From Candidatus Poseidoniaceae archaeon (GTDB lineage Archaea; Thermoplasmatota; Poseidoniia; Poseidoniales; Poseidoniaceae), in contig CBFIJH010000004.1 of NCBI GenBank assembly GCA_965662895.1, positions 1 through 64,000 on the forward strand: DNA of 64,000 nucleotides, read 5' to 3'. A program made the translations under genes and the position numbers. Shown here piece after piece: positions 1 through 64,000 of the stretch. The stretch's first letter is position 1, and the number at the start of each line of letters is the position of its first letter. The notes below the pieces were generated by a model, which ran no database searches, was not told the origin of the DNA, and saw nothing but the letters and a program-made list of their open reading frames with translations.

Positions 1-100
1 CGGCTTCCGCAGAAAACCACCTCCCCGAGGGATGATTCTCCTCAGCCCTTCCCCCGACAGCAGTTGCCGAGGTGCTAAGCAACCTTCCGACCTACCTCAC
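1..100 (-). ncRNA. Probable 5' portion of archaeal signal recognition particle (7S/SRP) RNA, truncated by the window edge
   Basis: GC-rich non-coding stretch. The minus strand reads GTGAGGTAGGTCGGAAGG...GGGGGAAGGGCTGAGG...TCCCTCGGGGAGGTGG, resembling the 5' Alu/helix 5 part of archaeal SRP RNAs as I recall them. The diagnostic helix 8 would lie outside the window, so this is unconfirmed. Confidence 0.45.
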
Positions 101-160
101 GTATATGAAGAAATCGGATGATTACTTGCCTCAAGAATGGAGCATGAGGCGGTAATTTCA

Positions 161-1426
161 TCACAAAGAAGGCAACTTTAGAAGGTTTTGAGAGACCAAA
201 GGCTCGCCTTGGACTGCCGCCAAAAGGCTTTTCGCTTCCCCATATTGACCAAGTTGCGCTAGAATTGCGGCGTGAAGATTCAGGAATTGCGTGGTTGATG
301 TATTGGAATCTGGAACCATTTCCATAAGGCTCAGTGCCTTTTCCTCCCGGCCGCTAAGATACAAGGCTTGGGCGAGATTGTACAAAGGTTCAGTCCCATC
401 TGGTTTCGCACGAACAGCTTCTCGCAAAGAAAGAATTGCAGCCTCGAACTGTGTGGCGGCATTGGATACATCGACTGGATCAGGTGATTTTTGCATCGAG
501 GTAGCGACTTGGAGAAGAGAGATTCCGTAATTGTTCATTGCCCCAACATCTTGAGGAGCATTCGCTAAGACTCGCTGGAAGGAGCGTGCGGCTCCTCTCC
601 AATCACCACGCCCAATGGCCATGAAGCCATCTTCCACAAGTGATTTGATTTCTGCTGAACTTGAGGCTTGGACGGTCATTGCTTGCGCAGGATGAAGGTC
701 AAAGGGTGTGAACGTTTTTTCTGCGTATTCAACCACTTGAGGTTGTGCGTATGCATTGTCTTCCCCGTGATCGACATGGACAATGGTATCCTCGAGATCA
801 GAAAATACAACCTCAACGACATCATCATCGGCTGAGAATACATCTGTATTGACATTCATATCAACGGGGATTTCTAATGGCGTTTGTTGAATTGAGGGCG
901 CACTCTCCAATGGAATGGCTTGAATTCGAATTGGTTCTGGTTTTGCTTCGATTTCCTGTAATGGTTCATCCTCTACAGGTAGCATTGGAACCTCGAGTGA
1001 TGGTTCGATGACCTCTTCCTGTTGAGAATGCACTTCAGAGTCAAAATTAACATTTCCAGATTCAGGAGGCCCCTGTTGGTCCGATTGATTGTCAACCAAT
1101 TGAGGATTGGGTCCAACAACGTCGAATGGGATGCCTTCGCGATGGCTACCGATGCCAAAGGGTAGGCGTGAGACATTGGTTAGCGACTCACCTCCAAATC
1201 CAAATGGAAGTGACGTCGATTCATTTTCCTCCGGACTATCTTCTGGCCGTTCAATACCCTCAAGATCGTACCACGCTTCTGCCGCTTCGTCAAGTCCGGG
1301 GACTTCGGAAGGAAGAACCATACCAGCATCCTGAAAATCGCCGGGACCTTTTCTTATCTGGGAACCACATGCAGGACACGAACCTCCAGCGAGGTAAAGG
1401 ATTCCGCAAACTCCGCACTCGTTCAT
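161..1426 (-). CDS. Zinc-ribbon / acidic linker / TPR protein
   Basis: N-terminal CGVC...CPAC, a long acidic Pro-rich linker, and C-terminal TPR-like helices (AMNNYGISLL, PLYNLAQALY). Confidence 0.75.
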   Translation of the reverse strand: MNECGVCGILYLAGGSCPACGSQIRKGPGDFQDAGMVLPSEVPGLDEAAEAWYDLEGIERPEDSPEENESTSLPFGFGGESLTNVSRLPFGIGSHREGIPFDVVGPNPQLVDNQSDQQGPPESGNVNFDSEVHSQQEEVIEPSLEVPMLPVEDEPLQEIEAKPEPIRIQAIPLESAPSIQQTPLEIPVDMNVNTDVFSADDDVVEVVFSDLEDTIVHVDHGEDNAYAQPQVVEYAEKTFTPFDLHPAQAMTVQASSSAEIKSLVEDGFMAIGRGDWRGAARSFQRVLANAPQDVGAMNNYGISLLQVATSMQKSPDPVDVSNAATQFEAAILSLREAVRAKPDGTEPLYNLAQALYLSGREEKALSLMEMVPDSNTSTTQFLNLHAAILAQLGQYGEAKSLLAAVQGEPLVSQNLLKLPSL

Positions 1427-1481
1427 AGTGACCCTTCTGTCCCTTTGACTTCAGGTTCTTCAATCCAGCGCTATTCTGTAT

Positions 1482-3209
1482 CTACTCTTCACCGTCGGCG
1501 ATAGTATCCTTCTTGCCACCGGAAATAACGACGGACTTAATGGCAGAAATGATTTCTTCAGCATCATCATCAACCAAGGCTTCTGCTGGTGATTTGCCTT
1601 TTGCTCGACCCCTTGAATACTGAGCAATGATTCCAATTAAAGCGATACCTACGAGAGCAAGTTTCCAAGTGGTTCCTCCGTCTTCTCCGCCTACGACGTA
1701 CACCAGAAGCATGTAGAATGTAACAATGAGCGTGCTCAAAATCATAACTGGGAATCCTGCTCGAAAGAATTCGTTGAACGATATTGGATAGCCCGCCTCC
1801 TCAGACAACCCTGCAGTGACCACATTCGCAGAGGCCCCAATAAGCGTCCCATTTCCACCAAGGCAAGCACCAAAGGCAAGTGCCCAAATCAATGGCCCGA
1901 GATCGAGATTCAACTCAACTGAGAGCGAAAGCACGATTGGAATCATCGTTGCAGTATACGGGATGTTGTCAATGAAGGCGGATGCAATTGCAGAAACCCA
2001 TAAAATAATGACAACAGCGGCTGCCATTCGGTATTCTTCGCTAAAGGCTTCGATTCCTTTCTGGACATAACTTCCAATGTAATCAATGACGTCCATGTAT
2101 TGCAAGGAATGGACAAGAACAAACAGTCCAGCGAAGAAGAGCAATGTCGTCCATTCAACGTGTTCCAGTGGTTCTTCAAGTTCATGTGGGTTGGTCGCAA
2201 GGAGCATAACAACGGCTCCTGCAAGTGCAACCCACGAAACTGCGATGTGAACAACCGGATGGAGGAAAAACCCGATGATAACCAAGCAAAGAATCGTTCC
2301 GCTAATCTTGAGCCCCTTTACGTCCTTGATAGCGTATTGACGCTCAAGTTCAGTAATATCTCGGTCTCTTCGCCCGCTAAATTCGTCCTTGTAAAGCCAA
2401 CGAATCAGCATGAAGGAAGGAACAACTGTGAGAAGAATACCCGGTGCCATTTCAATGATAAAATCATTGAATGTAACGCCCTCAGATGCCAGTGCAGCAA
2501 TATCTGCATCGCTGTTCCCTTCGATCGCTGATGGTGACATAGCCGAACCGATCATGATGTTTGGAGGGTCACCAATCATTGTTGCAGCTCCACCAATGTT
2601 GGAAAAGATAACCTCAGAGATGAGAATAGGTATCGGTTTTATGTCCAATACTTTCGCAATCTGGATGGTGACTGGGGTTAGAAGAAGCATGGTTGTAACA
2701 TTGTCCAGGAACGCTGACAATACTGCGGTGACTGCACACAGAATGACGACCAGCGTCCATATCTCTCCGCCGCTTTTCTTGTAAGCCTGCACTGCAAACC
2801 ATTCGAAAACGCCAGTGTGGGAAATGACTCCAACCATGACCATCATTCCGAGCAGCAATCCAATGGTCTCCCAATCGATCATTGTTGTGACGGCTTTGAG
2901 GCTGAGTGTATCTTCAACCGAGTAGAAATTGAGAGCAACGACTGCAAGCAAACCACCAAGCGCAGCGGCAAGAGTTCGGTGAACAACTTCAGTGATGATC
3001 AGCGCATAAACGAACAATAAGATCCCAAGTCCGACAAAGACCGCTTGGTTTTCCAATCCATCCTTCACATGGATTTCGAGGTGAATACCGTCTCCACCAC
3101 CTGCTGCGAAACCACTCTGCATGAAATACATCGTTCCAACAACAATCAGCGAAAGGAGCGAGATAAGTTGTGCTGGATGTCGTCGTGTGAAAAGTAGACT
3201 ACCGCCCAT
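1482..3209 (-). CDS. ArsB/NhaD (P-protein-like) ion transporter
   Basis: Many TM helices with family motifs SAFLDNVTT, GGAATMIGDPPN, SAFIDNIP and GGNGTLIGASANVV. Confidence 0.85.
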   Translation of the reverse strand: MGGSLLFTRRHPAQLISLLSLIVVGTMYFMQSGFAAGGGDGIHLEIHVKDGLENQAVFVGLGILLFVYALIITEVVHRTLAAALGGLLAVVALNFYSVEDTLSLKAVTTMIDWETIGLLLGMMVMVGVISHTGVFEWFAVQAYKKSGGEIWTLVVILCAVTAVLSAFLDNVTTMLLLTPVTIQIAKVLDIKPIPILISEVIFSNIGGAATMIGDPPNIMIGSAMSPSAIEGNSDADIAALASEGVTFNDFIIEMAPGILLTVVPSFMLIRWLYKDEFSGRRDRDITELERQYAIKDVKGLKISGTILCLVIIGFFLHPVVHIAVSWVALAGAVVMLLATNPHELEEPLEHVEWTTLLFFAGLFVLVHSLQYMDVIDYIGSYVQKGIEAFSEEYRMAAAVVIILWVSAIASAFIDNIPYTATMIPIVLSLSVELNLDLGPLIWALAFGACLGGNGTLIGASANVVTAGLSEEAGYPISFNEFFRAGFPVMILSTLIVTFYMLLVYVVGGEDGGTTWKLALVGIALIGIIAQYSRGRAKGKSPAEALVDDDAEEIISAIKSVVISGGKKDTIADGEE

Positions 3210-3257
3210 GTCTATTGGATTAACATGACCTTATTGAGCGTTGGGTTAATCGACATA

Positions 3258-3521
3258 TCAAATTCTCCAAAATACTGCGACATTTCCACGAGCGAATACA
3301 ACTTCACTTCTCGTTTTTTCAGCAAGGTGCGACCACACGTTTCGAAGGTCATCTCTTTCAAACAACCCTCTGTTGACTTTTGCTTTTACGAGCGAGCGGG
3401 ATGACAATTGACCATCCAGTTCAACGATGACAGCTTCTGTCAATCCAGACTTTCCGATTCGAATGGTTACGGGCAATGAAGTGTCTTTGGCTTGGCGTAA
3501 AACGGAAAGGGGGATCTTCAT
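3258..3521 (-). CDS. yhbY: YhbY/CRM-domain RNA-binding protein
   Basis: IRIGKSGLT...LVKAKV...RGNVAVFWR matches the CRM signature. It follows rnp4, as is usual in archaea. Start taken at ATG 3521. Confidence 0.85.
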   Translation of the reverse strand: MKIPLSVLRQAKDTSLPVTIRIGKSGLTEAVIVELDGQLSSRSLVKAKVNRGLFERDDLRNVWSHLAEKTRSEVVFARGNVAVFWRI

Positions 3522-3850
3522 TGTGAAACCCCCTTCGCGGATTTGTACGGTACTCTTCGAACGTAGCCGCATTCAAGGCATTGATGGATTCGTACACCGG
3601 CTCGTAAACGTACACGTACGGTTGAACCGTGGACGAGTAATGTTGAACATTTGCGGCAAACGACTTCCTTTACCTCAGACGTGAACCGAAGCCGATGTTT
3701 TCGAGAGATTTTGAACATGTGACGGGCATAGAGACGTCGATGACTTAACGGGTGATCTTGAATGTTGTAGAGGAGCGAAAGTAAGGTGTTCCGTGAGGAG
3801 GTTGCGTATTCCTTGCGCCTCCCCTTTTGCCGTTGATGTCGACGACGCAT
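3518..3850 (-). CDS. rnp4: Ribonuclease P protein component 4 (Rpp21)
   Basis: CRKC...CLECG zinc ribbon, basic N-terminus and RRVPY end. Start at ATG 3850 behind a GAGGTGA SD. Confidence 0.85.
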   Translation of the reverse strand: MRRRHQRQKGRRKEYATSSRNTLLSLLYNIQDHPLSHRRLYARHMFKISRKHRLRFTSEVKEVVCRKCSTLLVHGSTVRVRLRAGVRIHQCLECGYVRRVPYKSAKGVSQ

Positions 3851-3860
3851 CCAACTCACC

Positions 3861-4487
3861 TCAATTGAGAGCCGCAAGCAAATCTGATGCAATGAGGTCG
3901 ATGTCCCGGTCCCCGTCAATTGTTCTGAAGAGTCCTGCATCTTTGTAGTAGGAAGCGAGGGGTGCGGTCTGCTCATGGTATGCTTTCAATCGAGCGATGA
4001 CTGTTTCCTCAGTATCATCAGCACGACGTTTTTCGACGAATGACCCGCAGGTGCAACCCGTCTCTGGAAGCGGATTGAAACGATCGTGGTAGACCACTCC
4101 ACAAGTTCCACAACTAAACCTTCCGCAAATCCGTTCAACAATTCGTTCATCCGGAACATCAATGGCCAAAACAATCGAGACATCAACAAACTCTGCGAGT
4201 GCTTCGGCTTGAGGAACGGTTCGAGGGAAACCATCAAACATGACGCCATCTTTTGCATCGTCCTGTTTCATTCGATCACGAATAAGGTCGATAATGACCT
4301 GGTCAGGAACAAGAGCACCTGCGTCCATGTATTTCTTCGCTTCAAGGCCCACTTCGGTTTTGGCTTTCACGGCAGAACGTAGCATGTCGCCTGTAGAAAC
4401 TTGAGGCAAACCTGTGGCATCCATCATCCGTTGGGCTTGCGTACCTTTTCCGGCTCCAGGAGGTCCAAACAACACAATGTTGAGCAT
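3861..4487 (-). CDS. adk: Adenylate kinase (bacterial-type with Cys-rich LID)
   Basis: GPPGAGKGTQA P-loop, STGDMLR, DGFPRT and RRADD motifs, plus CGTC...CTC LID. Confidence 0.95.
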   Translation of the reverse strand: MLNIVLFGPPGAGKGTQAQRMMDATGLPQVSTGDMLRSAVKAKTEVGLEAKKYMDAGALVPDQVIIDLIRDRMKQDDAKDGVMFDGFPRTVPQAEALAEFVDVSIVLAIDVPDERIVERICGRFSCGTCGVVYHDRFNPLPETGCTCGSFVEKRRADDTEETVIARLKAYHEQTAPLASYYKDAGLFRTIDGDRDIDLIASDLLAALN

Positions 4488-4520
4488 GGACCAACGTCCT
4501 GTATCATGCATTTGAACGTA

Positions 4521-7500
4521 TCACTTCAACCCCATGCGTTGCAAGTACTGTTCACCATAGTGGTTCCATTGCTCCATGGTCCAACCGGATGGCAAACCAC
4601 CGGGTGGTAGAGGAGGTCCACTTGGCAACGGAGGGATTTCTTTCAACGGGGCGGGAGGCTGTCCAAGTGGAGGCAAACCAGCTGGTGGCAGACCTTTTGG
4701 CGGCACGCCCGCTGGCGGCAAGCCTGCTGGTGGCAAACCGACTGGCGCAGGTGCTGTTGGCAGTTGAAGATCCATCGATTGAGCGAGAGCTGCAGCAATT
4801 TCATCCTGAGAAACTTCTCCTGAGGCGAGGTCATTGACCGAGTGACTGATGTCCAGAACCTCGTCTCTCCTTGTTCCGAGATGGTCGGGGTTTGTGTGGA
4901 TATTCGGCAAGACGATATCGGTTTCTGAGTCTGGGAGAGCTGCGGATGATTTCAAACGACGAGCTCCAACAATCACCAGAATCGCTACAGCAGCAAGAAG
5001 TGGATAAGCGATGTAAGGAGACATGTTCAACAATCCACCTGAAGATTGCTGAGCACTGACGCTTGTATCCGCAGAGAATGTCATGACAACCCCGGAATCG
5101 GATGTGAAGGTCAGCATCAACTTGAAACGACCGTCCGCTGCATCAGCATCAGGCTGAACTTCAACAACAAGCTCTTTTGATTCTCCGACGGCAAGATCAC
5201 TCACGGTTGAAGGAGAAACGGAAGCAGAGCGATCGGATAATACAGCGCCATCCGAATCCTGAACGCTAACCTGAAGCGTCCCACTTAACGGCGTATTGCC
5301 TTCATTCACAATCACGAAGGTTTGCTTCGCTGACCCGTCACGGGGTATAAACAACAGAGGTGCTGATGATGTATCCGTTGAAAAAGCGGCAAAGTCGCTC
5401 TGCGGAACTTCAATCCGTATCGTTAACTCTGTTGTTACGAATCGGCCGTTGCTGGTCCCGTTAACATAAACTGGTAAGTCGAATCCAAAAGACGCATCCG
5501 TTTGATTTGGTGGACGAACTGCAAGAATGACGTTTGCTTGCGAAAACACATCAATGCTCAACGGAGGATTCGCAAAATTCACGGTCCAACCATCCGGCAT
5601 AATTCCAACATTCCATTCGAGATCAAGTTCAGCATTTCCAGTGTTTGATACGGTGAAATCGACAAATGTAAAATTCTCACCAATTGGCGTGGATACAACC
5701 CCTTCATCAACTTGCATCAATTCGACATCCAGGTTGTCAGAAACAACGAGAGAAGTCGTGTTTGACGTGAAGTACTGTGCATTGTGCTCGACTCGAAGGG
5801 TGTAGGTGTTTGAGTTACCTTCTCGAGCAGTTTCGGGAATAAGGAGCATGATTTGTACATCTGCGGATTGACCTGCAGGAAGCGTTAGGGCAATGTTCGA
5901 AGAACTTGATTGATCGGAATACGTCATTTGGGCAGCCCATGCCGGATTACCACGCTCAAGAGCAACCGTGAAATCCATCTCAGTATTTCCCTCGTTTGAA
6001 ATGGTGTGGTTGTAGTAGACCACTTCCCCTGTGTTGGCAGATACTGGAGCTGCAAGCGCACCCGGACCGATGGCTCCATTTGGCCCGTACAAATCGGACC
6101 GGAACGATCGTAATTCTGCGACAGCAATGTCCACAACCTCAACATGGTTCAACAATGGGTCTGTCGGTGAGGTCACGACACATGTCACCTCATCGATGAA
6201 ACCTGCAGTGGGTTGCCCATCCGCAACACGCGGAACAAAGACGTTGACATCCATCGATAAATCTTGAAGGATGTTGAGAGGTTCAAATTCCCGTGATGAG
6301 GAGTTTGAGTTACCGAGCATAATTTGCCATTGGGAAGCGGAGGAGCAGCTCATTGTGTATTGCGCAGCAGAATTCCCTGTGTTTCGTACGCCGATGGAGA
6401 AACCTGTACTCTCGCCCGGTTGAGCTGAAACGCCGAGGGTTCCAGAAGGTACCACGTCGACGGAATCGACTTGATCGATTGTAAAAGTCAGACGTTGTGT
6501 GTGCGAAACTGTCGGTTGATTTTGATACCGTGCGGTCACGTCGACAACGAAGGTTCCAGCGCGAGCATATCGCTTTGTTGAACCATCAAGCGATGCAGAC
6601 TGATCTTCCAAATCGAGCGTTAGATGAACTGTATCGTTCTCAGTGCCTTGACCGCTTAGCGTGAATGGACCAGAGGAATTCACTGTTTTTGACCATTGAT
6701 CTTCAGGACTGTTCAGGATGGCGGGGTAGATCAAATCCGGTTCCTGAACACTAGAAACCGTCAGGCTTACTGGCCGCTCTCCCGTACCTTCGTGGACGAC
6801 CACAAAGGGCAACGACAACCCAGTTTCATTTCGAACATCCATCACGACATTGGCAGCAAGTTCACGATCTTGCGTTGACTGTGGAATCATTCCATCATCG
6901 TCAAGGAAAATAACGCGCAACCCTTGAGCAGTAACTTCGACATCAAGTTCGAGGACATTGTTGTTCGTACCGGAGACACCGTCGTTTAGTTCAACAACTT
7001 GGTTGTTCGTGTCCAAGGAAAGTCGAAGTGTATGGGTTCCAGTTGAACTAAATTGTGCGAAGAACGAAATCGAGTCAAGTTCACCTCCATCCAGAGATGA
7101 GCGATCTGACTCGAAGAGGGTTGTACCTTCTGTTACATCCTCAAGTTGTATTTTGTATGGGCCTGAAGCAAGTGTTCCTTGGTTGTGCCACGCCAGGGAA
7201 ACGGAAACAAGGTCGCCAACAAGTGGTGTGAAAGAGGACGGCAGGATACTGTTGGCAAAGGTCGTTAAATCGGCCTTCGGAATCAATGTAGCGTCAGCTG
7301 CAAGGACGAGACTGAATCGTTGAGCCCCACCTCCTCTCTGTTCGACCTTGACCATCCATTCGCCCGATTGGCTGCTGGTTCCCGACAGCAGGCGTATACG
7401 CTCGATGTTGTTCAAGTCGTCTGCTTGACCGCCTGATACGGATTGCCCGTTTGCAAAGTTGTTTCCACGATATGTTGTTCCATCGGGAGCCAACAAGACC

Positions 7501-9350
7501 AAGTCGAGGTCGTTCAGCAATCTTGATTCGGTTTGAGGTGCATTTGCGCTTCCTTCCTCATCGCTCCATGCGAGTGTCAAATCGATACCTTTTGAAGCAT
7601 CCAAATCAAACGAATAGAGCAGTGAAAAACCAGGTTGCAACTCTCTTGAATCGTCATGGAACACATCCAGTGTCGTCCCACTATGGGTGGGGTTGAGGCT
7701 GTTTTCGAGGTCGATTTGACCCCATCCTTCGTTCATATTCGGAATGTTTGGCGTGCCCAAATCTTCTGCTCCATTCACCAAAGTTGCCTTGATTAGGCTG
7801 GCTGAAGGTTTGTTGATTCCTGCAACTTCTCGAAGGTATTCTCGGGCCAATGCAGCGGAGCCACCAGCAACGGCGGTGGCTTGTGAAGTTCCACTAAGTT
7901 CCATGTACATCGACCTTGAATTGCTATGGGTTCCCGTAGCACAAACGGTTCCAACAACGCTGTTTGCTTCCTCGGCTCGAGCCGAACAGATTCCTTCACC
8001 CGGGGCGACCAAATCCGGTTTGATTCGCCCGTCCAAAGCCGGACCTTGTGAGGATGATGAACTGACGCTTCCATTGTTGCTTGAACCAATGGCTAACACG
8101 TTCTTTGCCGTTGCTGGAGCCGTGATCTGGGAAGCACCGTTTGCTCCGTTGTCACCGACTGAGAAGATTGGTAGAAGATACTGATTGTTGAAGACATATT
8201 TGTCCGCAGAACGCGAATCTGCTGTGTAGTGGCCGTAGTTACCATTCGAACCCCAAGCGTTGACGGCTATTCGGGCCGTCTTGAGTTCAGCGTCAGAGAA
8301 AATGTCGTAAATTGAACCTTGGCGACCGAAATAACCTGTTGGATCGTGCTCGAGCGCATACATCACTAGGTTCGCATCGGGAGCAATGCCTGTTGTTGAT
8401 GCGTCACCACTCCCATCCCCAAGGACAGTCATAGCAACGTGTGTGCCATGACCGCTGTTGCTGTCCATTGGTGAAGAATCAAGCCCAAATTGGGTGTTGA
8501 TTGTTGCCACTCTTCCAAGTAGATCAGGGTGGTTGTCATCAATTCCAGTATCGGTGACAGCAATGGTCTCACCTGAACCGTTGAGTCCGAGGGATGAAGA
8601 CGGTCGGATGGCGACGGCTCCTACGACTGTAGCAGCGTCATTGTTGTGGAGAGAGAGTTCGTGGGTTGGTTGAACAAAAAGAACGTGCTCATTCGAAGCA
8701 ATGGGATGAAGTTGTTCGGATGTGAGACCCGATTCATACCAAGCCTCGCACATGTCCATGGAACACCACGCGGAGACAGCACCTTCCCGCAGGATTGTCG
8801 TCGTTAAATCCGAAATCGTTGATGCATCCACATCACTGGATAGGCTAAATTGGAGACCGTGAGAGCCAACAACATCGTTACCGATTCGCATAAATGGTTC
8901 ATATGAACCAACCCATCGGACCTCGTCCAGCGCTCGTATCGATTGAGTTTGTGAAAGGTCGTTCGTTCGAATCAGATACACGCCAGGGCTGTGGCGCTCG
9001 AGCACTTGAATATCAAAGGAATCAACCAATTTGTCCATGATTCGACCATCGTCCGTATACAACTGAATCATCTGAAGCGATGTTGAACCCTTTAACTGCC
9101 AACCAGAATGGACGGATTCCATATCCGTGACGATGGGATCGAACGATAGACGAGCGAGGTGAATAACAGAATCGACAGCATCCAGCGAAATGGCATGTTT
9201 TGAAACAGGTTCTGTTGACTGCCATGTCGTCTCAACATCGTCAGGCACAATGTTCGATTCAGTGGACAAGGGTGCTGATGAAACCAGCGGCAAAGCCAGT
9301 GAAAAGAGGAAAGTCAACAACAGGAAAAAACACCTGCGGCCTTGTTGCAT
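4521..9350 (-). CDS. Membrane-anchored S8 (KP-43-like) serine protease with CARDB/Ig-like repeats and Pro/Trp-rich cytoplasmic tail
   Basis: Signal peptide; triad DTG / HGTHVA / GTSQA; GRIKPDLVAPG and PSASLIKATLVNGA; NxGN Ig-like repeats; C-terminal TM helix followed by a Pro-rich tail. Confidence 0.9.
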   Translation of the reverse strand: MQQGRRCFFLLLTFLFSLALPLVSSAPLSTESNIVPDDVETTWQSTEPVSKHAISLDAVDSVIHLARLSFDPIVTDMESVHSGWQLKGSTSLQMIQLYTDDGRIMDKLVDSFDIQVLERHSPGVYLIRTNDLSQTQSIRALDEVRWVGSYEPFMRIGNDVVGSHGLQFSLSSDVDASTISDLTTTILREGAVSAWCSMDMCEAWYESGLTSEQLHPIASNEHVLFVQPTHELSLHNNDAATVVGAVAIRPSSSLGLNGSGETIAVTDTGIDDNHPDLLGRVATINTQFGLDSSPMDSNSGHGTHVAMTVLGDGSGDASTTGIAPDANLVMYALEHDPTGYFGRQGSIYDIFSDAELKTARIAVNAWGSNGNYGHYTADSRSADKYVFNNQYLLPIFSVGDNGANGASQITAPATAKNVLAIGSSNNGSVSSSSSQGPALDGRIKPDLVAPGEGICSARAEEANSVVGTVCATGTHSNSRSMYMELSGTSQATAVAGGSAALAREYLREVAGINKPSASLIKATLVNGAEDLGTPNIPNMNEGWGQIDLENSLNPTHSGTTLDVFHDDSRELQPGFSLLYSFDLDASKGIDLTLAWSDEEGSANAPQTESRLLNDLDLVLLAPDGTTYRGNNFANGQSVSGGQADDLNNIERIRLLSGTSSQSGEWMVKVEQRGGGAQRFSLVLAADATLIPKADLTTFANSILPSSFTPLVGDLVSVSLAWHNQGTLASGPYKIQLEDVTEGTTLFESDRSSLDGGELDSISFFAQFSSTGTHTLRLSLDTNNQVVELNDGVSGTNNNVLELDVEVTAQGLRVIFLDDDGMIPQSTQDRELAANVVMDVRNETGLSLPFVVVHEGTGERPVSLTVSSVQEPDLIYPAILNSPEDQWSKTVNSSGPFTLSGQGTENDTVHLTLDLEDQSASLDGSTKRYARAGTFVVDVTARYQNQPTVSHTQRLTFTIDQVDSVDVVPSGTLGVSAQPGESTGFSIGVRNTGNSAAQYTMSCSSASQWQIMLGNSNSSSREFEPLNILQDLSMDVNVFVPRVADGQPTAGFIDEVTCVVTSPTDPLLNHVEVVDIAVAELRSFRSDLYGPNGAIGPGALAAPVSANTGEVVYYNHTISNEGNTEMDFTVALERGNPAWAAQMTYSDQSSSSNIALTLPAGQSADVQIMLLIPETAREGNSNTYTLRVEHNAQYFTSNTTSLVVSDNLDVELMQVDEGVVSTPIGENFTFVDFTVSNTGNAELDLEWNVGIMPDGWTVNFANPPLSIDVFSQANVILAVRPPNQTDASFGFDLPVYVNGTSNGRFVTTELTIRIEVPQSDFAAFSTDTSSAPLLFIPRDGSAKQTFVIVNEGNTPLSGTLQVSVQDSDGAVLSDRSASVSPSTVSDLAVGESKELVVEVQPDADAADGRFKLMLTFTSDSGVVMTFSADTSVSAQQSSGGLLNMSPYIAYPLLAAVAILVIVGARRLKSSAALPDSETDIVLPNIHTNPDHLGTRRDEVLDISHSVNDLASGEVSQDEIAAALAQSMDLQLPTAPAPVGLPPAGLPPAGVPPKGLPPAGLPPLGQPPAPLKEIPPLPSGPPLPPGGLPSGWTMEQWNHYGEQYLQRMGLK
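4655..4745 (-). repeat. Degenerate 15-nt coding tandem repeat (GLPPA)n
   Basis: Encodes PVGLPPAGLPPAGVPPKGLPPAGLPPLGQPP in the protease tail. Confidence 0.7.
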
Positions 9351-9395
9351 ACCAATGCGAATGCAGTTGGGTTTTTGAGGATGCGCCTATTTTGA

Positions 9396-10433
9396 CTACA
9401 GGCCGTTGTAAGCAGCGATGGCGTTGTCGGTCTTTTCGACCGATTTCTTCCAGTCGTGTTCGATGCCCATCAATGCTCGAATCGCGTCAACATTCTCCGG
9501 AATAACATCCGATTCTTGATGAATTGCTTGGAAGTAATAGAGCGTATTGCCATCCAACTTTACCCCATCTTCCCAGACAAAGATCTCGTGCAAGTCCCCC
9601 CACTTTCGTCCAATATCTCGAGAGAATTCCATGACTTCAGCAGTCGTTGTAATGCCCGTTTCCGCACCGTTCATGATCAAGACTCGTGGTTGATTCGCCC
9701 ATAATTCCAGAACAGATTCCGTGGTCATCCCATGACCTTCGGGAAGGGTTGCAACAATAGCGTGGACGTGCATGATTGTGGTGGGGACTGCGACTGCAAG
9801 TGAATTGATGTTGATTTCAGGGCGAATCGTCATCACATCTGGACCATGATGACTTGGTACTTTCAACACGGGTTTGATTGCGTTGATGGGGCCCTTGCTT
9901 GAGTCACCTGGATCTGCTGCACGACGAATCATCGTGCATTCAACTGAAAGAGAACCACATGCATGAAGAAGCGGCACCAACGTGCGTGAGAGTCCGGTTG
10001 TGTTGCACGAAACGACTCGAGTTCCTTCCGCATTGATGTTCTCCGCATGATTCCCGCTTGAGGTGTACGAGAGTCCGGTCATGGCGTGTTTTTCACCGCC
10101 TTGGAAAATCCATTTCACCCCACTTTTTTGATAGATTTCTTTGTTTTGTGCACCGACCTTTCCAGGAGAGCAATCGACAACAACATCAGCAATTGAGAGA
10201 AGGTCGGACAATCCCCCTTTGCAATCGTAACCCGCCGGACCGAAAGCTGCTATTTTTTCTTGGGCATCGTACGTGCAGTAAAGCGGGTACCCTTTTCGTA
10301 CGGCGAGGTCGCAACCGAAAGACGGACGGGTCTTTGTGACACCAACAATTTCCATATCATCTTGAGCGTCAATCGCATCTGCGACACGCTTTCCAATTGT
10401 ACCATATCCGTTGATTGCAACCTTAACCACCAT
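9396..10433 (-). CDS. gap: Archaeal type II glyceraldehyde-3-phosphate dehydrogenase
   Basis: VAINGYGTIGKRVADA, catalytic VVSCNTTG, PSHHGPDV and AIHQESDVIPENVDAIRA. Start is at 10433 or 10442. Confidence 0.95.
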   Translation of the reverse strand: MVVKVAINGYGTIGKRVADAIDAQDDMEIVGVTKTRPSFGCDLAVRKGYPLYCTYDAQEKIAAFGPAGYDCKGGLSDLLSIADVVVDCSPGKVGAQNKEIYQKSGVKWIFQGGEKHAMTGLSYTSSGNHAENINAEGTRVVSCNTTGLSRTLVPLLHACGSLSVECTMIRRAADPGDSSKGPINAIKPVLKVPSHHGPDVMTIRPEININSLAVAVPTTIMHVHAIVATLPEGHGMTTESVLELWANQPRVLIMNGAETGITTTAEVMEFSRDIGRKWGDLHEIFVWEDGVKLDGNTLYYFQAIHQESDVIPENVDAIRALMGIEHDWKKSVEKTDNAIAAYNGL

Positions 10434-10560
10434 ACTGCTCATTTCTCTGGCACGGTTGAACATCCATAAACAGTTCGTGAGGAAACGATGGTGTCTGAAT
10501 TTAGGTTTTTCAATTGATGCAATAAGAGGGTATTTGACCGACGTAGGATACCGTTGAATC

Positions 10561-12138
10561 ATGGCGGAGTCAAAGAGTGTTTACGAGCGCTCGATGAGCA
10601 TTAACGCAAAATTCCTCCCACGTCTTCAAGCAGCCGTTGAACAAAATGCCTTGCTTCGTATCGGCTGGACCGGGTCTGGGGAAAAAGTGCCGAAAAACGG
10701 GGAGGTCGGACTTTGTCCTGCAATGCCTGAAGGTGCAAGAGTGCGTGCACTTGGCAAACTTGGATCGTGGACAAGTTCATTTGGAAACGGAGGTTCTTTT
10801 TCCATCGAAGGAGAAGCTGGAGCGTTCTTTGGCGCATACAACAACGGTAGCCGGCTTTCTGCCACTGGATACATCGGACGATGTTCTGGATTTATGATGC
10901 AAGAAGGTGTTCTTTCGAGCGATGATGGTGCAGGTGATGATCTTGGAATGTTCATGGATGATGGCTTTATTTTCGTCCGAGGAGATGTTGGTAAGCGTGT
11001 TGGGAATGGTATGACTGGCGGAACGATTGTCGTTCAAGGCAACGTCGAAAACAATGCCGGATGTGGAATGAAAGGCGGCATGATTGTCATCGATGGACGT
11101 TGCCCAACACCACCGCAAGGAACGAAACTCCGCCCACTAACCAAAACGGAATTGAGGAACATCAACGCGTCGCTTGACGATTTTGGCATCTCGCTTGGCG
11201 AGGATGCATTCTGCCTTGAGTCATCGGATGAAATCGAATTCCACATCGATGGTTCAAGCGTCTCATCTGGAGATTTGTCCAGTATCGCCATCACGCCAAT
11301 GGATGAGACGCCATTGATGGAACATCAAGACGTCGATACCGCTGCTCTTGTTCTTGGCACGGATGAAGAAGCATTGCCTGTTTTGCTCCCGATACCAATA
11401 CTACCGCACGTCCCAGACGGTGACCTTTTGCTTGGTGAAGCGAATTCATCTGGCCGCCTGTCGCATATTCAGGCACAACCCTTCCTCGTCGAAAACAATC
11501 CACGTCCGATTGACATCCTTCATCTCAACCTCGCCAGTATGTGCATGATGCCGCAATTTGCCGATTCTGTCGCAGGGGCTTGCATCGATTTTGACAGCCT
11601 TCCTTCGCTTAATGATGAGGAACTTGAGGGTCTCCTTGTTGTCTTACGTACGTTGATGAAAGAGGATTCACCAATCCTTGCCTCTCAAGCCATCTCGCGT
11701 ATTCAAGCCCTCCACAATCGCTCCGTCTACCATCACCTGCAAGTCGCCGTTTCAAGAATAGAAGATGGTACCGGTGTTCCTGAAGCTGCAACACTCCCAA
11801 TTCTAGGACGATCTGTCAAGAACAATCTCGAAAAATCAGAGACGCTAGCCGCCCTTGAATTTGGGTTCACATGCGATGCACATGACATTATTGTCGCACG
11901 ATGTGCAGGGGCACACTTCGTCATCACCCAACCCCCAGTTCTCGAACGAGAGGATATGGAATTTTGGCTCCAAGGTATCCACATTGATATGAAACAAACG
12001 CTCCGAAACTTGGGTCTTGATTCAATCGACCAAGTCAATCGAGCGCACTTGCGAGCCCTCGATTACGATACTGCCGCCATCAGTGGTTTGCGCATGGTCG
12101 GGTATGAACGACCGCTTCCCCATTGGTTTGCACGTTGA
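10561..12138 (+). CDS. GltB/FwdC-like GXGXG beta-helix domain fused to a degenerate glutamate-synthase FMN-barrel-like domain
   Basis: Repeats GxxMxGGxIxVxG in the N-half. The C-terminal LRNLGLDSIDQVNRAHLRALDYDTAAISGLRMVG resembles the end of archaeal GltB2-type proteins. Confidence 0.7.
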   Translation: MAESKSVYERSMSINAKFLPRLQAAVEQNALLRIGWTGSGEKVPKNGEVGLCPAMPEGARVRALGKLGSWTSSFGNGGSFSIEGEAGAFFGAYNNGSRLSATGYIGRCSGFMMQEGVLSSDDGAGDDLGMFMDDGFIFVRGDVGKRVGNGMTGGTIVVQGNVENNAGCGMKGGMIVIDGRCPTPPQGTKLRPLTKTELRNINASLDDFGISLGEDAFCLESSDEIEFHIDGSSVSSGDLSSIAITPMDETPLMEHQDVDTAALVLGTDEEALPVLLPIPILPHVPDGDLLLGEANSSGRLSHIQAQPFLVENNPRPIDILHLNLASMCMMPQFADSVAGACIDFDSLPSLNDEELEGLLVVLRTLMKEDSPILASQAISRIQALHNRSVYHHLQVAVSRIEDGTGVPEAATLPILGRSVKNNLEKSETLAALEFGFTCDAHDIIVARCAGAHFVITQPPVLEREDMEFWLQGIHIDMKQTLRNLGLDSIDQVNRAHLRALDYDTAAISGLRMVGYERPLPHWFAR

Positions 12139-12143
12139 GGTGA
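12137..12143 (+). promoter_or_regulatory. Shine-Dalgarno GAGGTGA for pheT
   Basis: GAGGTGA ends 4 nt before ATG 12148 and overlaps the upstream stop codon. Confidence 0.7.
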
Positions 12144-12147
12144 ACAT

Positions 12148-13893
12148 ATGCCAACAATTTCAGCCGATCAGAAACTCCTCGCCTCGCTTCTTTCGAAGCA
12201 CGGATGCACGCACGATGTTGCGGACATCGACCATCGCTTACCGTTGCTAGGAACCGACATCGACCGCTGTGATGATGAAGTACTGGACATCGAAATTTTC
12301 CCAAACCGCCCCGATTTGCTCAGTACAGAAACGCTGGGTTTAGCGATTCGAGGATTTCTTCATAACCAACCAACATTGACATCTGAATCACTCGAATCAA
12401 GTGGAATCTCTTTGACGGTTGAGCCCGAACTTGCTTCAATTCGTCCAGTTATTCTCGGAGCTGTTGTGAAAGGACTGAACATGGCTGATGATACAGATAT
12501 GGATGCCTTCATCAAGCAGCTTATGGACCACCAAGAGAAACTCCACTTCGCACTTGGCAGAGGGCGCCGAAGAGCGAGTATTGGAGTTCATGACTTGGCC
12601 ACACTCCATCCACCATTCAGCGTCAAAGCCGTGGAACGTACCCATTCGTTCACTCCTCTGGCAAAGGATCAACCAATGACCATCGAGGCAATTCTGACTT
12701 CGCATCCAAAAGGAGTGGACTATGCCCACCTCTTGGAAGGAATGGAAAAGGTTCCAATTATTGAGGATTCCAAAGGATCCGTTCTCTCGTTCCCACCCAT
12801 CATCAATGGCGATCACACCACCGTGACTTCGTCAACACGTGATTTGTTCATCGATGTTACAGGTTGGGACCGTCGAGCATGTGAATCATGTCTTATGTTG
12901 ATTGCACTCCAAGCAAAAGAGCGTGGTGGAACCGTACAATCCATTCACATTACGGATTGTAACGGTCAAGAAGAAATTCTCCCTCTTTGGAAACCGGTCC
13001 ATCACAGAGTTCCTGCCAGACTGGTGTCCACAATATTGGGCAGAGAACTCAGCGATGAAGAATTGAAGAAATCAATCACTCGAATGGGCGGTGCTTACAC
13101 AGGCCGCTCTCCTGCAAACGACGATGAAATTGGACCGGACCACTCCATGCAATTCGCCAAGGAAGGAGAAGACATGCTCGGTTTTGACATGCCACGTTGG
13201 CGGTTTGACCTTCTGCACCCAGTCGATATCGTTGAGGACTTAGCCATTGGACACGGGTACGAAGATCTTGGAGTCGATGTCCCAAAGGCTCCAATGAACG
13301 CCATTCCTCGTTCCGATGATCATTTACGGAGAAGAATTCGAACCTCGATGCAGGGCATGGGTTTTATGCAAATTCAATCGTTGACACTGTCCAATGATGA
13401 GGACCAATTTTCAAGAATGCGTTGGAAGCCATTCAACGCGATCACGAGAATCACCAATCCGATAACAATTGAACATACGATGATGCGGCATTTCCTCTTA
13501 CCAGGTCTACTTCGCTTGCTTGCAACGAACCGTCATCACGATCTGCCACAGTCTGTGTACGAACTCGGAACGGTGGTTCGTGATCACAAAAATATGGACC
13601 GATTAGCATTCCTAACTGCGGAACGAGCCGGAGGTTTTGCTGCTATCCGTGGGCGAATTCAGGCATTCTTACGTGATATTGGTGCTGAAAACATCGTCAT
13701 TGAACAACTTCCAGCAAACGAAGGACCGTGGCTTGCAGGACGTGCCGCACGCATCTTGTTGGATGGAGAATGGGTCGGATGCTTCGGTGAAATCGACCCT
13801 GCAATCTCGCAGTCGTTCGAACTTCTTGTTCCACTCAACGGTGCTGAATTTGATGTTGAAGCACTAAAGCATGCGGTAACCGATCCAGTTTGA
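12148..13893 (+). CDS. pheT: Phenylalanine--tRNA ligase beta subunit (archaeal type)
   Basis: PNRPDLLS, QEKLH...GRGRRRASIGVHD, SFPPIING and RFDLLHPVDIVEDLAIGHGY motifs. Confidence 0.95.
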   Translation: MPTISADQKLLASLLSKHGCTHDVADIDHRLPLLGTDIDRCDDEVLDIEIFPNRPDLLSTETLGLAIRGFLHNQPTLTSESLESSGISLTVEPELASIRPVILGAVVKGLNMADDTDMDAFIKQLMDHQEKLHFALGRGRRRASIGVHDLATLHPPFSVKAVERTHSFTPLAKDQPMTIEAILTSHPKGVDYAHLLEGMEKVPIIEDSKGSVLSFPPIINGDHTTVTSSTRDLFIDVTGWDRRACESCLMLIALQAKERGGTVQSIHITDCNGQEEILPLWKPVHHRVPARLVSTILGRELSDEELKKSITRMGGAYTGRSPANDDEIGPDHSMQFAKEGEDMLGFDMPRWRFDLLHPVDIVEDLAIGHGYEDLGVDVPKAPMNAIPRSDDHLRRRIRTSMQGMGFMQIQSLTLSNDEDQFSRMRWKPFNAITRITNPITIEHTMMRHFLLPGLLRLLATNRHHDLPQSVYELGTVVRDHKNMDRLAFLTAERAGGFAAIRGRIQAFLRDIGAENIVIEQLPANEGPWLAGRAARILLDGEWVGCFGEIDPAISQSFELLVPLNGAEFDVEALKHAVTDPV

Positions 13894-13901
13894 TGAACAG
13901 T

Positions 13902-14534
13902 ATGTGCGGACGATTCACATTCAATGGAGAGCAATGGCCAGAACTTGTGGCTTCAATTGACTGGCCAGAAGTCGAACCAAACTACAACATATCACCACAA
14001 ACAGAAACACAAGTCATTCATTACAATTCAGGCCAACCAGTGATTTCCAACATGCGATGGGGATTGCGCCCGAGTTGGAGTCAAAAAAGTACAATGGAGC
14101 CAATCAACGCTCGAATCGAGACTGTTGACAGAAAGCCAATGTTTCGAGAAGGTTACAACCAACGTCGTTGTATCATTCCAGCCAACGGTTGGTACGAATG
14201 GAAAACCACACCACGAGGAAAAGTTCCATTTTACCATCGATTGAAGGACGATACATTGGCCCTCATGGCAGGGATCTATGCGCATTGGTCCGATGGAAAG
14301 AATTCGGTCGATTCGTTTTGTATCCTCACCAAAGATGCACGACCGGAGATCGCCCACATCCACAACCGAATGCCCGTGCTTGTTGATGCAGATGCAAGCG
14401 ATTTGTGGCTTGGCGAAAAGGTGCTTTCAGAGATATCATCTCCAATCGAGGTGTATCCGGTTGGACGTGAGGTCAATGCAACTTCTGCTCAAGGAAAATC
14501 ACTCATTCAACCGTTGCGAACATTGTTTGATTAA
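13902..14534 (+). CDS. SRAP/HMCES (YedK) abasic-site processing protein
   Basis: MCGRF N-terminus (catalytic Cys2), NARIET, RRCIIPANGWYEW and HIHNRMP. The real start is ATG 13902. Confidence 0.9.
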   Translation: MCGRFTFNGEQWPELVASIDWPEVEPNYNISPQTETQVIHYNSGQPVISNMRWGLRPSWSQKSTMEPINARIETVDRKPMFREGYNQRRCIIPANGWYEWKTTPRGKVPFYHRLKDDTLALMAGIYAHWSDGKNSVDSFCILTKDARPEIAHIHNRMPVLVDADASDLWLGEKVLSEISSPIEVYPVGREVNATSAQGKSLIQPLRTLFD

Positions 14535-14913
14535 GCGTATGCTGTGTACGTCCATCATCGTTTTTGAGATAGGGTGTTGGATCAAATTGTCCATCTGATT
14601 TTTTCTTGTAATGGTAACCATCGGTGTGGTGCACCCACTCATAGTCTTCGCTTGGTGAGGGTGAAGTTTCCAGTGGTGCTTCGGAAACGCCATCGTAGTC
14701 TTCTGCAACGTTGCTTGATACTGCAACAATTGTATCTCCCCCACCAAACAGTGCAAGCGCATCATTGTAGGCATCCTCATCACGCTGAATTGTTGTGCTG
14801 TGCTTGTCAGAATGAACGTCTTGACCTTTACGATAAACAATGGGTTCGGGGGCCGATTCCACGACTGTCTCCTCTGATTGCTTTGAACGCTTGAAGGGCC
14901 AGAACGGGGGCAT
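14503..14913 (-). CDS. Hypothetical acidic protein with aromatic C-terminal mini-domain
   Basis: MPPFWPFKR start, acidic linker and YEWVHHTDGYHYKKKSDGQFDPTPY. Fills the gap between two + strand genes. Confidence 0.6.
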   Translation of the reverse strand: MPPFWPFKRSKQSEETVVESAPEPIVYRKGQDVHSDKHSTTIQRDEDAYNDALALFGGGDTIVAVSSNVAEDYDGVSEAPLETSPSPSEDYEWVHHTDGYHYKKKSDGQFDPTPYLKNDDGRTQHTLNQTMFATVE

Positions 14914-15005
14914 ACCACATCCTCGTCCCTCCGATTGATAGGTGTTTTGAAGGCGTTGAATCGAAACGCCGTTTGCTTCAAATCCAAAGAGCAAGTAGCG
15001 TTGCT

Positions 15006-17432
15006 ATGTTGAACAGGAAAGCAGTCGTTTTGCTTTCCGTTCTTCTGATCATGCCTTGCTCTGTCTCAGCAGAATCTTCAACGATGACACTTACTCCTGC
15101 GAATCAATACATCGCTTATCCTGGCCAAACTGTTCAACACCAAATCGACGTAACCTTTACGGGAAATTCAGGTACGACATTGAAACTTCAACTTCAGTCG
15201 CAATTTTTAGCAGATATGACTGGAAATGGACAAGAACTGGTCTTTGAAAACGGTGAGAACAAACAATTTCTGTGGACCGTAACATTACCTCCATCGACAA
15301 GCTATGGAACCGATACAATCAATGTGACAATTATCGATACGTCGGATCAATCCTCACAAAGCGTGGATGTTGTCATGAAAATTACAGAACCTTCGAATCT
15401 TCAATTTGGAAACTCGCAAAGTTCAACGTTTGTCGTCTACCCAGGTATCCAAACAAACGTAGCAACGAACATCACCAGCAACTCAACATTGACGGATGAC
15501 GTATCGTTTACGCTTGAAACGGACTCTGAATGGGATTGGGGTTGGTCGATGACTGAGGTTGTCGGAATGGAGTCTCGATTGGAATTGAACCCAGATTCTA
15601 TGGATTTTGTACGGCTCTGGATCAATGTTCCAGAAGTCATCGATGGAGCTCCACTAGCCAACCAAGGACCGACGTTTCGACTGATTGGTACATCGGGTCT
15701 TGATGGTGTGAAAATTGCATGGGATTTCACCCTTGAAGTGAGCGCATTCCGTAATGCGAGCATCGATCTGGTCCAGTCTGACGTGGTTGTCGACCCTTCA
15801 GGAAGTGCCCGTGTCGATGTTCAAGTGCGAAACACAGGCAATGTACCGGATACACTCGCAATTACGCTTGGAAATGTTCAAATTGACTCCGTTGATTCCG
15901 GTCAGGAAAATTCTGACCGAATCACATCGGAAGGTTGGACAGTAGCATTGTTCAATGCCTTCGAGGATGTCTTCCTAAATCCAAATGAGACTCGAACCGT
16001 TGAGATTGGAGTCCAAGCTCCGCCAAAAACCACGGGTACAATTTCTGTTGACCTTATTCTCCATCCAACCAACCTTCCGCTCCGTACGGTTCGTGAAACT
16101 GCAACAGTCAACATATCTTGGATTCGAGATTTCAACCATAACTTGGAACCCGTTGATTGCACATACCTCCAACCGAATTCGACGTGTACAGGAAAAATCA
16201 ACATTCAGAACATTGGTAATTTTGTTGACGCAGTCGTTGTTCAAGACATCGCAGCCCCTAATTTCGTTACAGATGTTGAATTTCAAAGCGAACCATTCTC
16301 ACTTGAACGTTTCAACACAGATACGTTTCATGCAATCCGGTTTCAAATTGCCAGCAACGCAACTGCCTACCAACAAGGACCTGTTGAGTTCAACCTCAAA
16401 TTGAGCGGCGGTGAGGTTTTGCAGCGTTATTCCATTGATGTCATTGTTGGCCCCAATGTGGCGTGGTCCTTCCTTGAGGGAGCAAGTGAAGTTGATTCAC
16501 GAGACGTTGTGAGTTTTGCTGTACAACTCCGAAATGATGGAAACTTGGAGGATGGATTAATTGTGCAATTGCAATCATCTCACTCCACTGAGATGGGCTT
16601 TTCTCCCCCTGAAGGTGCAATCATTGAAGGAGATTCAACCAAACCACGAACCTTTGAGTTAGCGAACTTAGAACGTGGCGCAAATTTCACGTTACGCGGA
16701 ACTGCTGACCTCCCCTCGGACCAAGTGCCGAATGGAACGCTCAGACTCGATATTGTTGTACGGTCCATCTTCGATCCTCAGACGGAATTCGTTTATTCCA
16801 TAAATGAAGAATTCCTCGGAAAGGACTGGAAAAGTGAACAAGATCCTGAACGATACTCAATTTCAGAATTCTTTGAGGATGTGACGCTCATCCTGAAAGG
16901 GTGGTGGCTGGTTCTTGCAAGCATCGCTGTGGCTGCATTGATTCTTAACAAAGCAGTTCGAGATCGCCTCGAGCGAAAAGAACAGGAGGATTTGCTCAAA
17001 CAAATACACGAAAAGCCAGAGGAAACGGAAGAGGATTGGCAGGCAAAATTCCACAGGCCCTCGACGCAGAAACCAACCATCGCTGAAAGCCCAGCAATAC
17101 CAGCGGATGCATTTACCAAAGCCTTCCAAGCTCAATCAACACCTTCTGCACCTGCATTGGAGCCATTAGCGGAACCAATTCGAAGTGCAGCAACCACGGT
17201 TCTTGATCATCATGACATTTCAGCCCAAAAGGCCAAAATGGATCAAATCGCTGTAGAAATTGTTGAACAGGGCACAATTCAACCCCATTCGGCAAATGAA
17301 AACTTGAAACCGATGGGTGCCGTGACTGAACGTACTGTTCGCCATGACAATCCAAATCTCAACCCGTTGAGTGATGCAAGCGAACATGTACCGCTTACAC
17401 TGAAAAAGAACGAAGAAGAATTTGACTTGTGA
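15006..17432 (+). CDS. Secreted/membrane-anchored protein with Ig-like (NEW3/CARDB-like) repeats
   Basis: Signal peptide, repeated NxGN beta-sandwich motifs, TM helix GWWLVLASIAVAALIL and a long cytoplasmic tail ending EEEFDL. Confidence 0.75.
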   Translation: MLNRKAVVLLSVLLIMPCSVSAESSTMTLTPANQYIAYPGQTVQHQIDVTFTGNSGTTLKLQLQSQFLADMTGNGQELVFENGENKQFLWTVTLPPSTSYGTDTINVTIIDTSDQSSQSVDVVMKITEPSNLQFGNSQSSTFVVYPGIQTNVATNITSNSTLTDDVSFTLETDSEWDWGWSMTEVVGMESRLELNPDSMDFVRLWINVPEVIDGAPLANQGPTFRLIGTSGLDGVKIAWDFTLEVSAFRNASIDLVQSDVVVDPSGSARVDVQVRNTGNVPDTLAITLGNVQIDSVDSGQENSDRITSEGWTVALFNAFEDVFLNPNETRTVEIGVQAPPKTTGTISVDLILHPTNLPLRTVRETATVNISWIRDFNHNLEPVDCTYLQPNSTCTGKINIQNIGNFVDAVVVQDIAAPNFVTDVEFQSEPFSLERFNTDTFHAIRFQIASNATAYQQGPVEFNLKLSGGEVLQRYSIDVIVGPNVAWSFLEGASEVDSRDVVSFAVQLRNDGNLEDGLIVQLQSSHSTEMGFSPPEGAIIEGDSTKPRTFELANLERGANFTLRGTADLPSDQVPNGTLRLDIVVRSIFDPQTEFVYSINEEFLGKDWKSEQDPERYSISEFFEDVTLILKGWWLVLASIAVAALILNKAVRDRLERKEQEDLLKQIHEKPEETEEDWQAKFHRPSTQKPTIAESPAIPADAFTKAFQAQSTPSAPALEPLAEPIRSAATTVLDHHDISAQKAKMDQIAVEIVEQGTIQPHSANENLKPMGAVTERTVRHDNPNLNPLSDASEHVPLTLKKNEEEFDL

Positions 17433-18160
17433 GTGAGAACATGCAAATTGTTGGAATTGATGAAGCAGGCCGCGGACCGGTAATCGGCCCCCTGGTCGTT
17501 GGGCTTTTGTCGATTCCAAGTGCCGATGAATTCCTGTTGGAGGAAAGGGACATTTCTGATTCAAAACATCATTCTGCCAAAAAACGTGATGAACAATACG
17601 AATGGATTCTCCAACAATCTGAACAACGGAATTGGTATGTTGACACCATCATCTGCCCGCCGAAAAAAATCGATAATGCAGTTGATGGAGAAGGGCTCAA
17701 TCTGCTTGAAGTCGATCTGTTTGCTGCTCTATTAAATCGACATGATTCATGTTTTTCCGAACCATGCTCCATATTGATGGATGCGTGTGACGTCAACGAA
17801 CAGCGGTTCACGAATCGGATAACAGAGCGATTAGCTGATTGGCCAAGAAGCGATTCAACAATACGTTCAGAACACAAAGCGGACGCCAACCACCGCATTG
17901 TGGGGGGTGCATCAATTGTTGCAAAAGTGGTTCGAGATCGCGTCATGAAGGAATTGAAAGATGATTTGGGCTTCGAAATTGGAAGTGGTTATCCATCCGA
18001 TGCGAAGACAATTTCTGCATTACCGAAACTCATTGGACCTGAAGGAATTCATCAAGAATTACGATGGTCATGGGCAACCGTTGAGCGATACTGGAACCAA
18101 AACTTTCCGAATCCTCTTCCAAAACGCCCTCCCTCAGGAAGGACATTGTTTTCGATGTAA
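17429..18160 (+). CDS. rnhB: Ribonuclease HII
   Basis: GIDEAGRGPVIGPLVV, DSK, DACD, HKAD, ASIVAKVVRD and GSGYPSD motifs. Confidence 0.95.
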   Translation: MSENMQIVGIDEAGRGPVIGPLVVGLLSIPSADEFLLEERDISDSKHHSAKKRDEQYEWILQQSEQRNWYVDTIICPPKKIDNAVDGEGLNLLEVDLFAALLNRHDSCFSEPCSILMDACDVNEQRFTNRITERLADWPRSDSTIRSEHKADANHRIVGGASIVAKVVRDRVMKELKDDLGFEIGSGYPSDAKTISALPKLIGPEGIHQELRWSWATVERYWNQNFPNPLPKRPPSGRTLFSM

Positions 18161-18202
18161 AACAAGCACTGTATTCATCAATTATCACTCTCAGGATTGG
18201 AC

Positions 18203-19900
18203 ATGGCCTGGACTCCTGATGAGGATACTCAGCAACTAATCTGGCACCTTGCATTGCAGAATGCCTTCGAATACGAAGGAAAAGGAGCCGTTGGTTCAGT
18301 TATTGGAAGAATCATGAGTACTCGCGCCGATCTTCGACAGTTTGGCGGCCAAATCAGTCCAATCGTTGCTCAATCTGTTCAAAAAGCGAACGCTCTTGCT
18401 CAAGAAAAGGGTCTTGAACACATCGAATCGATTCTTAATGCAGAAGCTCCACAACTTCTCGAAGGCCGACAAAAGCAAGAGAGAAGAGAAGGGTTACCTG
18501 AACTCAAAAATGTTGACGGAATGAAACCAGTGTTCCGATTTGCTCCGAATCCAAACGGACCGCTTTCGTTTGGTCATGCACGAGGGATTGTCATCAATGG
18601 AACCTATTCAAAAGAACATGAGGGGACACTTATCCTCCGATTTGATGATACCGATACCACCGTCAAGCCACCAGAATTGTCTGCCTATGATTTGATTCCT
18701 GATGAAGTTGAATGGCTTCTTGGTCGCCCGGCAGACCGAATTGTTGTTGCGAGTGATCGTATCCCGGAATACTATCAGCATGCAGAAAAAATGCTGAATG
18801 AAGCGTTTGGTTATGTCTGCAAATGTTCGGCTGAGGCATTTCGTGAATTCCGTGAATCGAAATCAAACTGTCCATGTCGCAACAAATCCGTTGAAGAAAA
18901 CATTCTGGATTGGAACAAAATGTTGGATGGAACCTACAAGCCCGGCGATGCGGTTGTTCGTGTCAAGACGGATATGACCTTGAAGAATCCAGCACTTCGT
19001 GATTGGCCAGCACTACGAATGCAAGATACAGAAACAAATCCTCATCCAAGACCAAACATCGGTTCAAAATACAAAGTTTGGCCGTTGCTAGATTTCCAGA
19101 GCGCTGTCGAAGATCATCTGCAAGGCGTTACGCACATCATTCGTGGAAAAGATCTCATGGATTCAACCCGCAAACAAACGCTCCTCTACGAACACTTTGG
19201 GTGGACATATCCAGAAACAATCTATTGGGGACGCGTCAAAGTTCACGAATGGGGTGGATTCTCGACGTCAAAGATGAGGGCATCAATCGAAAGTGGGGAA
19301 TACAGTGGTTGGGATGATCCACGTCTGCCAACAATCCAAGGTCTCCAGTCTCGTGGTATTCAAGCAGAAGCCCTACGGAACTTCTGGATTGAACTTGGCG
19401 TAACCCAAAAGGACATTTCAGTTCCACTCGCAACCTTATTCGCCCACAACACAAAGAAAATCGACGATGAGGCGCCTCGACTGTCGTTCATTCGTAATCC
19501 TGTAGAGGTGAGCCTCAAAGGCAAGATCCCAGAAAACGTCGAACTGCCGGTTCATCCCAATCACGAGGACAAGGGCAAACGTACTGTTTCCCTAAATCCA
19601 CCATCGGTGTTCATTGAATCAGAGGATGCAAAAGGATTGTACAGGCTTAAGGAATTTGCAGACATTGGCCAGGATGGTCATATCGAATCAATTGAACGTT
19701 CTGACAAGCGGCCGATTATTCACTGGGCTTCTACCTCAACATCGAAGGATGCAACCCTGATGATTCCGCATCAAGATGAAATTCAACACATCGCAGGACG
19801 AATCGAATCCAACGATTATCCAGTGGGAACTATTGTCCAACTCGAACGAATCGGATACGCAATCAAAATCGAGAACGGTTATTTGTTAATGCATGAGTAG
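18203..19900 (+). CDS. gltX: Glutamate--tRNA ligase (archaeal)
   Basis: RFAPNPNGPLSFGHARG (HIGH-like), LRFDDTD, THIIRGKD, FSTSKM and GWDDPRLPT. Confidence 0.95.
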   Translation: MAWTPDEDTQQLIWHLALQNAFEYEGKGAVGSVIGRIMSTRADLRQFGGQISPIVAQSVQKANALAQEKGLEHIESILNAEAPQLLEGRQKQERREGLPELKNVDGMKPVFRFAPNPNGPLSFGHARGIVINGTYSKEHEGTLILRFDDTDTTVKPPELSAYDLIPDEVEWLLGRPADRIVVASDRIPEYYQHAEKMLNEAFGYVCKCSAEAFREFRESKSNCPCRNKSVEENILDWNKMLDGTYKPGDAVVRVKTDMTLKNPALRDWPALRMQDTETNPHPRPNIGSKYKVWPLLDFQSAVEDHLQGVTHIIRGKDLMDSTRKQTLLYEHFGWTYPETIYWGRVKVHEWGGFSTSKMRASIESGEYSGWDDPRLPTIQGLQSRGIQAEALRNFWIELGVTQKDISVPLATLFAHNTKKIDDEAPRLSFIRNPVEVSLKGKIPENVELPVHPNHEDKGKRTVSLNPPSVFIESEDAKGLYRLKEFADIGQDGHIESIERSDKRPIIHWASTSTSKDATLMIPHQDEIQHIAGRIESNDYPVGTIVQLERIGYAIKIENGYLLMHE

Positions 19901-20311
19901 ATTTGCGCATGAATCACACAGACTAGGCACGAATAGGGCAGACGGCAACCCTTTGTATTTGCAAAAACGTTAACATGAGTATTTTGGACGAACCCTTGTG
20001 GATATGTCTAGAACACACCTGCACTTCTTAATGAGAACAAGGCAATAATCCCACAAACAACGTAAATGAGAATTCCAATTGGACCTCTTTGAATTTTGAA
20101 GAAGGTTTGAACCCGAGGACTGGTTCGGCTTTCTCTGTGAGACTTCTCTCAACTTCCCCTGTAGACTTCATATTTTGTGGCTGGTTATTTGATCATTTCA
20201 ATGCATCTTGGGAGAGCCTGTGTTCTCAACGGTCTGCCTGTACACATGGGGCCCCATGAATACGCCTGTGAACACAACAGTACCCTCGAAAACGCAGTAA
20301 TGCATCTGAAT

Positions 20312-20725
20312 TCAAAGCGAACTTAGTGCAGGATTTGCAGACAAGATCGATTGGGCTTGCCGATAATCATCAGGAGAGAAGTACCCCTCGAATGCGCCCG
20401 AATCGTCGACGGCTACAACTGCTTGAGGCATACGCTCGTTCACAGACTTGATGACGTCTGCGATGGAATCTGAAAGAGAGACTTTCAGAACATCCATCTC
20501 CATGACTTCTTTGCAGGTTGTCTCATTCACATCAACACCGTTTCCAATGGCTTTCAGCATCTGTCGCTGGCCAATGACACCTTTGACTTGGTCTTCATCA
20601 TCCAGTACGACAAGAATACCAGAAGGGATGCTAACCAACCGTTTGCAACCTTCCACAAGTGTATCTTCTAATCCAATGGTTACGTGCTCATCGTCGAGTT
20701 CCAAATCGGAGACTGTTTCGCTCAT
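20312..20725 (-). CDS. Stand-alone CBS-pair protein
   Basis: Two CBS-like units: LVVLDDEDQVKGVIG and VVAVDDSGAFEGYFS. Confidence 0.75.
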   Translation of the reverse strand: MSETVSDLELDDEHVTIGLEDTLVEGCKRLVSIPSGILVVLDDEDQVKGVIGQRQMLKAIGNGVDVNETTCKEVMEMDVLKVSLSDSIADVIKSVNERMPQAVVAVDDSGAFEGYFSPDDYRQAQSILSANPALSSL

Positions 20726-20764
20726 ACACACCGCTGGATGTGACCGTTCAAGAGGGTTTTGACA

Positions 20765-22810
20765 TTAGGCTACAATCTTGATGATTCGATCGCAACCACT
20801 GCATTGTATCCGAATCGGTCGCAGATCGGAGGTAACTGGATTGGATGTTTGGCATTGTGGACAGGCGATTGTAGGGAAATTTTCGACAATGATTTGTGGT
20901 TTTGACGCAGCTCCTTTTGCATTTTTTGTTTTCGGTGATATCACTGCTGTAGCCCACCAAATGAACACAATTCCACCACTTGAACCCAAGATGTAGATTG
21001 GTTCAAAGGCAAAGAAGTGCAACAAGAACACGATAGGAACGAGGATCATTTCAATCATTATCGGATACTTTGAGCGATTGGCAACCATGCGGAAGGCGAA
21101 CAAGAGCCCTCCTGCAAGAATCAACGTGATGGCGATTGTCAGACCAATCGGAGCATGGAGAATCGATGTCGTTGGTTGTGAATCGATGGAGTATTCATCC
21201 GATTGTGTCAAACCTGAAGCAGAGAGCGTAGCAGACTCTCCCCATGGGAACCTCAAGTAGTTCAGTTCGATGGAATCGGTTTGTAAGACATCAATCGTCG
21301 AGAAGGACGTCATCGCACTCGATTTAATGTTGATGAACAAGTCATAGGTTGACCATAGAGGAGATGGTTGGTTTTTCATGAATGCACTATCAAGAATACG
21401 ATAACTCGATCCTGTCACAATCGGTGTTAAGGAATCGATTCGAAGTTTCAGAGGTGCATTACGAACCCTATCCTCACCCATCAAATCGAGCGTAATTGCA
21501 AACGACTGTGCATCGGAAAGATCGCCAATGAGCTCTTCGGATTCAAGACCGAGGCCGAACTGAAAGTATGTGATGTAATATGAGTCCATGTAATTCTCAA
21601 ATTGACTGATTTCAGCGCTTTCGATGACACGGCTTCCACGTTGTTCATCGTTCACATTCCCACCATCAAAGTTCTTCAACACATTGGAAAGTGGGATTGT
21701 TTCATCACCGAGGTGATCGAGTCCCCATCGCATCCAAAAAGCCATTTCACCCTCAATGGTCAGAATTGTAGTTTGCCCGAGCAGCAATCCTCCACCCTCC
21801 GATTCAAGTTCCATTGAAACGGAGATGTCCAAAGGCGAACCCTTTCCGTTGGTTCGCAGTGGCTCATTCAGAGGGTAGTATCCACCACCATCGCCTGTTG
21901 AATCAAAGGTTTCGATATCAAAATCCGCTGCACCATCAAGCGTCAGACCGTCTTGAAGCTCGTAGGAGACTGAAACATTGACTGTCTCTTCACCACCGGA
22001 AGCGCCATCCCACGTCCAAATGACAAGTATCGCATCCCCATCAAGCACTTCTGTTGGGTCTTGAGTCTGCGAAACTCCATTGACTTGGAGCGAAATGGAT
22101 TTCGAAAACACCAGTGCCTCCATTCCAAACGGAGATTCGATTCGAACGCCAAAGTACACAAGATCACCTTCGACGACTGGTTCATCAAGCGTCAAATCAA
22201 CGATTGGTAAATCAGCAGTTAGAGCGGATGGATGATCTTCACTGCCCCAAAAGAACTCCACCTTCGGACCACCAGAGGGGACACTGAAAACAACCGTTCT
22301 TGCACTAACACTAACGGAAATCTCGGAAGTCCCACTCACTTGAACCTCTTCAACGGGAACGTCGATTGTAATCGTTCCTGGTCCTTGTGCAACAAATTGT
22401 TGGTCAACTCCTAAGAAAGCAGTGAACGATGAGCCTCCAATGGTTACTGTCGCTGACATGTTCAGGTTTGCACCACCCGCATCGGAGACCTCGTAGGCCA
22501 ATTCAATCGACCATGTCGATTCTGGAACGGTTCCCGGCCATGCAGAATCTAGATTCCACTTACCGACTTGTTCAGACGAAGTAATCGACGTCTCAAACGA
22601 GACCGATGAGGAGGTTTCTGAGAATGCATCTGTAAATGGTGACAATTGCTGGTCACCATCACCAATCAAAAACAAATCAACTTCGGTAGCATCACAACAC
22701 ACCTTCGCATCCTCTGCTTGAGCAGTTGATACTATTGGAGAAAACGGAGCAAACATCGAGAGCATGAAGCAACCCAGCAATAGGAATGCTCGTCTCCGCA
22801 TCTTCACCAC
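20765..22810 (-). CDS. Secreted-domain multi-TM membrane protein with C-terminal zinc ribbon
   Basis: Signal peptide, large acidic extracellular region, about 3 C-terminal TM helices and CPQC...CSGC at the end. Confidence 0.75.
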   Translation of the reverse strand: MVKMRRRAFLLLGCFMLSMFAPFSPIVSTAQAEDAKVCCDATEVDLFLIGDGDQQLSPFTDAFSETSSSVSFETSITSSEQVGKWNLDSAWPGTVPESTWSIELAYEVSDAGGANLNMSATVTIGGSSFTAFLGVDQQFVAQGPGTITIDVPVEEVQVSGTSEISVSVSARTVVFSVPSGGPKVEFFWGSEDHPSALTADLPIVDLTLDEPVVEGDLVYFGVRIESPFGMEALVFSKSISLQVNGVSQTQDPTEVLDGDAILVIWTWDGASGGEETVNVSVSYELQDGLTLDGAADFDIETFDSTGDGGGYYPLNEPLRTNGKGSPLDISVSMELESEGGGLLLGQTTILTIEGEMAFWMRWGLDHLGDETIPLSNVLKNFDGGNVNDEQRGSRVIESAEISQFENYMDSYYITYFQFGLGLESEELIGDLSDAQSFAITLDLMGEDRVRNAPLKLRIDSLTPIVTGSSYRILDSAFMKNQPSPLWSTYDLFINIKSSAMTSFSTIDVLQTDSIELNYLRFPWGESATLSASGLTQSDEYSIDSQPTTSILHAPIGLTIAITLILAGGLLFAFRMVANRSKYPIMIEMILVPIVFLLHFFAFEPIYILGSSGGIVFIWWATAVISPKTKNAKGAASKPQIIVENFPTIACPQCQTSNPVTSDLRPIRIQCSGCDRIIKIVA

Positions 22811-22878
22811 ATCCTTCGCTTTTGAATGAGGCGTATAACATCAACGGCAATTTGTTTTGTCGACCAGCCTTTTTCCCA

Positions 22879-23229
22879 TCAAAGTGCTTTATCCAACAAG
22901 GTGCCCAACTCTTTTTCGAAGAGCCCGATAAGCGCCTCTCCAACTTCACCTTGCAGTTCGTCGGGTAAAAGACGCAGACCAAGACGAGTTGCTGCACGCG
23001 TTGCCTTGAGTTCGGCATAAACTGAACGAGCCTTTTGATGGAAATAGTACGTCACTGCTTCTTTGATTTCAGCATGCAGGTCAGGATCCTCTTCGATTTT
23101 GTTGCGAATGTGCGCTTTAAGTTCATCTTTGACGATATCCTTGAAGGATTCAATGATTAAGTCTTCAGTTGACATTAAATCTTGAACACGCTCTCGGATG
23201 CTGCCAGTCAACAATCGTTCAATCGCCAT
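22879..23229 (-). CDS. Hypothetical helical protein
   Basis: Start at ATG 23229 (MAIERLL), amphipathic helical composition, co-oriented within the rps15 cluster. Confidence 0.65.
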   Translation of the reverse strand: MAIERLLTGSIRERVQDLMSTEDLIIESFKDIVKDELKAHIRNKIEEDPDLHAEIKEAVTYYFHQKARSVYAELKATRAATRLGLRLLPDELQGEVGEALIGLFEKELGTLLDKAL

Positions 23230-23254
23230 ATCAATCCCATTACCTCTTGATGTT

Positions 23255-24154
23255 TCAATCCGTCGATGGTTCAAGACGACCTGTTCGAAGCAATTGATCC
23301 AGAATTCGGCCGGCGTGAAGGATCGCAACGTCGGCGTTTGTTGGCCATGCTTTCAAGAGGTTAAACAACGTCGAAGCCAAGTCAGTCGATGCATTTGGTA
23401 TGCGCATTCGTTTCCAAATCAATTCTTCAAGGCGTGCAGTGGAGAGGCCATCTGTCGATAAGAGTGGGAGACTGTATTCAGAGAGTGCTTGTGCTCTGGT
23501 TGGCGCATCCATGCTGTCCCACAATTTTTGCAATCGCTTCAATCTTCGTTGGGAAGCAAGAGGCAGCATTTCAACTGAAGGTTCTTGCACCTCTGGCAAA
23601 GGTAGGACCTGGATTGTTCCCTCATCGCGAAGGAAATCTCGAATTAACGTGTGGATTGGATCGATTGTTGTATCAAGGCTCTCCATCAACCATTGCCCAC
23701 AGCCGCTGTATGGACGACAGCGCGTGGTACGGGAACCGTTTGGGGCAAGAGCTGAAGCAATAACTGATGATTGTAGAACGACATCAATTCGACCTCTTCT
23801 TGTCTTGGTTGAATGTTCAAATTCGACCTCAACTTGCTTCGGTGCGAGAAGAAATACGCCGTCTGGGGATTCTTTGATTCGACCCCAAGGGTCCACAAAG
23901 AGGACATGAGCTGCATCTTGTTGAGGAATAAAATCCGATTCATCAGGTGGAATATGGGCGTTGGGTTCGATAATTCTTCGAGCGTAGGTGATACCTCGAT
24001 CGAGGAGTGCGGATTCCAAAAACCCGAGAGCTAGAATCGAATGAAGGTCTGCAGTCGTTACGAGCAATAAGGGGCTGGTTTGCAGAAAGTCAACTGCTTC
24101 TTCGACGACATAATCAAGTGGCGCAAAAAAATCAGCGGTTCGCAAATTGTTCAT
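23255..24154 (-). CDS. Degenerate DHH/RecJ-like protein
   Basis: Lies directly downstream of rps15, the conserved archaeal position of a DHH gene. LLVTTADLHSILALGFLESAL resembles an eroded DHH motif I, and no DHH triad is visible. Confidence 0.55.
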   Translation of the reverse strand: MNNLRTADFFAPLDYVVEEAVDFLQTSPLLLVTTADLHSILALGFLESALLDRGITYARRIIEPNAHIPPDESDFIPQQDAAHVLFVDPWGRIKESPDGVFLLAPKQVEVEFEHSTKTRRGRIDVVLQSSVIASALAPNGSRTTRCRPYSGCGQWLMESLDTTIDPIHTLIRDFLRDEGTIQVLPLPEVQEPSVEMLPLASQRRLKRLQKLWDSMDAPTRAQALSEYSLPLLSTDGLSTARLEELIWKRMRIPNASTDLASTLFNLLKAWPTNADVAILHAGRILDQLLRTGRLEPSTD

Positions 24155-24201
24155 GGCCGGCCCATAGATGCCTCAACTATGAGACAAATGAATGCTCCCA
24201 A

Positions 24202-24657
24202 TCACTCAACAATCAATCGGAGTTCGTCTCGCTTGTACTTCCAGTCCGCTGGTAGGCGACCTTCCGCTTTGTAGTAGTTTGAAAGTCGACGGATTTTGGC
24301 TTCAGTTAATTCAAGAGAACGCTTGTTGTTAAGGTCACGATGATTGGTTGTGAGGTGGTCGATAATCGCAACTGCTTGGCGCATGAGATTCATGAGATCC
24401 TCAGGATAGCTACCATTAAGATCGTTCTCAGCGACGACGGCCCCGATTCTCTTTCCGAGAACAAGACGGACATTTGGTACAGCATGCTTGTCACGCAAAA
24501 CAATACCAATTTGTGAAGTACTCATCCCTTCTTTTGCATACTTGACAATCAAGGACTCAATCTCCTTGACATCGGTGTTTGACCATGCGGAAGGCTCGGT
24601 CATGAATGGCTTCGAAGAAGCGCTTTTTCCTTTTCGGGATGAATACATTCGTGCCAT
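24202..24657 (-). CDS. rps15: 30S ribosomal protein uS15 (S13e/S15p)
   Basis: MARMYSSRKGKSAS, SQIGIVLRD, PEDLMNL and EAKIRRLSNYYK. Confidence 0.97.
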   Translation of the reverse strand: MARMYSSRKGKSASSKPFMTEPSAWSNTDVKEIESLIVKYAKEGMSTSQIGIVLRDKHAVPNVRLVLGKRIGAVVAENDLNGSYPEDLMNLMRQAVAIIDHLTTNHRDLNNKRSLELTEAKIRRLSNYYKAEGRLPADWKYKRDELRLIVE

Positions 24658-24719
24658 ATGGACCACTCGGAGCAATCTTGCGACCTGCTTACCCTTCTTA
24701 ACCACATCGCTTCATCTTT

Positions 24720-26489
24720 TCACAGCTTCTGATGCATTTTTGCTAGTCGACCGGGCGTGCCAGCCCATTCCCAACCTGGTGCGAGGCTTCTTGCTAGGCC
24801 GACGGGGTGGTCGTTTTGCATCACCATGAGGTCTTGTCCAAGACAAATATTTTCATCGTACGAATCAAGAATACCAAGATGGATGTCACCTTTCCAACGA
24901 ACGTCGGATTTAAGGTGAATTTGTGGCAAGATATCGTGCTCATAGAGAATCGGAATCGATTGTTTGCTGAATGCAAAGCCTGCACGATCGAAAATCCAGA
25001 GAGCAACTTGCTGTCCATCCTTCTCAATCCTCCATCGAGGAGGTTTTCCTCGAATACGGCAACCATCAAGCCACGCATCTCGGCCGTAAAGATAACGAGA
25101 AATGCTTCGCAATCGATCCATGTTGAAGACTTCTCCCTTCCGCCGATGTATGCCTAATTCTTGTTTGCATTGAAGAACTGCATCTTTCAAACGTTGGAGA
25201 GATGCTCGTGCCCCCGAAGAGTCGCCTTGACGGGTATCAATGACATCGACGTCTTTGATGTCCAGTTCAATGCCACTATGGTTGATGACGCAGCGATACT
25301 TGTGCCTTTGAAGAAGCGAGTCGACCATGTCTTGAATTCGAACCAACTCATCATTCGTCCAATTCCCTGTCACCGGAATGTCATAGAATCCTGCTGGCCA
25401 AACGTCCTCCAAATCTCTTGGCACAAGTCCAAGAGGTGAGGTAACCATCACCTCATGGCAGCCATTCGTTCCAATCGCCTCGATGAATTTTCGATGAGAT
25501 TTTGACAATCGATACGGTTTCCGTTCCGAACAGGGCAGTAAGATGAGCGTGTTGTCCAATCCATCTGGCGCTTGATAGCGATTTGTCATGAAGTCAACCC
25601 ATGAGGAAACCTCTGCATCCAGATGGCTTTCTTGAGCGATGAATTCGATGGATTCGAGACCCGATGGATGTGAGCGTAAGACGTCTTTTTGGGAAGCAAC
25701 AAGAGCATCAAAATGACGCATATGCTCAACCAAACGAGGGCTGTTCAAACTCTGTTGATGAGCCAAGCGACGCAACGTACCCGTTTCAATGCTGGATTGA
25801 ACGTTTCGAAGCATCTCATGATAGTGACGAAGCGCAGCATCCGAATCCAGTGTTTCATCTTCAGCAGGCAATCTTGGACCATAGGATGTCAGCAGATGGC
25901 CGGTGCTTAACGCGAGTCGAGTTCTGCTTGTATCGAACAAATCGACTCCAAACCAAGCGAGAACTGCTGCGTTGTCTGGACCTCCAAGACCGGGTGTCCA
26001 AAGAAGCGCTCCAGGGAATCGATGTTTCAAAGTATGAATTGCTTGAACAAGTTTTCCTTGTTGTGCAGCGAGTTGGACTGCATCGAGCAAAACCACAATA
26101 CTCGGCTGAAGATTTTCGTCGAGAAGTGAAGGATCATGATGCAACCTTTGCCATGAAACAGGGAGAAGGGGTCCAGAATCTGCAGATTCACCGGCATTCG
26201 CTTCATCCAACGAAGGTGGTAGAACATGCCCTATGGATGCTTCAAAGGAAGGACCAATTTGATCAAATTTTGGAGGAACCAGGCAATGCTGCGTCGTGAT
26301 GTGAATACGAGCAGGGATGGTTCGAGTTTGTTGACAGTGAAAGGCAGCCTGTTGACTGCTCAACTCATTGTCGCCTTCTGTAGAAATCAGGCTTGGCGTC
26401 CGAACAGCGGGAGAAGCACGGTCGCCAAGCCCCCAAACGCGAGCATACCGATGACGGAAGAGAACCGTACGCCCAAGGCCTTCTGCCAT
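24720..26489 (-). CDS. arcS: Archaeosine synthase alpha subunit-like (ArcS/TgtA2) protein
   Basis: Degenerate TGT barrel (GVDLFD), LLPCSERKPYRLSKSH, TSPLGLVPRDLE...YDIPVTGNW and a PUA-like C-terminus. Confidence 0.8.
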   Translation of the reverse strand: MAEGLGRTVLFRHRYARVWGLGDRASPAVRTPSLISTEGDNELSSQQAAFHCQQTRTIPARIHITTQHCLVPPKFDQIGPSFEASIGHVLPPSLDEANAGESADSGPLLPVSWQRLHHDPSLLDENLQPSIVVLLDAVQLAAQQGKLVQAIHTLKHRFPGALLWTPGLGGPDNAAVLAWFGVDLFDTSRTRLALSTGHLLTSYGPRLPAEDETLDSDAALRHYHEMLRNVQSSIETGTLRRLAHQQSLNSPRLVEHMRHFDALVASQKDVLRSHPSGLESIEFIAQESHLDAEVSSWVDFMTNRYQAPDGLDNTLILLPCSERKPYRLSKSHRKFIEAIGTNGCHEVMVTSPLGLVPRDLEDVWPAGFYDIPVTGNWTNDELVRIQDMVDSLLQRHKYRCVINHSGIELDIKDVDVIDTRQGDSSGARASLQRLKDAVLQCKQELGIHRRKGEVFNMDRLRSISRYLYGRDAWLDGCRIRGKPPRWRIEKDGQQVALWIFDRAGFAFSKQSIPILYEHDILPQIHLKSDVRWKGDIHLGILDSYDENICLGQDLMVMQNDHPVGLARSLAPGWEWAGTPGRLAKMHQKL

Positions 26490-26573
26490 GGGGAAGGCTG
26501 AGGTGGTTTGTTTTTCAAGGATGGCACAACTTACAAAGAAAGTGTTGAAAGACTTAGCCTCCGAGCCCAAATC

Positions 26574-28793
26574 ATGGAGGGTAGGCCAAAGTATGTTGGG
26601 TTACCGACCATTTTACTCACGATTGCACTTCTAGCAACATGCCTTCCAGCAACGCACGCAGAGAGCAATGCAGATGAATTTGTCATTGATGGACGAGTCA
26701 AAATGATTGGATTAACGGCTGGAGAAGCTTACACACAAACCGTTGAGGTTGAGGCAGGGACCATCGTTTCGGTCAATGTGGGTTGCAGTTCGTGTGACGT
26801 CAAACTCACCGCAGGCGATACAGTCTTGACTTCATCAACTACTGTCACCTTAAATGCGACAGAGAATGGATTGGTTGAGATTCAGATTCTTTCCAACATT
26901 GACGAGACGGTATCGACATCAATCCTTGTCACCGTTGATGAGAACCATCTCAACCAAAGGCCAAGCCCCCAAACTGTGGTCGATCTCGTCGACTCGTATC
27001 GATGTGAATCTCCAGAACGTTGTCTTGACATGCACAGAGGGAACCTGAAGACGATTGTGCATGGAAACTATTCGACACTTGGATTCGATTCGGGTGATGT
27101 CAAATTAACTTCCGCAGAATATTATGCATTTTCTGTTCTTGAAAACGAAGTTGTTGAATTGGCTCTTCACCATGCGTCGGATTCGATCCGTTTTGAGTTC
27201 TACTTTCAAACCGCTTCGACGGAATCGCTCCTCACTCCCGTTATTGAATCCATAACTCCGAGCAATCCGAGCACGATTGAGGATACGGTTTACCTTCAGA
27301 TTGAAGAAGATGGTCGCATCGTTGTCAAAGTATCAACGAGTGCCCCTCACTCTGCTTACGCACTCCAACGAACACTTCACGCACCTCAAACGACAATGAC
27401 CATCGAAGACACGACCTCCCAGTTCGTTCAAATCGGTCATACATCATCGAAGAGTGCGTTTTCGATTGATTCAACAGGCGTGGTCAAAATCGCTCCAGTA
27501 ATTGAGGATGTAACTGTAGGTCTCGCTGTTCGAATCGGGGAAAATTGGGTCAATATGCCTGAAGTCTTCGTTGAACGTAACACAATTGAGCGCGTCTATG
27601 TGTATCCAAATACGACGATGGTGATGCTGACCATCGAAAGTAGTGTGCATTGGGTTGATGTCACGCTCGAAAGTACTGCTGATGGAAACGCTTCGATGGA
27701 TGCTCCAGGATTTCTCCCATCCAGCCTAAGCGAACCAAATTGGCCGATTCTGTATTCTGAAAATACCGCAAATTTCGAGGGTAGGCTTTCGCTTGCATCA
27801 TTGGATGTTGAAGATGTTTACCTCCTCTCAGTCGATGGTTGGGTCGATTCAGAACATCGATTGTACATCGAAATTTTTGGAATGAGCCCTCACCTTCGAG
27901 CCACTGTGCAAGAATTGGATCAGGAATCGATGGAAGTGGTACAAGAACAGACCTTGGTTCCAGATGATTTTACTTTTGATTTGGAATCCTACATCACAGT
28001 CGGACCCGGTTTGCATTTCATCACGTTCCACCATGCGAACGACTCCATTCTTGAGAATCAAACCTGGGGCAACAGCCTGCCATCACTTGAATACGATCTC
28101 ACAATATCAAAGGTGACGACGGAGCTTGGAGAAGAGCCGTGGTTTGCACCATCCGATGAGGCAAAATTTTGGGGTTCAACCGTTCGATGGATCCTTGGCT
28201 TGGGCATGATGCTCCCTGCTTTGTATCTCTTCATATCGATGCGAAAAACGCGTCGGGATGCTGCACGAATTGGTGCGATGAAAGAACGACTTGTCCTGTT
28301 AACAAAACTCCTTGATGATGGTGAAAAATCTCCGGAGCAAACAAGGAAATCACTCGTTCGTTCCCTTGAAGCTGTTGCTACACTACCGTGGCAATCCTCA
28401 ATTGCGTCATGGGGTATTCCAGAGCAATCCTACACCACAGACGGAACCTCCATCGCAGTGTGGAATCTAGATGCTCGATTGGCGAAATCCCTCGGAAATT
28501 GGCCAATCCTTGTTGGTCTGAACACGGAAGATGAGACATGGGAGATCGCCGCGTTTCGATTTGATGCACCGTATGGTCAGGCACTCAGTGTCGACCATGT
28601 CGAACCTCGTCTTTTGCATCAAGGAGAAGAAGTCTTCATCGATACGATAGCAAAAGGAACCACAGTATTCTTTACAATCGATTTGTCAGGAGATGGTCTG
28701 CAAGTCGACATTGAACTCAATGGACAGGTTGATGGTGTGGCTCGAGCGATGAGGATTCCAACGACACTGACCCGCTTCCCTGAACAGGAATGA
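26574..28793 (+). CDS. Single-pass membrane protein with large extracellular beta-rich region and ~180-aa cytoplasmic domain
   Basis: Signal peptide, TM helix WILGLGMMLPALYLFI followed by RKTRR, then a globular-looking C-terminus. Confidence 0.75.
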   Translation: MEGRPKYVGLPTILLTIALLATCLPATHAESNADEFVIDGRVKMIGLTAGEAYTQTVEVEAGTIVSVNVGCSSCDVKLTAGDTVLTSSTTVTLNATENGLVEIQILSNIDETVSTSILVTVDENHLNQRPSPQTVVDLVDSYRCESPERCLDMHRGNLKTIVHGNYSTLGFDSGDVKLTSAEYYAFSVLENEVVELALHHASDSIRFEFYFQTASTESLLTPVIESITPSNPSTIEDTVYLQIEEDGRIVVKVSTSAPHSAYALQRTLHAPQTTMTIEDTTSQFVQIGHTSSKSAFSIDSTGVVKIAPVIEDVTVGLAVRIGENWVNMPEVFVERNTIERVYVYPNTTMVMLTIESSVHWVDVTLESTADGNASMDAPGFLPSSLSEPNWPILYSENTANFEGRLSLASLDVEDVYLLSVDGWVDSEHRLYIEIFGMSPHLRATVQELDQESMEVVQEQTLVPDDFTFDLESYITVGPGLHFITFHHANDSILENQTWGNSLPSLEYDLTISKVTTELGEEPWFAPSDEAKFWGSTVRWILGLGMMLPALYLFISMRKTRRDAARIGAMKERLVLLTKLLDDGEKSPEQTRKSLVRSLEAVATLPWQSSIASWGIPEQSYTTDGTSIAVWNLDARLAKSLGNWPILVGLNTEDETWEIAAFRFDAPYGQALSVDHVEPRLLHQGEEVFIDTIAKGTTVFFTIDLSGDGLQVDIELNGQVDGVARAMRIPTTLTRFPEQE

Positions 28794-29921
28794 TTACTCA
28801 TTGGCTCTTCGTTCTGCCGCATCATCGAGTATTCGTTGAAGTTGATCGCTTGGGTTAAGGCTCTCTTTCATCGATTGCAACTGCTTTTTATCGGCCTTGG
28901 AAATCTTATTGGGAACATGAAGCTTGAGTAAGACAACAACATCACCACGACCACTTCGTCTCATGTGAGGCAGTCCTCGTTTCCTTACCTCGAGGGTATG
29001 GCCTGCAGATGAACCTGCAGGTACAACGATGTCCAACTTCTTTCCATCAATGTGATCGATTGTCACCTTTGTCCCGAGAACAAGGTCGGGGTAACCAAGT
29101 GGCAGAGACATAATCAAATCAGAACCGTTTCGTTCGAACCAGGGATGTGAAAGAATTTCAATTTCGATAAGCAAATCACCGTTCGTACCTTGACCACGCT
29201 CTGCAGGTTGCCCTTGACCACGCAATCGTAAGCGGGTGCCATTTTCTGCTCCAGCAGGCACATTGAATCGGATGGTTTTTTCTTCGATTCGATGGCCTCG
29301 ACCCGAGCAATCAACACACGGCGATTCGATGACTGAGCCGCTTCCTCCACAATCACGACAGTCCTGGATTACTTCATTGACAAACGGGCCAATCTGTTGT
29401 CGAACACGAACTCGTCCTTGTCCTTGACAATTCGTACACTTCGTAGTGCGGCCATCTTTCGCACCTGAGCCACTGCAGGTTGAGCATTCGACTGGAAGAT
29501 CGAATTCAATGGATTCTTCGCTTCCAGTGATAACGGTTGCCATGTCAATCGTGTGCCGTAGGAGGATATCGGAACCCCTTCGTTCACGTGTTCGGCCTCG
29601 TCCACCTCCAAAGAATCCTGAAAAGAAATCACCTCCGAGGAGGTCTTCGAGATTGATGTTGAATCCGCCCCCAGAGAATCCACCAAAGGGATTGCCTGCG
29701 GGTCCATCATGACCAAATCGGTCGTAATGGGCTCGCTTATCGGAATCGGAGAGAACGGCGTATGCTTCCTGGATTTCCTTGAATCGTTCTTCGGCATCCG
29801 ACTCTTCACTTCGATCTGGGTGATACTTTCGAGCAAGCCTTCGAAAAGCATTTTTCAAATCTTTTTCCGTTGCTGAACGGTCAACTTCGAGAACTTCGTA
29901 GTAGTCTCGTTTATCAGCCAC
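28794..29921 (-). CDS. dnaJ: Chaperone DnaJ
   Basis: J-domain with HPD, a G/F region and four CxxCxGxG repeats. GTG start. Confidence 0.97.
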   Translation of the reverse strand: MADKRDYYEVLEVDRSATEKDLKNAFRRLARKYHPDRSEESDAEERFKEIQEAYAVLSDSDKRAHYDRFGHDGPAGNPFGGFSGGGFNINLEDLLGGDFFSGFFGGGRGRTRERRGSDILLRHTIDMATVITGSEESIEFDLPVECSTCSGSGAKDGRTTKCTNCQGQGRVRVRQQIGPFVNEVIQDCRDCGGSGSVIESPCVDCSGRGHRIEEKTIRFNVPAGAENGTRLRLRGQGQPAERGQGTNGDLLIEIEILSHPWFERNGSDLIMSLPLGYPDLVLGTKVTIDHIDGKKLDIVVPAGSSAGHTLEVRKRGLPHMRRSGRGDVVVLLKLHVPNKISKADKKQLQSMKESLNPSDQLQRILDDAAERRANE

Positions 29922-29970
29922 GCTTCCACCTATCTTGCCCCAACAGACCTTCCACTAAAACCTCACGTTA

Positions 29971-30882
29971 TCATTCGGCAGAAAGAGCGGAACCACATGC
30001 TTGACAGTAACGCTCCGAAACAGGATTTGCAGCTCCGCAAGATGGGCAACCCCCTGAGATCGCCATAGAAACCGTCGGCCTTGCTGTTCCACCCAACATC
30101 GCCAAATCTTCGATTGATTCTTTCGGCTGTATTTGGACAGATGCTTGTTTGTTGGAGGTCGCTGAGATAATACCCCCATCATCGCTCATTGATGTCATGG
30201 TTAGCACGTCGGAAGAGGAATCATCCGTAGTTTTTGCAACCTTGATCGGAGCAACAGGGCGCTGGGCAATTACGGGTTCTTGTTGCGCATTCGCACGGAG
30301 CCGAAGAAGACGTTTTTCCTCGCGTTCTGCAGCCTTGTCTTTACCAAACAATCCGAAAATCCCGTCGATGATTCCATCCATCCAGCTTTTCTTACGCACA
30401 GATCCCACCGTCGAGTCAACTGTTTCTTCGATGTCTTTGTTCTCACCGCTCATTCGACGTGTTGCCTTTTGAACAAAACCCTGCTCTGTAAGCATTTGAA
30501 CATCCGATTTCTGATCGGGGTCGAGTTCCAATTCAGGGCGTTCTCGACCGAATGCACCGACGTTCGTATCGAGACTTGCCTTGTTCAACTGGACATCGGT
30601 TTGGAGAGGTGTGTCTTTGTCCCATACACCCTTGGCCTCTGCGTCGTATACGTGTTTCATTTTTTTCATGATTTCAGAACGACGATATTCATGGTCTTTC
30701 GTCCGCCGAGCACGTCGAAGGAGAAGAATTCCAATTCCGATACTGATGACATACCAAATGGTGGTGTACAACCAAGAAATGGCGAGCAATTCATTAAGGG
30801 GTGTGATTACAAGATGGAGCGTACCCATCACAATGATTGGCAACGCAAAAAGTCCCATCGAGGATGTTTGTCGTGTTGCCAT
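29971..30882 (-). CDS. Two-TM membrane protein with C-terminal zinc ribbon
   Basis: Two N-terminal hydrophobic helices and CPSCG...YCQACG at the C-terminus. Confidence 0.75.
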   Translation of the reverse strand: MATRQTSSMGLFALPIIVMGTLHLVITPLNELLAISWLYTTIWYVISIGIGILLLRRARRTKDHEYRRSEIMKKMKHVYDAEAKGVWDKDTPLQTDVQLNKASLDTNVGAFGRERPELELDPDQKSDVQMLTEQGFVQKATRRMSGENKDIEETVDSTVGSVRKKSWMDGIIDGIFGLFGKDKAAEREEKRLLRLRANAQQEPVIAQRPVAPIKVAKTTDDSSSDVLTMTSMSDDGGIISATSNKQASVQIQPKESIEDLAMLGGTARPTVSMAISGGCPSCGAANPVSERYCQACGSALSAE

Positions 30883-30931
30883 ATCAAGGACTCAATGGCG
30901 TTCTTCTTATGCGTTCGCCTTGGTTGTTCCT

Positions 30932-31954
30932 TCAACGATCTTGTGCCTTCCGTCCTTTTCGAACAAGGCCATCCACGAGACCGAGAGTAAATCCTGTATG
31001 CAAAATGAGGAGGCAAAATGGTACGCCGAAGACATGAGAAATCCCTTTCCTGAACTGGAAACTGCCTAAAACAGCAAGAACTCCAAAATACACGATGAAA
31101 AGAATCATCGCGCCCATTGGATAGAGCAAAAGGAAAAGGCCAGATGCAATTGCGCCAAACAGAGGTAAGAGTTCTCGTAAAACCAAACGGCGAGGATGTT
31201 TCAACAAAATCTTTGTTCTCCAAAATCCATAGCGATGACTCATCAAAAACCATGATTTGAAGGTGGTTCTTCTTCGCATTCTTACGACCACTGATGGAGT
31301 TCGATACAAGGCAAAACCGGCCTTGAGCAAACGCATGCTCAAGTCACTGTCTTGGCTGGTCAGGAAGGATTCATCCCAGGCACCTACGGCTTCAATTGCG
31401 GAACGTCGATGTAGCGCAAATGCTGGGACATTGGTCGGACCTTCGTGTTTGAAGTTGGAAAATTGTCCAGTACTACCCCCAAGCGGACTCGCCAGACTTG
31501 AATCGATGAGAGATTCGATCGTCGTGTTCTCAGATTCGACTCCGATGACACGACATCCAAGCCCTGCAAGTTCAGGATGCTCGACCTCCAAACGGTCCCA
31601 AGCTGATTTCAATTGGAAAAGGTGATTCGGCTCAACTTCAATGTGCCCATTAAATTCCAAAAGATGCGTAATGCTTTTTGGGAGTTTCTTGAGCGCAAGA
31701 TTGCGTGCATGGGGAACAAATCTACCCGGATTGTCGTAGAGGTAGATTTCAGGTTGCTCACTCGAATTCCGATCGTTTTGAATCGTTTTGATGATGTCTT
31801 TCGTTGAATCATCCGATCCACCATCAAGCACGATGATAATGTGTTCGTTGTGTGGAAGCGTTTGTTGAAGTAAGGATTGAAGACAAGAGCGAATGTGGGA
31901 TTCCTCATTGAGCACTGGAACAACCGTCGCCAACCAAGGTTCTGATGTTCGCAT
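30932..31954 (-). CDS. Glycosyltransferase family 2 (ExoA-like)
   Basis: VVPVLNEE, DGGSDDST, ARNLAL, WDESFLTSQDSDLSMRL and C-terminal TM helices. Confidence 0.88.
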   Translation of the reverse strand: MRTSEPWLATVVPVLNEESHIRSCLQSLLQQTLPHNEHIIIVLDGGSDDSTKDIIKTIQNDRNSSEQPEIYLYDNPGRFVPHARNLALKKLPKSITHLLEFNGHIEVEPNHLFQLKSAWDRLEVEHPELAGLGCRVIGVESENTTIESLIDSSLASPLGGSTGQFSNFKHEGPTNVPAFALHRRSAIEAVGAWDESFLTSQDSDLSMRLLKAGFALYRTPSVVVRMRRRTTFKSWFLMSHRYGFWRTKILLKHPRRLVLRELLPLFGAIASGLFLLLYPMGAMILFIVYFGVLAVLGSFQFRKGISHVFGVPFCLLILHTGFTLGLVDGLVRKGRKAQDR

Positions 31955-32033
31955 TGTTGGACACTGTTCGAAATCTCATTTGATACTTCACTTCCATAAG
32001 CAGGTTGAAAAGCCATTTCTGCTTGTTCAACAC

Positions 32034-32546
32034 ATGGACCTAAAACCGTTGGTTTACAACGGGCGTGATGAAGGGATTGAGGTCACGCTGCGTACCGAAG
32101 TCAGACCTGGTGACGACGCAACGAACATCACCATCGCCATTCACTCACTTTTTCCTGATGCAACCGTTGAAGAATTTCAGGCCGAGGTGTTTCCATCTTT
32201 ACGACGAAAGGAGATTGTTTGCAATCATTTGTGCTTCGATGTTTTTCTTGAACAGTTACGAAAACAAGCCATCCTTGATACGGCGATGGATGCCATGGGC
32301 CAGAACTTGAACGGAAACCAAACGCAGTTTGAAATTTCCCGACTTGCGGCTTTCGCAGGAAAAATAGCGTTCGTGTACGATGATGCTCCACTAGGAGGCA
32401 GTATTGCAATCCAATTGAAGGGAATTGGCTTACGTGACTGGATCGAAGCCAGCACATGGCACTCTGGTCGGCAAAATGTTCCGAGACAATTGCATGATGA
32501 GGATGCTATGGATAGGTCAGGGGAAGCATCGACTTGGCATCAATAG
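32034..32546 (+). CDS. UPF0201/DUF54-like putative RNA-binding protein
   Basis: VRPGDD...AIHSLFPD, LRKQAILDTA and AAFAGKIAF...PLGGSI resemble the archaeal DUF54 pattern. Confidence 0.6.
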   Translation: MDLKPLVYNGRDEGIEVTLRTEVRPGDDATNITIAIHSLFPDATVEEFQAEVFPSLRRKEIVCNHLCFDVFLEQLRKQAILDTAMDAMGQNLNGNQTQFEISRLAAFAGKIAFVYDDAPLGGSIAIQLKGIGLRDWIEASTWHSGRQNVPRQLHDEDAMDRSGEASTWHQ

Positions 32547-33523
32547 AATTTGTTGAGAAGTTCTTCAACAATTGGTACATCGGCTTCCAACCAATCAAGT
32601 TTGAGCCCTTCGATTGATGATATCCACTTTTTTTCACTGTGCACAGTTAATTGAAGGGCATCGATCTCAGGCGAGTCGACAAAAAATCCGTGAATTTCCA
32701 CATGAAGAAATGGATAAGTGTGATGCCAAACCCCCGCTTTCCCGAGAATTGATGCAGTTATCGACAATTCTTCACGAAGTTCACGCTGAAGAGCATCTTC
32801 TGGGGATTCATTATCCTCAATTTTTCCTCCAGGAAACTCCCACTTTCCTGGTTTCGGTTCGTCTTCACCTCTTCGCATTGCGAGAATTCCTTTTTCGGAT
32901 TGAAACACACCTGCTGCAACTCGGATGGAAGGTTTGTAGAGCATGTGTGAAAGGACGTTTCGGACAAGACTCTTTGCATCCATCACCGAGAATTTGTCAA
33001 TTGTAGGCACATGCAAAAACAAGCAAGGTATCGCAAATTTATGAGCATCGAGCGCTTCAAGCGTTCGGAAATAGGTCTCATTGCAGATGTACTGCCCTGC
33101 ATCGTTTGACAGTTCAACATCGACAGCCCACTCCGAAGTGTTCCATCTTTTGACGGGGACTGGGGTTTGCAAATCACCCGTCCCGCTTAATTGTCCCTTC
33201 TGTACCTGTCGTCCAGAGTTGTCAGAAATTCGCATCTCAAGTCGATCTTGTGCCCTTAATTCGATACGGGGTACCGTACAATCACCACAGAGGCCAAGGT
33301 GGAGTATAGCGTCCCATTCTCTTTGATTCAATTCATCTGCAGTCCAATTGGAGCCTGATTCATCAACGGATAAGACCCGTTTTTCAATCGACACTTCACT
33401 TGAACCTCTTCCAAACGGATTTTTCACCGGAATCAATGACGGGAAAGTATTGACAATGTCTTCCGTTGGATTGGTTTCATGAAAACCAAACGGGCCAAAC
33501 CCCGTCAGGAGAATCCTTGGCAT
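32540..33523 (-). CDS. Pyroglutamyl-peptidase I (C15) fused to a MutT-like Nudix hydrolase
   Basis: ILLTGFGPFG...NPT, E (RIELRA), C (AGQYICNE), H (FLHVP), then WEFPGGKIEDNESPEDALQRELREELSI (Nudix box). Confidence 0.88.
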   Translation of the reverse strand: MPRILLTGFGPFGFHETNPTEDIVNTFPSLIPVKNPFGRGSSEVSIEKRVLSVDESGSNWTADELNQREWDAILHLGLCGDCTVPRIELRAQDRLEMRISDNSGRQVQKGQLSGTGDLQTPVPVKRWNTSEWAVDVELSNDAGQYICNETYFRTLEALDAHKFAIPCLFLHVPTIDKFSVMDAKSLVRNVLSHMLYKPSIRVAAGVFQSEKGILAMRRGEDEPKPGKWEFPGGKIEDNESPEDALQRELREELSITASILGKAGVWHHTYPFLHVEIHGFFVDSPEIDALQLTVHSEKKWISSIEGLKLDWLEADVPIVEELLNKFY

Positions 33524-33612
33524 GACGTTGCCTGGAGTCCAATGTTCTTCATTCTGCTGACAAATTGGCAACAGATTGACAAACCAATAGATGAACCGGA
33601 GTTTGAGGGCGT

Positions 33613-33918
33613 ATGGCTACAACAGGTCAATCCCAATTGAAACCAATTCGTCTCCTCTCTGAAATTTGGAGAGAGATTTTTCTCGGCGTTGGCATGTGGG
33701 GGGCCTTCCGACCAATCTTTGCAGCCCTTTTGGCTGCAATTCCTGGCTTATTTCTCGGTCAACATTTCAACCGGAAACATCGACGTGCATTCGATTGGAC
33801 GTTGCTCCAACTTCCATTAGCACTCACGATTGTCTTGTACATCCCTCTCTGGTTGTGGTCAATTTACGATGCGTGGAGAGATGCAACAATCATTGTTTCA
33901 GAGGCTCGAAAGAACTAG
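33613..33918 (+). CDS. Small membrane protein
   Basis: Hydrophobic helices with IPGLFLGQHFN and WLWSIYDAW. Confidence 0.7.
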   Translation: MATTGQSQLKPIRLLSEIWREIFLGVGMWGAFRPIFAALLAAIPGLFLGQHFNRKHRRAFDWTLLQLPLALTIVLYIPLWLWSIYDAWRDATIIVSEARKN

Positions 33919-34703
33919 GGTCGCCACAATTGGTCAGACGTTTCAAGCTCACCACTCTTCATTCCTTCCATATCATCGAGGTCGTCTTGATCAAATTCTG
34001 TTGGTAAATCGCCACTGAGCCACGCATCGACCGTTAAGGATTCTATGGCCCAGTACATGACAGAGTCTTCATTGTTTGAGTGGCCTGGATGCTCGGAATC
34101 CTCGTGATCTGCGGGAGACGTGTAAACGAGATTCACAAGACCAAGAAGGTGTCCAAATTCGTGGACCATGACGCTGTTTTCGATATCTTCTGCAGAAATT
34201 CGAGGATTAAAGATGGAAGTTGCATCGTTGATTGAATCTGAAAACAAGGCAATGGTTGAAGCGTCAACTGCGACGCCTAAGACACTCTCATCGGAATACT
34301 TTCCTTCTGGCATGATGACATGCCATCGAAGAACAGATGTTTGTGGAGGAGCATCCATGGTTTCGTGGCCAACATCTCGAACTTTACTTGCTGTCCATGA
34401 TGAGGACTCGGAAAATTCAACTTCGGTCAATTCGATTTGGATGCCATTGGGTTTGTCACATACCTGGTCAAGTCGTTGTTTCAACAAACTTACCGTTGAC
34501 GATTCAGGACTGTACCCAGGAGCATGATCAATTTCAACGACCAATTCTTTGTATTCATCACTACGTAAGCAAGCAAGAGCGAGTCCTCCTGGTACGCCCC
34601 AAGACTCACCAAGTATGGTCTCAATGTCGGATGTGCATCCCGCCATAGGAATTGAAAGCATAAGGCAGGAGAGTAACACACCCATCAATCGTCGCCTTCG
34701 CAT
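33915..34703 (-). CDS. Lipoprotein zinc metalloprotease (metzincin-like)
   Basis: MRRRR + hydrophobic stretch + MAGC lipobox-like signal, HEFGHLLGL and an SVMYW Met-turn. GGAGG SD upstream. Confidence 0.82.
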   Translation of the reverse strand: MRRRRLMGVLLSCLMLSIPMAGCTSDIETILGESWGVPGGLALACLRSDEYKELVVEIDHAPGYSPESSTVSLLKQRLDQVCDKPNGIQIELTEVEFSESSSWTASKVRDVGHETMDAPPQTSVLRWHVIMPEGKYSDESVLGVAVDASTIALFSDSINDATSIFNPRISAEDIENSVMVHEFGHLLGLVNLVYTSPADHEDSEHPGHSNNEDSVMYWAIESLTVDAWLSGDLPTEFDQDDLDDMEGMKSGELETSDQLWRP

Positions 34704-34742
34704 GTATCCTCCACACCCTAACGCTTCTAAAATCTCACCAAT

Positions 34743-35183
34743 TTACCACTCTTCTGGTAGTTCGAGCGGGGAGAACAGTTGCCCAGGACCAGTCGCCTCA
34801 GAAAGTTGCTGTCGGACCAATTGCTCCCATGCGCGCAAAGCTAAGATTCCTTCAATGAGGTCCATTTCTGTTTCAACAAGCGTAACTCGAATAAGCGTCG
34901 AGAGAATATCCATGCGATCCTGGTCGACAATCTTCAGCACCTTTTCAACATCAAACACGCCAGCGCTTTGGCTATCACCACTCGGTGATTTGATTTCCCA
35001 CGGATGAGCAACCCGGTCACTAATTTCAGCACCTGTTTTGGAAGCATACTCAGTAAGCGAACCGAGGAGGCCCTGGATATGATGCTGCAATACAAGAGCG
35101 ACTTCAGAGACTGGCATAGTCAATTGACCAATGAGATTCACCATCCGCTCCTGCAACAATACCATTGAATCCGTTGCTGACAA
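34743..35183 (-). CDS. Hypothetical cytoplasmic helical protein
   Basis: TTG start with an AGGAG SD, 14 nt after the upstream stop. No signal peptide or TM helix. Confidence 0.7.
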   Translation of the reverse strand: MSATDSMVLLQERMVNLIGQLTMPVSEVALVLQHHIQGLLGSLTEYASKTGAEISDRVAHPWEIKSPSGDSQSAGVFDVEKVLKIVDQDRMDILSTLIRVTLVETEMDLIEGILALRAWEQLVRQQLSEATGPGQLFSPLELPEEW

Positions 35184-35197
35184 GTTGTCAACTCCTT

Positions 35198-38100
35198 CTA
35201 TTTCTTTGAAAATCCTTCAATGTATTTCCAGCCAAAATGGTTCCACTGTTCTTGTGTCCAGCCCTCAGGTAATCCCGTTGGAGGGAGAGGAGCAATACCC
35301 CGAGGGTCTGGTTGTGCGGGCGGTGCTGTTGCCGCTGGTTGAGGAGACGGAGCCTGCACCGGCGCAGGTACAGGGAGAGGTTGGTTGAGATTCAACTCTG
35401 GAACGGTTTTGGCTTCCATTTCCTCTGTGACAACATCGGTTTGGTCTGCTTCAAATTCATCGTCTCCATATTTCATCTTCCGATACATGACCAACATCCA
35501 CAAGAATGCAGAGAGCGATACAACTGCAACAAGGTACATGAAGATGGCAAACTGATCGTCACTCGCTTGCTGTGCAAGGGCATCTCCATCCCGGACCGTC
35601 TCCTTTTTGACAATGAGCGGGTCGACGTTGTATCGGTCCATTTCAACTCCGTCGATTAGTACCAGAAGCCGATACGTTTGTGATTGGCCAGGTTCGACAG
35701 ACGCCACCACAGGCATCGATGCGAAAGCAGCCATTCCAGCGGATACTGGGATGGTGGTATTGGATTCTTCATTCCAGTTGCCACCATCAACCAAACGTTG
35801 TAGGACAAAACGAACATCGCCTTTTCCACCTAGATTTGCAACGTTTATCTCAAGTTCAGACGTTTCACCGAGCGTTGGACTCGGATTGCTCCAACCAATG
35901 TCTGTGTCTTCGTTAGCAAAGGAAATACTCGGTCCAAGGAGTGCCAATGGCCATGTGGCAAAAGGCTGGTCGATGTTGTTGTTTTGCGTCTCAAACGGAT
36001 TACCGGTAGAATCCGAACCAGAGACCCAGATGTCGACCACATAGGATGGGAGAAGTGTGGTTGCACCCATGTCCGTCAAATCAATTGCACCCGTCCAGAA
36101 GAACTGTTCCCCGAACGGAAGAGTTTCCGGTAAGGCCGTCGCACCTCGCGAAATTTCAGCCTCACCAGCACGGATTCGATAGTGCAGAACGGCTGGGTTG
36201 TTCAAATCAAACCCATTGTCATCAACCGTTTCAAGCATAACCTGCAACGAATTCGCATCACCGATTGAGAGCGGTAACCCGACAGGGACTTCATTGAGCA
36301 TGACCGTTTTGATGGTTGGATTGGAACTATCGACGGTAAATCGCACCCTTGGGAGCGGACTTGTCTCATCTTGCGCAAGTCCAGGAAGGTCATCGAGTCG
36401 AAGACGCAGGTCAAGTTTGCCGGAATTCACCGACGGAACCAAAAGGTCGAGACTGAATTCTCCATTGTCTCTCGGTGAAGTTCTCCAGACGTGATCAAAG
36501 TCTCCAAACACGACATCAAACGCACCAGCAGGTGCTGGAGTTTCATCTTCACTAAACAGGACACGACCAGTGACTCGGAGTGCTTGGCCGCTACCGATTA
36601 AGGATTCATCTCCTTCATCATTGTAGTGATTTGTACCATCTCGCAATTCGACTGCCTTGATGTGACCGGGTTCGGTGTAGAACCTGAAATCGTTATCCAA
36701 ACTCCAAGCGTTCGAACCAAGGCCGCTGATCTTTGAGAAACAAGGCACTTCCTCGCCTTCGTTGCACGGCTTATCGGTCACCTTCAAAATCGGTATGAAA
36801 TGTTCAACCCCATTTGTATCGTATATCTCTGGGAACGACCATGTGAGTTGGAAGCGGGCCCGAATCAACAACTGGTTCGCGTCTTCTCCAAACGTCGAAA
36901 CTTGAGAGTACAGGTTCGATACTGCAATGTATTCGCCACCGGAATTGAGTTTTGCTTTCGGCATACCATTCTCATCTTCTTCGAGCTCGATGAAAATGGA
37001 TGTTTCATCATCGTTGACATCCTCTCCAAGTGCGAATTGTACAAATTCAATATCTTGCCAGCCGTTCCGATCGGAAAGAACCACTTGCGCAGTATACATG
37101 ACGCCAGGATGCAGCGGTTGTTGATCCTCATGGCCAATGATGCTCGAATTTGTTAAATCAACAACAGGTTCGAATTCTTGGCGTATTCTGTATGTCGAGG
37201 CATCAGCATCCCAGTTCGGCATAACTTGGCCTGGTGCGTATCCACAGACCTGTGGCGTAGGCGGACATACGGGACCACCTCCCATTGCAACCTGATTGTC
37301 TTGTCCGTCTTTTCCTGAAACGTATATCGAAACGACCTGACCATGCAAAAGCATTGAGTCATCGATAAGCCCATTGAATATGTTTAATCCTCCTGGTATA
37401 GTCTCTGGGGAGGACAATGTCTTCTCTGCATACTCATCTTCTTGGGGTAACCCATCGAAATTGAAGTCATGACATCCAATGGCGACTGTCGATTTGCATC
37501 CTACCCAATAATGGAGAGTGATTTGCGTCGGTGGATCAACGCTGTCTTGAATGTTGATTGCCACTGCTTGCCCACCCGGTGAAGGCGGTCCAACGTGGCG
37601 TTCTTGCCCATCAAATGGCGTGACACCAAGAACAAGAGGGGAGTTTCCGTCGAGAACAAGCCGCATCGTGTTGTAACCAGGATTGGTAAACGTCGAACCG
37701 TTTGGTAGATTGACCGCTTCGACATAAAATACCATCCCTCCAGGACTTGATTCGATTGGCGAAGTGAAGGATAGATTGTAGGCTCCGAAACTTGGATTGG
37801 ATTCTTCTGCAAGCAACACAGGTTGGCCAATCGGGTCGCCATCATATGTGACATTCTGACCGAGAACACGCAAGTCAAATTCGCCTGAAAGTGGAGACAA
37901 CTGCGAGGATTCAAAGTGGATTTTTCCGAGGAATGAAAGGTTTTGTCCCCCTCTTACCCAATCTTGTGGGTAGAGTTGACGTCCGGACTCATCAAAGACT
38001 TGCAATCCATCGAGCTGTATGTCATTTTCAACTCGAAGTTTCATGTTCTCCGTTTGCCAATTTGCTACCGCAGTGCCGAGAGAGTCCTTGACGGTGAGTA

Positions 38101-40585
38101 ACGCCTCAGTTGCTGCTTCATCATCCCAACTCCAATCGACCGTGACCGGAATCCGAATTGTTCGGACATTGCTAGCATCAATGGAGGATGAACAGTTTGC
38201 GGTATCAAAGACGACGATTCCATTTGCATCACTAAGGGTGCTGCAGGAATCTCCCTGTGTCCACTTGAAGGTCGGGTTCTCTCCATCAGAATTGTTCAGA
38301 GATGCTGTTACCTCTGTGACGAAATTTACCTCATCGCCGTGGGCGACTTTGATGATGAAATTCCGTGCAATTCCGTCTGGTGCAGCCATACCGCCCTCAA
38401 AAGTAGCACCAATTGCATGGGTATTCATTTTGTATGAAATATCGAGATCATTGATTTTTACACGGCCCGATGTCTGAGCCTTGATAGCAAGTGGAACCTC
38501 AACCATACCCTCGCCATTGTCTGGAATGAATTCGTTGAAAGCGTCGACCAAGGTTGGTTGGAACTCCACTTCTTCACCAACGACAGAATCATCGTTGACA
38601 TCAATGCTAGATTCGTTAAGGAAAAGGATACTTTCCCAATCGAAATTGCCATCGCCTCCTACGTCGATTCTCGGCCGGTCAGGGTAGCCTTCTTCATAGA
38701 ACAACTCCAAACTGTCCAACATCGGTGTTTTGTACCGATCGGTTGAAGTCATTGTGACTGCGTAACGTAGGAGGTTTCCGGCCCCGTCCGTTGAGAAACT
38801 TGTCTCGACAAGGTTCTCAGCAGGTTGCCACGTCGTTCCGTCATCATTTGAAACTTGAACGGAAATGTCCGTTGCTGGATCCATGGTCGCCATCCAAACG
38901 GGACGCACTTTACCGACTTTGGTTCCAGTTGGTTGGGCAGGTGAAACCCAAGTTCCACTCGTCTCATATTCGGTTGCATATTCAATGTCAACCCACCAAG
39001 AAACTGCAGTTGAACCGATTAACGTTGCTTTCCAAACCAACTCCTTGCCGGGATGCTGGAAATGAACGGTTGTGTTGGATTCAACTGCAACCCAGTGCGT
39101 ACCGTTGTCTGCAGATACCCAATAATCGACTCGATCACCGATTGAAGCAGCAGACCAAAGTGTTTCGATGTTCGCAACAAGTACATCTTCGGTTGTTTCA
39201 ATGACTGGACCAAACCACGTTGTCGTGCCAGGGGCTGGCGTTGTTTTGTATTGCCAACCCGTACCGAATTCATGATACGATGGTGAACTTGACCATGTCG
39301 AGTAACCTGAATCGACGGTGATGAATCGCTGGCCGTCAAAGAACAGACCGTAACCAAGCGATGAGATGCTGCGAACCGTGTTTTCTGGAATCAAAGCCGT
39401 TGCACTACCAGATCGACCCCAAGATTCGAGTTGGTCTCGGTCGTTGTAATAGTTACCGTCTTGGCAACGCATGAAGAAATGGGTTTGGTTCATTTCAAGC
39501 CCCCGTGCTTGTTGGTTGCTTACACCACATTGCCAAATTGAGGAAGTTGAGGTTTGGAACGTAAAGTAGGCATCGCCTCGTTCAAGATCGCCGGTTGAAC
39601 TAACGGTATAGGACTGTATCCGTCGATTTTGGTTGTGCAATACCCAAATCGTATCGTCGACAGGATCGTAGGTAATCCCGGTATAATCACCGTTTCCTTG
39701 AGGTTCGAAAGAGTTCGTACAAATCCATTCATTTTCATTGGAAATATCAAATTCCAGAATTCGATGGTACACGGCATTTGCCGATGAAGTGTAGAAGTAT
39801 TTGTAACCAGAGAGAATGGCATAAAGGCGTTCGTCATCGGTTACAACCCAGTCACGGAACCCCCACTGCCCGTAGTAGGACGAGGAATGTTTTGTTGGCA
39901 GCGTGCAACCGTTTTGGTCGAGTGTGATGATGCTTTCCCGAGTTGCATTGTTTGGATACAAACGATGGACAATGTTGTGGAATGTGGTTGACGACCAGGT
40001 TGAGAGATACAACCAATCGTGGTGGCGTAGAATCGCTCCTTGGCCCTGCGCGTTGATGTTGTTTGGACTCAGTTTGAGTTGTTGTGAAAAGAGAGCGTCC
40101 GTCCGGTTGGAGGTATGTGGTTGACGAACGGCATATGTACCGTTGTCAAGCCATGCAGTACTTGATGGATTGACTTCTTCATCCAATCCGTGCGTGTTAA
40201 ACTCCTGGCTGGAGTTGGCCATTGCGAGGGTAAGATCTGCGCTTTGGTTGTCCGTGTCGGAAGCAACACCCCCGGCCCAGTGGTCGCGAGTTGTCGTGGG
40301 AATAGAAGACCAACCAGTCGCAGAAGCACCTGACAGAGTCATTTGAACATCCGTAACTTGGGCACCTTTTGGCAAAGCAATCTTGGCCCCACTGTCTGCG
40401 TTACCGCCCTGGTAAAGTGCGATGTATTCAGAGGTTCCATCACTGAACTCATAGGTGTGACGAGCGACTTCTGAAGCTTCTGCTTCTTCAATCCAAAGTT
40501 CACCAAGGGGAGAAAAGCTCATTCCTAGAAAAAGGGCAAGAAGCAGGAAAGCAAGGGAGCGTTGAGAGACAGCGTTCACACTCAT
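35198..40585 (-). CDS. Giant (1795 aa) membrane-anchored surface protein with Asp-box motifs and Trp-rich C-terminal tail
   Basis: Signal peptide, propeller-like N-region, VSADNGTHW and VSNDDGTTW Asp-boxes, Ig-like segments, C-terminal TM helix, Pro-rich linker and GLPEGWTQEQWNHFG. Confidence 0.8.
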   Translation of the reverse strand: MSVNAVSQRSLAFLLLALFLGMSFSPLGELWIEEAEASEVARHTYEFSDGTSEYIALYQGGNADSGAKIALPKGAQVTDVQMTLSGASATGWSSIPTTTRDHWAGGVASDTDNQSADLTLAMANSSQEFNTHGLDEEVNPSSTAWLDNGTYAVRQPHTSNRTDALFSQQLKLSPNNINAQGQGAILRHHDWLYLSTWSSTTFHNIVHRLYPNNATRESIITLDQNGCTLPTKHSSSYYGQWGFRDWVVTDDERLYAILSGYKYFYTSSANAVYHRILEFDISNENEWICTNSFEPQGNGDYTGITYDPVDDTIWVLHNQNRRIQSYTVSSTGDLERGDAYFTFQTSTSSIWQCGVSNQQARGLEMNQTHFFMRCQDGNYYNDRDQLESWGRSGSATALIPENTVRSISSLGYGLFFDGQRFITVDSGYSTWSSSPSYHEFGTGWQYKTTPAPGTTTWFGPVIETTEDVLVANIETLWSAASIGDRVDYWVSADNGTHWVAVESNTTVHFQHPGKELVWKATLIGSTAVSWWVDIEYATEYETSGTWVSPAQPTGTKVGKVRPVWMATMDPATDISVQVSNDDGTTWQPAENLVETSFSTDGAGNLLRYAVTMTSTDRYKTPMLDSLELFYEEGYPDRPRIDVGGDGNFDWESILFLNESSIDVNDDSVVGEEVEFQPTLVDAFNEFIPDNGEGMVEVPLAIKAQTSGRVKINDLDISYKMNTHAIGATFEGGMAAPDGIARNFIIKVAHGDEVNFVTEVTASLNNSDGENPTFKWTQGDSCSTLSDANGIVVFDTANCSSSIDASNVRTIRIPVTVDWSWDDEAATEALLTVKDSLGTAVANWQTENMKLRVENDIQLDGLQVFDESGRQLYPQDWVRGGQNLSFLGKIHFESSQLSPLSGEFDLRVLGQNVTYDGDPIGQPVLLAEESNPSFGAYNLSFTSPIESSPGGMVFYVEAVNLPNGSTFTNPGYNTMRLVLDGNSPLVLGVTPFDGQERHVGPPSPGGQAVAINIQDSVDPPTQITLHYWVGCKSTVAIGCHDFNFDGLPQEDEYAEKTLSSPETIPGGLNIFNGLIDDSMLLHGQVVSIYVSGKDGQDNQVAMGGGPVCPPTPQVCGYAPGQVMPNWDADASTYRIRQEFEPVVDLTNSSIIGHEDQQPLHPGVMYTAQVVLSDRNGWQDIEFVQFALGEDVNDDETSIFIELEEDENGMPKAKLNSGGEYIAVSNLYSQVSTFGEDANQLLIRARFQLTWSFPEIYDTNGVEHFIPILKVTDKPCNEGEEVPCFSKISGLGSNAWSLDNDFRFYTEPGHIKAVELRDGTNHYNDEGDESLIGSGQALRVTGRVLFSEDETPAPAGAFDVVFGDFDHVWRTSPRDNGEFSLDLLVPSVNSGKLDLRLRLDDLPGLAQDETSPLPRVRFTVDSSNPTIKTVMLNEVPVGLPLSIGDANSLQVMLETVDDNGFDLNNPAVLHYRIRAGEAEISRGATALPETLPFGEQFFWTGAIDLTDMGATTLLPSYVVDIWVSGSDSTGNPFETQNNNIDQPFATWPLALLGPSISFANEDTDIGWSNPSPTLGETSELEINVANLGGKGDVRFVLQRLVDGGNWNEESNTTIPVSAGMAAFASMPVVASVEPGQSQTYRLLVLIDGVEMDRYNVDPLIVKKETVRDGDALAQQASDDQFAIFMYLVAVVSLSAFLWMLVMYRKMKYGDDEFEADQTDVVTEEMEAKTVPELNLNQPLPVPAPVQAPSPQPAATAPPAQPDPRGIAPLPPTGLPEGWTQEQWNHFGWKYIEGFSKK

Positions 40586-40634
40586 GTTGTCAATGCAGTC
40601 CTTGAAGGATTATCAAGCGTTTGGATAATGGTCA

Positions 40635-43600
40635 CTACGTTGTTTGACGCGAATCGTACCGGATTGGGGAAGTTTCACCCCGACTTCCGTCCTGTTCATC
40701 ATCATTGACTTCAAACCAATCAACCATCCAATCACCGTCCGTATCCCAATTCGTCGGGTCGGTTCCTTCAGCGACATGATCATCGTTGTAGTCGAGTAAG
40801 AACCATCCGAATTCGTGTTCACCAACCGAACGAACGGGGGATGTATTCGGCGCACCTGTGTAGTAAATCTCCCATGGGTCGGTCAGGTTACCACCACAAA
40901 GTACCTCGTGATTTGAAGCATCCTGGACCAAGAAATCATTGTCATTGTCGTTCACGATGTAGGCGTATCGGAAATCATTCCTCTGTGATTTGTCCATCTT
41001 GAGATAATTTTTCACACCCTCGTCCCATTGCCCAATACCGAGCAGATAGGAACGCAGTTGCCATCCTTCAAGAATGACCTCTCCTTCGAACGTCAATCCA
41101 GACAGACGTACTGCATTTGGACTCGAAAGCTGTTCTTCGGTAATGGCGAAATATTCCTGGAAATTCGTGTAGGGTTCATAGACACAACCGACTCCAGAAC
41201 AATCCCAGTTCCCGTCCTGATCGGCATCCTCGTTTGCATCAACAGCATCTCTTGGGTCCATTGTAAACCACGCATACGATAATTCAGGTCGCCCGAGTGT
41301 TCCTGCATTCAGTGAAAGTGGAAGGCACGAGTTGGTCGATGTATCGCAAGTCGCTCCTGTTGCAGGGTCAATCCAGTTCACTTGAATTTTCAAGAAGGAG
41401 GAGTAGTTATCGTTGGATTCATTCCACGCTTTCGCATACTCGTACCAATCGGGAATCATGTCACCATCTGTATCGTTGTCCATCGGGTTCGTTCCGTATT
41501 TGAACACTTCACGACCATCGGTCAAATTGAAATCTTGATAGTGTGCAGTCACCACTCCGTTCAAAGTCTCTGTGATGAACGACTCGGAGTCACCATCGCT
41601 GTCATTGCTGTCCGGACGTGTATCGTTATCGTACTCCATCCAATTGGTGAATGGTAGATCACCAATACCAGCCTGAACAACCTGATTTGATGGTGTAAAA
41701 ATGCGCGATTCCCACTCGCCTTGTAAAGCAGGAACATCGAAGGCAGTTCGGTCGTACCATCCATCTGAATCACCGTCATAATTGACATCCCATGGATTCA
41801 ATGGATTCGCCGCCCAATGATTGACAGTGGTTGGATTGTCCATGCCATACAACGCATAACAATACTCCCAACCATCTGGAATTCCATCCGAATCAGAATC
41901 CGGATGTGTCGGGTCAGAAACTCCAACAAGCGTTCGATTGAAATTGTTTTCATTCAGTGAATTGATGGTATTCATTCGATTGACGGAATCTGGTCCTTTT
42001 GCCATGAAATCATCGATGAGGGCTTGTCGCGCTTGCAAAATGGTCATGCCGGTTTCTTCCATGTAGGCATTCATCGCATCTTCACCGAAATCAACGATAC
42101 CAATCGATGCAGGAACGGATGTACGATTGAGGTATTTCCCCCAAGTTCGCGCCTCCCACTCACGCAAGTTGGAATAGCGTTCATCCAAATCGATGGTTCC
42201 ATCTCGGTTGCAGTCGTAACTATCTCCATCCGAATCAAGATTCACATCGGTTTCAATCAATGGGTTGAGCCCCCATCGGTTCTCGTTCAAGTCCCAAGAT
42301 GTGAACCAGTACTCAAAGCCGTCGTACATACCATCATCGTCGGTATCCGGATTGGTTGGATCGGTCATACCGAGGAGCAAGGAAATGAACACATTTGGAG
42401 GTTCACCCGACTGCCAGGCGTTGAAGTCATCCAACAACCGTTTTCCACGCGAATCCTTTGAAATCAAAATTTGGAACACACGTTGTGCTTTCTTGGTCGG
42501 CTGTTGGACATCTCCATCCTCGTGAAGAAGTGGCGCATCTGCAGGAGCGGCAATCCCGTTATCGGGATTCGCAGTTGCCAATGCGAATTCTTGCACATCA
42601 GCCAAACCATCGTCATCGCTGTCAAACGTTCCATCCCCTGCAACGACGGGATTCAATGTCCATGTTTCCGCAGAGATATTCCATGCAGTGAAAAGCAACT
42701 CCATTCCATCAATGATTCCATCGCCGTCTGTGTCAACGTTGTTTGGGTCTCCAGTTGGACCTGTGAGGTTGTATTGATCCTCTGTCAAGAACGTTCCAAA
42801 CGAGTAGGTGGTTGACGCTGACGGCCATTGCTGGAAGGCGTAAGCAGATCCAAGTGTTGTCACGAACCACTGGGGAGACGAGCGGTTCGAATTGGTTTCA
42901 GATCGCTCGGCGTCAATGAGATTGTATTCTTCCCAATTGGTCATCCCATCGTTGTCAGCATCGAGCCACCGATCGCTTGGTTGAAGTGGATTCAATGTCC
43001 ACTCATCGTCCAAGACATTCCATCGGGCAAACCAAATCTCCCAACCATCCGGCATTCCATCATCATCTGAATCAGCACTGAATGGATCGGTTGAGCCAGT
43101 TTCGATGGGAAGTTGAGCAGCAAGGATTGCCCCACTCGCACGGGAAGCAAAATCAGCCTCAGGTGTACCAAAATCAGAAACATTGTCGAACAGATCGGTC
43201 GTAAACTCACCGGGAAGTTCAACACCATCGAGCGTCTGATTGTTCAAAAACAGACCAAAGCGTACGTGATATTCGAGATAATTCACATACATCTCATTCG
43301 GTGTGAGAACACCATCCTTGTTCACATCGTATCCATCACCATCTGGATTTTCAAACAAATCCGAACCGTTCAATGGGTTAACACCAACACGTTGAGGCGA
43401 CCAAGTGCACTGGCGGTCTGCTTCCCAACCATCGGGTAAGCTGTCTCCATCCGAATCGACAAGGTTCGGGTCAGGAATCGACCATGTCGCAACTGAGTCA
43501 GGGGATTCACCATAATCCTCGAAAAGGTCCCCATTGAGTCCTGCCTCTCGAACCAAAGACCATTGGTACTCGCAAAGATTTGCAAGTCCGTCTTGATCGG

Positions 43601-46376
43601 CATCCCAAGCAGCATCTTCCGCTCGTGTTGGGTCAAGCGACCAATTGTTTCCACCGTTGAAGGTGGTTCCAATCCACCGGCGATGTTGGATTTCCCAACC
43701 ATCGGGCATTCCATCACCATCCGTATCGAGTACTGTTGGATCTGTGCCGACATCGATTGAATTCAGACTGCTGTAGGTCGTTCTTGCTTGCTCACCGAGT
43801 GCCTCATCGCAAACATAGACCAATTGTGGCGTGTAATGGCAATCAAAGTTCGTCTCGGCTAAGTAATAGCCAAAGAATTCGGAACCATCGAGAAGACCGT
43901 CCATATCGGAATCGCTTTGATTTGGAAGGGTTGAGTTGTATCCTTCTTCCGTTCTCGCAATGTATCGGTACTCCTCAAGGTTGGTCCACCAACGGTCCAA
44001 ATCACTTCCGCCGTCCAATCGCAGGCCATCCACGTCCCCATCCAAGAGCGCATCCCATGGATCGGTTGGATCAAGACCGTAGGTTATTTCCCATCCGTCA
44101 GGCATACCATCGCTATCGGAATCGTTTGCTCCTGGATCCATGAGTTCAAGGTTAGCGAAACGACCAGGGGCCGATGCGCCAAGGATGTAGGTTTCGTCTT
44201 GTCGCTCAATCGTGGCAAGCGATGCGATTTCACCGGGCATTTGAGAATTTGATTGCAGGCCATACACGTCGAGATAATTTCCAGCCAGAACCCAAAGCCC
44301 TGCTGATGAGCCAACCAAAATTTCATCCCCTGTCGGATGAATCGAGTGAATGTTGTTCGAGCGTGAGAGTTCATCGGCATCGCTACCCGGATGTTCAAAT
44401 AGTCCACCAAACGACATATCGTTCAATTCAAGATTCAACTTGTGCAATCCTGAGGGCGTACCAATCCACAACGCAGTTGGGTTTTCCTCGTTCGGTCCGT
44501 CCAAAACCATTGCTTGCACTTCGGCAGGATTTCCAGTTGCTCCGAGGTTGAGTGTACGCAAATCGTCGATCTTGTTCGAGATATTCGATGCTGAAGCATC
44601 GAAGAAGAATCTCCACGAAGGGATGGCTTCATCTCGACCGGTCGCTGTTTCAAGCGTCATCATTCCTCGCTCGGTGCCAACATAAAGGACAAGACCTCCA
44701 CCTGGTACGCTTCCGTGTTCGATCTCTGTTACGACGACTTCGTCATTCATTAACGCTGATTTGAAGTTCGCTCCGAGATCAAAGGTTTGTGTGATGAGTC
44801 CACCTGCGTTAACTTCGAGAACCATTCCGTCCCCGTGCGCTCCGAGTGCGATGATTTGTTGACTTGAGCCTTCAATTGCGAGTTGTTCAAGGGCATAGAG
44901 TTCAATGGATTCACTCGATGACCAGGATTCGATTGGTTCAATGAATCCGTCGACTTGGAGTGCTGCAACATGAACACCATGGGATGTCGCTATCGCAATG
45001 GAGTGGGGTCCAGACTCAGATTCAACGAAGATTGCTTCGTAACCGATGACCCCCTGCGGGAACCACTGGTCGGTGGTCGTTTCAGTATCGTAATCCATTG
45101 TTGTCATACCATATCTCGTAAGATAGTAGGCCGTCGAGTCTTGAACCAGAATCGAACGAACATCATGGTGCATGACCGAGAGATGGCCGGGAATTGCGTT
45201 GAATGTCAGGGGGTATTCTCTGAACGTGGAGTCATTGACACCGAGTTGAACTTCTTTTAGTCCTGAGCGCACCGTATTGCCTTCGTCGTTATGGATGTAG
45301 AATTCTTCTAAGTTCGAGAGCGCTTCACCCAACGCTAAAGCGGAGTCGGTACGACTAACATCCGCAGATACAAGCCCATCCCTATTGACATCCCACCCAT
45401 CGCTGTCATCGTCAAGCAACGCATTGGAACGGTTGAGGGGGTCGAGGCCAAAATGAACCTCCCAGCCGTCTGGCATACCGTCTCCAAAAGATGGATAAAG
45501 TGGGCGAACTGCGAACCCATCCCAACTGTAACGGTCTGAATCATCCAAAAGTGGGTCTGTTCCTAGCCACAAGTCTTCACCAACCACGTCGGTTGTGTTG
45601 GTCGTACATGCGGAGAGAATGTTCTGGAACGAGGCATTTAACCCGTTGGTGATAAACGGCCACTGCCCTACGGCTGAGCCTTGTGGGAGGGTCGCAGAAC
45701 ACCACAATCCATCAAGTTCGGTCGTGAAATTACCAGGCATGCCGTATCGATACTCTTCTGGAGAGGTAAATTGTTCAGCAATCGAAAGAAAACCATCACG
45801 ATTGACGTCAAATCCATCGCCATCTGGATCGTCCGTTGCATCGCTTCCATTCAGTGGATCGAAGTACGGGCAAACGTACCGTTGTGTCGCATCATCAAAT
45901 CCCCCGGCACGTGCACACATCCATGCTTCGAACCCATCTGGCATACCGTCCCCATCCGTATCGGAAACCCTTGGGTCAAGATAGATACGGTCTCCGTTTT
46001 CATCGAGAGTTCCGGTCAAACCCCGAGAAAATCCGGGGTCGTTGCAATAATCAGGATAAGGCCAACAGTATTCTTCGGTGTTGTTTAATCCGTCAAGGTC
46101 CGTGTCGACATCTGCATCCGATGCATCACTTTTGTCCAAACCTTTCATCATCACCATCCTGGCATCGACCGATGAGAAGTTAATCCATTCTTCGAAGATG
46201 TTTTCATGAACATCGGGTATTCCATCACCGTCTGTATCTGTTGTCGGTGGCTCCTCACCGAAGGTTTGGTCTGGATGTGTATTGGAGACAGGAGAAATCA
46301 CTGGGAACTGCGACATGAAAAGTAGACCAGCAATAACTGCGAGCGAGGTGAGTAAAGTGGTCTGGCTCCTACGCAA
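40635..46376 (-). CDS. Giant (1913 aa) secreted Ca-binding protein with ~25 DxDxDG (thrombospondin type 3-like) repeats and a central propeller-like region
   Basis: N-terminal signal/anchor and recurring DxDxDGMPDGWE...L(D/N)P and DxDxDGLxNxxEY units. TTG start with an AGGTGA SD. Confidence 0.85.
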   Translation of the reverse strand: MRRSQTTLLTSLAVIAGLLFMSQFPVISPVSNTHPDQTFGEEPPTTDTDGDGIPDVHENIFEEWINFSSVDARMVMMKGLDKSDASDADVDTDLDGLNNTEEYCWPYPDYCNDPGFSRGLTGTLDENGDRIYLDPRVSDTDGDGMPDGFEAWMCARAGGFDDATQRYVCPYFDPLNGSDATDDPDGDGFDVNRDGFLSIAEQFTSPEEYRYGMPGNFTTELDGLWCSATLPQGSAVGQWPFITNGLNASFQNILSACTTNTTDVVGEDLWLGTDPLLDDSDRYSWDGFAVRPLYPSFGDGMPDGWEVHFGLDPLNRSNALLDDDSDGWDVNRDGLVSADVSRTDSALALGEALSNLEEFYIHNDEGNTVRSGLKEVQLGVNDSTFREYPLTFNAIPGHLSVMHHDVRSILVQDSTAYYLTRYGMTTMDYDTETTTDQWFPQGVIGYEAIFVESESGPHSIAIATSHGVHVAALQVDGFIEPIESWSSSESIELYALEQLAIEGSSQQIIALGAHGDGMVLEVNAGGLITQTFDLGANFKSALMNDEVVVTEIEHGSVPGGGLVLYVGTERGMMTLETATGRDEAIPSWRFFFDASASNISNKIDDLRTLNLGATGNPAEVQAMVLDGPNEENPTALWIGTPSGLHKLNLELNDMSFGGLFEHPGSDADELSRSNNIHSIHPTGDEILVGSSAGLWVLAGNYLDVYGLQSNSQMPGEIASLATIERQDETYILGASAPGRFANLELMDPGANDSDSDGMPDGWEITYGLDPTDPWDALLDGDVDGLRLDGGSDLDRWWTNLEEYRYIARTEEGYNSTLPNQSDSDMDGLLDGSEFFGYYLAETNFDCHYTPQLVYVCDEALGEQARTTYSSLNSIDVGTDPTVLDTDGDGMPDGWEIQHRRWIGTTFNGGNNWSLDPTRAEDAAWDADQDGLANLCEYQWSLVREAGLNGDLFEDYGESPDSVATWSIPDPNLVDSDGDSLPDGWEADRQCTWSPQRVGVNPLNGSDLFENPDGDGYDVNKDGVLTPNEMYVNYLEYHVRFGLFLNNQTLDGVELPGEFTTDLFDNVSDFGTPEADFASRASGAILAAQLPIETGSTDPFSADSDDDGMPDGWEIWFARWNVLDDEWTLNPLQPSDRWLDADNDGMTNWEEYNLIDAERSETNSNRSSPQWFVTTLGSAYAFQQWPSASTTYSFGTFLTEDQYNLTGPTGDPNNVDTDGDGIIDGMELLFTAWNISAETWTLNPVVAGDGTFDSDDDGLADVQEFALATANPDNGIAAPADAPLLHEDGDVQQPTKKAQRVFQILISKDSRGKRLLDDFNAWQSGEPPNVFISLLLGMTDPTNPDTDDDGMYDGFEYWFTSWDLNENRWGLNPLIETDVNLDSDGDSYDCNRDGTIDLDERYSNLREWEARTWGKYLNRTSVPASIGIVDFGEDAMNAYMEETGMTILQARQALIDDFMAKGPDSVNRMNTINSLNENNFNRTLVGVSDPTHPDSDSDGIPDGWEYCYALYGMDNPTTVNHWAANPLNPWDVNYDGDSDGWYDRTAFDVPALQGEWESRIFTPSNQVVQAGIGDLPFTNWMEYDNDTRPDSNDSDGDSESFITETLNGVVTAHYQDFNLTDGREVFKYGTNPMDNDTDGDMIPDWYEYAKAWNESNDNYSSFLKIQVNWIDPATGATCDTSTNSCLPLSLNAGTLGRPELSYAWFTMDPRDAVDANEDADQDGNWDCSGVGCVYEPYTNFQEYFAITEEQLSSPNAVRLSGLTFEGEVILEGWQLRSYLLGIGQWDEGVKNYLKMDKSQRNDFRYAYIVNDNDNDFLVQDASNHEVLCGGNLTDPWEIYYTGAPNTSPVRSVGEHEFGWFLLDYNDDHVAEGTDPTNWDTDGDWMVDWFEVNDDEQDGSRGETSPIRYDSRQTT

Positions 46377-46549
46377 TGAAAATCACCTACGGACCAACGC
46401 CCTAACAAATCTGCTCTTCTCCATGCTTATAGGAATGATGGAGCGTTGTTCATACACGGTTTGGTTTGCGAGTGTCGAAATTGAACAAGAATCATCAATT
46501 TGAAGCGGTGTATTCAATATCCGTCTGCTCTCGGCTAACCACGATTGCA

Positions 46550-47380
46550 ATGGGCATGTCGATCACGCACCTCGGAACAGGTAGTCGTGGGAATGCTACG
46601 TTGCTTAGTTCGGGTTCATCGCACATCCTTGTCGATCAGGGATTCAGTGGGGTACAACTTGAGAAACGATTGAACATGCTCGACGTGTCACCAAGTGATC
46701 TGCAAGCAATTGTCGTCACGCATCACCATGGAGATCATGGAGGGGGTGCACTCATTGCTCAAAAACGGTGGAAAGTACCGGTTTATGCAAACCATCGAAC
46801 GATTGCTGAACTTGGCCTGCTACCGGAATTCACGCATCAATTTGAAGCCCTTGATGTCTTACAGTTCGACCAAGGCATTTCGCTTCTTCCTGTACCAGTG
46901 CCTCATTCAGGTGCGGACAATGTTGCTTTCGTAGCCAGTCATGGGGGTGAACGTTCAGCCATCATCACGGACTTGGGGAGCTGGACCGATGAACTTGTCC
47001 ATCACGTGCGAGGTTGCCAACACATTGCAGTTGAAGCGAATTACGATAAAAATCGATTGATGAGAGGACCCTATCCTGCATCATTGAAGGATAGGATTTC
47101 TGGTCGTGGCGGCCACCTGTCAAACACCCAAACCGGCGAATTTCTTCATCAGGTGTGCACCGATGCAACCCGAAGCATTACGTTAACACACCTTTCGGAA
47201 ATGAACAACGCACCACACCTCGCAGAATCGACCGTTTTGTTTGAAATTGATGAAGTGTTTGAAGGAGACATCAACATCTCTATGCAAGATGGCCCACATT
47301 TTTCTCATTTCATTGGCCGTCGAGATGGAGATGGATTCGCAACAAACGCCATTCAACGCATACAGCGAGAATTGCCTTGA
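46550..47380 (+). CDS. MBL-fold metallo-hydrolase (YycJ/WalJ-like)
   Basis: LGTGSRGNA, THHHGDH, TDLG, EANYD, GHLSN and HLSEMNN motifs. Confidence 0.88.
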   Translation: MGMSITHLGTGSRGNATLLSSGSSHILVDQGFSGVQLEKRLNMLDVSPSDLQAIVVTHHHGDHGGGALIAQKRWKVPVYANHRTIAELGLLPEFTHQFEALDVLQFDQGISLLPVPVPHSGADNVAFVASHGGERSAIITDLGSWTDELVHHVRGCQHIAVEANYDKNRLMRGPYPASLKDRISGRGGHLSNTQTGEFLHQVCTDATRSITLTHLSEMNNAPHLAESTVLFEIDEVFEGDINISMQDGPHFSHFIGRRDGDGFATNAIQRIQRELP

Positions 47381-47446
47381 ATCAGCGACGTTCAGGTCAA
47401 TACCTAAATGCAGCCGAATGGCTACCGTGGTTGAGGGGAGGTCAGG

Positions 47447-48487
47447 ATGCATCGCCAAGGCAGAGATGAAACTGACGATGCTGTGAGTGAAATCCTCGGC
47501 GTCATCATGATGCTTGCCATGGTGATCACCATCATGGGAGGGGTCTGGGTCTTCCTCAATCCATATCTTGTTGCATTTCATGACAACACCAATTGGAACA
47601 GTGCAAGCAACATCGCAGACCGGGTCGAAGACCGCATCGATGTCGTAGGAGATGCACCTTATGGGACTGGAACACGACAAGCACTCTCGCTCAAATCATC
47701 ATCCATCAATCCTGCCAATCTAGTTGAAGAATGGGTCATTGCCTCAGATCTAACGCCGCTCGAGGTCGTATCGGTGAATGAATTAAACGCGACCTCGTTT
47801 GAATTTTATGCGCTTAATGAAAGTGTGACCGAAGTGAAAGTACAAAATTCCGACAATGCATCGACGTTCGCAGTTCAGTCGGACCTTGATTGGCAAATTA
47901 TTGATCACAACCTCGAGAGTGAATCATTCCTCATCATTGATTTCTACAATGCAGGGGGACAACACGTCCACCGCTGGTCTCGGTTTGTCCTTTCAGGAAT
48001 GAGTATAAGCACGGCCATCGATGGAGGGCTGAATCAAATCACGCTCATCAACGATGCTCGAATTACAAAAGACCCAACGACGCCGTGGACCATCGAAGAG
48101 GCACCACGATTTCGTCTTGACACGCTTGTCGATGGTTCAACACGCCTTTCCATTGTCTTGACCGATGTGCGACTTGAACAAGCCCTTGGGAACGGACCAA
48201 ATGTGGGGTTCAAGATCGAGTCTCTCGGCCCAGTTCAACTCTTCACGGGAGATTCGTACAACCTGCGGATCAAAGTCACAAACACGCTCCATCCTGTCGT
48301 TGACCCACAATACAACGACATATGGTTGAATGACTACACCATCAATCGTGCAGCTGGTACGCTTGGTGAATTTGTTGGAATCAGCCCTTACCAAAGAGCG
48401 AGTGGTAGCGATGGATTAACTGTTGAAACCCACGGTCAAGCGCTCGCATTAGAAATCGATGTTCGAAGGTTGGTGGTGAACGGATGA
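47447..48487 (+). CDS. Archaeal pilin-like protein (class III signal peptide)
   Basis: DDA|VSEILGVIMMLAMVITIMGGVWV: a PibD-type cleavage site followed by a hydrophobic helix. Confidence 0.7.
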   Translation: MHRQGRDETDDAVSEILGVIMMLAMVITIMGGVWVFLNPYLVAFHDNTNWNSASNIADRVEDRIDVVGDAPYGTGTRQALSLKSSSINPANLVEEWVIASDLTPLEVVSVNELNATSFEFYALNESVTEVKVQNSDNASTFAVQSDLDWQIIDHNLESESFLIIDFYNAGGQHVHRWSRFVLSGMSISTAIDGGLNQITLINDARITKDPTTPWTIEEAPRFRLDTLVDGSTRLSIVLTDVRLEQALGNGPNVGFKIESLGPVQLFTGDSYNLRIKVTNTLHPVVDPQYNDIWLNDYTINRAAGTLGEFVGISPYQRASGSDGLTVETHGQALALEIDVRRLVVNG

Positions 48488-50670
48488 TGGAGATGAACCG
48501 TGATGAAGAAGCGGTATCTGCAGCCATAGCCACGGTTTTGCTTTTCGGTGGAGTCATTTCCATTATTAGTTTGATGATGATCACAATGATTCCTGTCATC
48601 GAAGAATTGGAAGGAAGCGTTGAACGTCATGATATGTCTGCACAAATGATCCAATTTAATCTTCAAACATCAACCCTCAGCGAGCAAGGAATGCCCGGCG
48701 ATGTTGTTACACAAGAGTTCGTACCTGTGGATGGCGAACTCAAATGGGACATGATGCGCAGTGGCATGTGGTATTCATCGACATGGCAAGAGGACCATTC
48801 GTTTCGTATTCGTGATGTTTTGGACTACGATGATGTGTTGAAAATACGACATGCTGAATCGAGAACCTCTACTGCGTGTTTCTCTGATTTGCGACTTGGT
48901 CCCGACCGACCGTATCACTACACAGCACCGGCATGGGCGGACAGTGTCATTCTCACAACAAAACCAGGACTCACCTTCCCGCTTGGACCAGTGCAAGTCG
49001 AGCTGCTTCGCAACGGTGTCACCAATGAGACGGCTGAGTTCTTTGTGGATGATATCCAACAATGGACAATTGATGATGCGAATTGGAAGATTGAAGCTTC
49101 ACAGGAACTTGTTGTCTACTGGATGCGAGGTGGTCAAGGAACAACGGAAGTTCGTGCTACGGATGCCAACGCAAACGGATTGGGCCGATCATGGGCGCTG
49201 CCATTACCAGCAGGAACAATTCAATTGAACATCGTCTCGGACGACTTGATGATGATTCACGGTAATGGAGCGTTTGGAGACTTTACTGAAGTTGCAATTG
49301 CATCGGAGTTGTTGAACGTCGGAACAAGTTGGTCGAAAACCCTCAACTTGGACAAACCACAAGTGGTTCACATCACAACAACAACGGATGCGCAATTGAA
49401 GGTTTCAACATCGACAGAAGGAGCAACGACATGGAAGAGTCGAACGGGTTCAATACACGGAACGTTGTTTATTCCTCCTGCAACAGAGGGATCTCTTTTC
49501 CTCTCAAATCCGAACAGTGAGCCAGCAACGGTTGCATGGAGAGGTTCTGGAGTCACCATCGAAGGATTCGGTAGTTACATCACACAATGGCCTCCAGAAG
49601 GCCTTGATGGAGCCAGTCAATTGCAAAGCGATTTGCCAATATCAGTTGTTTGGGCAAGAGATGCGATACCCTCAGGTGTCTACGAGCTTGGAGCGATCGA
49701 TACTGGTATGGAATCAGGATTGACCATGCACTCAAACAGTTCAGGAAGTTTCAATTTGGAACTGCGCAGCAATGGTGAACAATCAACCATCAATGTTTCA
49801 GTATCAGCGGACAACGAAACAGTCCTGAACATGGGTCAAGCATTGACGATACCGGTCAATGGCGGCCCAGTTTATGTCAACACCACGCAAGGACATGGCA
49901 TCTATGCTCTCATTGAACGTGGCACCATTGGATTGTATGAAGGCGTCCATGACGGTGCAAGGCGTTGTGTTGCGATTGGTGTGACAGCCTCTGGCTGGAT
50001 TGAGTTAAGCATCCCATGGCCGAGTATGGGTGGACGTAGTATCGTTGACCTGCAACAAGCCTGGACATCTGGAGACTATCCTGCAAGCATGCAGATTGAC
50101 CTCTACGGCCAGATTGTCGAAGAACCATACACACCGATTGGTTCTGCTTGGGTCATGCAAGTTTCTCGATTTGTATATGGATTTGAATCCTCAGTCACTG
50201 GAATGGAAGTGGCCATGAGTGGAGGGGCCGTTCTTACGAATCACCCAGAATACAATCCGACTGTTCTTGCTGCACCGCTTGATCGTGGAGGACCAGGTCC
50301 TCGATTTGCTGCGACCATTCCAGCACTCCATCCCACGAGCGACTCAGCGAGTGGAGGCGGAACGCTCTCCGCCGAAGTGACGCTAACTAAGCGCACCTCA
50401 CTTGCAAGTGATGTCGCTTACGAAGTTCGTCGCGGATGGGCTGAGCCTTATGGCGGTGCAATTGCACAGTCGTCGACTCAAGGCTTGGAAGCCAGTGAAG
50501 ATTGGACCATCTATCCTGGACGGTTGGATTTGCTGACAGACTATATCGGCTGGGTTCCAGATCCTGGATTCGGGACCATGGAGTCCGTTTGGCATACTGG
50601 AGGCCAACCGATTCAATTGTCGTTGCAGGTTTCATCATTGGATGCTCATGTTTCTGAGGTGATTGCATGA
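48484..50670 (+). CDS. Large archaeal pilin-like protein (class III signal peptide)
   Basis: EEA|VSAAIATVLLFGGVISIISLMM. Overlaps the previous gene by 4 nt. Confidence 0.7.
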   Translation: MMEMNRDEEAVSAAIATVLLFGGVISIISLMMITMIPVIEELEGSVERHDMSAQMIQFNLQTSTLSEQGMPGDVVTQEFVPVDGELKWDMMRSGMWYSSTWQEDHSFRIRDVLDYDDVLKIRHAESRTSTACFSDLRLGPDRPYHYTAPAWADSVILTTKPGLTFPLGPVQVELLRNGVTNETAEFFVDDIQQWTIDDANWKIEASQELVVYWMRGGQGTTEVRATDANANGLGRSWALPLPAGTIQLNIVSDDLMMIHGNGAFGDFTEVAIASELLNVGTSWSKTLNLDKPQVVHITTTTDAQLKVSTSTEGATTWKSRTGSIHGTLFIPPATEGSLFLSNPNSEPATVAWRGSGVTIEGFGSYITQWPPEGLDGASQLQSDLPISVVWARDAIPSGVYELGAIDTGMESGLTMHSNSSGSFNLELRSNGEQSTINVSVSADNETVLNMGQALTIPVNGGPVYVNTTQGHGIYALIERGTIGLYEGVHDGARRCVAIGVTASGWIELSIPWPSMGGRSIVDLQQAWTSGDYPASMQIDLYGQIVEEPYTPIGSAWVMQVSRFVYGFESSVTGMEVAMSGGAVLTNHPEYNPTVLAAPLDRGGPGPRFAATIPALHPTSDSASGGGTLSAEVTLTKRTSLASDVAYEVRRGWAEPYGGAIAQSSTQGLEASEDWTIYPGRLDLLTDYIGWVPDPGFGTMESVWHTGGQPIQLSLQVSSLDAHVSEVIA

Positions 50671-51137
50671 ACACTACACTTTTGCAACGCAACCGGGAAG
50701 GTGCTGCTACTGAACTTGGATACGTCTTCACCTTCCTGCTTGGAGTTCTCCTTTTGACTGCATTCAGTTTGTGGATTTATGACATTGAAACTGCAACACG
50801 AGAGCGTTGGAATGTTGAAGCAATCGATGCAAACATGAACGATTTGTCCGCTGCAATTGAACGAACTGACATCGCAAGTCGTATCGACAACTCATCGTAC
50901 GCAGAACAGGTTTACTGGAGAGCAACAGAGGCAGATGAATCTCAGTTCACACTCGAGTTAACCGATACGTCCCTCATTTTGTACGATGATCAAGGAGAAC
51001 TGGATGCTCAACGTCCCTTGTCAGGTACTGCGTCCGCTCCTCATTCAGGCGTCATTAATCTTGCAGGTGTTGAGTCCATATGGGTGGTCTATCAAGATGG
51101 AAGCATTTCCCTTGAACTCGACCGACCAATGTTTTAG
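50667..51137 (+). CDS. Small archaeal pilin-like protein (class III signal peptide)
   Basis: REG|AATELGYVFTFLLGVLLLTAF. Overlaps the previous gene by 4 nt. Confidence 0.65.
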   Translation: MNTTLLQRNREGAATELGYVFTFLLGVLLLTAFSLWIYDIETATRERWNVEAIDANMNDLSAAIERTDIASRIDNSSYAEQVYWRATEADESQFTLELTDTSLILYDDQGELDAQRPLSGTASAPHSGVINLAGVESIWVVYQDGSISLELDRPMF

Positions 51138-53647
51138 CGACCCATAATCGCTGAATGAACTTGAGATTGAACTTCACGCATCCGTGTACGGGCTCCTAAT
51201 TCTCTAAAGACTGCAAGAGCTCGTTGTAAGTATTCCATTCGACGTTGTCGGTCTGGAGCAACTCCCCCGAGTTTTGACAAAAGTTCACCGATTTGCATAC
51301 GCAAGTCGTTTGCCTCGGCAATAATGAGTGCCTCTCGATATCGCACCAGAGCTTCATCCGAGCGACCACTGTCTTCGAGAACTTCACCCAAGAGAATCAT
51401 TAGTTCGACCATGGACACTGGATCACCAGCATCAGACATGATGTTGAGCGATTCGGTATAATGATGCATCGAAGTTTCTGCATCGCTCATTTTCGCATGG
51501 TATCGGCCAAGAAGAGCTTGTGCTCGTGCATGTGCAAGTTGATCGCCTGCGTTTTCAGTCCGTTCAAAGGCTTCGAATGCATGCTTTCGAGCTCGTTTAA
51601 CTTCCCCCAAATCAAGTAGAGCACGCCCGAGAAGAATTTGAGCATCCAACAAGGAATCATCGCTTGCAATGATGGCCTCAACTTCGGAATACGCCTCAAG
51701 TGCCTTGCTCTTGTTGTTCTTCCTTCGGTACAAGTATCCCATGTTGTTGTAGGTTCGTGCAGCACCCCGGGCATCCCCAAGTTCAACTTGGACCTGCAAT
51801 GCCTCTTTATGGGCTGAAAGTGCTTTATCAGTTTGACCTTGTTTCATAGCGATGTCTGCTTGCGAACCAAGAATTTCTGAATAAATGACTGGTAGGTTCG
51901 CATCTTTTGCTGCTTTACTTGCATCATCCAATACGGTCGAAGCCTGTTCAAATCTTCCAAGCATGAGAAGAATATCCCCTTGCAATTGCATCATTGGTGC
52001 CAACAGTGAGGCTTGGAGGCGTTCCAAATTTACGCTTTCAATAAGGCTCAGCAACTCGAGATGTCCTTGTGATACGAGTTGCCGACCGAATTCAACAATC
52101 TTTTCAATAGCCTCCTGCTCATGTTCCGATGCGAGTTCATGGTAGATTTGTTCAAGCGTCGTCTCCGATGATTTGCTTAATTTGCTGTAATAAACAGCAC
52201 AATTGCTGTGTACGCTTTGTTTGGTTTGATCGTCAATGCTTCGCACAAGGAATTCTCGAATTAAGTCATGCACATCGTAAACATCTGTGTCCACTTGTCG
52301 AGCGAGACCTTGCTCAACAAGGCTGTCAAGAACATCAACATCCAATTCGTGCGCAAGTAATGCATCCAAGGGGACTGCCTCTCGAAAAACAGACAACACA
52401 GTTAGAACACGCTTCTGTTCTGCTGAAAGTTTTGAGAAAATTTCCTTGGTCACATAATGCTCAAGCGTGTCGTGGAATGCGCCAGCTGAAGCACCCCGAT
52501 TGATCAGTTCAAGAACCAATGGATGGCCACGGGATAAACCGTGAATGTGCAACCATTGTTCCGTTGAGAGTTCTTCAAATCCAGTTAAGAGTTGACGTGC
52601 TGATTCAGAATCCAGTCCATCGAGTGGAAGGACAAGACTTGTGATACGGCCTTCTGCATCCTTTGTCGGGACGACTGGCTTGAACGAACGTGAAAAGATG
52701 ACCAAACCAATCGGCTCCTCACTTCCAAGCAAACCAAGCGTCATGGACTGAATGGTTTGAAAGAGAATCGGATCTGAAACCTTGTGAAAGTCATCGATGA
52801 CAATGAGGGTCGGTGTGTTTTCGAGCGAATCAATGAGAATCCTTGCAGCAGCATCTGGCTTAGGCACTGGCGTTGCTGCAAGGTAATCAGCAAACGACGA
52901 GTCACCTATACTAAGCAACCATTCAGCAATTGACTCAAACAGCGCACGTGAGCCCTCCCAATCTTGGCAACGATGATACAACAGGTTTCGCCTATGCATG
53001 AATCGCTCAATGAGTTTCGCAGCGATGGTCGTTTTCCCAATTCCAGCAATCCCGGGAACCAGCAAGGTTGTCGCACGGGCATCGAGGAGGCCAACCATGT
53101 TGTCCAACTCTTTTTCTCGACCATAGAAATGGCGCAAACGAGGCAAATCACCAAGCGAGGTTACGAGTTGTTTCTCGACTTGTTTGGATAAATCGCGTTC
53201 GATAAGATCCTCCGAGAGCGATCGGGCATCGAGAATGAGATTATCGTCCAAATAGCGGATGATATCGACTGGACGCATGGTAAACGGAAGTACCTCATGC
53301 GCTGCGCCGAGCGATGTCGAAACCGTTTCTCCATCAACATTGATGCATCGGAATTGGAATTCACGAAGTCGACCCCATGTTTCTTCCGCTGCAAGGATTC
53401 CTGAATCGGTGAGAAAGTATGCCTTTCGTTTTCGACTGACACCGTGTACGTGAGCCTGCCGCTCGACGAGAAGCCCTTGGTCTCTCAATCCAGATATTGC
53501 CCGAGGTACATTGGATCGAGCAATTGCAACAGCATTGGCAATTCCCATTTGTGAGAGGGCGAAGGGTACCTCGACCTTTTCTTTGAAATCAGCATAATCG
53601 AGAAGGTGAAGCAGTACCTTCTCTTGAACGCCAGGTTTGGGAATCAT
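51134..53647 (-). CDS. wHTH-STAND (NB-ARC-like) NTPase-TPR protein, putative signal-responsive transcription regulator
   Basis: N-terminal winged HTH (LSQMGIANAVAIARSNVPRAISGL...YFLTDSG), Walker A GIAGIGKTT, Walker B LIVIDDFH, GHPLVLEL (GxP), HDLIREF and C-terminal TPRs. Confidence 0.85.
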   Translation of the reverse strand: MIPKPGVQEKVLLHLLDYADFKEKVEVPFALSQMGIANAVAIARSNVPRAISGLRDQGLLVERQAHVHGVSRKRKAYFLTDSGILAAEETWGRLREFQFRCINVDGETVSTSLGAAHEVLPFTMRPVDIIRYLDDNLILDARSLSEDLIERDLSKQVEKQLVTSLGDLPRLRHFYGREKELDNMVGLLDARATTLLVPGIAGIGKTTIAAKLIERFMHRRNLLYHRCQDWEGSRALFESIAEWLLSIGDSSFADYLAATPVPKPDAAARILIDSLENTPTLIVIDDFHKVSDPILFQTIQSMTLGLLGSEEPIGLVIFSRSFKPVVPTKDAEGRITSLVLPLDGLDSESARQLLTGFEELSTEQWLHIHGLSRGHPLVLELINRGASAGAFHDTLEHYVTKEIFSKLSAEQKRVLTVLSVFREAVPLDALLAHELDVDVLDSLVEQGLARQVDTDVYDVHDLIREFLVRSIDDQTKQSVHSNCAVYYSKLSKSSETTLEQIYHELASEHEQEAIEKIVEFGRQLVSQGHLELLSLIESVNLERLQASLLAPMMQLQGDILLMLGRFEQASTVLDDASKAAKDANLPVIYSEILGSQADIAMKQGQTDKALSAHKEALQVQVELGDARGAARTYNNMGYLYRRKNNKSKALEAYSEVEAIIASDDSLLDAQILLGRALLDLGEVKRARKHAFEAFERTENAGDQLAHARAQALLGRYHAKMSDAETSMHHYTESLNIMSDAGDPVSMVELMILLGEVLEDSGRSDEALVRYREALIIAEANDLRMQIGELLSKLGGVAPDRQRRMEYLQRALAVFRELGARTRMREVQSQVHSAIMGR

Positions 53648-53662
53648 TCAATCACAACCGCA

Positions 53663-56600
53663 TCATTGGTTGGGAGGTTGATAATTCGGATCTGGCACCC
53701 ATTGATTGCTTTCCTGATCCCACAACCATCCAGGGTGTTGAGCGGATTGCTGGACAGGTTCCGGTTGAACAACAGGTGCTGCGGCAACGGGTTGTTGAGG
53801 CACTGCAGGGACGTTTTTCTTACCCCAAGCGTATGGATCTTCTTCCTGTACGACCTCTTGTGTACCATCAAATTCTTCATCAGCGAGTTCCTCAAACTCG
53901 AGGAAGAAGTAGCCAACACCCGCAAGCAAGAGTAGTGCTGCAACAACGATTCCAATGATGAGCAACAATTTTGAACCCTCTTCCGATTCACCCACTTCTA
54001 CCTTGAAGGATGATGGCTCTGAACTTCCTCCAAATGTTTGGCCGTCCATCAAGAACATCAAATCATTTGATGCATCGTTCATATCTTGAAGACTCAAATT
54101 CATGGTCCAAGCACCGGTATCTCCAACAATCACGGTCTTGATGAGCGACTCTGAGGCGATGGAACGAGCTTCGATCCTTGCACCAGGCAATCCTGTCCCG
54201 CTAAATTCAGCAGGGTCGGTGGCAGTCACCGATTCACTCGGATCATCACGAATCACATTGAATTCAATAGCTTGCACAAAGAACGTCACGCTGCGAGAAA
54301 CCGCAGACTCATCAAAGGCATCCCGAACAACGAATCGTACATTTTCAATGGTCCAACTTGCAATGTCTTCATTGTTTTGTTTGATTGCAGGGTCATACAT
54401 TGCGACACCACTGCTGTCGATATCGATGAGGAACGGATGGTTGTCATCCATTGGATCGATTGCATCATCCATGAAGTCGATGATGAGGTCATCGGAATCA
54501 GGGTCGTTGAAATATTGCGTTAAGTCAAGGGTTGCTCCGCCACCACATTGGTTCTCGGATGAAGAACCGACAACACAGAAAATTGTGATTTGATTCGGCC
54601 AGTTTGTAGAGTTGAACTGAGGAGGGATATTGTTCGCATCCGTCGGTTTTGAAATTGTAATTCGCACCACATCTGCAACCGAGTAATCTTCTCCATCATA
54701 CGCCTTCACTCGAATTTCGTATTGACCCTCGTGCTTGAGCTTACTCGTGTCCCAATTTGCAGACCATGAGTAACCAGGACCTGTTTTTGTGAATGAGGTT
54801 ACGGGGCCTGGTCCGTCGTTGAGGATAAGACCGCTCGCCAAGTCAAGAATCTCAATTTCAACTCTTGTAATCGTTCCATCAGCACCGTCGCTTGCAAAAC
54901 CGATCAATTGTGTATCGCTCTCTGCACGAACTGCTTGCGTGCCATCCGGTTCAAGTAAATCGACGATAGGAATGATGTTGTCATTGAGTACGGTCACGGT
55001 TCGGGTTGAAATGACACAAGTCCCTTGGACGTCATCACAGAAATCGCTGTCACTTGCCCAAACCTCGAACGTGTATTCTCCAGATTCGAGCTCTTCGAAA
55101 TTCCAATCGTATGCCCAAGCGACGGATCCATCGATAGCAAAATGAGATGTGTACCCATTGGGACCTGTTACATCAAACCAAATGTCCTGAATGTCGGAAC
55201 CCCATGTTCCCGAATAAGGATCGCTGGCAGTACCTGTAAAGAGAATCTTACCGTTGGAATGTGTTGATCCATCCAATGGTTCATTGAGGTACAGCGTTGG
55301 AGGCACCAGATTCAATTTGAACTTGCGCACTTCAATCGGTGAGTAATCCAGACCGTCATACGAACGGATTCGGAACGTTACATCACTTTCACCGTCAGGG
55401 TGAGCAGACAAATCCCATTCGAAAGACCATGACTTGAATGGATGATTCTCCTTGGTCAATTCACCATTCGCACCGGAGGTATCGACGGCATAGTACCAAT
55501 CGGTACTTCCCGGCGGCTGTATTTCTACTCGCTCGACAAGGCCGAATTGGCGATCATAGGCAATGATGTCGAGGGGGTAAGGTCCAGATTGACCATCCCA
55601 AGCGGTGCCAGTGATAACAGCGTTAATGGCGAATGAAGTTCCATCGTTTTGCTCAACTGTCACGCTCGGTCGTACGTTATCCAGGCTAATGACATCATCA
55701 ATTTGGCCATTAAGGACGAAATCAAATTCTTTCTTTCCTTTGCCAAATTTGTAGGCTTCGACGATGTAGAAAGGAAGCTCCCGGCCATTTGCACAGTCAG
55801 GGTCGGCATCATCGACGAACGTATCACCATCGTTATCGTATCCATCCGAGCACGTGTCTTCATCGAGAACGACTGGGTTGCTTGGGTCTGTACCCGGTAC
55901 CGTGACCCCGGTTTCTCCCACGATGTGATTCCAGTTGCGATCGAGCAAGAAATCCGAAGGAAGGGAAACTTGTTGCGTCATACCGAAACTATCGGTTGTT
56001 AGTTCATACAACGGAAGACCTGTTGCATCTTTGATGACCACGGTTGCACCCGCAACGTTGCTGTTCTTGGCCTTGACTTGGTAACGTACAAGTTCACCTT
56101 GCCGTACTTGCGACCCCCAAGCAGTGTTCTGATTCTGAACATGAATCTTTGAAGCATCAAAGTTCTGTAAATCTGCAAACGAAAAGACGGTTGAGTTGTT
56201 CACAAGTTCGATTGCGAGTGGCATATCTCTTGGAGGAACTGCAGCAGTGTCCGGTAGCAGCAGACATTCATCGAGAACGTAAGGACATTCAGCACTAAGC
56301 CACGAAAGCATGACGGGGAAGGTGTAATCGCCACCAGCATCGGGTATGTATTCAGATTGTACCGTAACGCGTGACTCGGTAATGTTGTAGACTTGCGTTG
56401 CGTTGGTCCATGTGTTACCTGAGAAGTAACCAATCGAACCATACTTCGGCCCGGTTATCTCGTCGTAATGACTGATGTTGACGGCGAACTGACCTGCTTC
56501 AACGGTGTTTCGTTGAACGTTGACAATCGACCCCTTGATTCGTAGTCCATCACCTGCGTTGTTGGTAACCGTGTTGTCGACAATGGTTGCTGATGAGGTG

Positions 56601-57991
56601 AAAACGTGGATAGCGGGACAGTTGAAGTCTCCATCGTACATGAATTGAGAGTTGCAAGTACCCGTATTGTTGGAAATGATGTTGTTTGCGATGTAGGCTC
56701 GGTTTGGCGACGGACCGGGATAATTTCCACCGTCCTTGTAGTGATACTCGCCAATTTGTATGGGCTCTTTTGCAGTATCTTGGATGGTATTGTTTTCAAT
56801 CTCAACTTCCGATTCTCCATAAACCCAGAACCCGTTGAACCCTTCGATTGGCCCAACTGTGTTTCCATGCGCTGAAACAGTTGAATCACGGATACCAAAT
56901 CCAGAACCGCCTGAGGCACCGGAGATCGTGTTTGAGGTTGCTGTTACAATCGCTCCATCGTAAGCGGTAATACCTGCACCTTCTTCTGTTGTGATGACGT
57001 TGTTATCGAGGTAGAGCGTGTGAGCAAAGTTTCCTGTTGCTTTGTAGGCGTTGGTGTCAATGGCGTTACATTTCGTATCGATTGTGCTGTTTCCAAATGA
57101 TCCTGAAGATTGTTTCAAAAATACACCATACCCATTCTCCTTCAATTCGAGGTTATCGAGTGTAACATAGGACGATTCTGCGTAGATGAGACCAATCCCT
57201 CCTCCTTGTCCACACTGTGCTTCCGTGTCTCCCGTGAAGGTGGAACCAGTGATGGTTAGGGTTGACAAAATCCCCGCACCTGCATCGTATGCACGAACAG
57301 CAGAAGCATCGTAACCTCGGCCATCATCACCAAGCGTGAATGTTGAATCACGAATTGTTGGGGCGGCAAAATCGAGGGCGATAATGTTCGAAGTGTTGAT
57401 GTTTGAGAATGCAAGATTGTCTAGGTTCGTTGAAGAACCTTCGAAAATCAACGTTCCGTATTGGATGTTTTGAAGCGATTGAACGTAGGTTGGATGACCG
57501 TATGCATTGTTGAATGAGACGAACGACATTCCAGTTGAAGCCTGATTGATTGTGCTTCTGATAACAATACCAGATCCGCAAGCAGCATCTGGGTTCGTAA
57601 ACAGCTGGCTACCTTGTTGGTAACACCATCCAAGAACATCGTAGTCTGAAGGAGTTGCCCATTCAAATCGGACTGGAGATGAGGCACTGCCTTGAGATGC
57701 ACCACACGAAGCAGAACCGGCACATATTGCACCCTCGACGTCAATGTATGCACCAGCAGGGATGTTGACGGTTGTTCCAGCATTGATGACAAGTTTCGCA
57801 CCTTCAGCAACAGTGACATTGCCGGTAAGTGTATGTGTACCGCTCCATGTTTCCGTTGTTGTGATTGATCCAGAGGATGTTTCATTTATTGCGCTTGCAG
57901 TTGGTACGGTAACCAACCCGATCATTAGTGACGTTAGGAGCAATCCTACCAATCCAACACTTTTTCCAACATTTGCAATTCGCATGCTCAT
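53663..57991 (-). CDS. Giant membrane-anchored surface protein with parallel beta-helix repeats and Ig-like domains
   Basis: Signal peptide, IxNNxI beta-helix repeats, GTAxD...WxxxWD Ig-like repeats, a CSDGYDNDGD...DPDC motif, TM helix and Trp-rich tail. Start is at 57991 or 57985. Confidence 0.82.
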   Translation of the reverse strand: MSMRIANVGKSVGLVGLLLTSLMIGLVTVPTASAINETSSGSITTTETWSGTHTLTGNVTVAEGAKLVINAGTTVNIPAGAYIDVEGAICAGSASCGASQGSASSPVRFEWATPSDYDVLGWCYQQGSQLFTNPDAACGSGIVIRSTINQASTGMSFVSFNNAYGHPTYVQSLQNIQYGTLIFEGSSTNLDNLAFSNINTSNIIALDFAAPTIRDSTFTLGDDGRGYDASAVRAYDAGAGILSTLTITGSTFTGDTEAQCGQGGGIGLIYAESSYVTLDNLELKENGYGVFLKQSSGSFGNSTIDTKCNAIDTNAYKATGNFAHTLYLDNNVITTEEGAGITAYDGAIVTATSNTISGASGGSGFGIRDSTVSAHGNTVGPIEGFNGFWVYGESEVEIENNTIQDTAKEPIQIGEYHYKDGGNYPGPSPNRAYIANNIISNNTGTCNSQFMYDGDFNCPAIHVFTSSATIVDNTVTNNAGDGLRIKGSIVNVQRNTVEAGQFAVNISHYDEITGPKYGSIGYFSGNTWTNATQVYNITESRVTVQSEYIPDAGGDYTFPVMLSWLSAECPYVLDECLLLPDTAAVPPRDMPLAIELVNNSTVFSFADLQNFDASKIHVQNQNTAWGSQVRQGELVRYQVKAKNSNVAGATVVIKDATGLPLYELTTDSFGMTQQVSLPSDFLLDRNWNHIVGETGVTVPGTDPSNPVVLDEDTCSDGYDNDGDTFVDDADPDCANGRELPFYIVEAYKFGKGKKEFDFVLNGQIDDVISLDNVRPSVTVEQNDGTSFAINAVITGTAWDGQSGPYPLDIIAYDRQFGLVERVEIQPPGSTDWYYAVDTSGANGELTKENHPFKSWSFEWDLSAHPDGESDVTFRIRSYDGLDYSPIEVRKFKLNLVPPTLYLNEPLDGSTHSNGKILFTGTASDPYSGTWGSDIQDIWFDVTGPNGYTSHFAIDGSVAWAYDWNFEELESGEYTFEVWASDSDFCDDVQGTCVISTRTVTVLNDNIIPIVDLLEPDGTQAVRAESDTQLIGFASDGADGTITRVEIEILDLASGLILNDGPGPVTSFTKTGPGYSWSANWDTSKLKHEGQYEIRVKAYDGEDYSVADVVRITISKPTDANNIPPQFNSTNWPNQITIFCVVGSSSENQCGGGATLDLTQYFNDPDSDDLIIDFMDDAIDPMDDNHPFLIDIDSSGVAMYDPAIKQNNEDIASWTIENVRFVVRDAFDESAVSRSVTFFVQAIEFNVIRDDPSESVTATDPAEFSGTGLPGARIEARSIASESLIKTVIVGDTGAWTMNLSLQDMNDASNDLMFLMDGQTFGGSSEPSSFKVEVGESEEGSKLLLIIGIVVAALLLLAGVGYFFLEFEELADEEFDGTQEVVQEEDPYAWGKKNVPAVPQQPVAAAPVVQPEPVQQSAQHPGWLWDQESNQWVPDPNYQPPNQ

Positions 57992-58020
57992 CCCTCTTTT
58001 AGAACCTAAATCGTGAACGA

Positions 58021-58026
58021 ATATAA
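58021..58026 (-). promoter_or_regulatory. Putative archaeal TATA box (TTATAT) for the beta-helix/STAND operon
   Basis: TTATAT on the minus strand, about 30 nt upstream of ATG 57991. Confidence 0.5.
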
Positions 58027-58039
58027 TACTGCGCCCCAA

Positions 58040-58125
58040 TTGACAGTCATTATAATATCAAATCTAATCAATAATATCGCAATTTGAACAATAATTGTAT
58101 CATTAATATGGATAAATATCATATT
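58040..58125. promoter_or_regulatory. AT-rich intergenic array of ATAA(N)TATC direct repeats, putative operator array
   Basis: ATAATATC at 58052 and 58071, ATAATTGTATC at 58091 and ATAAATATC at 58112, giving 19-21 bp spacing. Confidence 0.5.
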
Positions 58126-58139
58126 GAACTGAAGAAAAA

Positions 58140-59345
58140 TCAACAATCCGTGTTCCCAGTGAGTTGATTTTTCCAATCTTTTGCATTGAGTTGGCCGTAT
58201 CCAGCGATTGGATCATGGCCCGAATCCGAGCGCATTGAATCAGCGAGTGCACGCTTGACGAGTTCAATACAGGATGTTGTCGATGTTTCATCTGGTTTTA
58301 GCTCGGGATGTGCTTCGAGAATCAAGGCCAACGCACCGGTAACAAAGACCGTCGCATCGGATGTACCACTGGAAGTGTACCATTGATTGTCCATCCCCGT
58401 TGAAAGAATATTAACTCCAGGGGCTGTAAGTTCTGGCTTCTGGTGAGGATATTCTCTCGTATTCCCGTCCGAATCAACCAACTCACCTTGCGAGGATTTT
58501 TTCCAAGTGTTCCCATCAATGTCCGATGCACCCACAGTAATCGCCAAGTTGACGTTTCCTGGTGCACTTACATAGCCATCATCGCCATTGCCACCATCGT
58601 TACCTGCCGCTACCACAACATAGATGCCCGCATCGATTGCTTGACGTGTGGCTGAAGCTGCAGGGCCTTCTCGTGATGCGGACTGATCTTGTTCACCACC
58701 CAATGAGAGCGATATGATATCGGCCTTGAAATCAAAAATACACCACCGAATCGCATCCGCTACCCTTGATTCCGAACCCGTGTTGTTCTGGCCATCAGCG
58801 CTCAAGGCAGCAGCCATTCCAAGCGTCACGTTTGGCGCAACACCCTGCTGCAAGCCTGTAGAGAGAAGAATTCCTGCCATGAGCGTTCCATGCGCAATCG
58901 AACCATAATCCGTAGGTTCGATGGAATTTCCAACGAAGTCTTCGAACACGATCGTGGCATCTTTCAGCGAAGTGTGACTTAACGATACACCGGTATCAAC
59001 CATGCAGACTTTCACTCCATCTCCCGTCAAGCCTTCATCTTGCAATGTTCGGATATCTGTATCTTCAAATGCCCACTCAGAAGTTGGCGGTGGTAACTGC
59101 AAAAGCAAGAGATTGGATTGCCACAACAACACAATTCCTCCAAGGAAAATTGCCAAAATGAATCCAGAAGCGAGCGAAGAAAATCTTCTGCTTCGATACG
59201 GTATGGTATTAGGGACGACTGGAGCCCAACCCGTCACTTCTGCTCTCCATTGGCTTTCATGCTCACCAGTTGAAGGGTCAACTGCAGAGAGTATTTTTGG
59301 CTCACCTGGCTCAGGAAGCAACTCGACTCCACGCAATTCCTCCAT
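58140..59345 (-). CDS. Membrane-anchored S8 subtilisin-like protease
   Basis: N-terminal TM helix, VDTG, HGTLMAG, AAGNDG, KPELTAPG, SGTSDAT and GYGQL. Confidence 0.9.
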   Translation of the reverse strand: MEELRGVELLPEPGEPKILSAVDPSTGEHESQWRAEVTGWAPVVPNTIPYRSRRFSSLASGFILAIFLGGIVLLWQSNLLLLQLPPPTSEWAFEDTDIRTLQDEGLTGDGVKVCMVDTGVSLSHTSLKDATIVFEDFVGNSIEPTDYGSIAHGTLMAGILLSTGLQQGVAPNVTLGMAAALSADGQNNTGSESRVADAIRWCIFDFKADIISLSLGGEQDQSASREGPAASATRQAIDAGIYVVVAAGNDGGNGDDGYVSAPGNVNLAITVGASDIDGNTWKKSSQGELVDSDGNTREYPHQKPELTAPGVNILSTGMDNQWYTSSGTSDATVFVTGALALILEAHPELKPDETSTTSCIELVKRALADSMRSDSGHDPIAGYGQLNAKDWKNQLTGNTDC

Positions 59346-59400
59346 AGCCTTCCCACTCCCATGGGCAAGTTCGGCGTATCAACTCTTGTCTGATTTCTCA

Positions 59401-62400
59401 TCAGAAACGGCTGCCTGAACTGCGGGCTCTCGAAGACGCCTTGAATCCGAAATAGAGGATAATGAAGATCAACGCAATAATCGTCACGATCACAATCGGG
59501 TTGGAGGAATCTTCAGATCCTTGCACCAAGTATTCGATACTGAAATCATCACCAACGGTCGTCGTCGAGAAATTCACTTCATCGTCTGACACAACAGCTC
59601 GTACATCGTAGCGCGTGATTCCTTGACTGGACTTCGGTAGAACGAACTCAAAGTCGGTCGAACCTTCAGCAGGTACACTCAACGTCATGTTCCTTTCAGT
59701 GAGACCATCTGAACTTACGAAGACTGTAACTGCTTGGGCTTGTCGAAGACCATCGTTTTCAATGACAATGACAAGGATGTTCGGATCAACATCAGCGAAG
59801 TTATTGCTGCGTGATTTCGAGAGGTCTTGGTTCCAGTTGAGTGCAATACGTGCGGATTCAACGACAATCTCTGCTTTGTCTTCTGTTGTACCATCTTCGC
59901 TCGTAACTCGTACTTCAATCGTGATGGAACTATCTGTGAAGTCTGCTGGAGCCGTTACGGTGAAAGCAAGGTCACGCAAGTTGTCCTTAGCGATTGTTGT
60001 GACACCGTTCATTGGGCTTACCGTCCATCCGTCAGGAATGTTGTCCAATACTTCGTAGGTGAAGGAGTCGTCTCCGTTTCCATTGTTGTTAATGGTGAGT
60101 GATGCGGTCGTTGTTCCCCCTGGTGTGACACCAATTGTTGAGGAAACATCTGTCATGTTGAACGCATACGTTTGAGGAACTTCGACGTTAACAGAAACTT
60201 CCGTCATATCACCGCTGTCTGCTGAGAAACGGATGTTCACATCGTGTCCGTCTTCGAGCCACCAAGCTGCTTCAACTGTGGGCAGAACAATTCGTGCACG
60301 AATCGTTGCCTCCAAAGTGGCATTCTCCGTAACATCCCCAATACCGAGGAGAACGTCAGTACTGCTAATCCAGTCCGTACCGTTGTAGAATTCAACAGCC
60401 CAATCACCTTGGTCCGGTGAAACAGATACGGTTCCAGTAACATCAAATGGATCCGAAATCTCAGTACCCTCATACTGTGCGAGGACATCAAACTCGATGG
60501 CGGTGTAGTTCGCTGCGTCATCAGGGTCGACAATTGCGAGCAGATCTCGGTTTTCATCACCCAAGACCGTTGCACCCTCAACACCACCAACGGTGAGAGT
60601 AAGGTCACTGTTCGCCTTTCGGTTGTAGGAAAGCATGAGTGCAGTTCGACCCTCGCCGGCGTTCTCAATCGTAACTCCAGCGGTGTAGTTCATGACAAGG
60701 TCTCGTTGGACCGTAGAGAACTCAGAGTTGAAGGAAACTGAGTTGGCTGGTAGGAGAACCTCAAGGGTTCCGTTCGATAGCAGAGGTATTTCCCATGTCT
60801 TTCCGTCACCAAGGTCCACTTCGACCTCGACAACATCACTGACTGGAGAAGACTCGTTGTCTGTACCAGCATTGAATGTTTGCAGACCGAAGGATGTAAA
60901 TTCAGTGGAAAGGTCAACCCATCCACCCTTGCTCATCACCAATTCGATGCTTCCACCGTTTTGTACTTCTGCATCAAGTAGGCCGACTGCAACGCCTCCA
61001 CCATTGAATGGAGCCTCATCTTCGTAGACGACAACAACCCACTGACCTGGTTCAACAACTGCGCTGAACGAGAGGACTTCGGATTCGAGTGTACCCACGA
61101 CATCAACAGAAGCTTGTTGGTTCTCAGAAGTACCATACAATGTGATGGAAGCGCCATCAAGTCGTGATGCATCAAGAACATCGGTGATGGTTCCAGTTAC
61201 AGTAACTTCTGCTGCCGACATTTCGATGTCCTGTGAGACAGGCTCGTTTTCGACAACATAAGTTCCAGTGTCGTTGTCGTCGTAGGAGACGGATCCAAAT
61301 CCGTCTTTCGAAACAGTGATGGCGTAATTCTCCAAGATTGGCACGTACATTCGCCAAACTCCAGCAGGGTCTGTCGAGACCGTTGTGTCAACAGTTCCGC
61401 CTTGAATGACAACATTGGCACCTTCAACACCTTCGTCGATGTCAGGAACGTCATCCTCATCCGTATCCCAGTAGACCTTACCACCAATTTCGACTTCGAG
61501 GGCAGCATAGACATCTCCGAGAGAAGTGTTGGAATCCATCAGAACAGGCGACTCAAATGTATCGATGTTCCAATATCGCTGAGCTCCTGATTCGTTCATG
61601 TAGAGGCTCCAGGTTCCCGGCATGACAAGTTGGGACGAATTTCCTTCAGAATCGGAAGGATTCATGGTGATGTTGCCAAACCCATCATGGCTCACGAGGA
61701 CGACTTTCTTGTCTGCAAGCGTGTTCTCAGTGCCGGTTTCCTTGAGCGTTAAGGTTACTTCAACCGCTTCAACAAGTGCGAGGGATAAATCCGTTCGCAC
61801 GCTCGAGTCAGCTCCGATTGTGATCGGCATTCGCAAGGATTCCGTCACACCCTCTTCGTTTTCGAGTGGCGATACGACGACGATGTAGTCTCCGCTTTGC
61901 ACGTACGTAGCAAACGAGCCGTTATCATCAACCGCAATTGGCACATAATCGGTTCCATCTGGTGTGGAAAGCAAGAAGTTGTCACTCATCGCTGATCCAT
62001 TGGCCCACGTAATGGTACCGTTCATTCGCCATTCGTCGACGATTGGAACGAGTACTGCTTCATCTGGCCCATTCAAACCGATTTCGATTGGGTTCAGCAG
62101 GCCGTTGATTTCGAGGCTTGAATCCGTAGCGTTTTCATCAGAGGCATCGACATAATTGGTCGAGATTGAATAGACACCAGGACTGAGTACAACTTCAACA
62201 ATTCCATCTTCCAAATAGTCATCAGAGGTTACATTCACTTGTTTACCAACCGATGTGATTGGAACCAATTGGAGATCAGGTCGAACGGCTGTTCCGTTTT
62301 CAAAGACACCATCACCCAAATCAGTGAAGACATTGAGAACGACCGTGGTGTTGCTTGGGTTCGCAACAAGTACAAGCTCGTCCATGCTTTCTGAATTATT

Positions 62401-63999
62401 GACGTCGACAATGTAATCGGTAACAGGTTCAGCGTTGTATTCTGGTGCGGGAATTGCAAAGGACCATGTCCCATTCATGAGTTGGAAGTTGAAAATTCCA
62501 CCAGCATCCGTTGCACTGGTCCAAACAATGCCGTCCTCATTCGTAGCATGAACCTCTACAGGTTCGTAACCAGGTATGTTCTGGTTCCAGTCACTTTCAT
62601 TGTCAAACAAGAATATCGATCCTGTCACATCGTTCGTTGATTCAACTCGAATAACTCCAAGTTCATCCATCCCCTCGGTAACGGCAATCGAAGCACCAGC
62701 AGCATACCCGATGGTGCTTATCGCGTTCATGTTGAACGTCATGCCTGCAGGAAGTCGTTGTTGGAAAGCGCCTGAGATGTCCGTTACGGAGTTGAACTCA
62801 AGACCGTTTCCATGGAACCGGATTTGGACATTGCTCGCATTTGCATATGGCCTCTCACTCTCAGGAAGTTGGGACCACTCTTCCGGACTGAATCCTTGGA
62901 AACTCGGGGCTTCAATGGTACCATTTACCCACACTGAGATGGCATATGTGAAGTCAAGGAGCATGTCACTATCCTCAACAAGTATGTCCTCGACAAGGAT
63001 GTAATCCTCATCACTGTCGTCGCTCATTGTCCACTCCCCAGATGGAAGTTCGACAACGATCGTACCAGTCTCGTCAGAGACAACATCGATTGTTTCGAGA
63101 CCGAGTGAATCCGTGAAGGTGATGTTTCGCTCTGCAACATCAAAGCCATCTGGACCATCCAATGCAATTGTGAGGTCATACATGTCCGGTACAGGGCCAT
63201 CAAAAGTGAAGTTCATTGGATCGTCAAACACTTGGATGGTTTGATTGACCTCGTAGAAACCATCGCCATCCATGTCAACACGGACATAGTAGTCTCCGGA
63301 TGTGATTGGGCCGTAGGTTACGTTACCAACCTCATCGGTGTTGAAGGTCACAACTGAATCTTCGCCGAGTTCTACATCCATCAATTGAATCTCTTGGTCT
63401 GCGATTGGCTCATCAGTAATCGATTTCAACGTTCCTTCAAACACAGAAGCTGGCAAGGTCATTTCTAGGTCATAACTTGGTTCGATACCAACCTCGACTG
63501 GGTCAGGCAGCAAGATCTCTCTGCCATTTGGCATTTGAGCAATCATGTTGTAAACGCCTGGAACGAGCCCTGTCTGATAGAATGAACCGGGGTCGACAAT
63601 GTCACCACTGAAACTACCAGGTCCAACGAAGAGACCTGTTCCGTTCAGCGTTCCAATTCCTTCAAAGATACCGGTTCCTTCAAACGTTTCGCCATCAAGT
63701 TCCTTTGTCAAGGTACTGATTCCATCGGATGTTAAACGGCCACTTGCAAGGACCTCGCCATCGAGCAGATATGTAGAGTAATCGGCTCCTGCTGAAATCA
63801 AACAGAGTGTAGCATTCTCTGGCATTGTGGAATTTTCTGCACAATCGAGAGAGGCATTGTCATGTTCAATCCAAGTGGCTTCGATGGTACCTTTACCAAC
63901 CCAAGTTCCGTTACCGGAAAAGACTCGATTATCAGAAATCTCTCGAGTAAAGTTGCCTGTAAAGTCGTAGGCTAGTGCTACACCTTCGCTGGTGAACGT
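59401..63999 (-). CDS. C-terminal part of a giant membrane-anchored protein with carboxypeptidase-regulatory-like/Ig repeats (5' end outside window)
   Basis: The frame stays open to the window edge (TFTSEGVALAY...). Repeated TDxxGxF...LPxGxW/Y units, an NxGN domain, and a terminal TM helix with a basic tail. Confidence 0.8.
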   Translation of the reverse strand, partial: TFTSEGVALAYDFTGNFTREISDNRVFSGNGTWVGKGTIEATWIEHDNASLDCAENSTMPENATLCLISAGADYSTYLLDGEVLASGRLTSDGISTLTKELDGETFEGTGIFEGIGTLNGTGLFVGPGSFSGDIVDPGSFYQTGLVPGVYNMIAQMPNGREILLPDPVEVGIEPSYDLEMTLPASVFEGTLKSITDEPIADQEIQLMDVELGEDSVVTFNTDEVGNVTYGPITSGDYYVRVDMDGDGFYEVNQTIQVFDDPMNFTFDGPVPDMYDLTIALDGPDGFDVAERNITFTDSLGLETIDVVSDETGTIVVELPSGEWTMSDDSDEDYILVEDILVEDSDMLLDFTYAISVWVNGTIEAPSFQGFSPEEWSQLPESERPYANASNVQIRFHGNGLEFNSVTDISGAFQQRLPAGMTFNMNAISTIGYAAGASIAVTEGMDELGVIRVESTNDVTGSIFLFDNESDWNQNIPGYEPVEVHATNEDGIVWTSATDAGGIFNFQLMNGTWSFAIPAPEYNAEPVTDYIVDVNNSESMDELVLVANPSNTTVVLNVFTDLGDGVFENGTAVRPDLQLVPITSVGKQVNVTSDDYLEDGIVEVVLSPGVYSISTNYVDASDENATDSSLEINGLLNPIEIGLNGPDEAVLVPIVDEWRMNGTITWANGSAMSDNFLLSTPDGTDYVPIAVDDNGSFATYVQSGDYIVVVSPLENEEGVTESLRMPITIGADSSVRTDLSLALVEAVEVTLTLKETGTENTLADKKVVLVSHDGFGNITMNPSDSEGNSSQLVMPGTWSLYMNESGAQRYWNIDTFESPVLMDSNTSLGDVYAALEVEIGGKVYWDTDEDDVPDIDEGVEGANVVIQGGTVDTTVSTDPAGVWRMYVPILENYAITVSKDGFGSVSYDDNDTGTYVVENEPVSQDIEMSAAEVTVTGTITDVLDASRLDGASITLYGTSENQQASVDVVGTLESEVLSFSAVVEPGQWVVVVYEDEAPFNGGGVAVGLLDAEVQNGGSIELVMSKGGWVDLSTEFTSFGLQTFNAGTDNESSPVSDVVEVEVDLGDGKTWEIPLLSNGTLEVLLPANSVSFNSEFSTVQRDLVMNYTAGVTIENAGEGRTALMLSYNRKANSDLTLTVGGVEGATVLGDENRDLLAIVDPDDAANYTAIEFDVLAQYEGTEISDPFDVTGTVSVSPDQGDWAVEFYNGTDWISSTDVLLGIGDVTENATLEATIRARIVLPTVEAAWWLEDGHDVNIRFSADSGDMTEVSVNVEVPQTYAFNMTDVSSTIGVTPGGTTTASLTINNNGNGDDSFTYEVLDNIPDGWTVSPMNGVTTIAKDNLRDLAFTVTAPADFTDSSITIEVRVTSEDGTTEDKAEIVVESARIALNWNQDLSKSRSNNFADVDPNILVIVIENDGLRQAQAVTVFVSSDGLTERNMTLSVPAEGSTDFEFVLPKSSQGITRYDVRAVVSDDEVNFSTTTVGDDFSIEYLVQGSEDSSNPIVIVTIIALIFIILYFGFKASSRARSSGSRF

Positions 64000-64000
64000 A

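What the first reader, a model, noticed from the sequence alone, without database searches (positions are those of the whole stretch)
4521..4616. Shared Trp-rich C-terminal motif on unrelated giant surface proteins: candidate sorting/docking tag (copy 1)
Seen in sequence: the S8 protease ends TM helix -> acidic/Pro-rich linker -> PPLPPGGLPSGWTMEQWNHYGEQYL. The unrelated 1795-aa protein 30 kb away ends TM helix -> acidic/Pro-rich linker -> APLPPTGLPEGWTQEQWNHFGWKYI. The consensus PLPPxGLPxGWTxEQWNH[YF]GxxY sits at the same distance from the stop in both, while the extracellular parts share no evident similarity. Established knowledge: PGF-CTERM and PEP-CTERM tags mark cargo for dedicated processing, but this motif lies on the cytoplasmic side after the TM helix and matches neither. 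Inference: it is a lineage-specific cytoplasmic tag that recruits a common partner to localise, cluster or process surface hydrolases and adhesins. I know of no assigned function, but cannot exclude an existing uncharacterised domain entry.
Basis: partly seen in the sequence, partly recalled or inferred. Interest (0 to 1): 0.78.

Follow-up and report, generated by a model that had tools for sequence, protein, structure and literature searches.

The report
Shared cytoplasmic tail cap, marine archaea
Nine otherwise unrelated cell-surface proteins of this abundant ocean archaeon end, on the inner side of the membrane, in the same tiny, almost invariant tryptophan-rich module that no database describes; it probably plugs them into a shared but still unidentified partner inside the cell.

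Summary
The motif PPLPxxGLPxGW[TS]xEQWxxYGxx[YW]L ('Cap A') closes the tails of 9 large type-I membrane proteins in this 1.86-Mb genome, not 2. It occurs in 151 of 151 sampled genomes of the order, and in 0 of 165 sampled genomes elsewhere in the phylum. It defines 640 protein clusters in a 1.84-billion-protein library. Pfam and NCBIfam have no model for it.

Within orthologous carriers the module keeps 75-77 % identity, while ectodomain, TM helix and linker fall to 24-43 %. The linker varies from 18 to 121 residues. AlphaFold2 predicts a Pro-rich arm plus one helix, with no solved look-alike.

The best reading is a tethered docking handle for a common intracellular partner. That partner is still not identified.

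New here:
- A WW-like second cap family cannot be the obligate partner.
- One carrier type is coupled to the cell's only SepF in 26 of 30 loci and adds an FtsZ-tail-like acidic tip.
- Another carrier type precedes LonB in 25 of 30 loci.
- An order-restricted 146-aa protein follows copy 2.

The scan has found this module before in other Poseidoniales genomes.

The parts
4542..4616 (-). Cap A module, copy 1 (residues P1579-L1603 of the 1609-aa S8 protease): Pro-rich arm PPLPPGGLPSG plus helix WTMEQWNHYGEQYL
   Evidence: E 1.3e-17; AF2: residues 21-50 of the 50-aa tail have block pLDDT 85-89, helix 33-47
4617..4961 (-). Cytoplasmic linker of copy 1 (115 residues). It is Pro-rich and acidic, with a run of GLPPAG-type repeats and a family-specific motif SGEVSQDEIAAALAQSM that is also present in the orthologue of the other family
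4962..5018 (-). Single C-terminal TM helix of the S8 carrier (residues 1445-1463), followed by RRLK
   Evidence: hydropathy window 2.12
4521..9350 (-). Carrier 1: signal peptide, Peptidase_S8, CARDB/NEW3-type Ig-like domains, TM helix, tail, Cap A
3861..4511 (-). Adenylate kinase, 9 nt downstream of carrier 1 and co-directional. The same pair is seen in a genome of the other family (G087)
35219..35293 (-). Cap A module, copy 2 (residues A1765-I1789 of the 1795-aa protein)
   Evidence: E 2.4e-16
35294..35488 (-). Cytoplasmic linker of copy 2 (65 residues, acidic then Pro/Ala/Gln-rich)
35489..35545 (-). Single C-terminal TM helix of carrier 2 (residues 1681-1699), followed by YRKMK
35198..40585 (-). 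Carrier 2: 1795-aa type-I surface protein with no Pfam family
34743..35183 (-). 146-aa soluble protein of no known family, 14 nt downstream of carrier 2. It is single-copy in 40 of 41 sampled genomes of the order and was not found in 126 genomes outside it. It ends in a conserved ...GPGQLFSPLEIPEDW tip. It is a weak phylogenetic-profile candidate for a partner

Best explanation
Cap A is a 25-27-residue mini-module that probably folds on its own. It consists of a Pro-rich arm (PPLPxxGLPxG) followed by one N-capped aromatic helix (W[TS]xEQWxxYGxx[YW]L). It sits at or near the end of a flexible cytoplasmic tether of free length on type-I surface proteins of Poseidoniales.

Its most likely role is a tethered docking handle. 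Proteins with unrelated ectodomains (proteases, lectins, Ig-like-domain proteins) present the same small surface to one conserved partner at the inner face of the membrane. Through that partner they would be positioned, clustered, coupled to cell-cycle machinery, or turned over.

Shown here: the module, its position, its order-wide universality, its restriction to the order, and its far stronger conservation than the rest of the protein.
Inferred: the cytoplasmic location (positive-inside rule), the fold (AlphaFold2 only) and the docking function.
The partner is not identified.
For: 1. Reuse on unrelated carriers. There are 9 carriers in this genome with different ectodomains. There are 640 clusters in the 1.84-billion-protein library.
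2. Position. The module is C-terminal in 124 of the 150 listed representatives. Of the 40 testable representatives, 39 have an upstream TM helix.
3. Strong selection on the module alone. Mean pairwise identity is 0.77 and 0.75 for the module. It is 0.36 and 0.43 for the ectodomain, 0.38 for the TM helix, and 0.35 and 0.24 for the linker, in 25 LonB-linked and 24 SepF-linked orthologues. Orthologue pairs across families keep only 33 % and 29 % identity in the ectodomain.
4. The linker length is free (18-121 residues). This fits a tethered ligand and does not fit a function that needs fixed geometry.
5. In SepF-linked carriers Cap A is internal. It is followed by a further 20-115-residue linker and a second terminal motif. 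This is a beads-on-a-string layout of independent handles. It also shows that Cap A does not need a free C-terminus.
6. Cap A is universal in the order (151 of 151) and was not found outside it (0 of 165). It is kept even in 1.3-Mb genomes that hold only 1-3 copies.
7. AF2 models residues 21-50 with confidence (block pLDDT 85-89), including the non-helical Pro arm.
8. The module is acidic (mean net charge -2.96) and its helix is only weakly amphipathic (muH 0.26 against 0.18 +- 0.09 in shuffles). That argues against simple membrane binding.
Against: - No partner was found by any route tried here.
- In a 25-residue domain nearly every residue may be needed for folding, so near-invariance alone does not prove a binding surface.
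- Several unrelated small modules occupy the same terminal position on other surface proteins of this genome: WW-like Cap B, GW-helix repeats and zinc ribbons. That could point to a generic 'end of tail' role rather than specific docking.
- The conserved downstream neighbours of carriers (LonB, thermosome, adenylate kinase, SepF) are housekeeping genes. Their linkage may be inherited gene order only.
- The cytoplasmic topology and the fold are predictions.
Confidence: 0.5

Rival explanations
1. Self-association. Cap A modules of different surface proteins bind each other (homo- or hetero-oligomers of the aromatic helix). This would cluster the surface proteome into patches without a separate partner.
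For: - Near-identical sequence across 9 paralogues and 151 genomes is what mutual compatibility would demand.
- An invariant Gly sits in the middle of the helix, flanked by aromatic residues (position 21 of the module, 149 of 149 representatives, not forced by the regex). That would allow close helix-helix packing.
- The copy number is plural in nearly all genomes.
Against: - Two sampled genomes of one genus (G009, G059) keep only one Cap A gene. Heterotypic clustering cannot be its essential role there, although homotypic pairing remains possible.
- No tandem modules were seen: each of the 150 listed representatives has 1 matched stretch.
- Self-association was not tested directly.
Confidence: 0.15
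2. Turnover signal or protective end cap. The module controls access of the membrane AAA+ protease LonB (or the proteasome) to the long disordered tail. It acts either as a recognition tag for extraction and degradation of surface proteins or as a folded stopper that prevents it.
For: - A Cap A carrier lies directly upstream of LonB and co-directional in 25 of 30 loci across all three families, with 3-68 nt between frames.
- In the two genomes with a single Cap A gene, that gene is the LonB-linked one.
- Several unrelated small folded modules occupy tail ends in this genome.
Against: - LonB here has no lineage-specific docking domain. Its N-terminal extension is only about 20 residues longer than in the solved Thermococcus LonB.
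- Cap A is internal in the SepF-linked carriers, so it is not an end cap there.
- The linkage may be inherited gene order. It is missing in 5 of 9 loci of family f3.
Confidence: 0.12
3. Membrane-interface anchor. The Trp/Tyr-rich helix lies back on the inner leaflet and only stabilises or orients the tail.
For: Trp and Tyr prefer membrane interfaces (established knowledge). The helix has an aromatic face.
Against: - The module is acidic (mean net charge -2.96). Only 36 of 149 representatives have any Lys or Arg in the first 25 residues.
- The hydrophobic moment lies within one s.d. of shuffles.
- Amphipathicity alone would not demand near-invariant sequence.
- A tether of 18-121 residues is unnecessary for folding back on the membrane.
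Confidence: 0.05
4. Nascent-chain regulatory peptide. The Pro- and Trp-rich C-terminal stretch stalls the ribosome near the stop codon and thereby tunes translation of the closely following gene (adenylate kinase, LonB, thermosome, SepF).
For: Carriers are followed at -13 to +68 nt by co-directional genes. The motif is rich in Pro and Trp, as known arrest peptides are (recalled).
Against: - Two of the 9 carriers in this genome are followed by convergent genes (C5, C15).
- The distance from the module to the stop codon ranges from 3 to more than 100 codons.
- AF2 predicts a folded unit.
- The distance from the TM helix is not fixed, so a force-sensing mechanism is unlikely.
Confidence: 0.04

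Closest known systems
Tripartite C-terminal sorting signals of prokaryotic surface proteins (PGF-CTERM/archaeosortase, PEP-CTERM/exosortase, LPXTG/sortase)
   Same: A short, lineage-typical C-terminal element shared by many otherwise unrelated surface proteins of one organism.
   Different: In those signals the signature motif lies before the TM helix on the outer side, the tail after the helix is a few basic residues, and the whole signal is cleaved off (established knowledge). Here the motif lies 32-123 residues after the TM helix on the inner side, on a long linker. No curated model matches.
WW domain (Pfam PF00397) and its Pro-rich ligands
   Same: The module starts with LPxGW, as WW domains do (recalled). 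It also contains PPLP, recalled as a class-II WW ligand motif.
   Different: The Pfam WW model matches 0 of 9 tails at E <= 10. The two Trp residues are 5 residues apart and the second half is predicted helical, not a three-stranded sheet. The WW-like Cap B family of the same genome was not found in 20 sampled genomes that keep Cap A, so a Cap B-PPLP pairing cannot be obligatory.
Trp-and-acidic docking motifs on cytoplasmic tails of eukaryotic adhesins, such as Plasmodium TRAP-family tails that bind aldolase (PMC3448169; only the abstract seen, in the listing)
   Same: A short Trp-containing acidic element at the end of the cytoplasmic tail of a type-I adhesin couples the surface protein to an intracellular machine. 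This is what Cap A most plausibly works like.
   Different: There is no sequence relation. Cap A is longer, is predicted to fold, and occurs in an archaeon. Its partner is unknown.
FtsZ C-terminal peptide bound by SepF (M. smithii complex; PMC8178401, passages read)
   Same: The carrier type coupled to SepF ends in ...LLDDLDL or ...LLDDFDL. The paper gives LDDFI as the FtsZ residues lying in the SepF groove, with Asp-Arg/Lys ion pairs.
   Different: This concerns the extra tip found on one carrier type, not Cap A itself. Binding was not shown.

Membership tests
Tripartite C-terminal sorting signal (PGF-CTERM, PEP-CTERM, LPXTG type) | The signature motif lies immediately N-terminal to the TM helix, on the extracytoplasmic side | tested here: not met
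   In all 9 carriers the motif starts 32-123 residues after the TM helix
Tripartite C-terminal sorting signal (PGF-CTERM, PEP-CTERM, LPXTG type) | The TM helix is followed only by a short basic cluster at the extreme C-terminus | tested here: not met
   The tails after the helix are 51-146 residues long
Tripartite C-terminal sorting signal (PGF-CTERM, PEP-CTERM, LPXTG type) | Match to a curated NCBIfam sorting-signal model | tested here: not met
   Nine TM+tail segments were scanned at E <= 10. Only low-complexity hits of at most 12.3 bits appeared, against cut-offs of 60-1800 bits, and none was a sorting signal
Tripartite C-terminal sorting signal (PGF-CTERM, PEP-CTERM, LPXTG type) | A dedicated sortase, archaeosortase or exosortase is encoded in the genome | tested here: inconclusive
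   PF09721 gives one sub-threshold hit (16.3 bits, cut-off 25.7). The control search did not ring in Haloferax either
WW domain (PF00397) | Match to the family profile | tested here: not met
   0 of 9 tails matched at E <= 10
WW domain (PF00397) | A three-stranded antiparallel sheet with two signature Trp about 20 residues apart (recalled definition) | tested here: not met
   The Trp residues are 5 apart. AF2 predicts a helix at residues 33-47 and no strand
PP-fold / Trp-cage-like mini-proteins (polyproline arm packed on an aromatic helix; a resemblance recalled from memory) | A Pro-rich PPII arm packs intramolecularly on the aromatic face of a short helix | tested here: inconclusive
   AF2 gives pLDDT of about 85 for the non-helical Pro arm and 89 for the helix, but coordinates and contacts were not available to me. 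Foldseek on the PDB gave 0 matches, and VIA-align against 48,161 chains gave 0 with Z >= 2
SepF (identity of the gene coupled to one carrier type) | An N-terminal amphipathic membrane helix, a flexible linker and a C-terminal alpha/beta core with the SepF fold | tested here: met
   The architecture is visible in an alignment of 28 homologues. The AF2 core has pLDDT 90-94. The top 12 Foldseek matches are all SepF, with 3zie at TM-score 0.78-0.80. The Pfam SepF model reaches only E 0.26, below its cut-off
SepF ligand of the FtsZ C-terminal-peptide type (the acidic tip of SepF-linked carriers) | The peptide binds the SepF groove between alpha2 and beta3 | not testable with these tools
   There is motif likeness only: LLDD[LF]D[LF] against the paper's LDDFI. 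Groove residues could not be mapped by sequence

The most novel reading that the evidence does not exclude
The cytoplasmic tails of Poseidoniales surface proteins carry a modular 'address code', and Cap A is its universal handle. Through Cap A and add-on motifs, the surface proteome is physically coupled to core intracellular machines. One example of an add-on is the FtsZ-tail-like acidic tip on the lectin-type carrier, whose gene overlaps the cell's only SepF gene. The coupled machines would be the SepF/FtsZ division ring, the membrane protease LonB, or the order-restricted 146-aa protein encoded after copy 2. This would be an archaeal counterpart of the adhesion-receptor-to-cytoskeleton coupling known from eukaryotes.
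Probability: 0.15. Interest if true: 0.85.

Novelty: new variant of a known kind. Interest (0 to 1): 0.6.

Why it matters
Poseidoniales (Marine Group II) are among the most abundant archaea of the surface ocean and are uncultured. [quoted passage not shown]

A single, nearly invariant handle on the inner end of these proteins, universal in the order, implies an unrecognised link between the cell surface and the cell interior in an archaeon. Such a link could serve positioning, clustering, division-coupled inheritance or turnover of the surface coat.

The module is small enough to synthesise, so it is a ready bait for finding that machinery without a culture. The SepF-coupled carrier with an FtsZ-tail-like tip gives a first concrete pair to test in vitro.

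Tried and rejected
1. **Cap B (WW-like tail cap, about 12 proteins here) as the receptor of Cap A's PPLP.** Rejected as an obligate partner. Cap B was found in 41 of 61 sampled genomes. It was not found at E <= 1e-4 in 20 genomes (genera g12-g15 and g17, 86-97 % complete) that all carry Cap A. Pfam WW matched 0 of 12 Cap B tails.
2. **MIT/ESCRT-III route (MIM2-like Pro motif).** PF04212 and PF03357 gave 0 hits in this 92 %-complete genome.
3. **A lineage-specific docking domain on LonB.** None was seen.
4. **A 'soluble' thioredoxin-fold carrier (P0130).** It is probably an assembly chimera. It sits on a single 955-nt contig, and its cluster mate P0153 and its viral relatives lack Cap A.
5. **Cap A on viral contigs.** There were 21 pattern matches, about what I estimate chance gives. 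The ones read are internal segments without the Pro arm.
6. **Complex prediction of SepF-like x2 with the SepF-linked tail (Cap A + tip).** The verdict was 'no answer': score 0.00 against a mark of 0.32, and the controls were not run. This is neither support nor evidence against. Cap A with itself, with LonB or with the 146-aa protein could not be tried, because only one job is allowed.
7. **Expression.** No RNA holder was listed.
8. **ESM Atlas on the tail.** The best score was 0.77, which is uninformative.
9. **Mapping the M. smithii SepF groove residues onto the Poseidoniales SepF.** The M. smithii chain was not reached by sequence. The top hit was A. fulgidus 3zie at E 0.13.
10. **Literature.** Four full-text searches found no paper on this module or on a SepF-surface-protein coupling in this lineage. 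In one search all 15 listed Marine Group II papers have 0 occurrences of 'SepF'. Supplements were not examined.
11. **Shared neighbours.** No single gene neighbours all nine carriers.
Full report
**1. The observation**

The window is contig C4, bases 1-64000, of a 1.86-Mb assembly in 26 contigs, estimated 92 % complete.

The two tails read exactly as reported.
- The 1609-aa protein (4521..9350, minus strand) has a Peptidase_S8 domain (E 1.7e-42).
- The 1795-aa protein (35198..40585, minus strand) has no Pfam family at E <= 0.01.

Each protein has a signal-like N-terminus, a single TM helix followed by basic residues, a tail of 146 or 96 residues, and the motif. In both, 6 residues follow the motif's final Y[LI].

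The two tails score 138 in a local alignment, against 35.2 +- 6.5 for 2000 shuffles (maximum 63). The two ectodomains score 54, against 54.6 +- 6.6 for 30 shuffles. So the shared element is real, and it is confined to the tails.

**2. How many carriers, and where**

A regex and then a profile built from the tails were run over all 36,489 six-frame ORFs of the genome. They find exactly nine carriers at E <= 7.3e-15. The next hit is at E 0.65.

All nine are proteins of 797-1795 residues with one C-terminal TM helix, basic residues after it, and a tail of 51-146 residues. My hydropathy threshold flags an N-terminal hydrophobic segment in 8 of the 9. The ninth (on C5) has a visibly signal-like start.

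Their ectodomains differ: S8 protease, CARDB, PKD, NHL/TSP3, propeller-like, or nothing recognisable.

In eight carriers the module is followed by 3-8 residues. In the ninth (L003, on C3) it is followed by 36 residues that end in ...LLDDLDL.

**3. Is it catalogued?**

- Pfam matches 0 of 9 tails at E <= 10.
- NCBIfam, which holds the curated sorting-signal models, gives only low-complexity hits of at most 12.3 bits, far below the cut-offs.
- Foldseek against the PDB and VIA-align against 48,161 chains find nothing for the AF2 model.
- The ESM Atlas gives nothing above 0.77.
- Four literature searches found no description.

The scan itself has met the module repeatedly in other Poseidoniales genomes. 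At least eight earlier notes concluded 'docking handle, partner unknown'. I treated these as leads.

**4. Distribution**

The profile finds 640 cluster representatives at E <= 0.001, and 368 at E <= 1e-10, among 1.84 billion proteins. The following counts are for the 150 listed.
- The GW core lies at most 25 residues from the end in 124, at 26-60 residues in 20, and further in 6.
- Of the 40 with at least 150 residues upstream, 39 have a TM helix before the module.
- Many of the short ones are gene fragments from contig ends.

Across whole genomes:
- Cap A is in 151 of 151 sampled genomes of the order (22 of 22 genera). Counts by family, without G000, are f1 74/74, f2 2/2 and f3 74/74.
- There are about 5-12 copies per genome in this genome's family and 1-8 (mostly 3) in f3.
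- In a sample of the phylum, the 35 hits besides G000 all belong to the order.
- Cap A was found in 0 of 165 sampled genomes outside the order, including 0 of 2 from the other lineage of the same class.

**5. Anatomy and selection**

Conservation was computed over 149 representatives.
- Invariant positions not forced by my regex: P4, G7, L8, P9 and G21.
- Nearly invariant: P1, P2, T/S13, E15, Y20 and L25.
- Positions 11, 12 and 17 are fixed by the regex, and 15 and 16 are restricted by it.
- Variable positions: 5, 6, 10, 18, 22, 23, 26 and 27.

The variable helix positions 18 and 22 lie on one face of the helix, which suggests a single exposed, non-functional stripe.

AF2 was run on a 59-row alignment. 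It gives block pLDDT of 85-89 for residues 21-50, a helix at residues 33-47, and a confident but non-helical Pro arm.

My own structural inference, not tested, is as follows. T13 with E15/Q16 looks like a helix N-cap. W12 and W17 (i, i+5) look like a hydrophobic staple.

Identity within orthologous carriers:

| Region | 25 LonB-linked carriers | 24 SepF-linked carriers |
|---|---|---|
| Module (25 residues) | 0.77 | 0.75 |
| Ectodomain | 0.36 | 0.43 |
| TM helix | 0.38 | 0.38 |
| Linker | 0.35 | 0.24 |

Linker lengths range from 18 to 121 residues. Cross-family orthologue pairs share only 33 % and 29 % identity in the ectodomain.

The module is acidic (mean net charge -2.96). Its helix is only weakly amphipathic.

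**6. Context within the genome: a repertoire of tail ends**

A crude census finds about 98 ORFs of at least 350 residues whose last TM helix lies in the C-terminal 40 %. Their tail ends fall into recurring classes.
- **Cap A:** 9 proteins.
- **Cap B:** a WW-like beta-type Trp cap on about 12 proteins, including a short variant on the window's 1458-aa protein.
- **Cap C:** GW-helix repeats.
- **Zinc ribbons.**
- **Acidic tips.**

A profile-profile comparison aligns Cap A's GLPxGWTxEQWxxYGxxYL with one Cap C unit (probability 69 %, E 4.4e-5 for that single comparison, 23 columns). This suggests that Cap A's helix is a specialised member of a wider GW-helix family. Neither Cap B nor Cap C has a Pfam family.

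**7. Search for the partner**

(a) **Cap B.** Cap A contains PPLP, which I recall as a WW ligand motif. However, Cap B was found in only 41 of 61 sampled genomes (f1 29/29, f2 2/2, f3 9/29). It was not found in five genera that all keep Cap A. So Cap B is not an obligate partner.

(b) **MIT/ESCRT-III.** Not found in this genome.

(c) **Conserved gene pairs.**
- A Cap A carrier lies directly upstream of LonB and co-directional in 25 of 30 loci. The counts by family are f1 19/19, f2 2/2 and f3 4/9. It is the only Cap A gene left in G009 and G059.
- LonB shows no lineage-specific domain.
- The S8 carrier is followed by adenylate kinase here and in G087.
- The L007-type carrier is followed by a thermosome subunit here and in G087.

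(d) **SepF.**
- The 185-aa gene that overlaps the end of carrier L003 by 4 nt is the genome's only SepF-like gene (Pfam E 0.26).
- It is single-copy in 41 of 41 sampled genomes.
- It has the SepF architecture and the SepF fold. Its top 12 Foldseek matches are all SepF, with 3zie at TM-score 0.78-0.80.
- In 26 of 30 loci a Cap A carrier lies immediately upstream with abutting or overlapping frames.
- In all 26 the tail runs on past Cap A and ends in LLDDLDL, LLDDFDL, DDLDLDF or DPWEFDL.
- The four loci without a carrier are L091, L093, L098 and L099.
- In this genome that tip is unique to L003 among membrane proteins.
- Pende et al. (PMC8178401, passages read) give LDDFI as the FtsZ residues in the archaeal SepF groove, held by Asp-Arg/Lys pairs.
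- I infer that the tip, not Cap A, is a SepF ligand. This is not shown.

(e) **The 146-aa protein after copy 2.**
- It is soluble by hydropathy and has no family in Pfam, NCBIfam, the PDB or the Atlas.
- It was found in 40 of 41 sampled genomes of the order. In a phylum sample it was found in 24 of 24 order genomes and 0 of 126 outside, using a single-sequence query at E <= 0.001.
- A Cap A carrier precedes it in 19 of 20 loci of family f1 and in 0 of 10 loci of family f3. In f3 the homologue of the window's 1913-aa secreted protein, or another surface protein, precedes it instead.
- Its phyletic pattern equals Cap A's. However, many proteins may share that pattern, so it is only a weak candidate.

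**8. Reading**

The data fit a tethered docking handle best (confidence 0.5).
- The module is reused on unrelated carriers.
- It is the most constrained part of them.
- It hangs on a linker of free length.
- It tolerates being internal when a second handle follows.
- It is universal in the order and restricted to it.

The rivals are self-association (0.15), a LonB-related turnover signal or end cap (0.12), membrane-interface binding (0.05) and a nascent-chain regulatory peptide (0.04). The remainder is left open.

It is not a member of the tripartite sorting-signal families or of the WW family, because defining features of both were tested and not met. What it most resembles functionally is the Trp-and-acidic docking motif on the cytoplasmic tails of eukaryotic adhesins.

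**9. What remains open**

- The partner.
- The fold, which rests on AF2 only; I could not inspect contacts.
- The topology.
- Expression.

Supplements of the cited papers were not examined.

Noticed in passing
G000 C3:97552-98109 (minus strand; L008:3553-4110) and C3:98106-101705 (L003): The cell's only SepF (fold confirmed) overlaps by 4 nt the end of a Cap A lectin-type carrier. That carrier's tail ends in an acidic tip, ...LLDDLDL, which resembles the FtsZ residues (LDDFI) that the M. smithii paper places in the SepF groove. The pair is conserved in 26 of 30 loci across the order.
   Followed up: yes
G000 C9:18343-20379 (LonB) and C9:20443-23964 (L005): A Cap A carrier sits directly upstream of the membrane protease LonB in 25 of 30 loci of the order. 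It is the only Cap A gene left in two streamlined genomes (G009, G059).
   Followed up: yes
window 34743..35183 (minus strand): A 146-aa soluble protein of no known family, found in 40 of 41 sampled genomes of the order and in 0 of 126 outside. It ends in a very conserved ...GPGQLFSPLEIPEDW. It is part of the string 1913-aa secreted giant, 1795-aa anchored giant, small protein, zincin-like lipoprotein (window 33915..46376).
   Followed up: partly
window 53666..53737 (minus strand), the end of the 1458-aa beta-helix protein 53663..58039; also 10 further proteins on other contigs (L027-L036): A second, unrelated tail-end family (Cap B): a WW-like Trp-rich beta module (G.xW...G..WWYR....D.W). Pfam WW matches 0 of 12. 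It is present in 41 of 61 sampled genomes and was not found in five small-genome genera.
   Followed up: partly
G000 C4:84700-84921, C3:28815-29036, C7 (L009:5856-6035), C14, C12, C10, C5 (L130-L135): A third tail-end family (Cap C): tandem GW-helix units such as ...GWTEEMLQQYLDHGWTLDQLEEYY. It is distantly similar to Cap A's helix (hhalign probability 69 %). The only Pfam signal is a sub-threshold Ish1/HeH-type hit (E 0.15, 1 of 7 members).
   Followed up: partly
window 20765..22810 (minus strand) and G000 C5:5060-7921, C3:87951-93059, C19:9127-11409, C9:24849-28835, C5:13378-17850: Several surface-type membrane proteins end inside the cell in CxxC...CxxC zinc-ribbon-like motifs instead of a Trp cap.
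   Followed up: no
window 4617..4961 and orthologues (L021); L005 and L014 tails; L007 tail: Each core carrier type has its own extra conserved linear motif in the linker: SGEVSQDEIAAALAQSM in the S8 type, ANSMYGG..IFQQ in others, and SATYGAVAAAP in the L007 type. These suggest further binding sites on the tails.
   Followed up: no
P0130 (142 aa, single 955-nt metagenome contig): A thioredoxin-fold protein that appears to carry Cap A without a TM helix. Its cluster mate and viral relatives lack the module, so it is probably an assembly chimera joined at a poly-Pro stretch.
   Followed up: yes
G000 C3:129541-129769: A 76-aa frame right after a 1618-aa type-I protein with a 16-residue tail holds two Cap B-like units (...GVWWWQ...GSWWYKD...). 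It may be a frameshifted or split tail.
   Followed up: no
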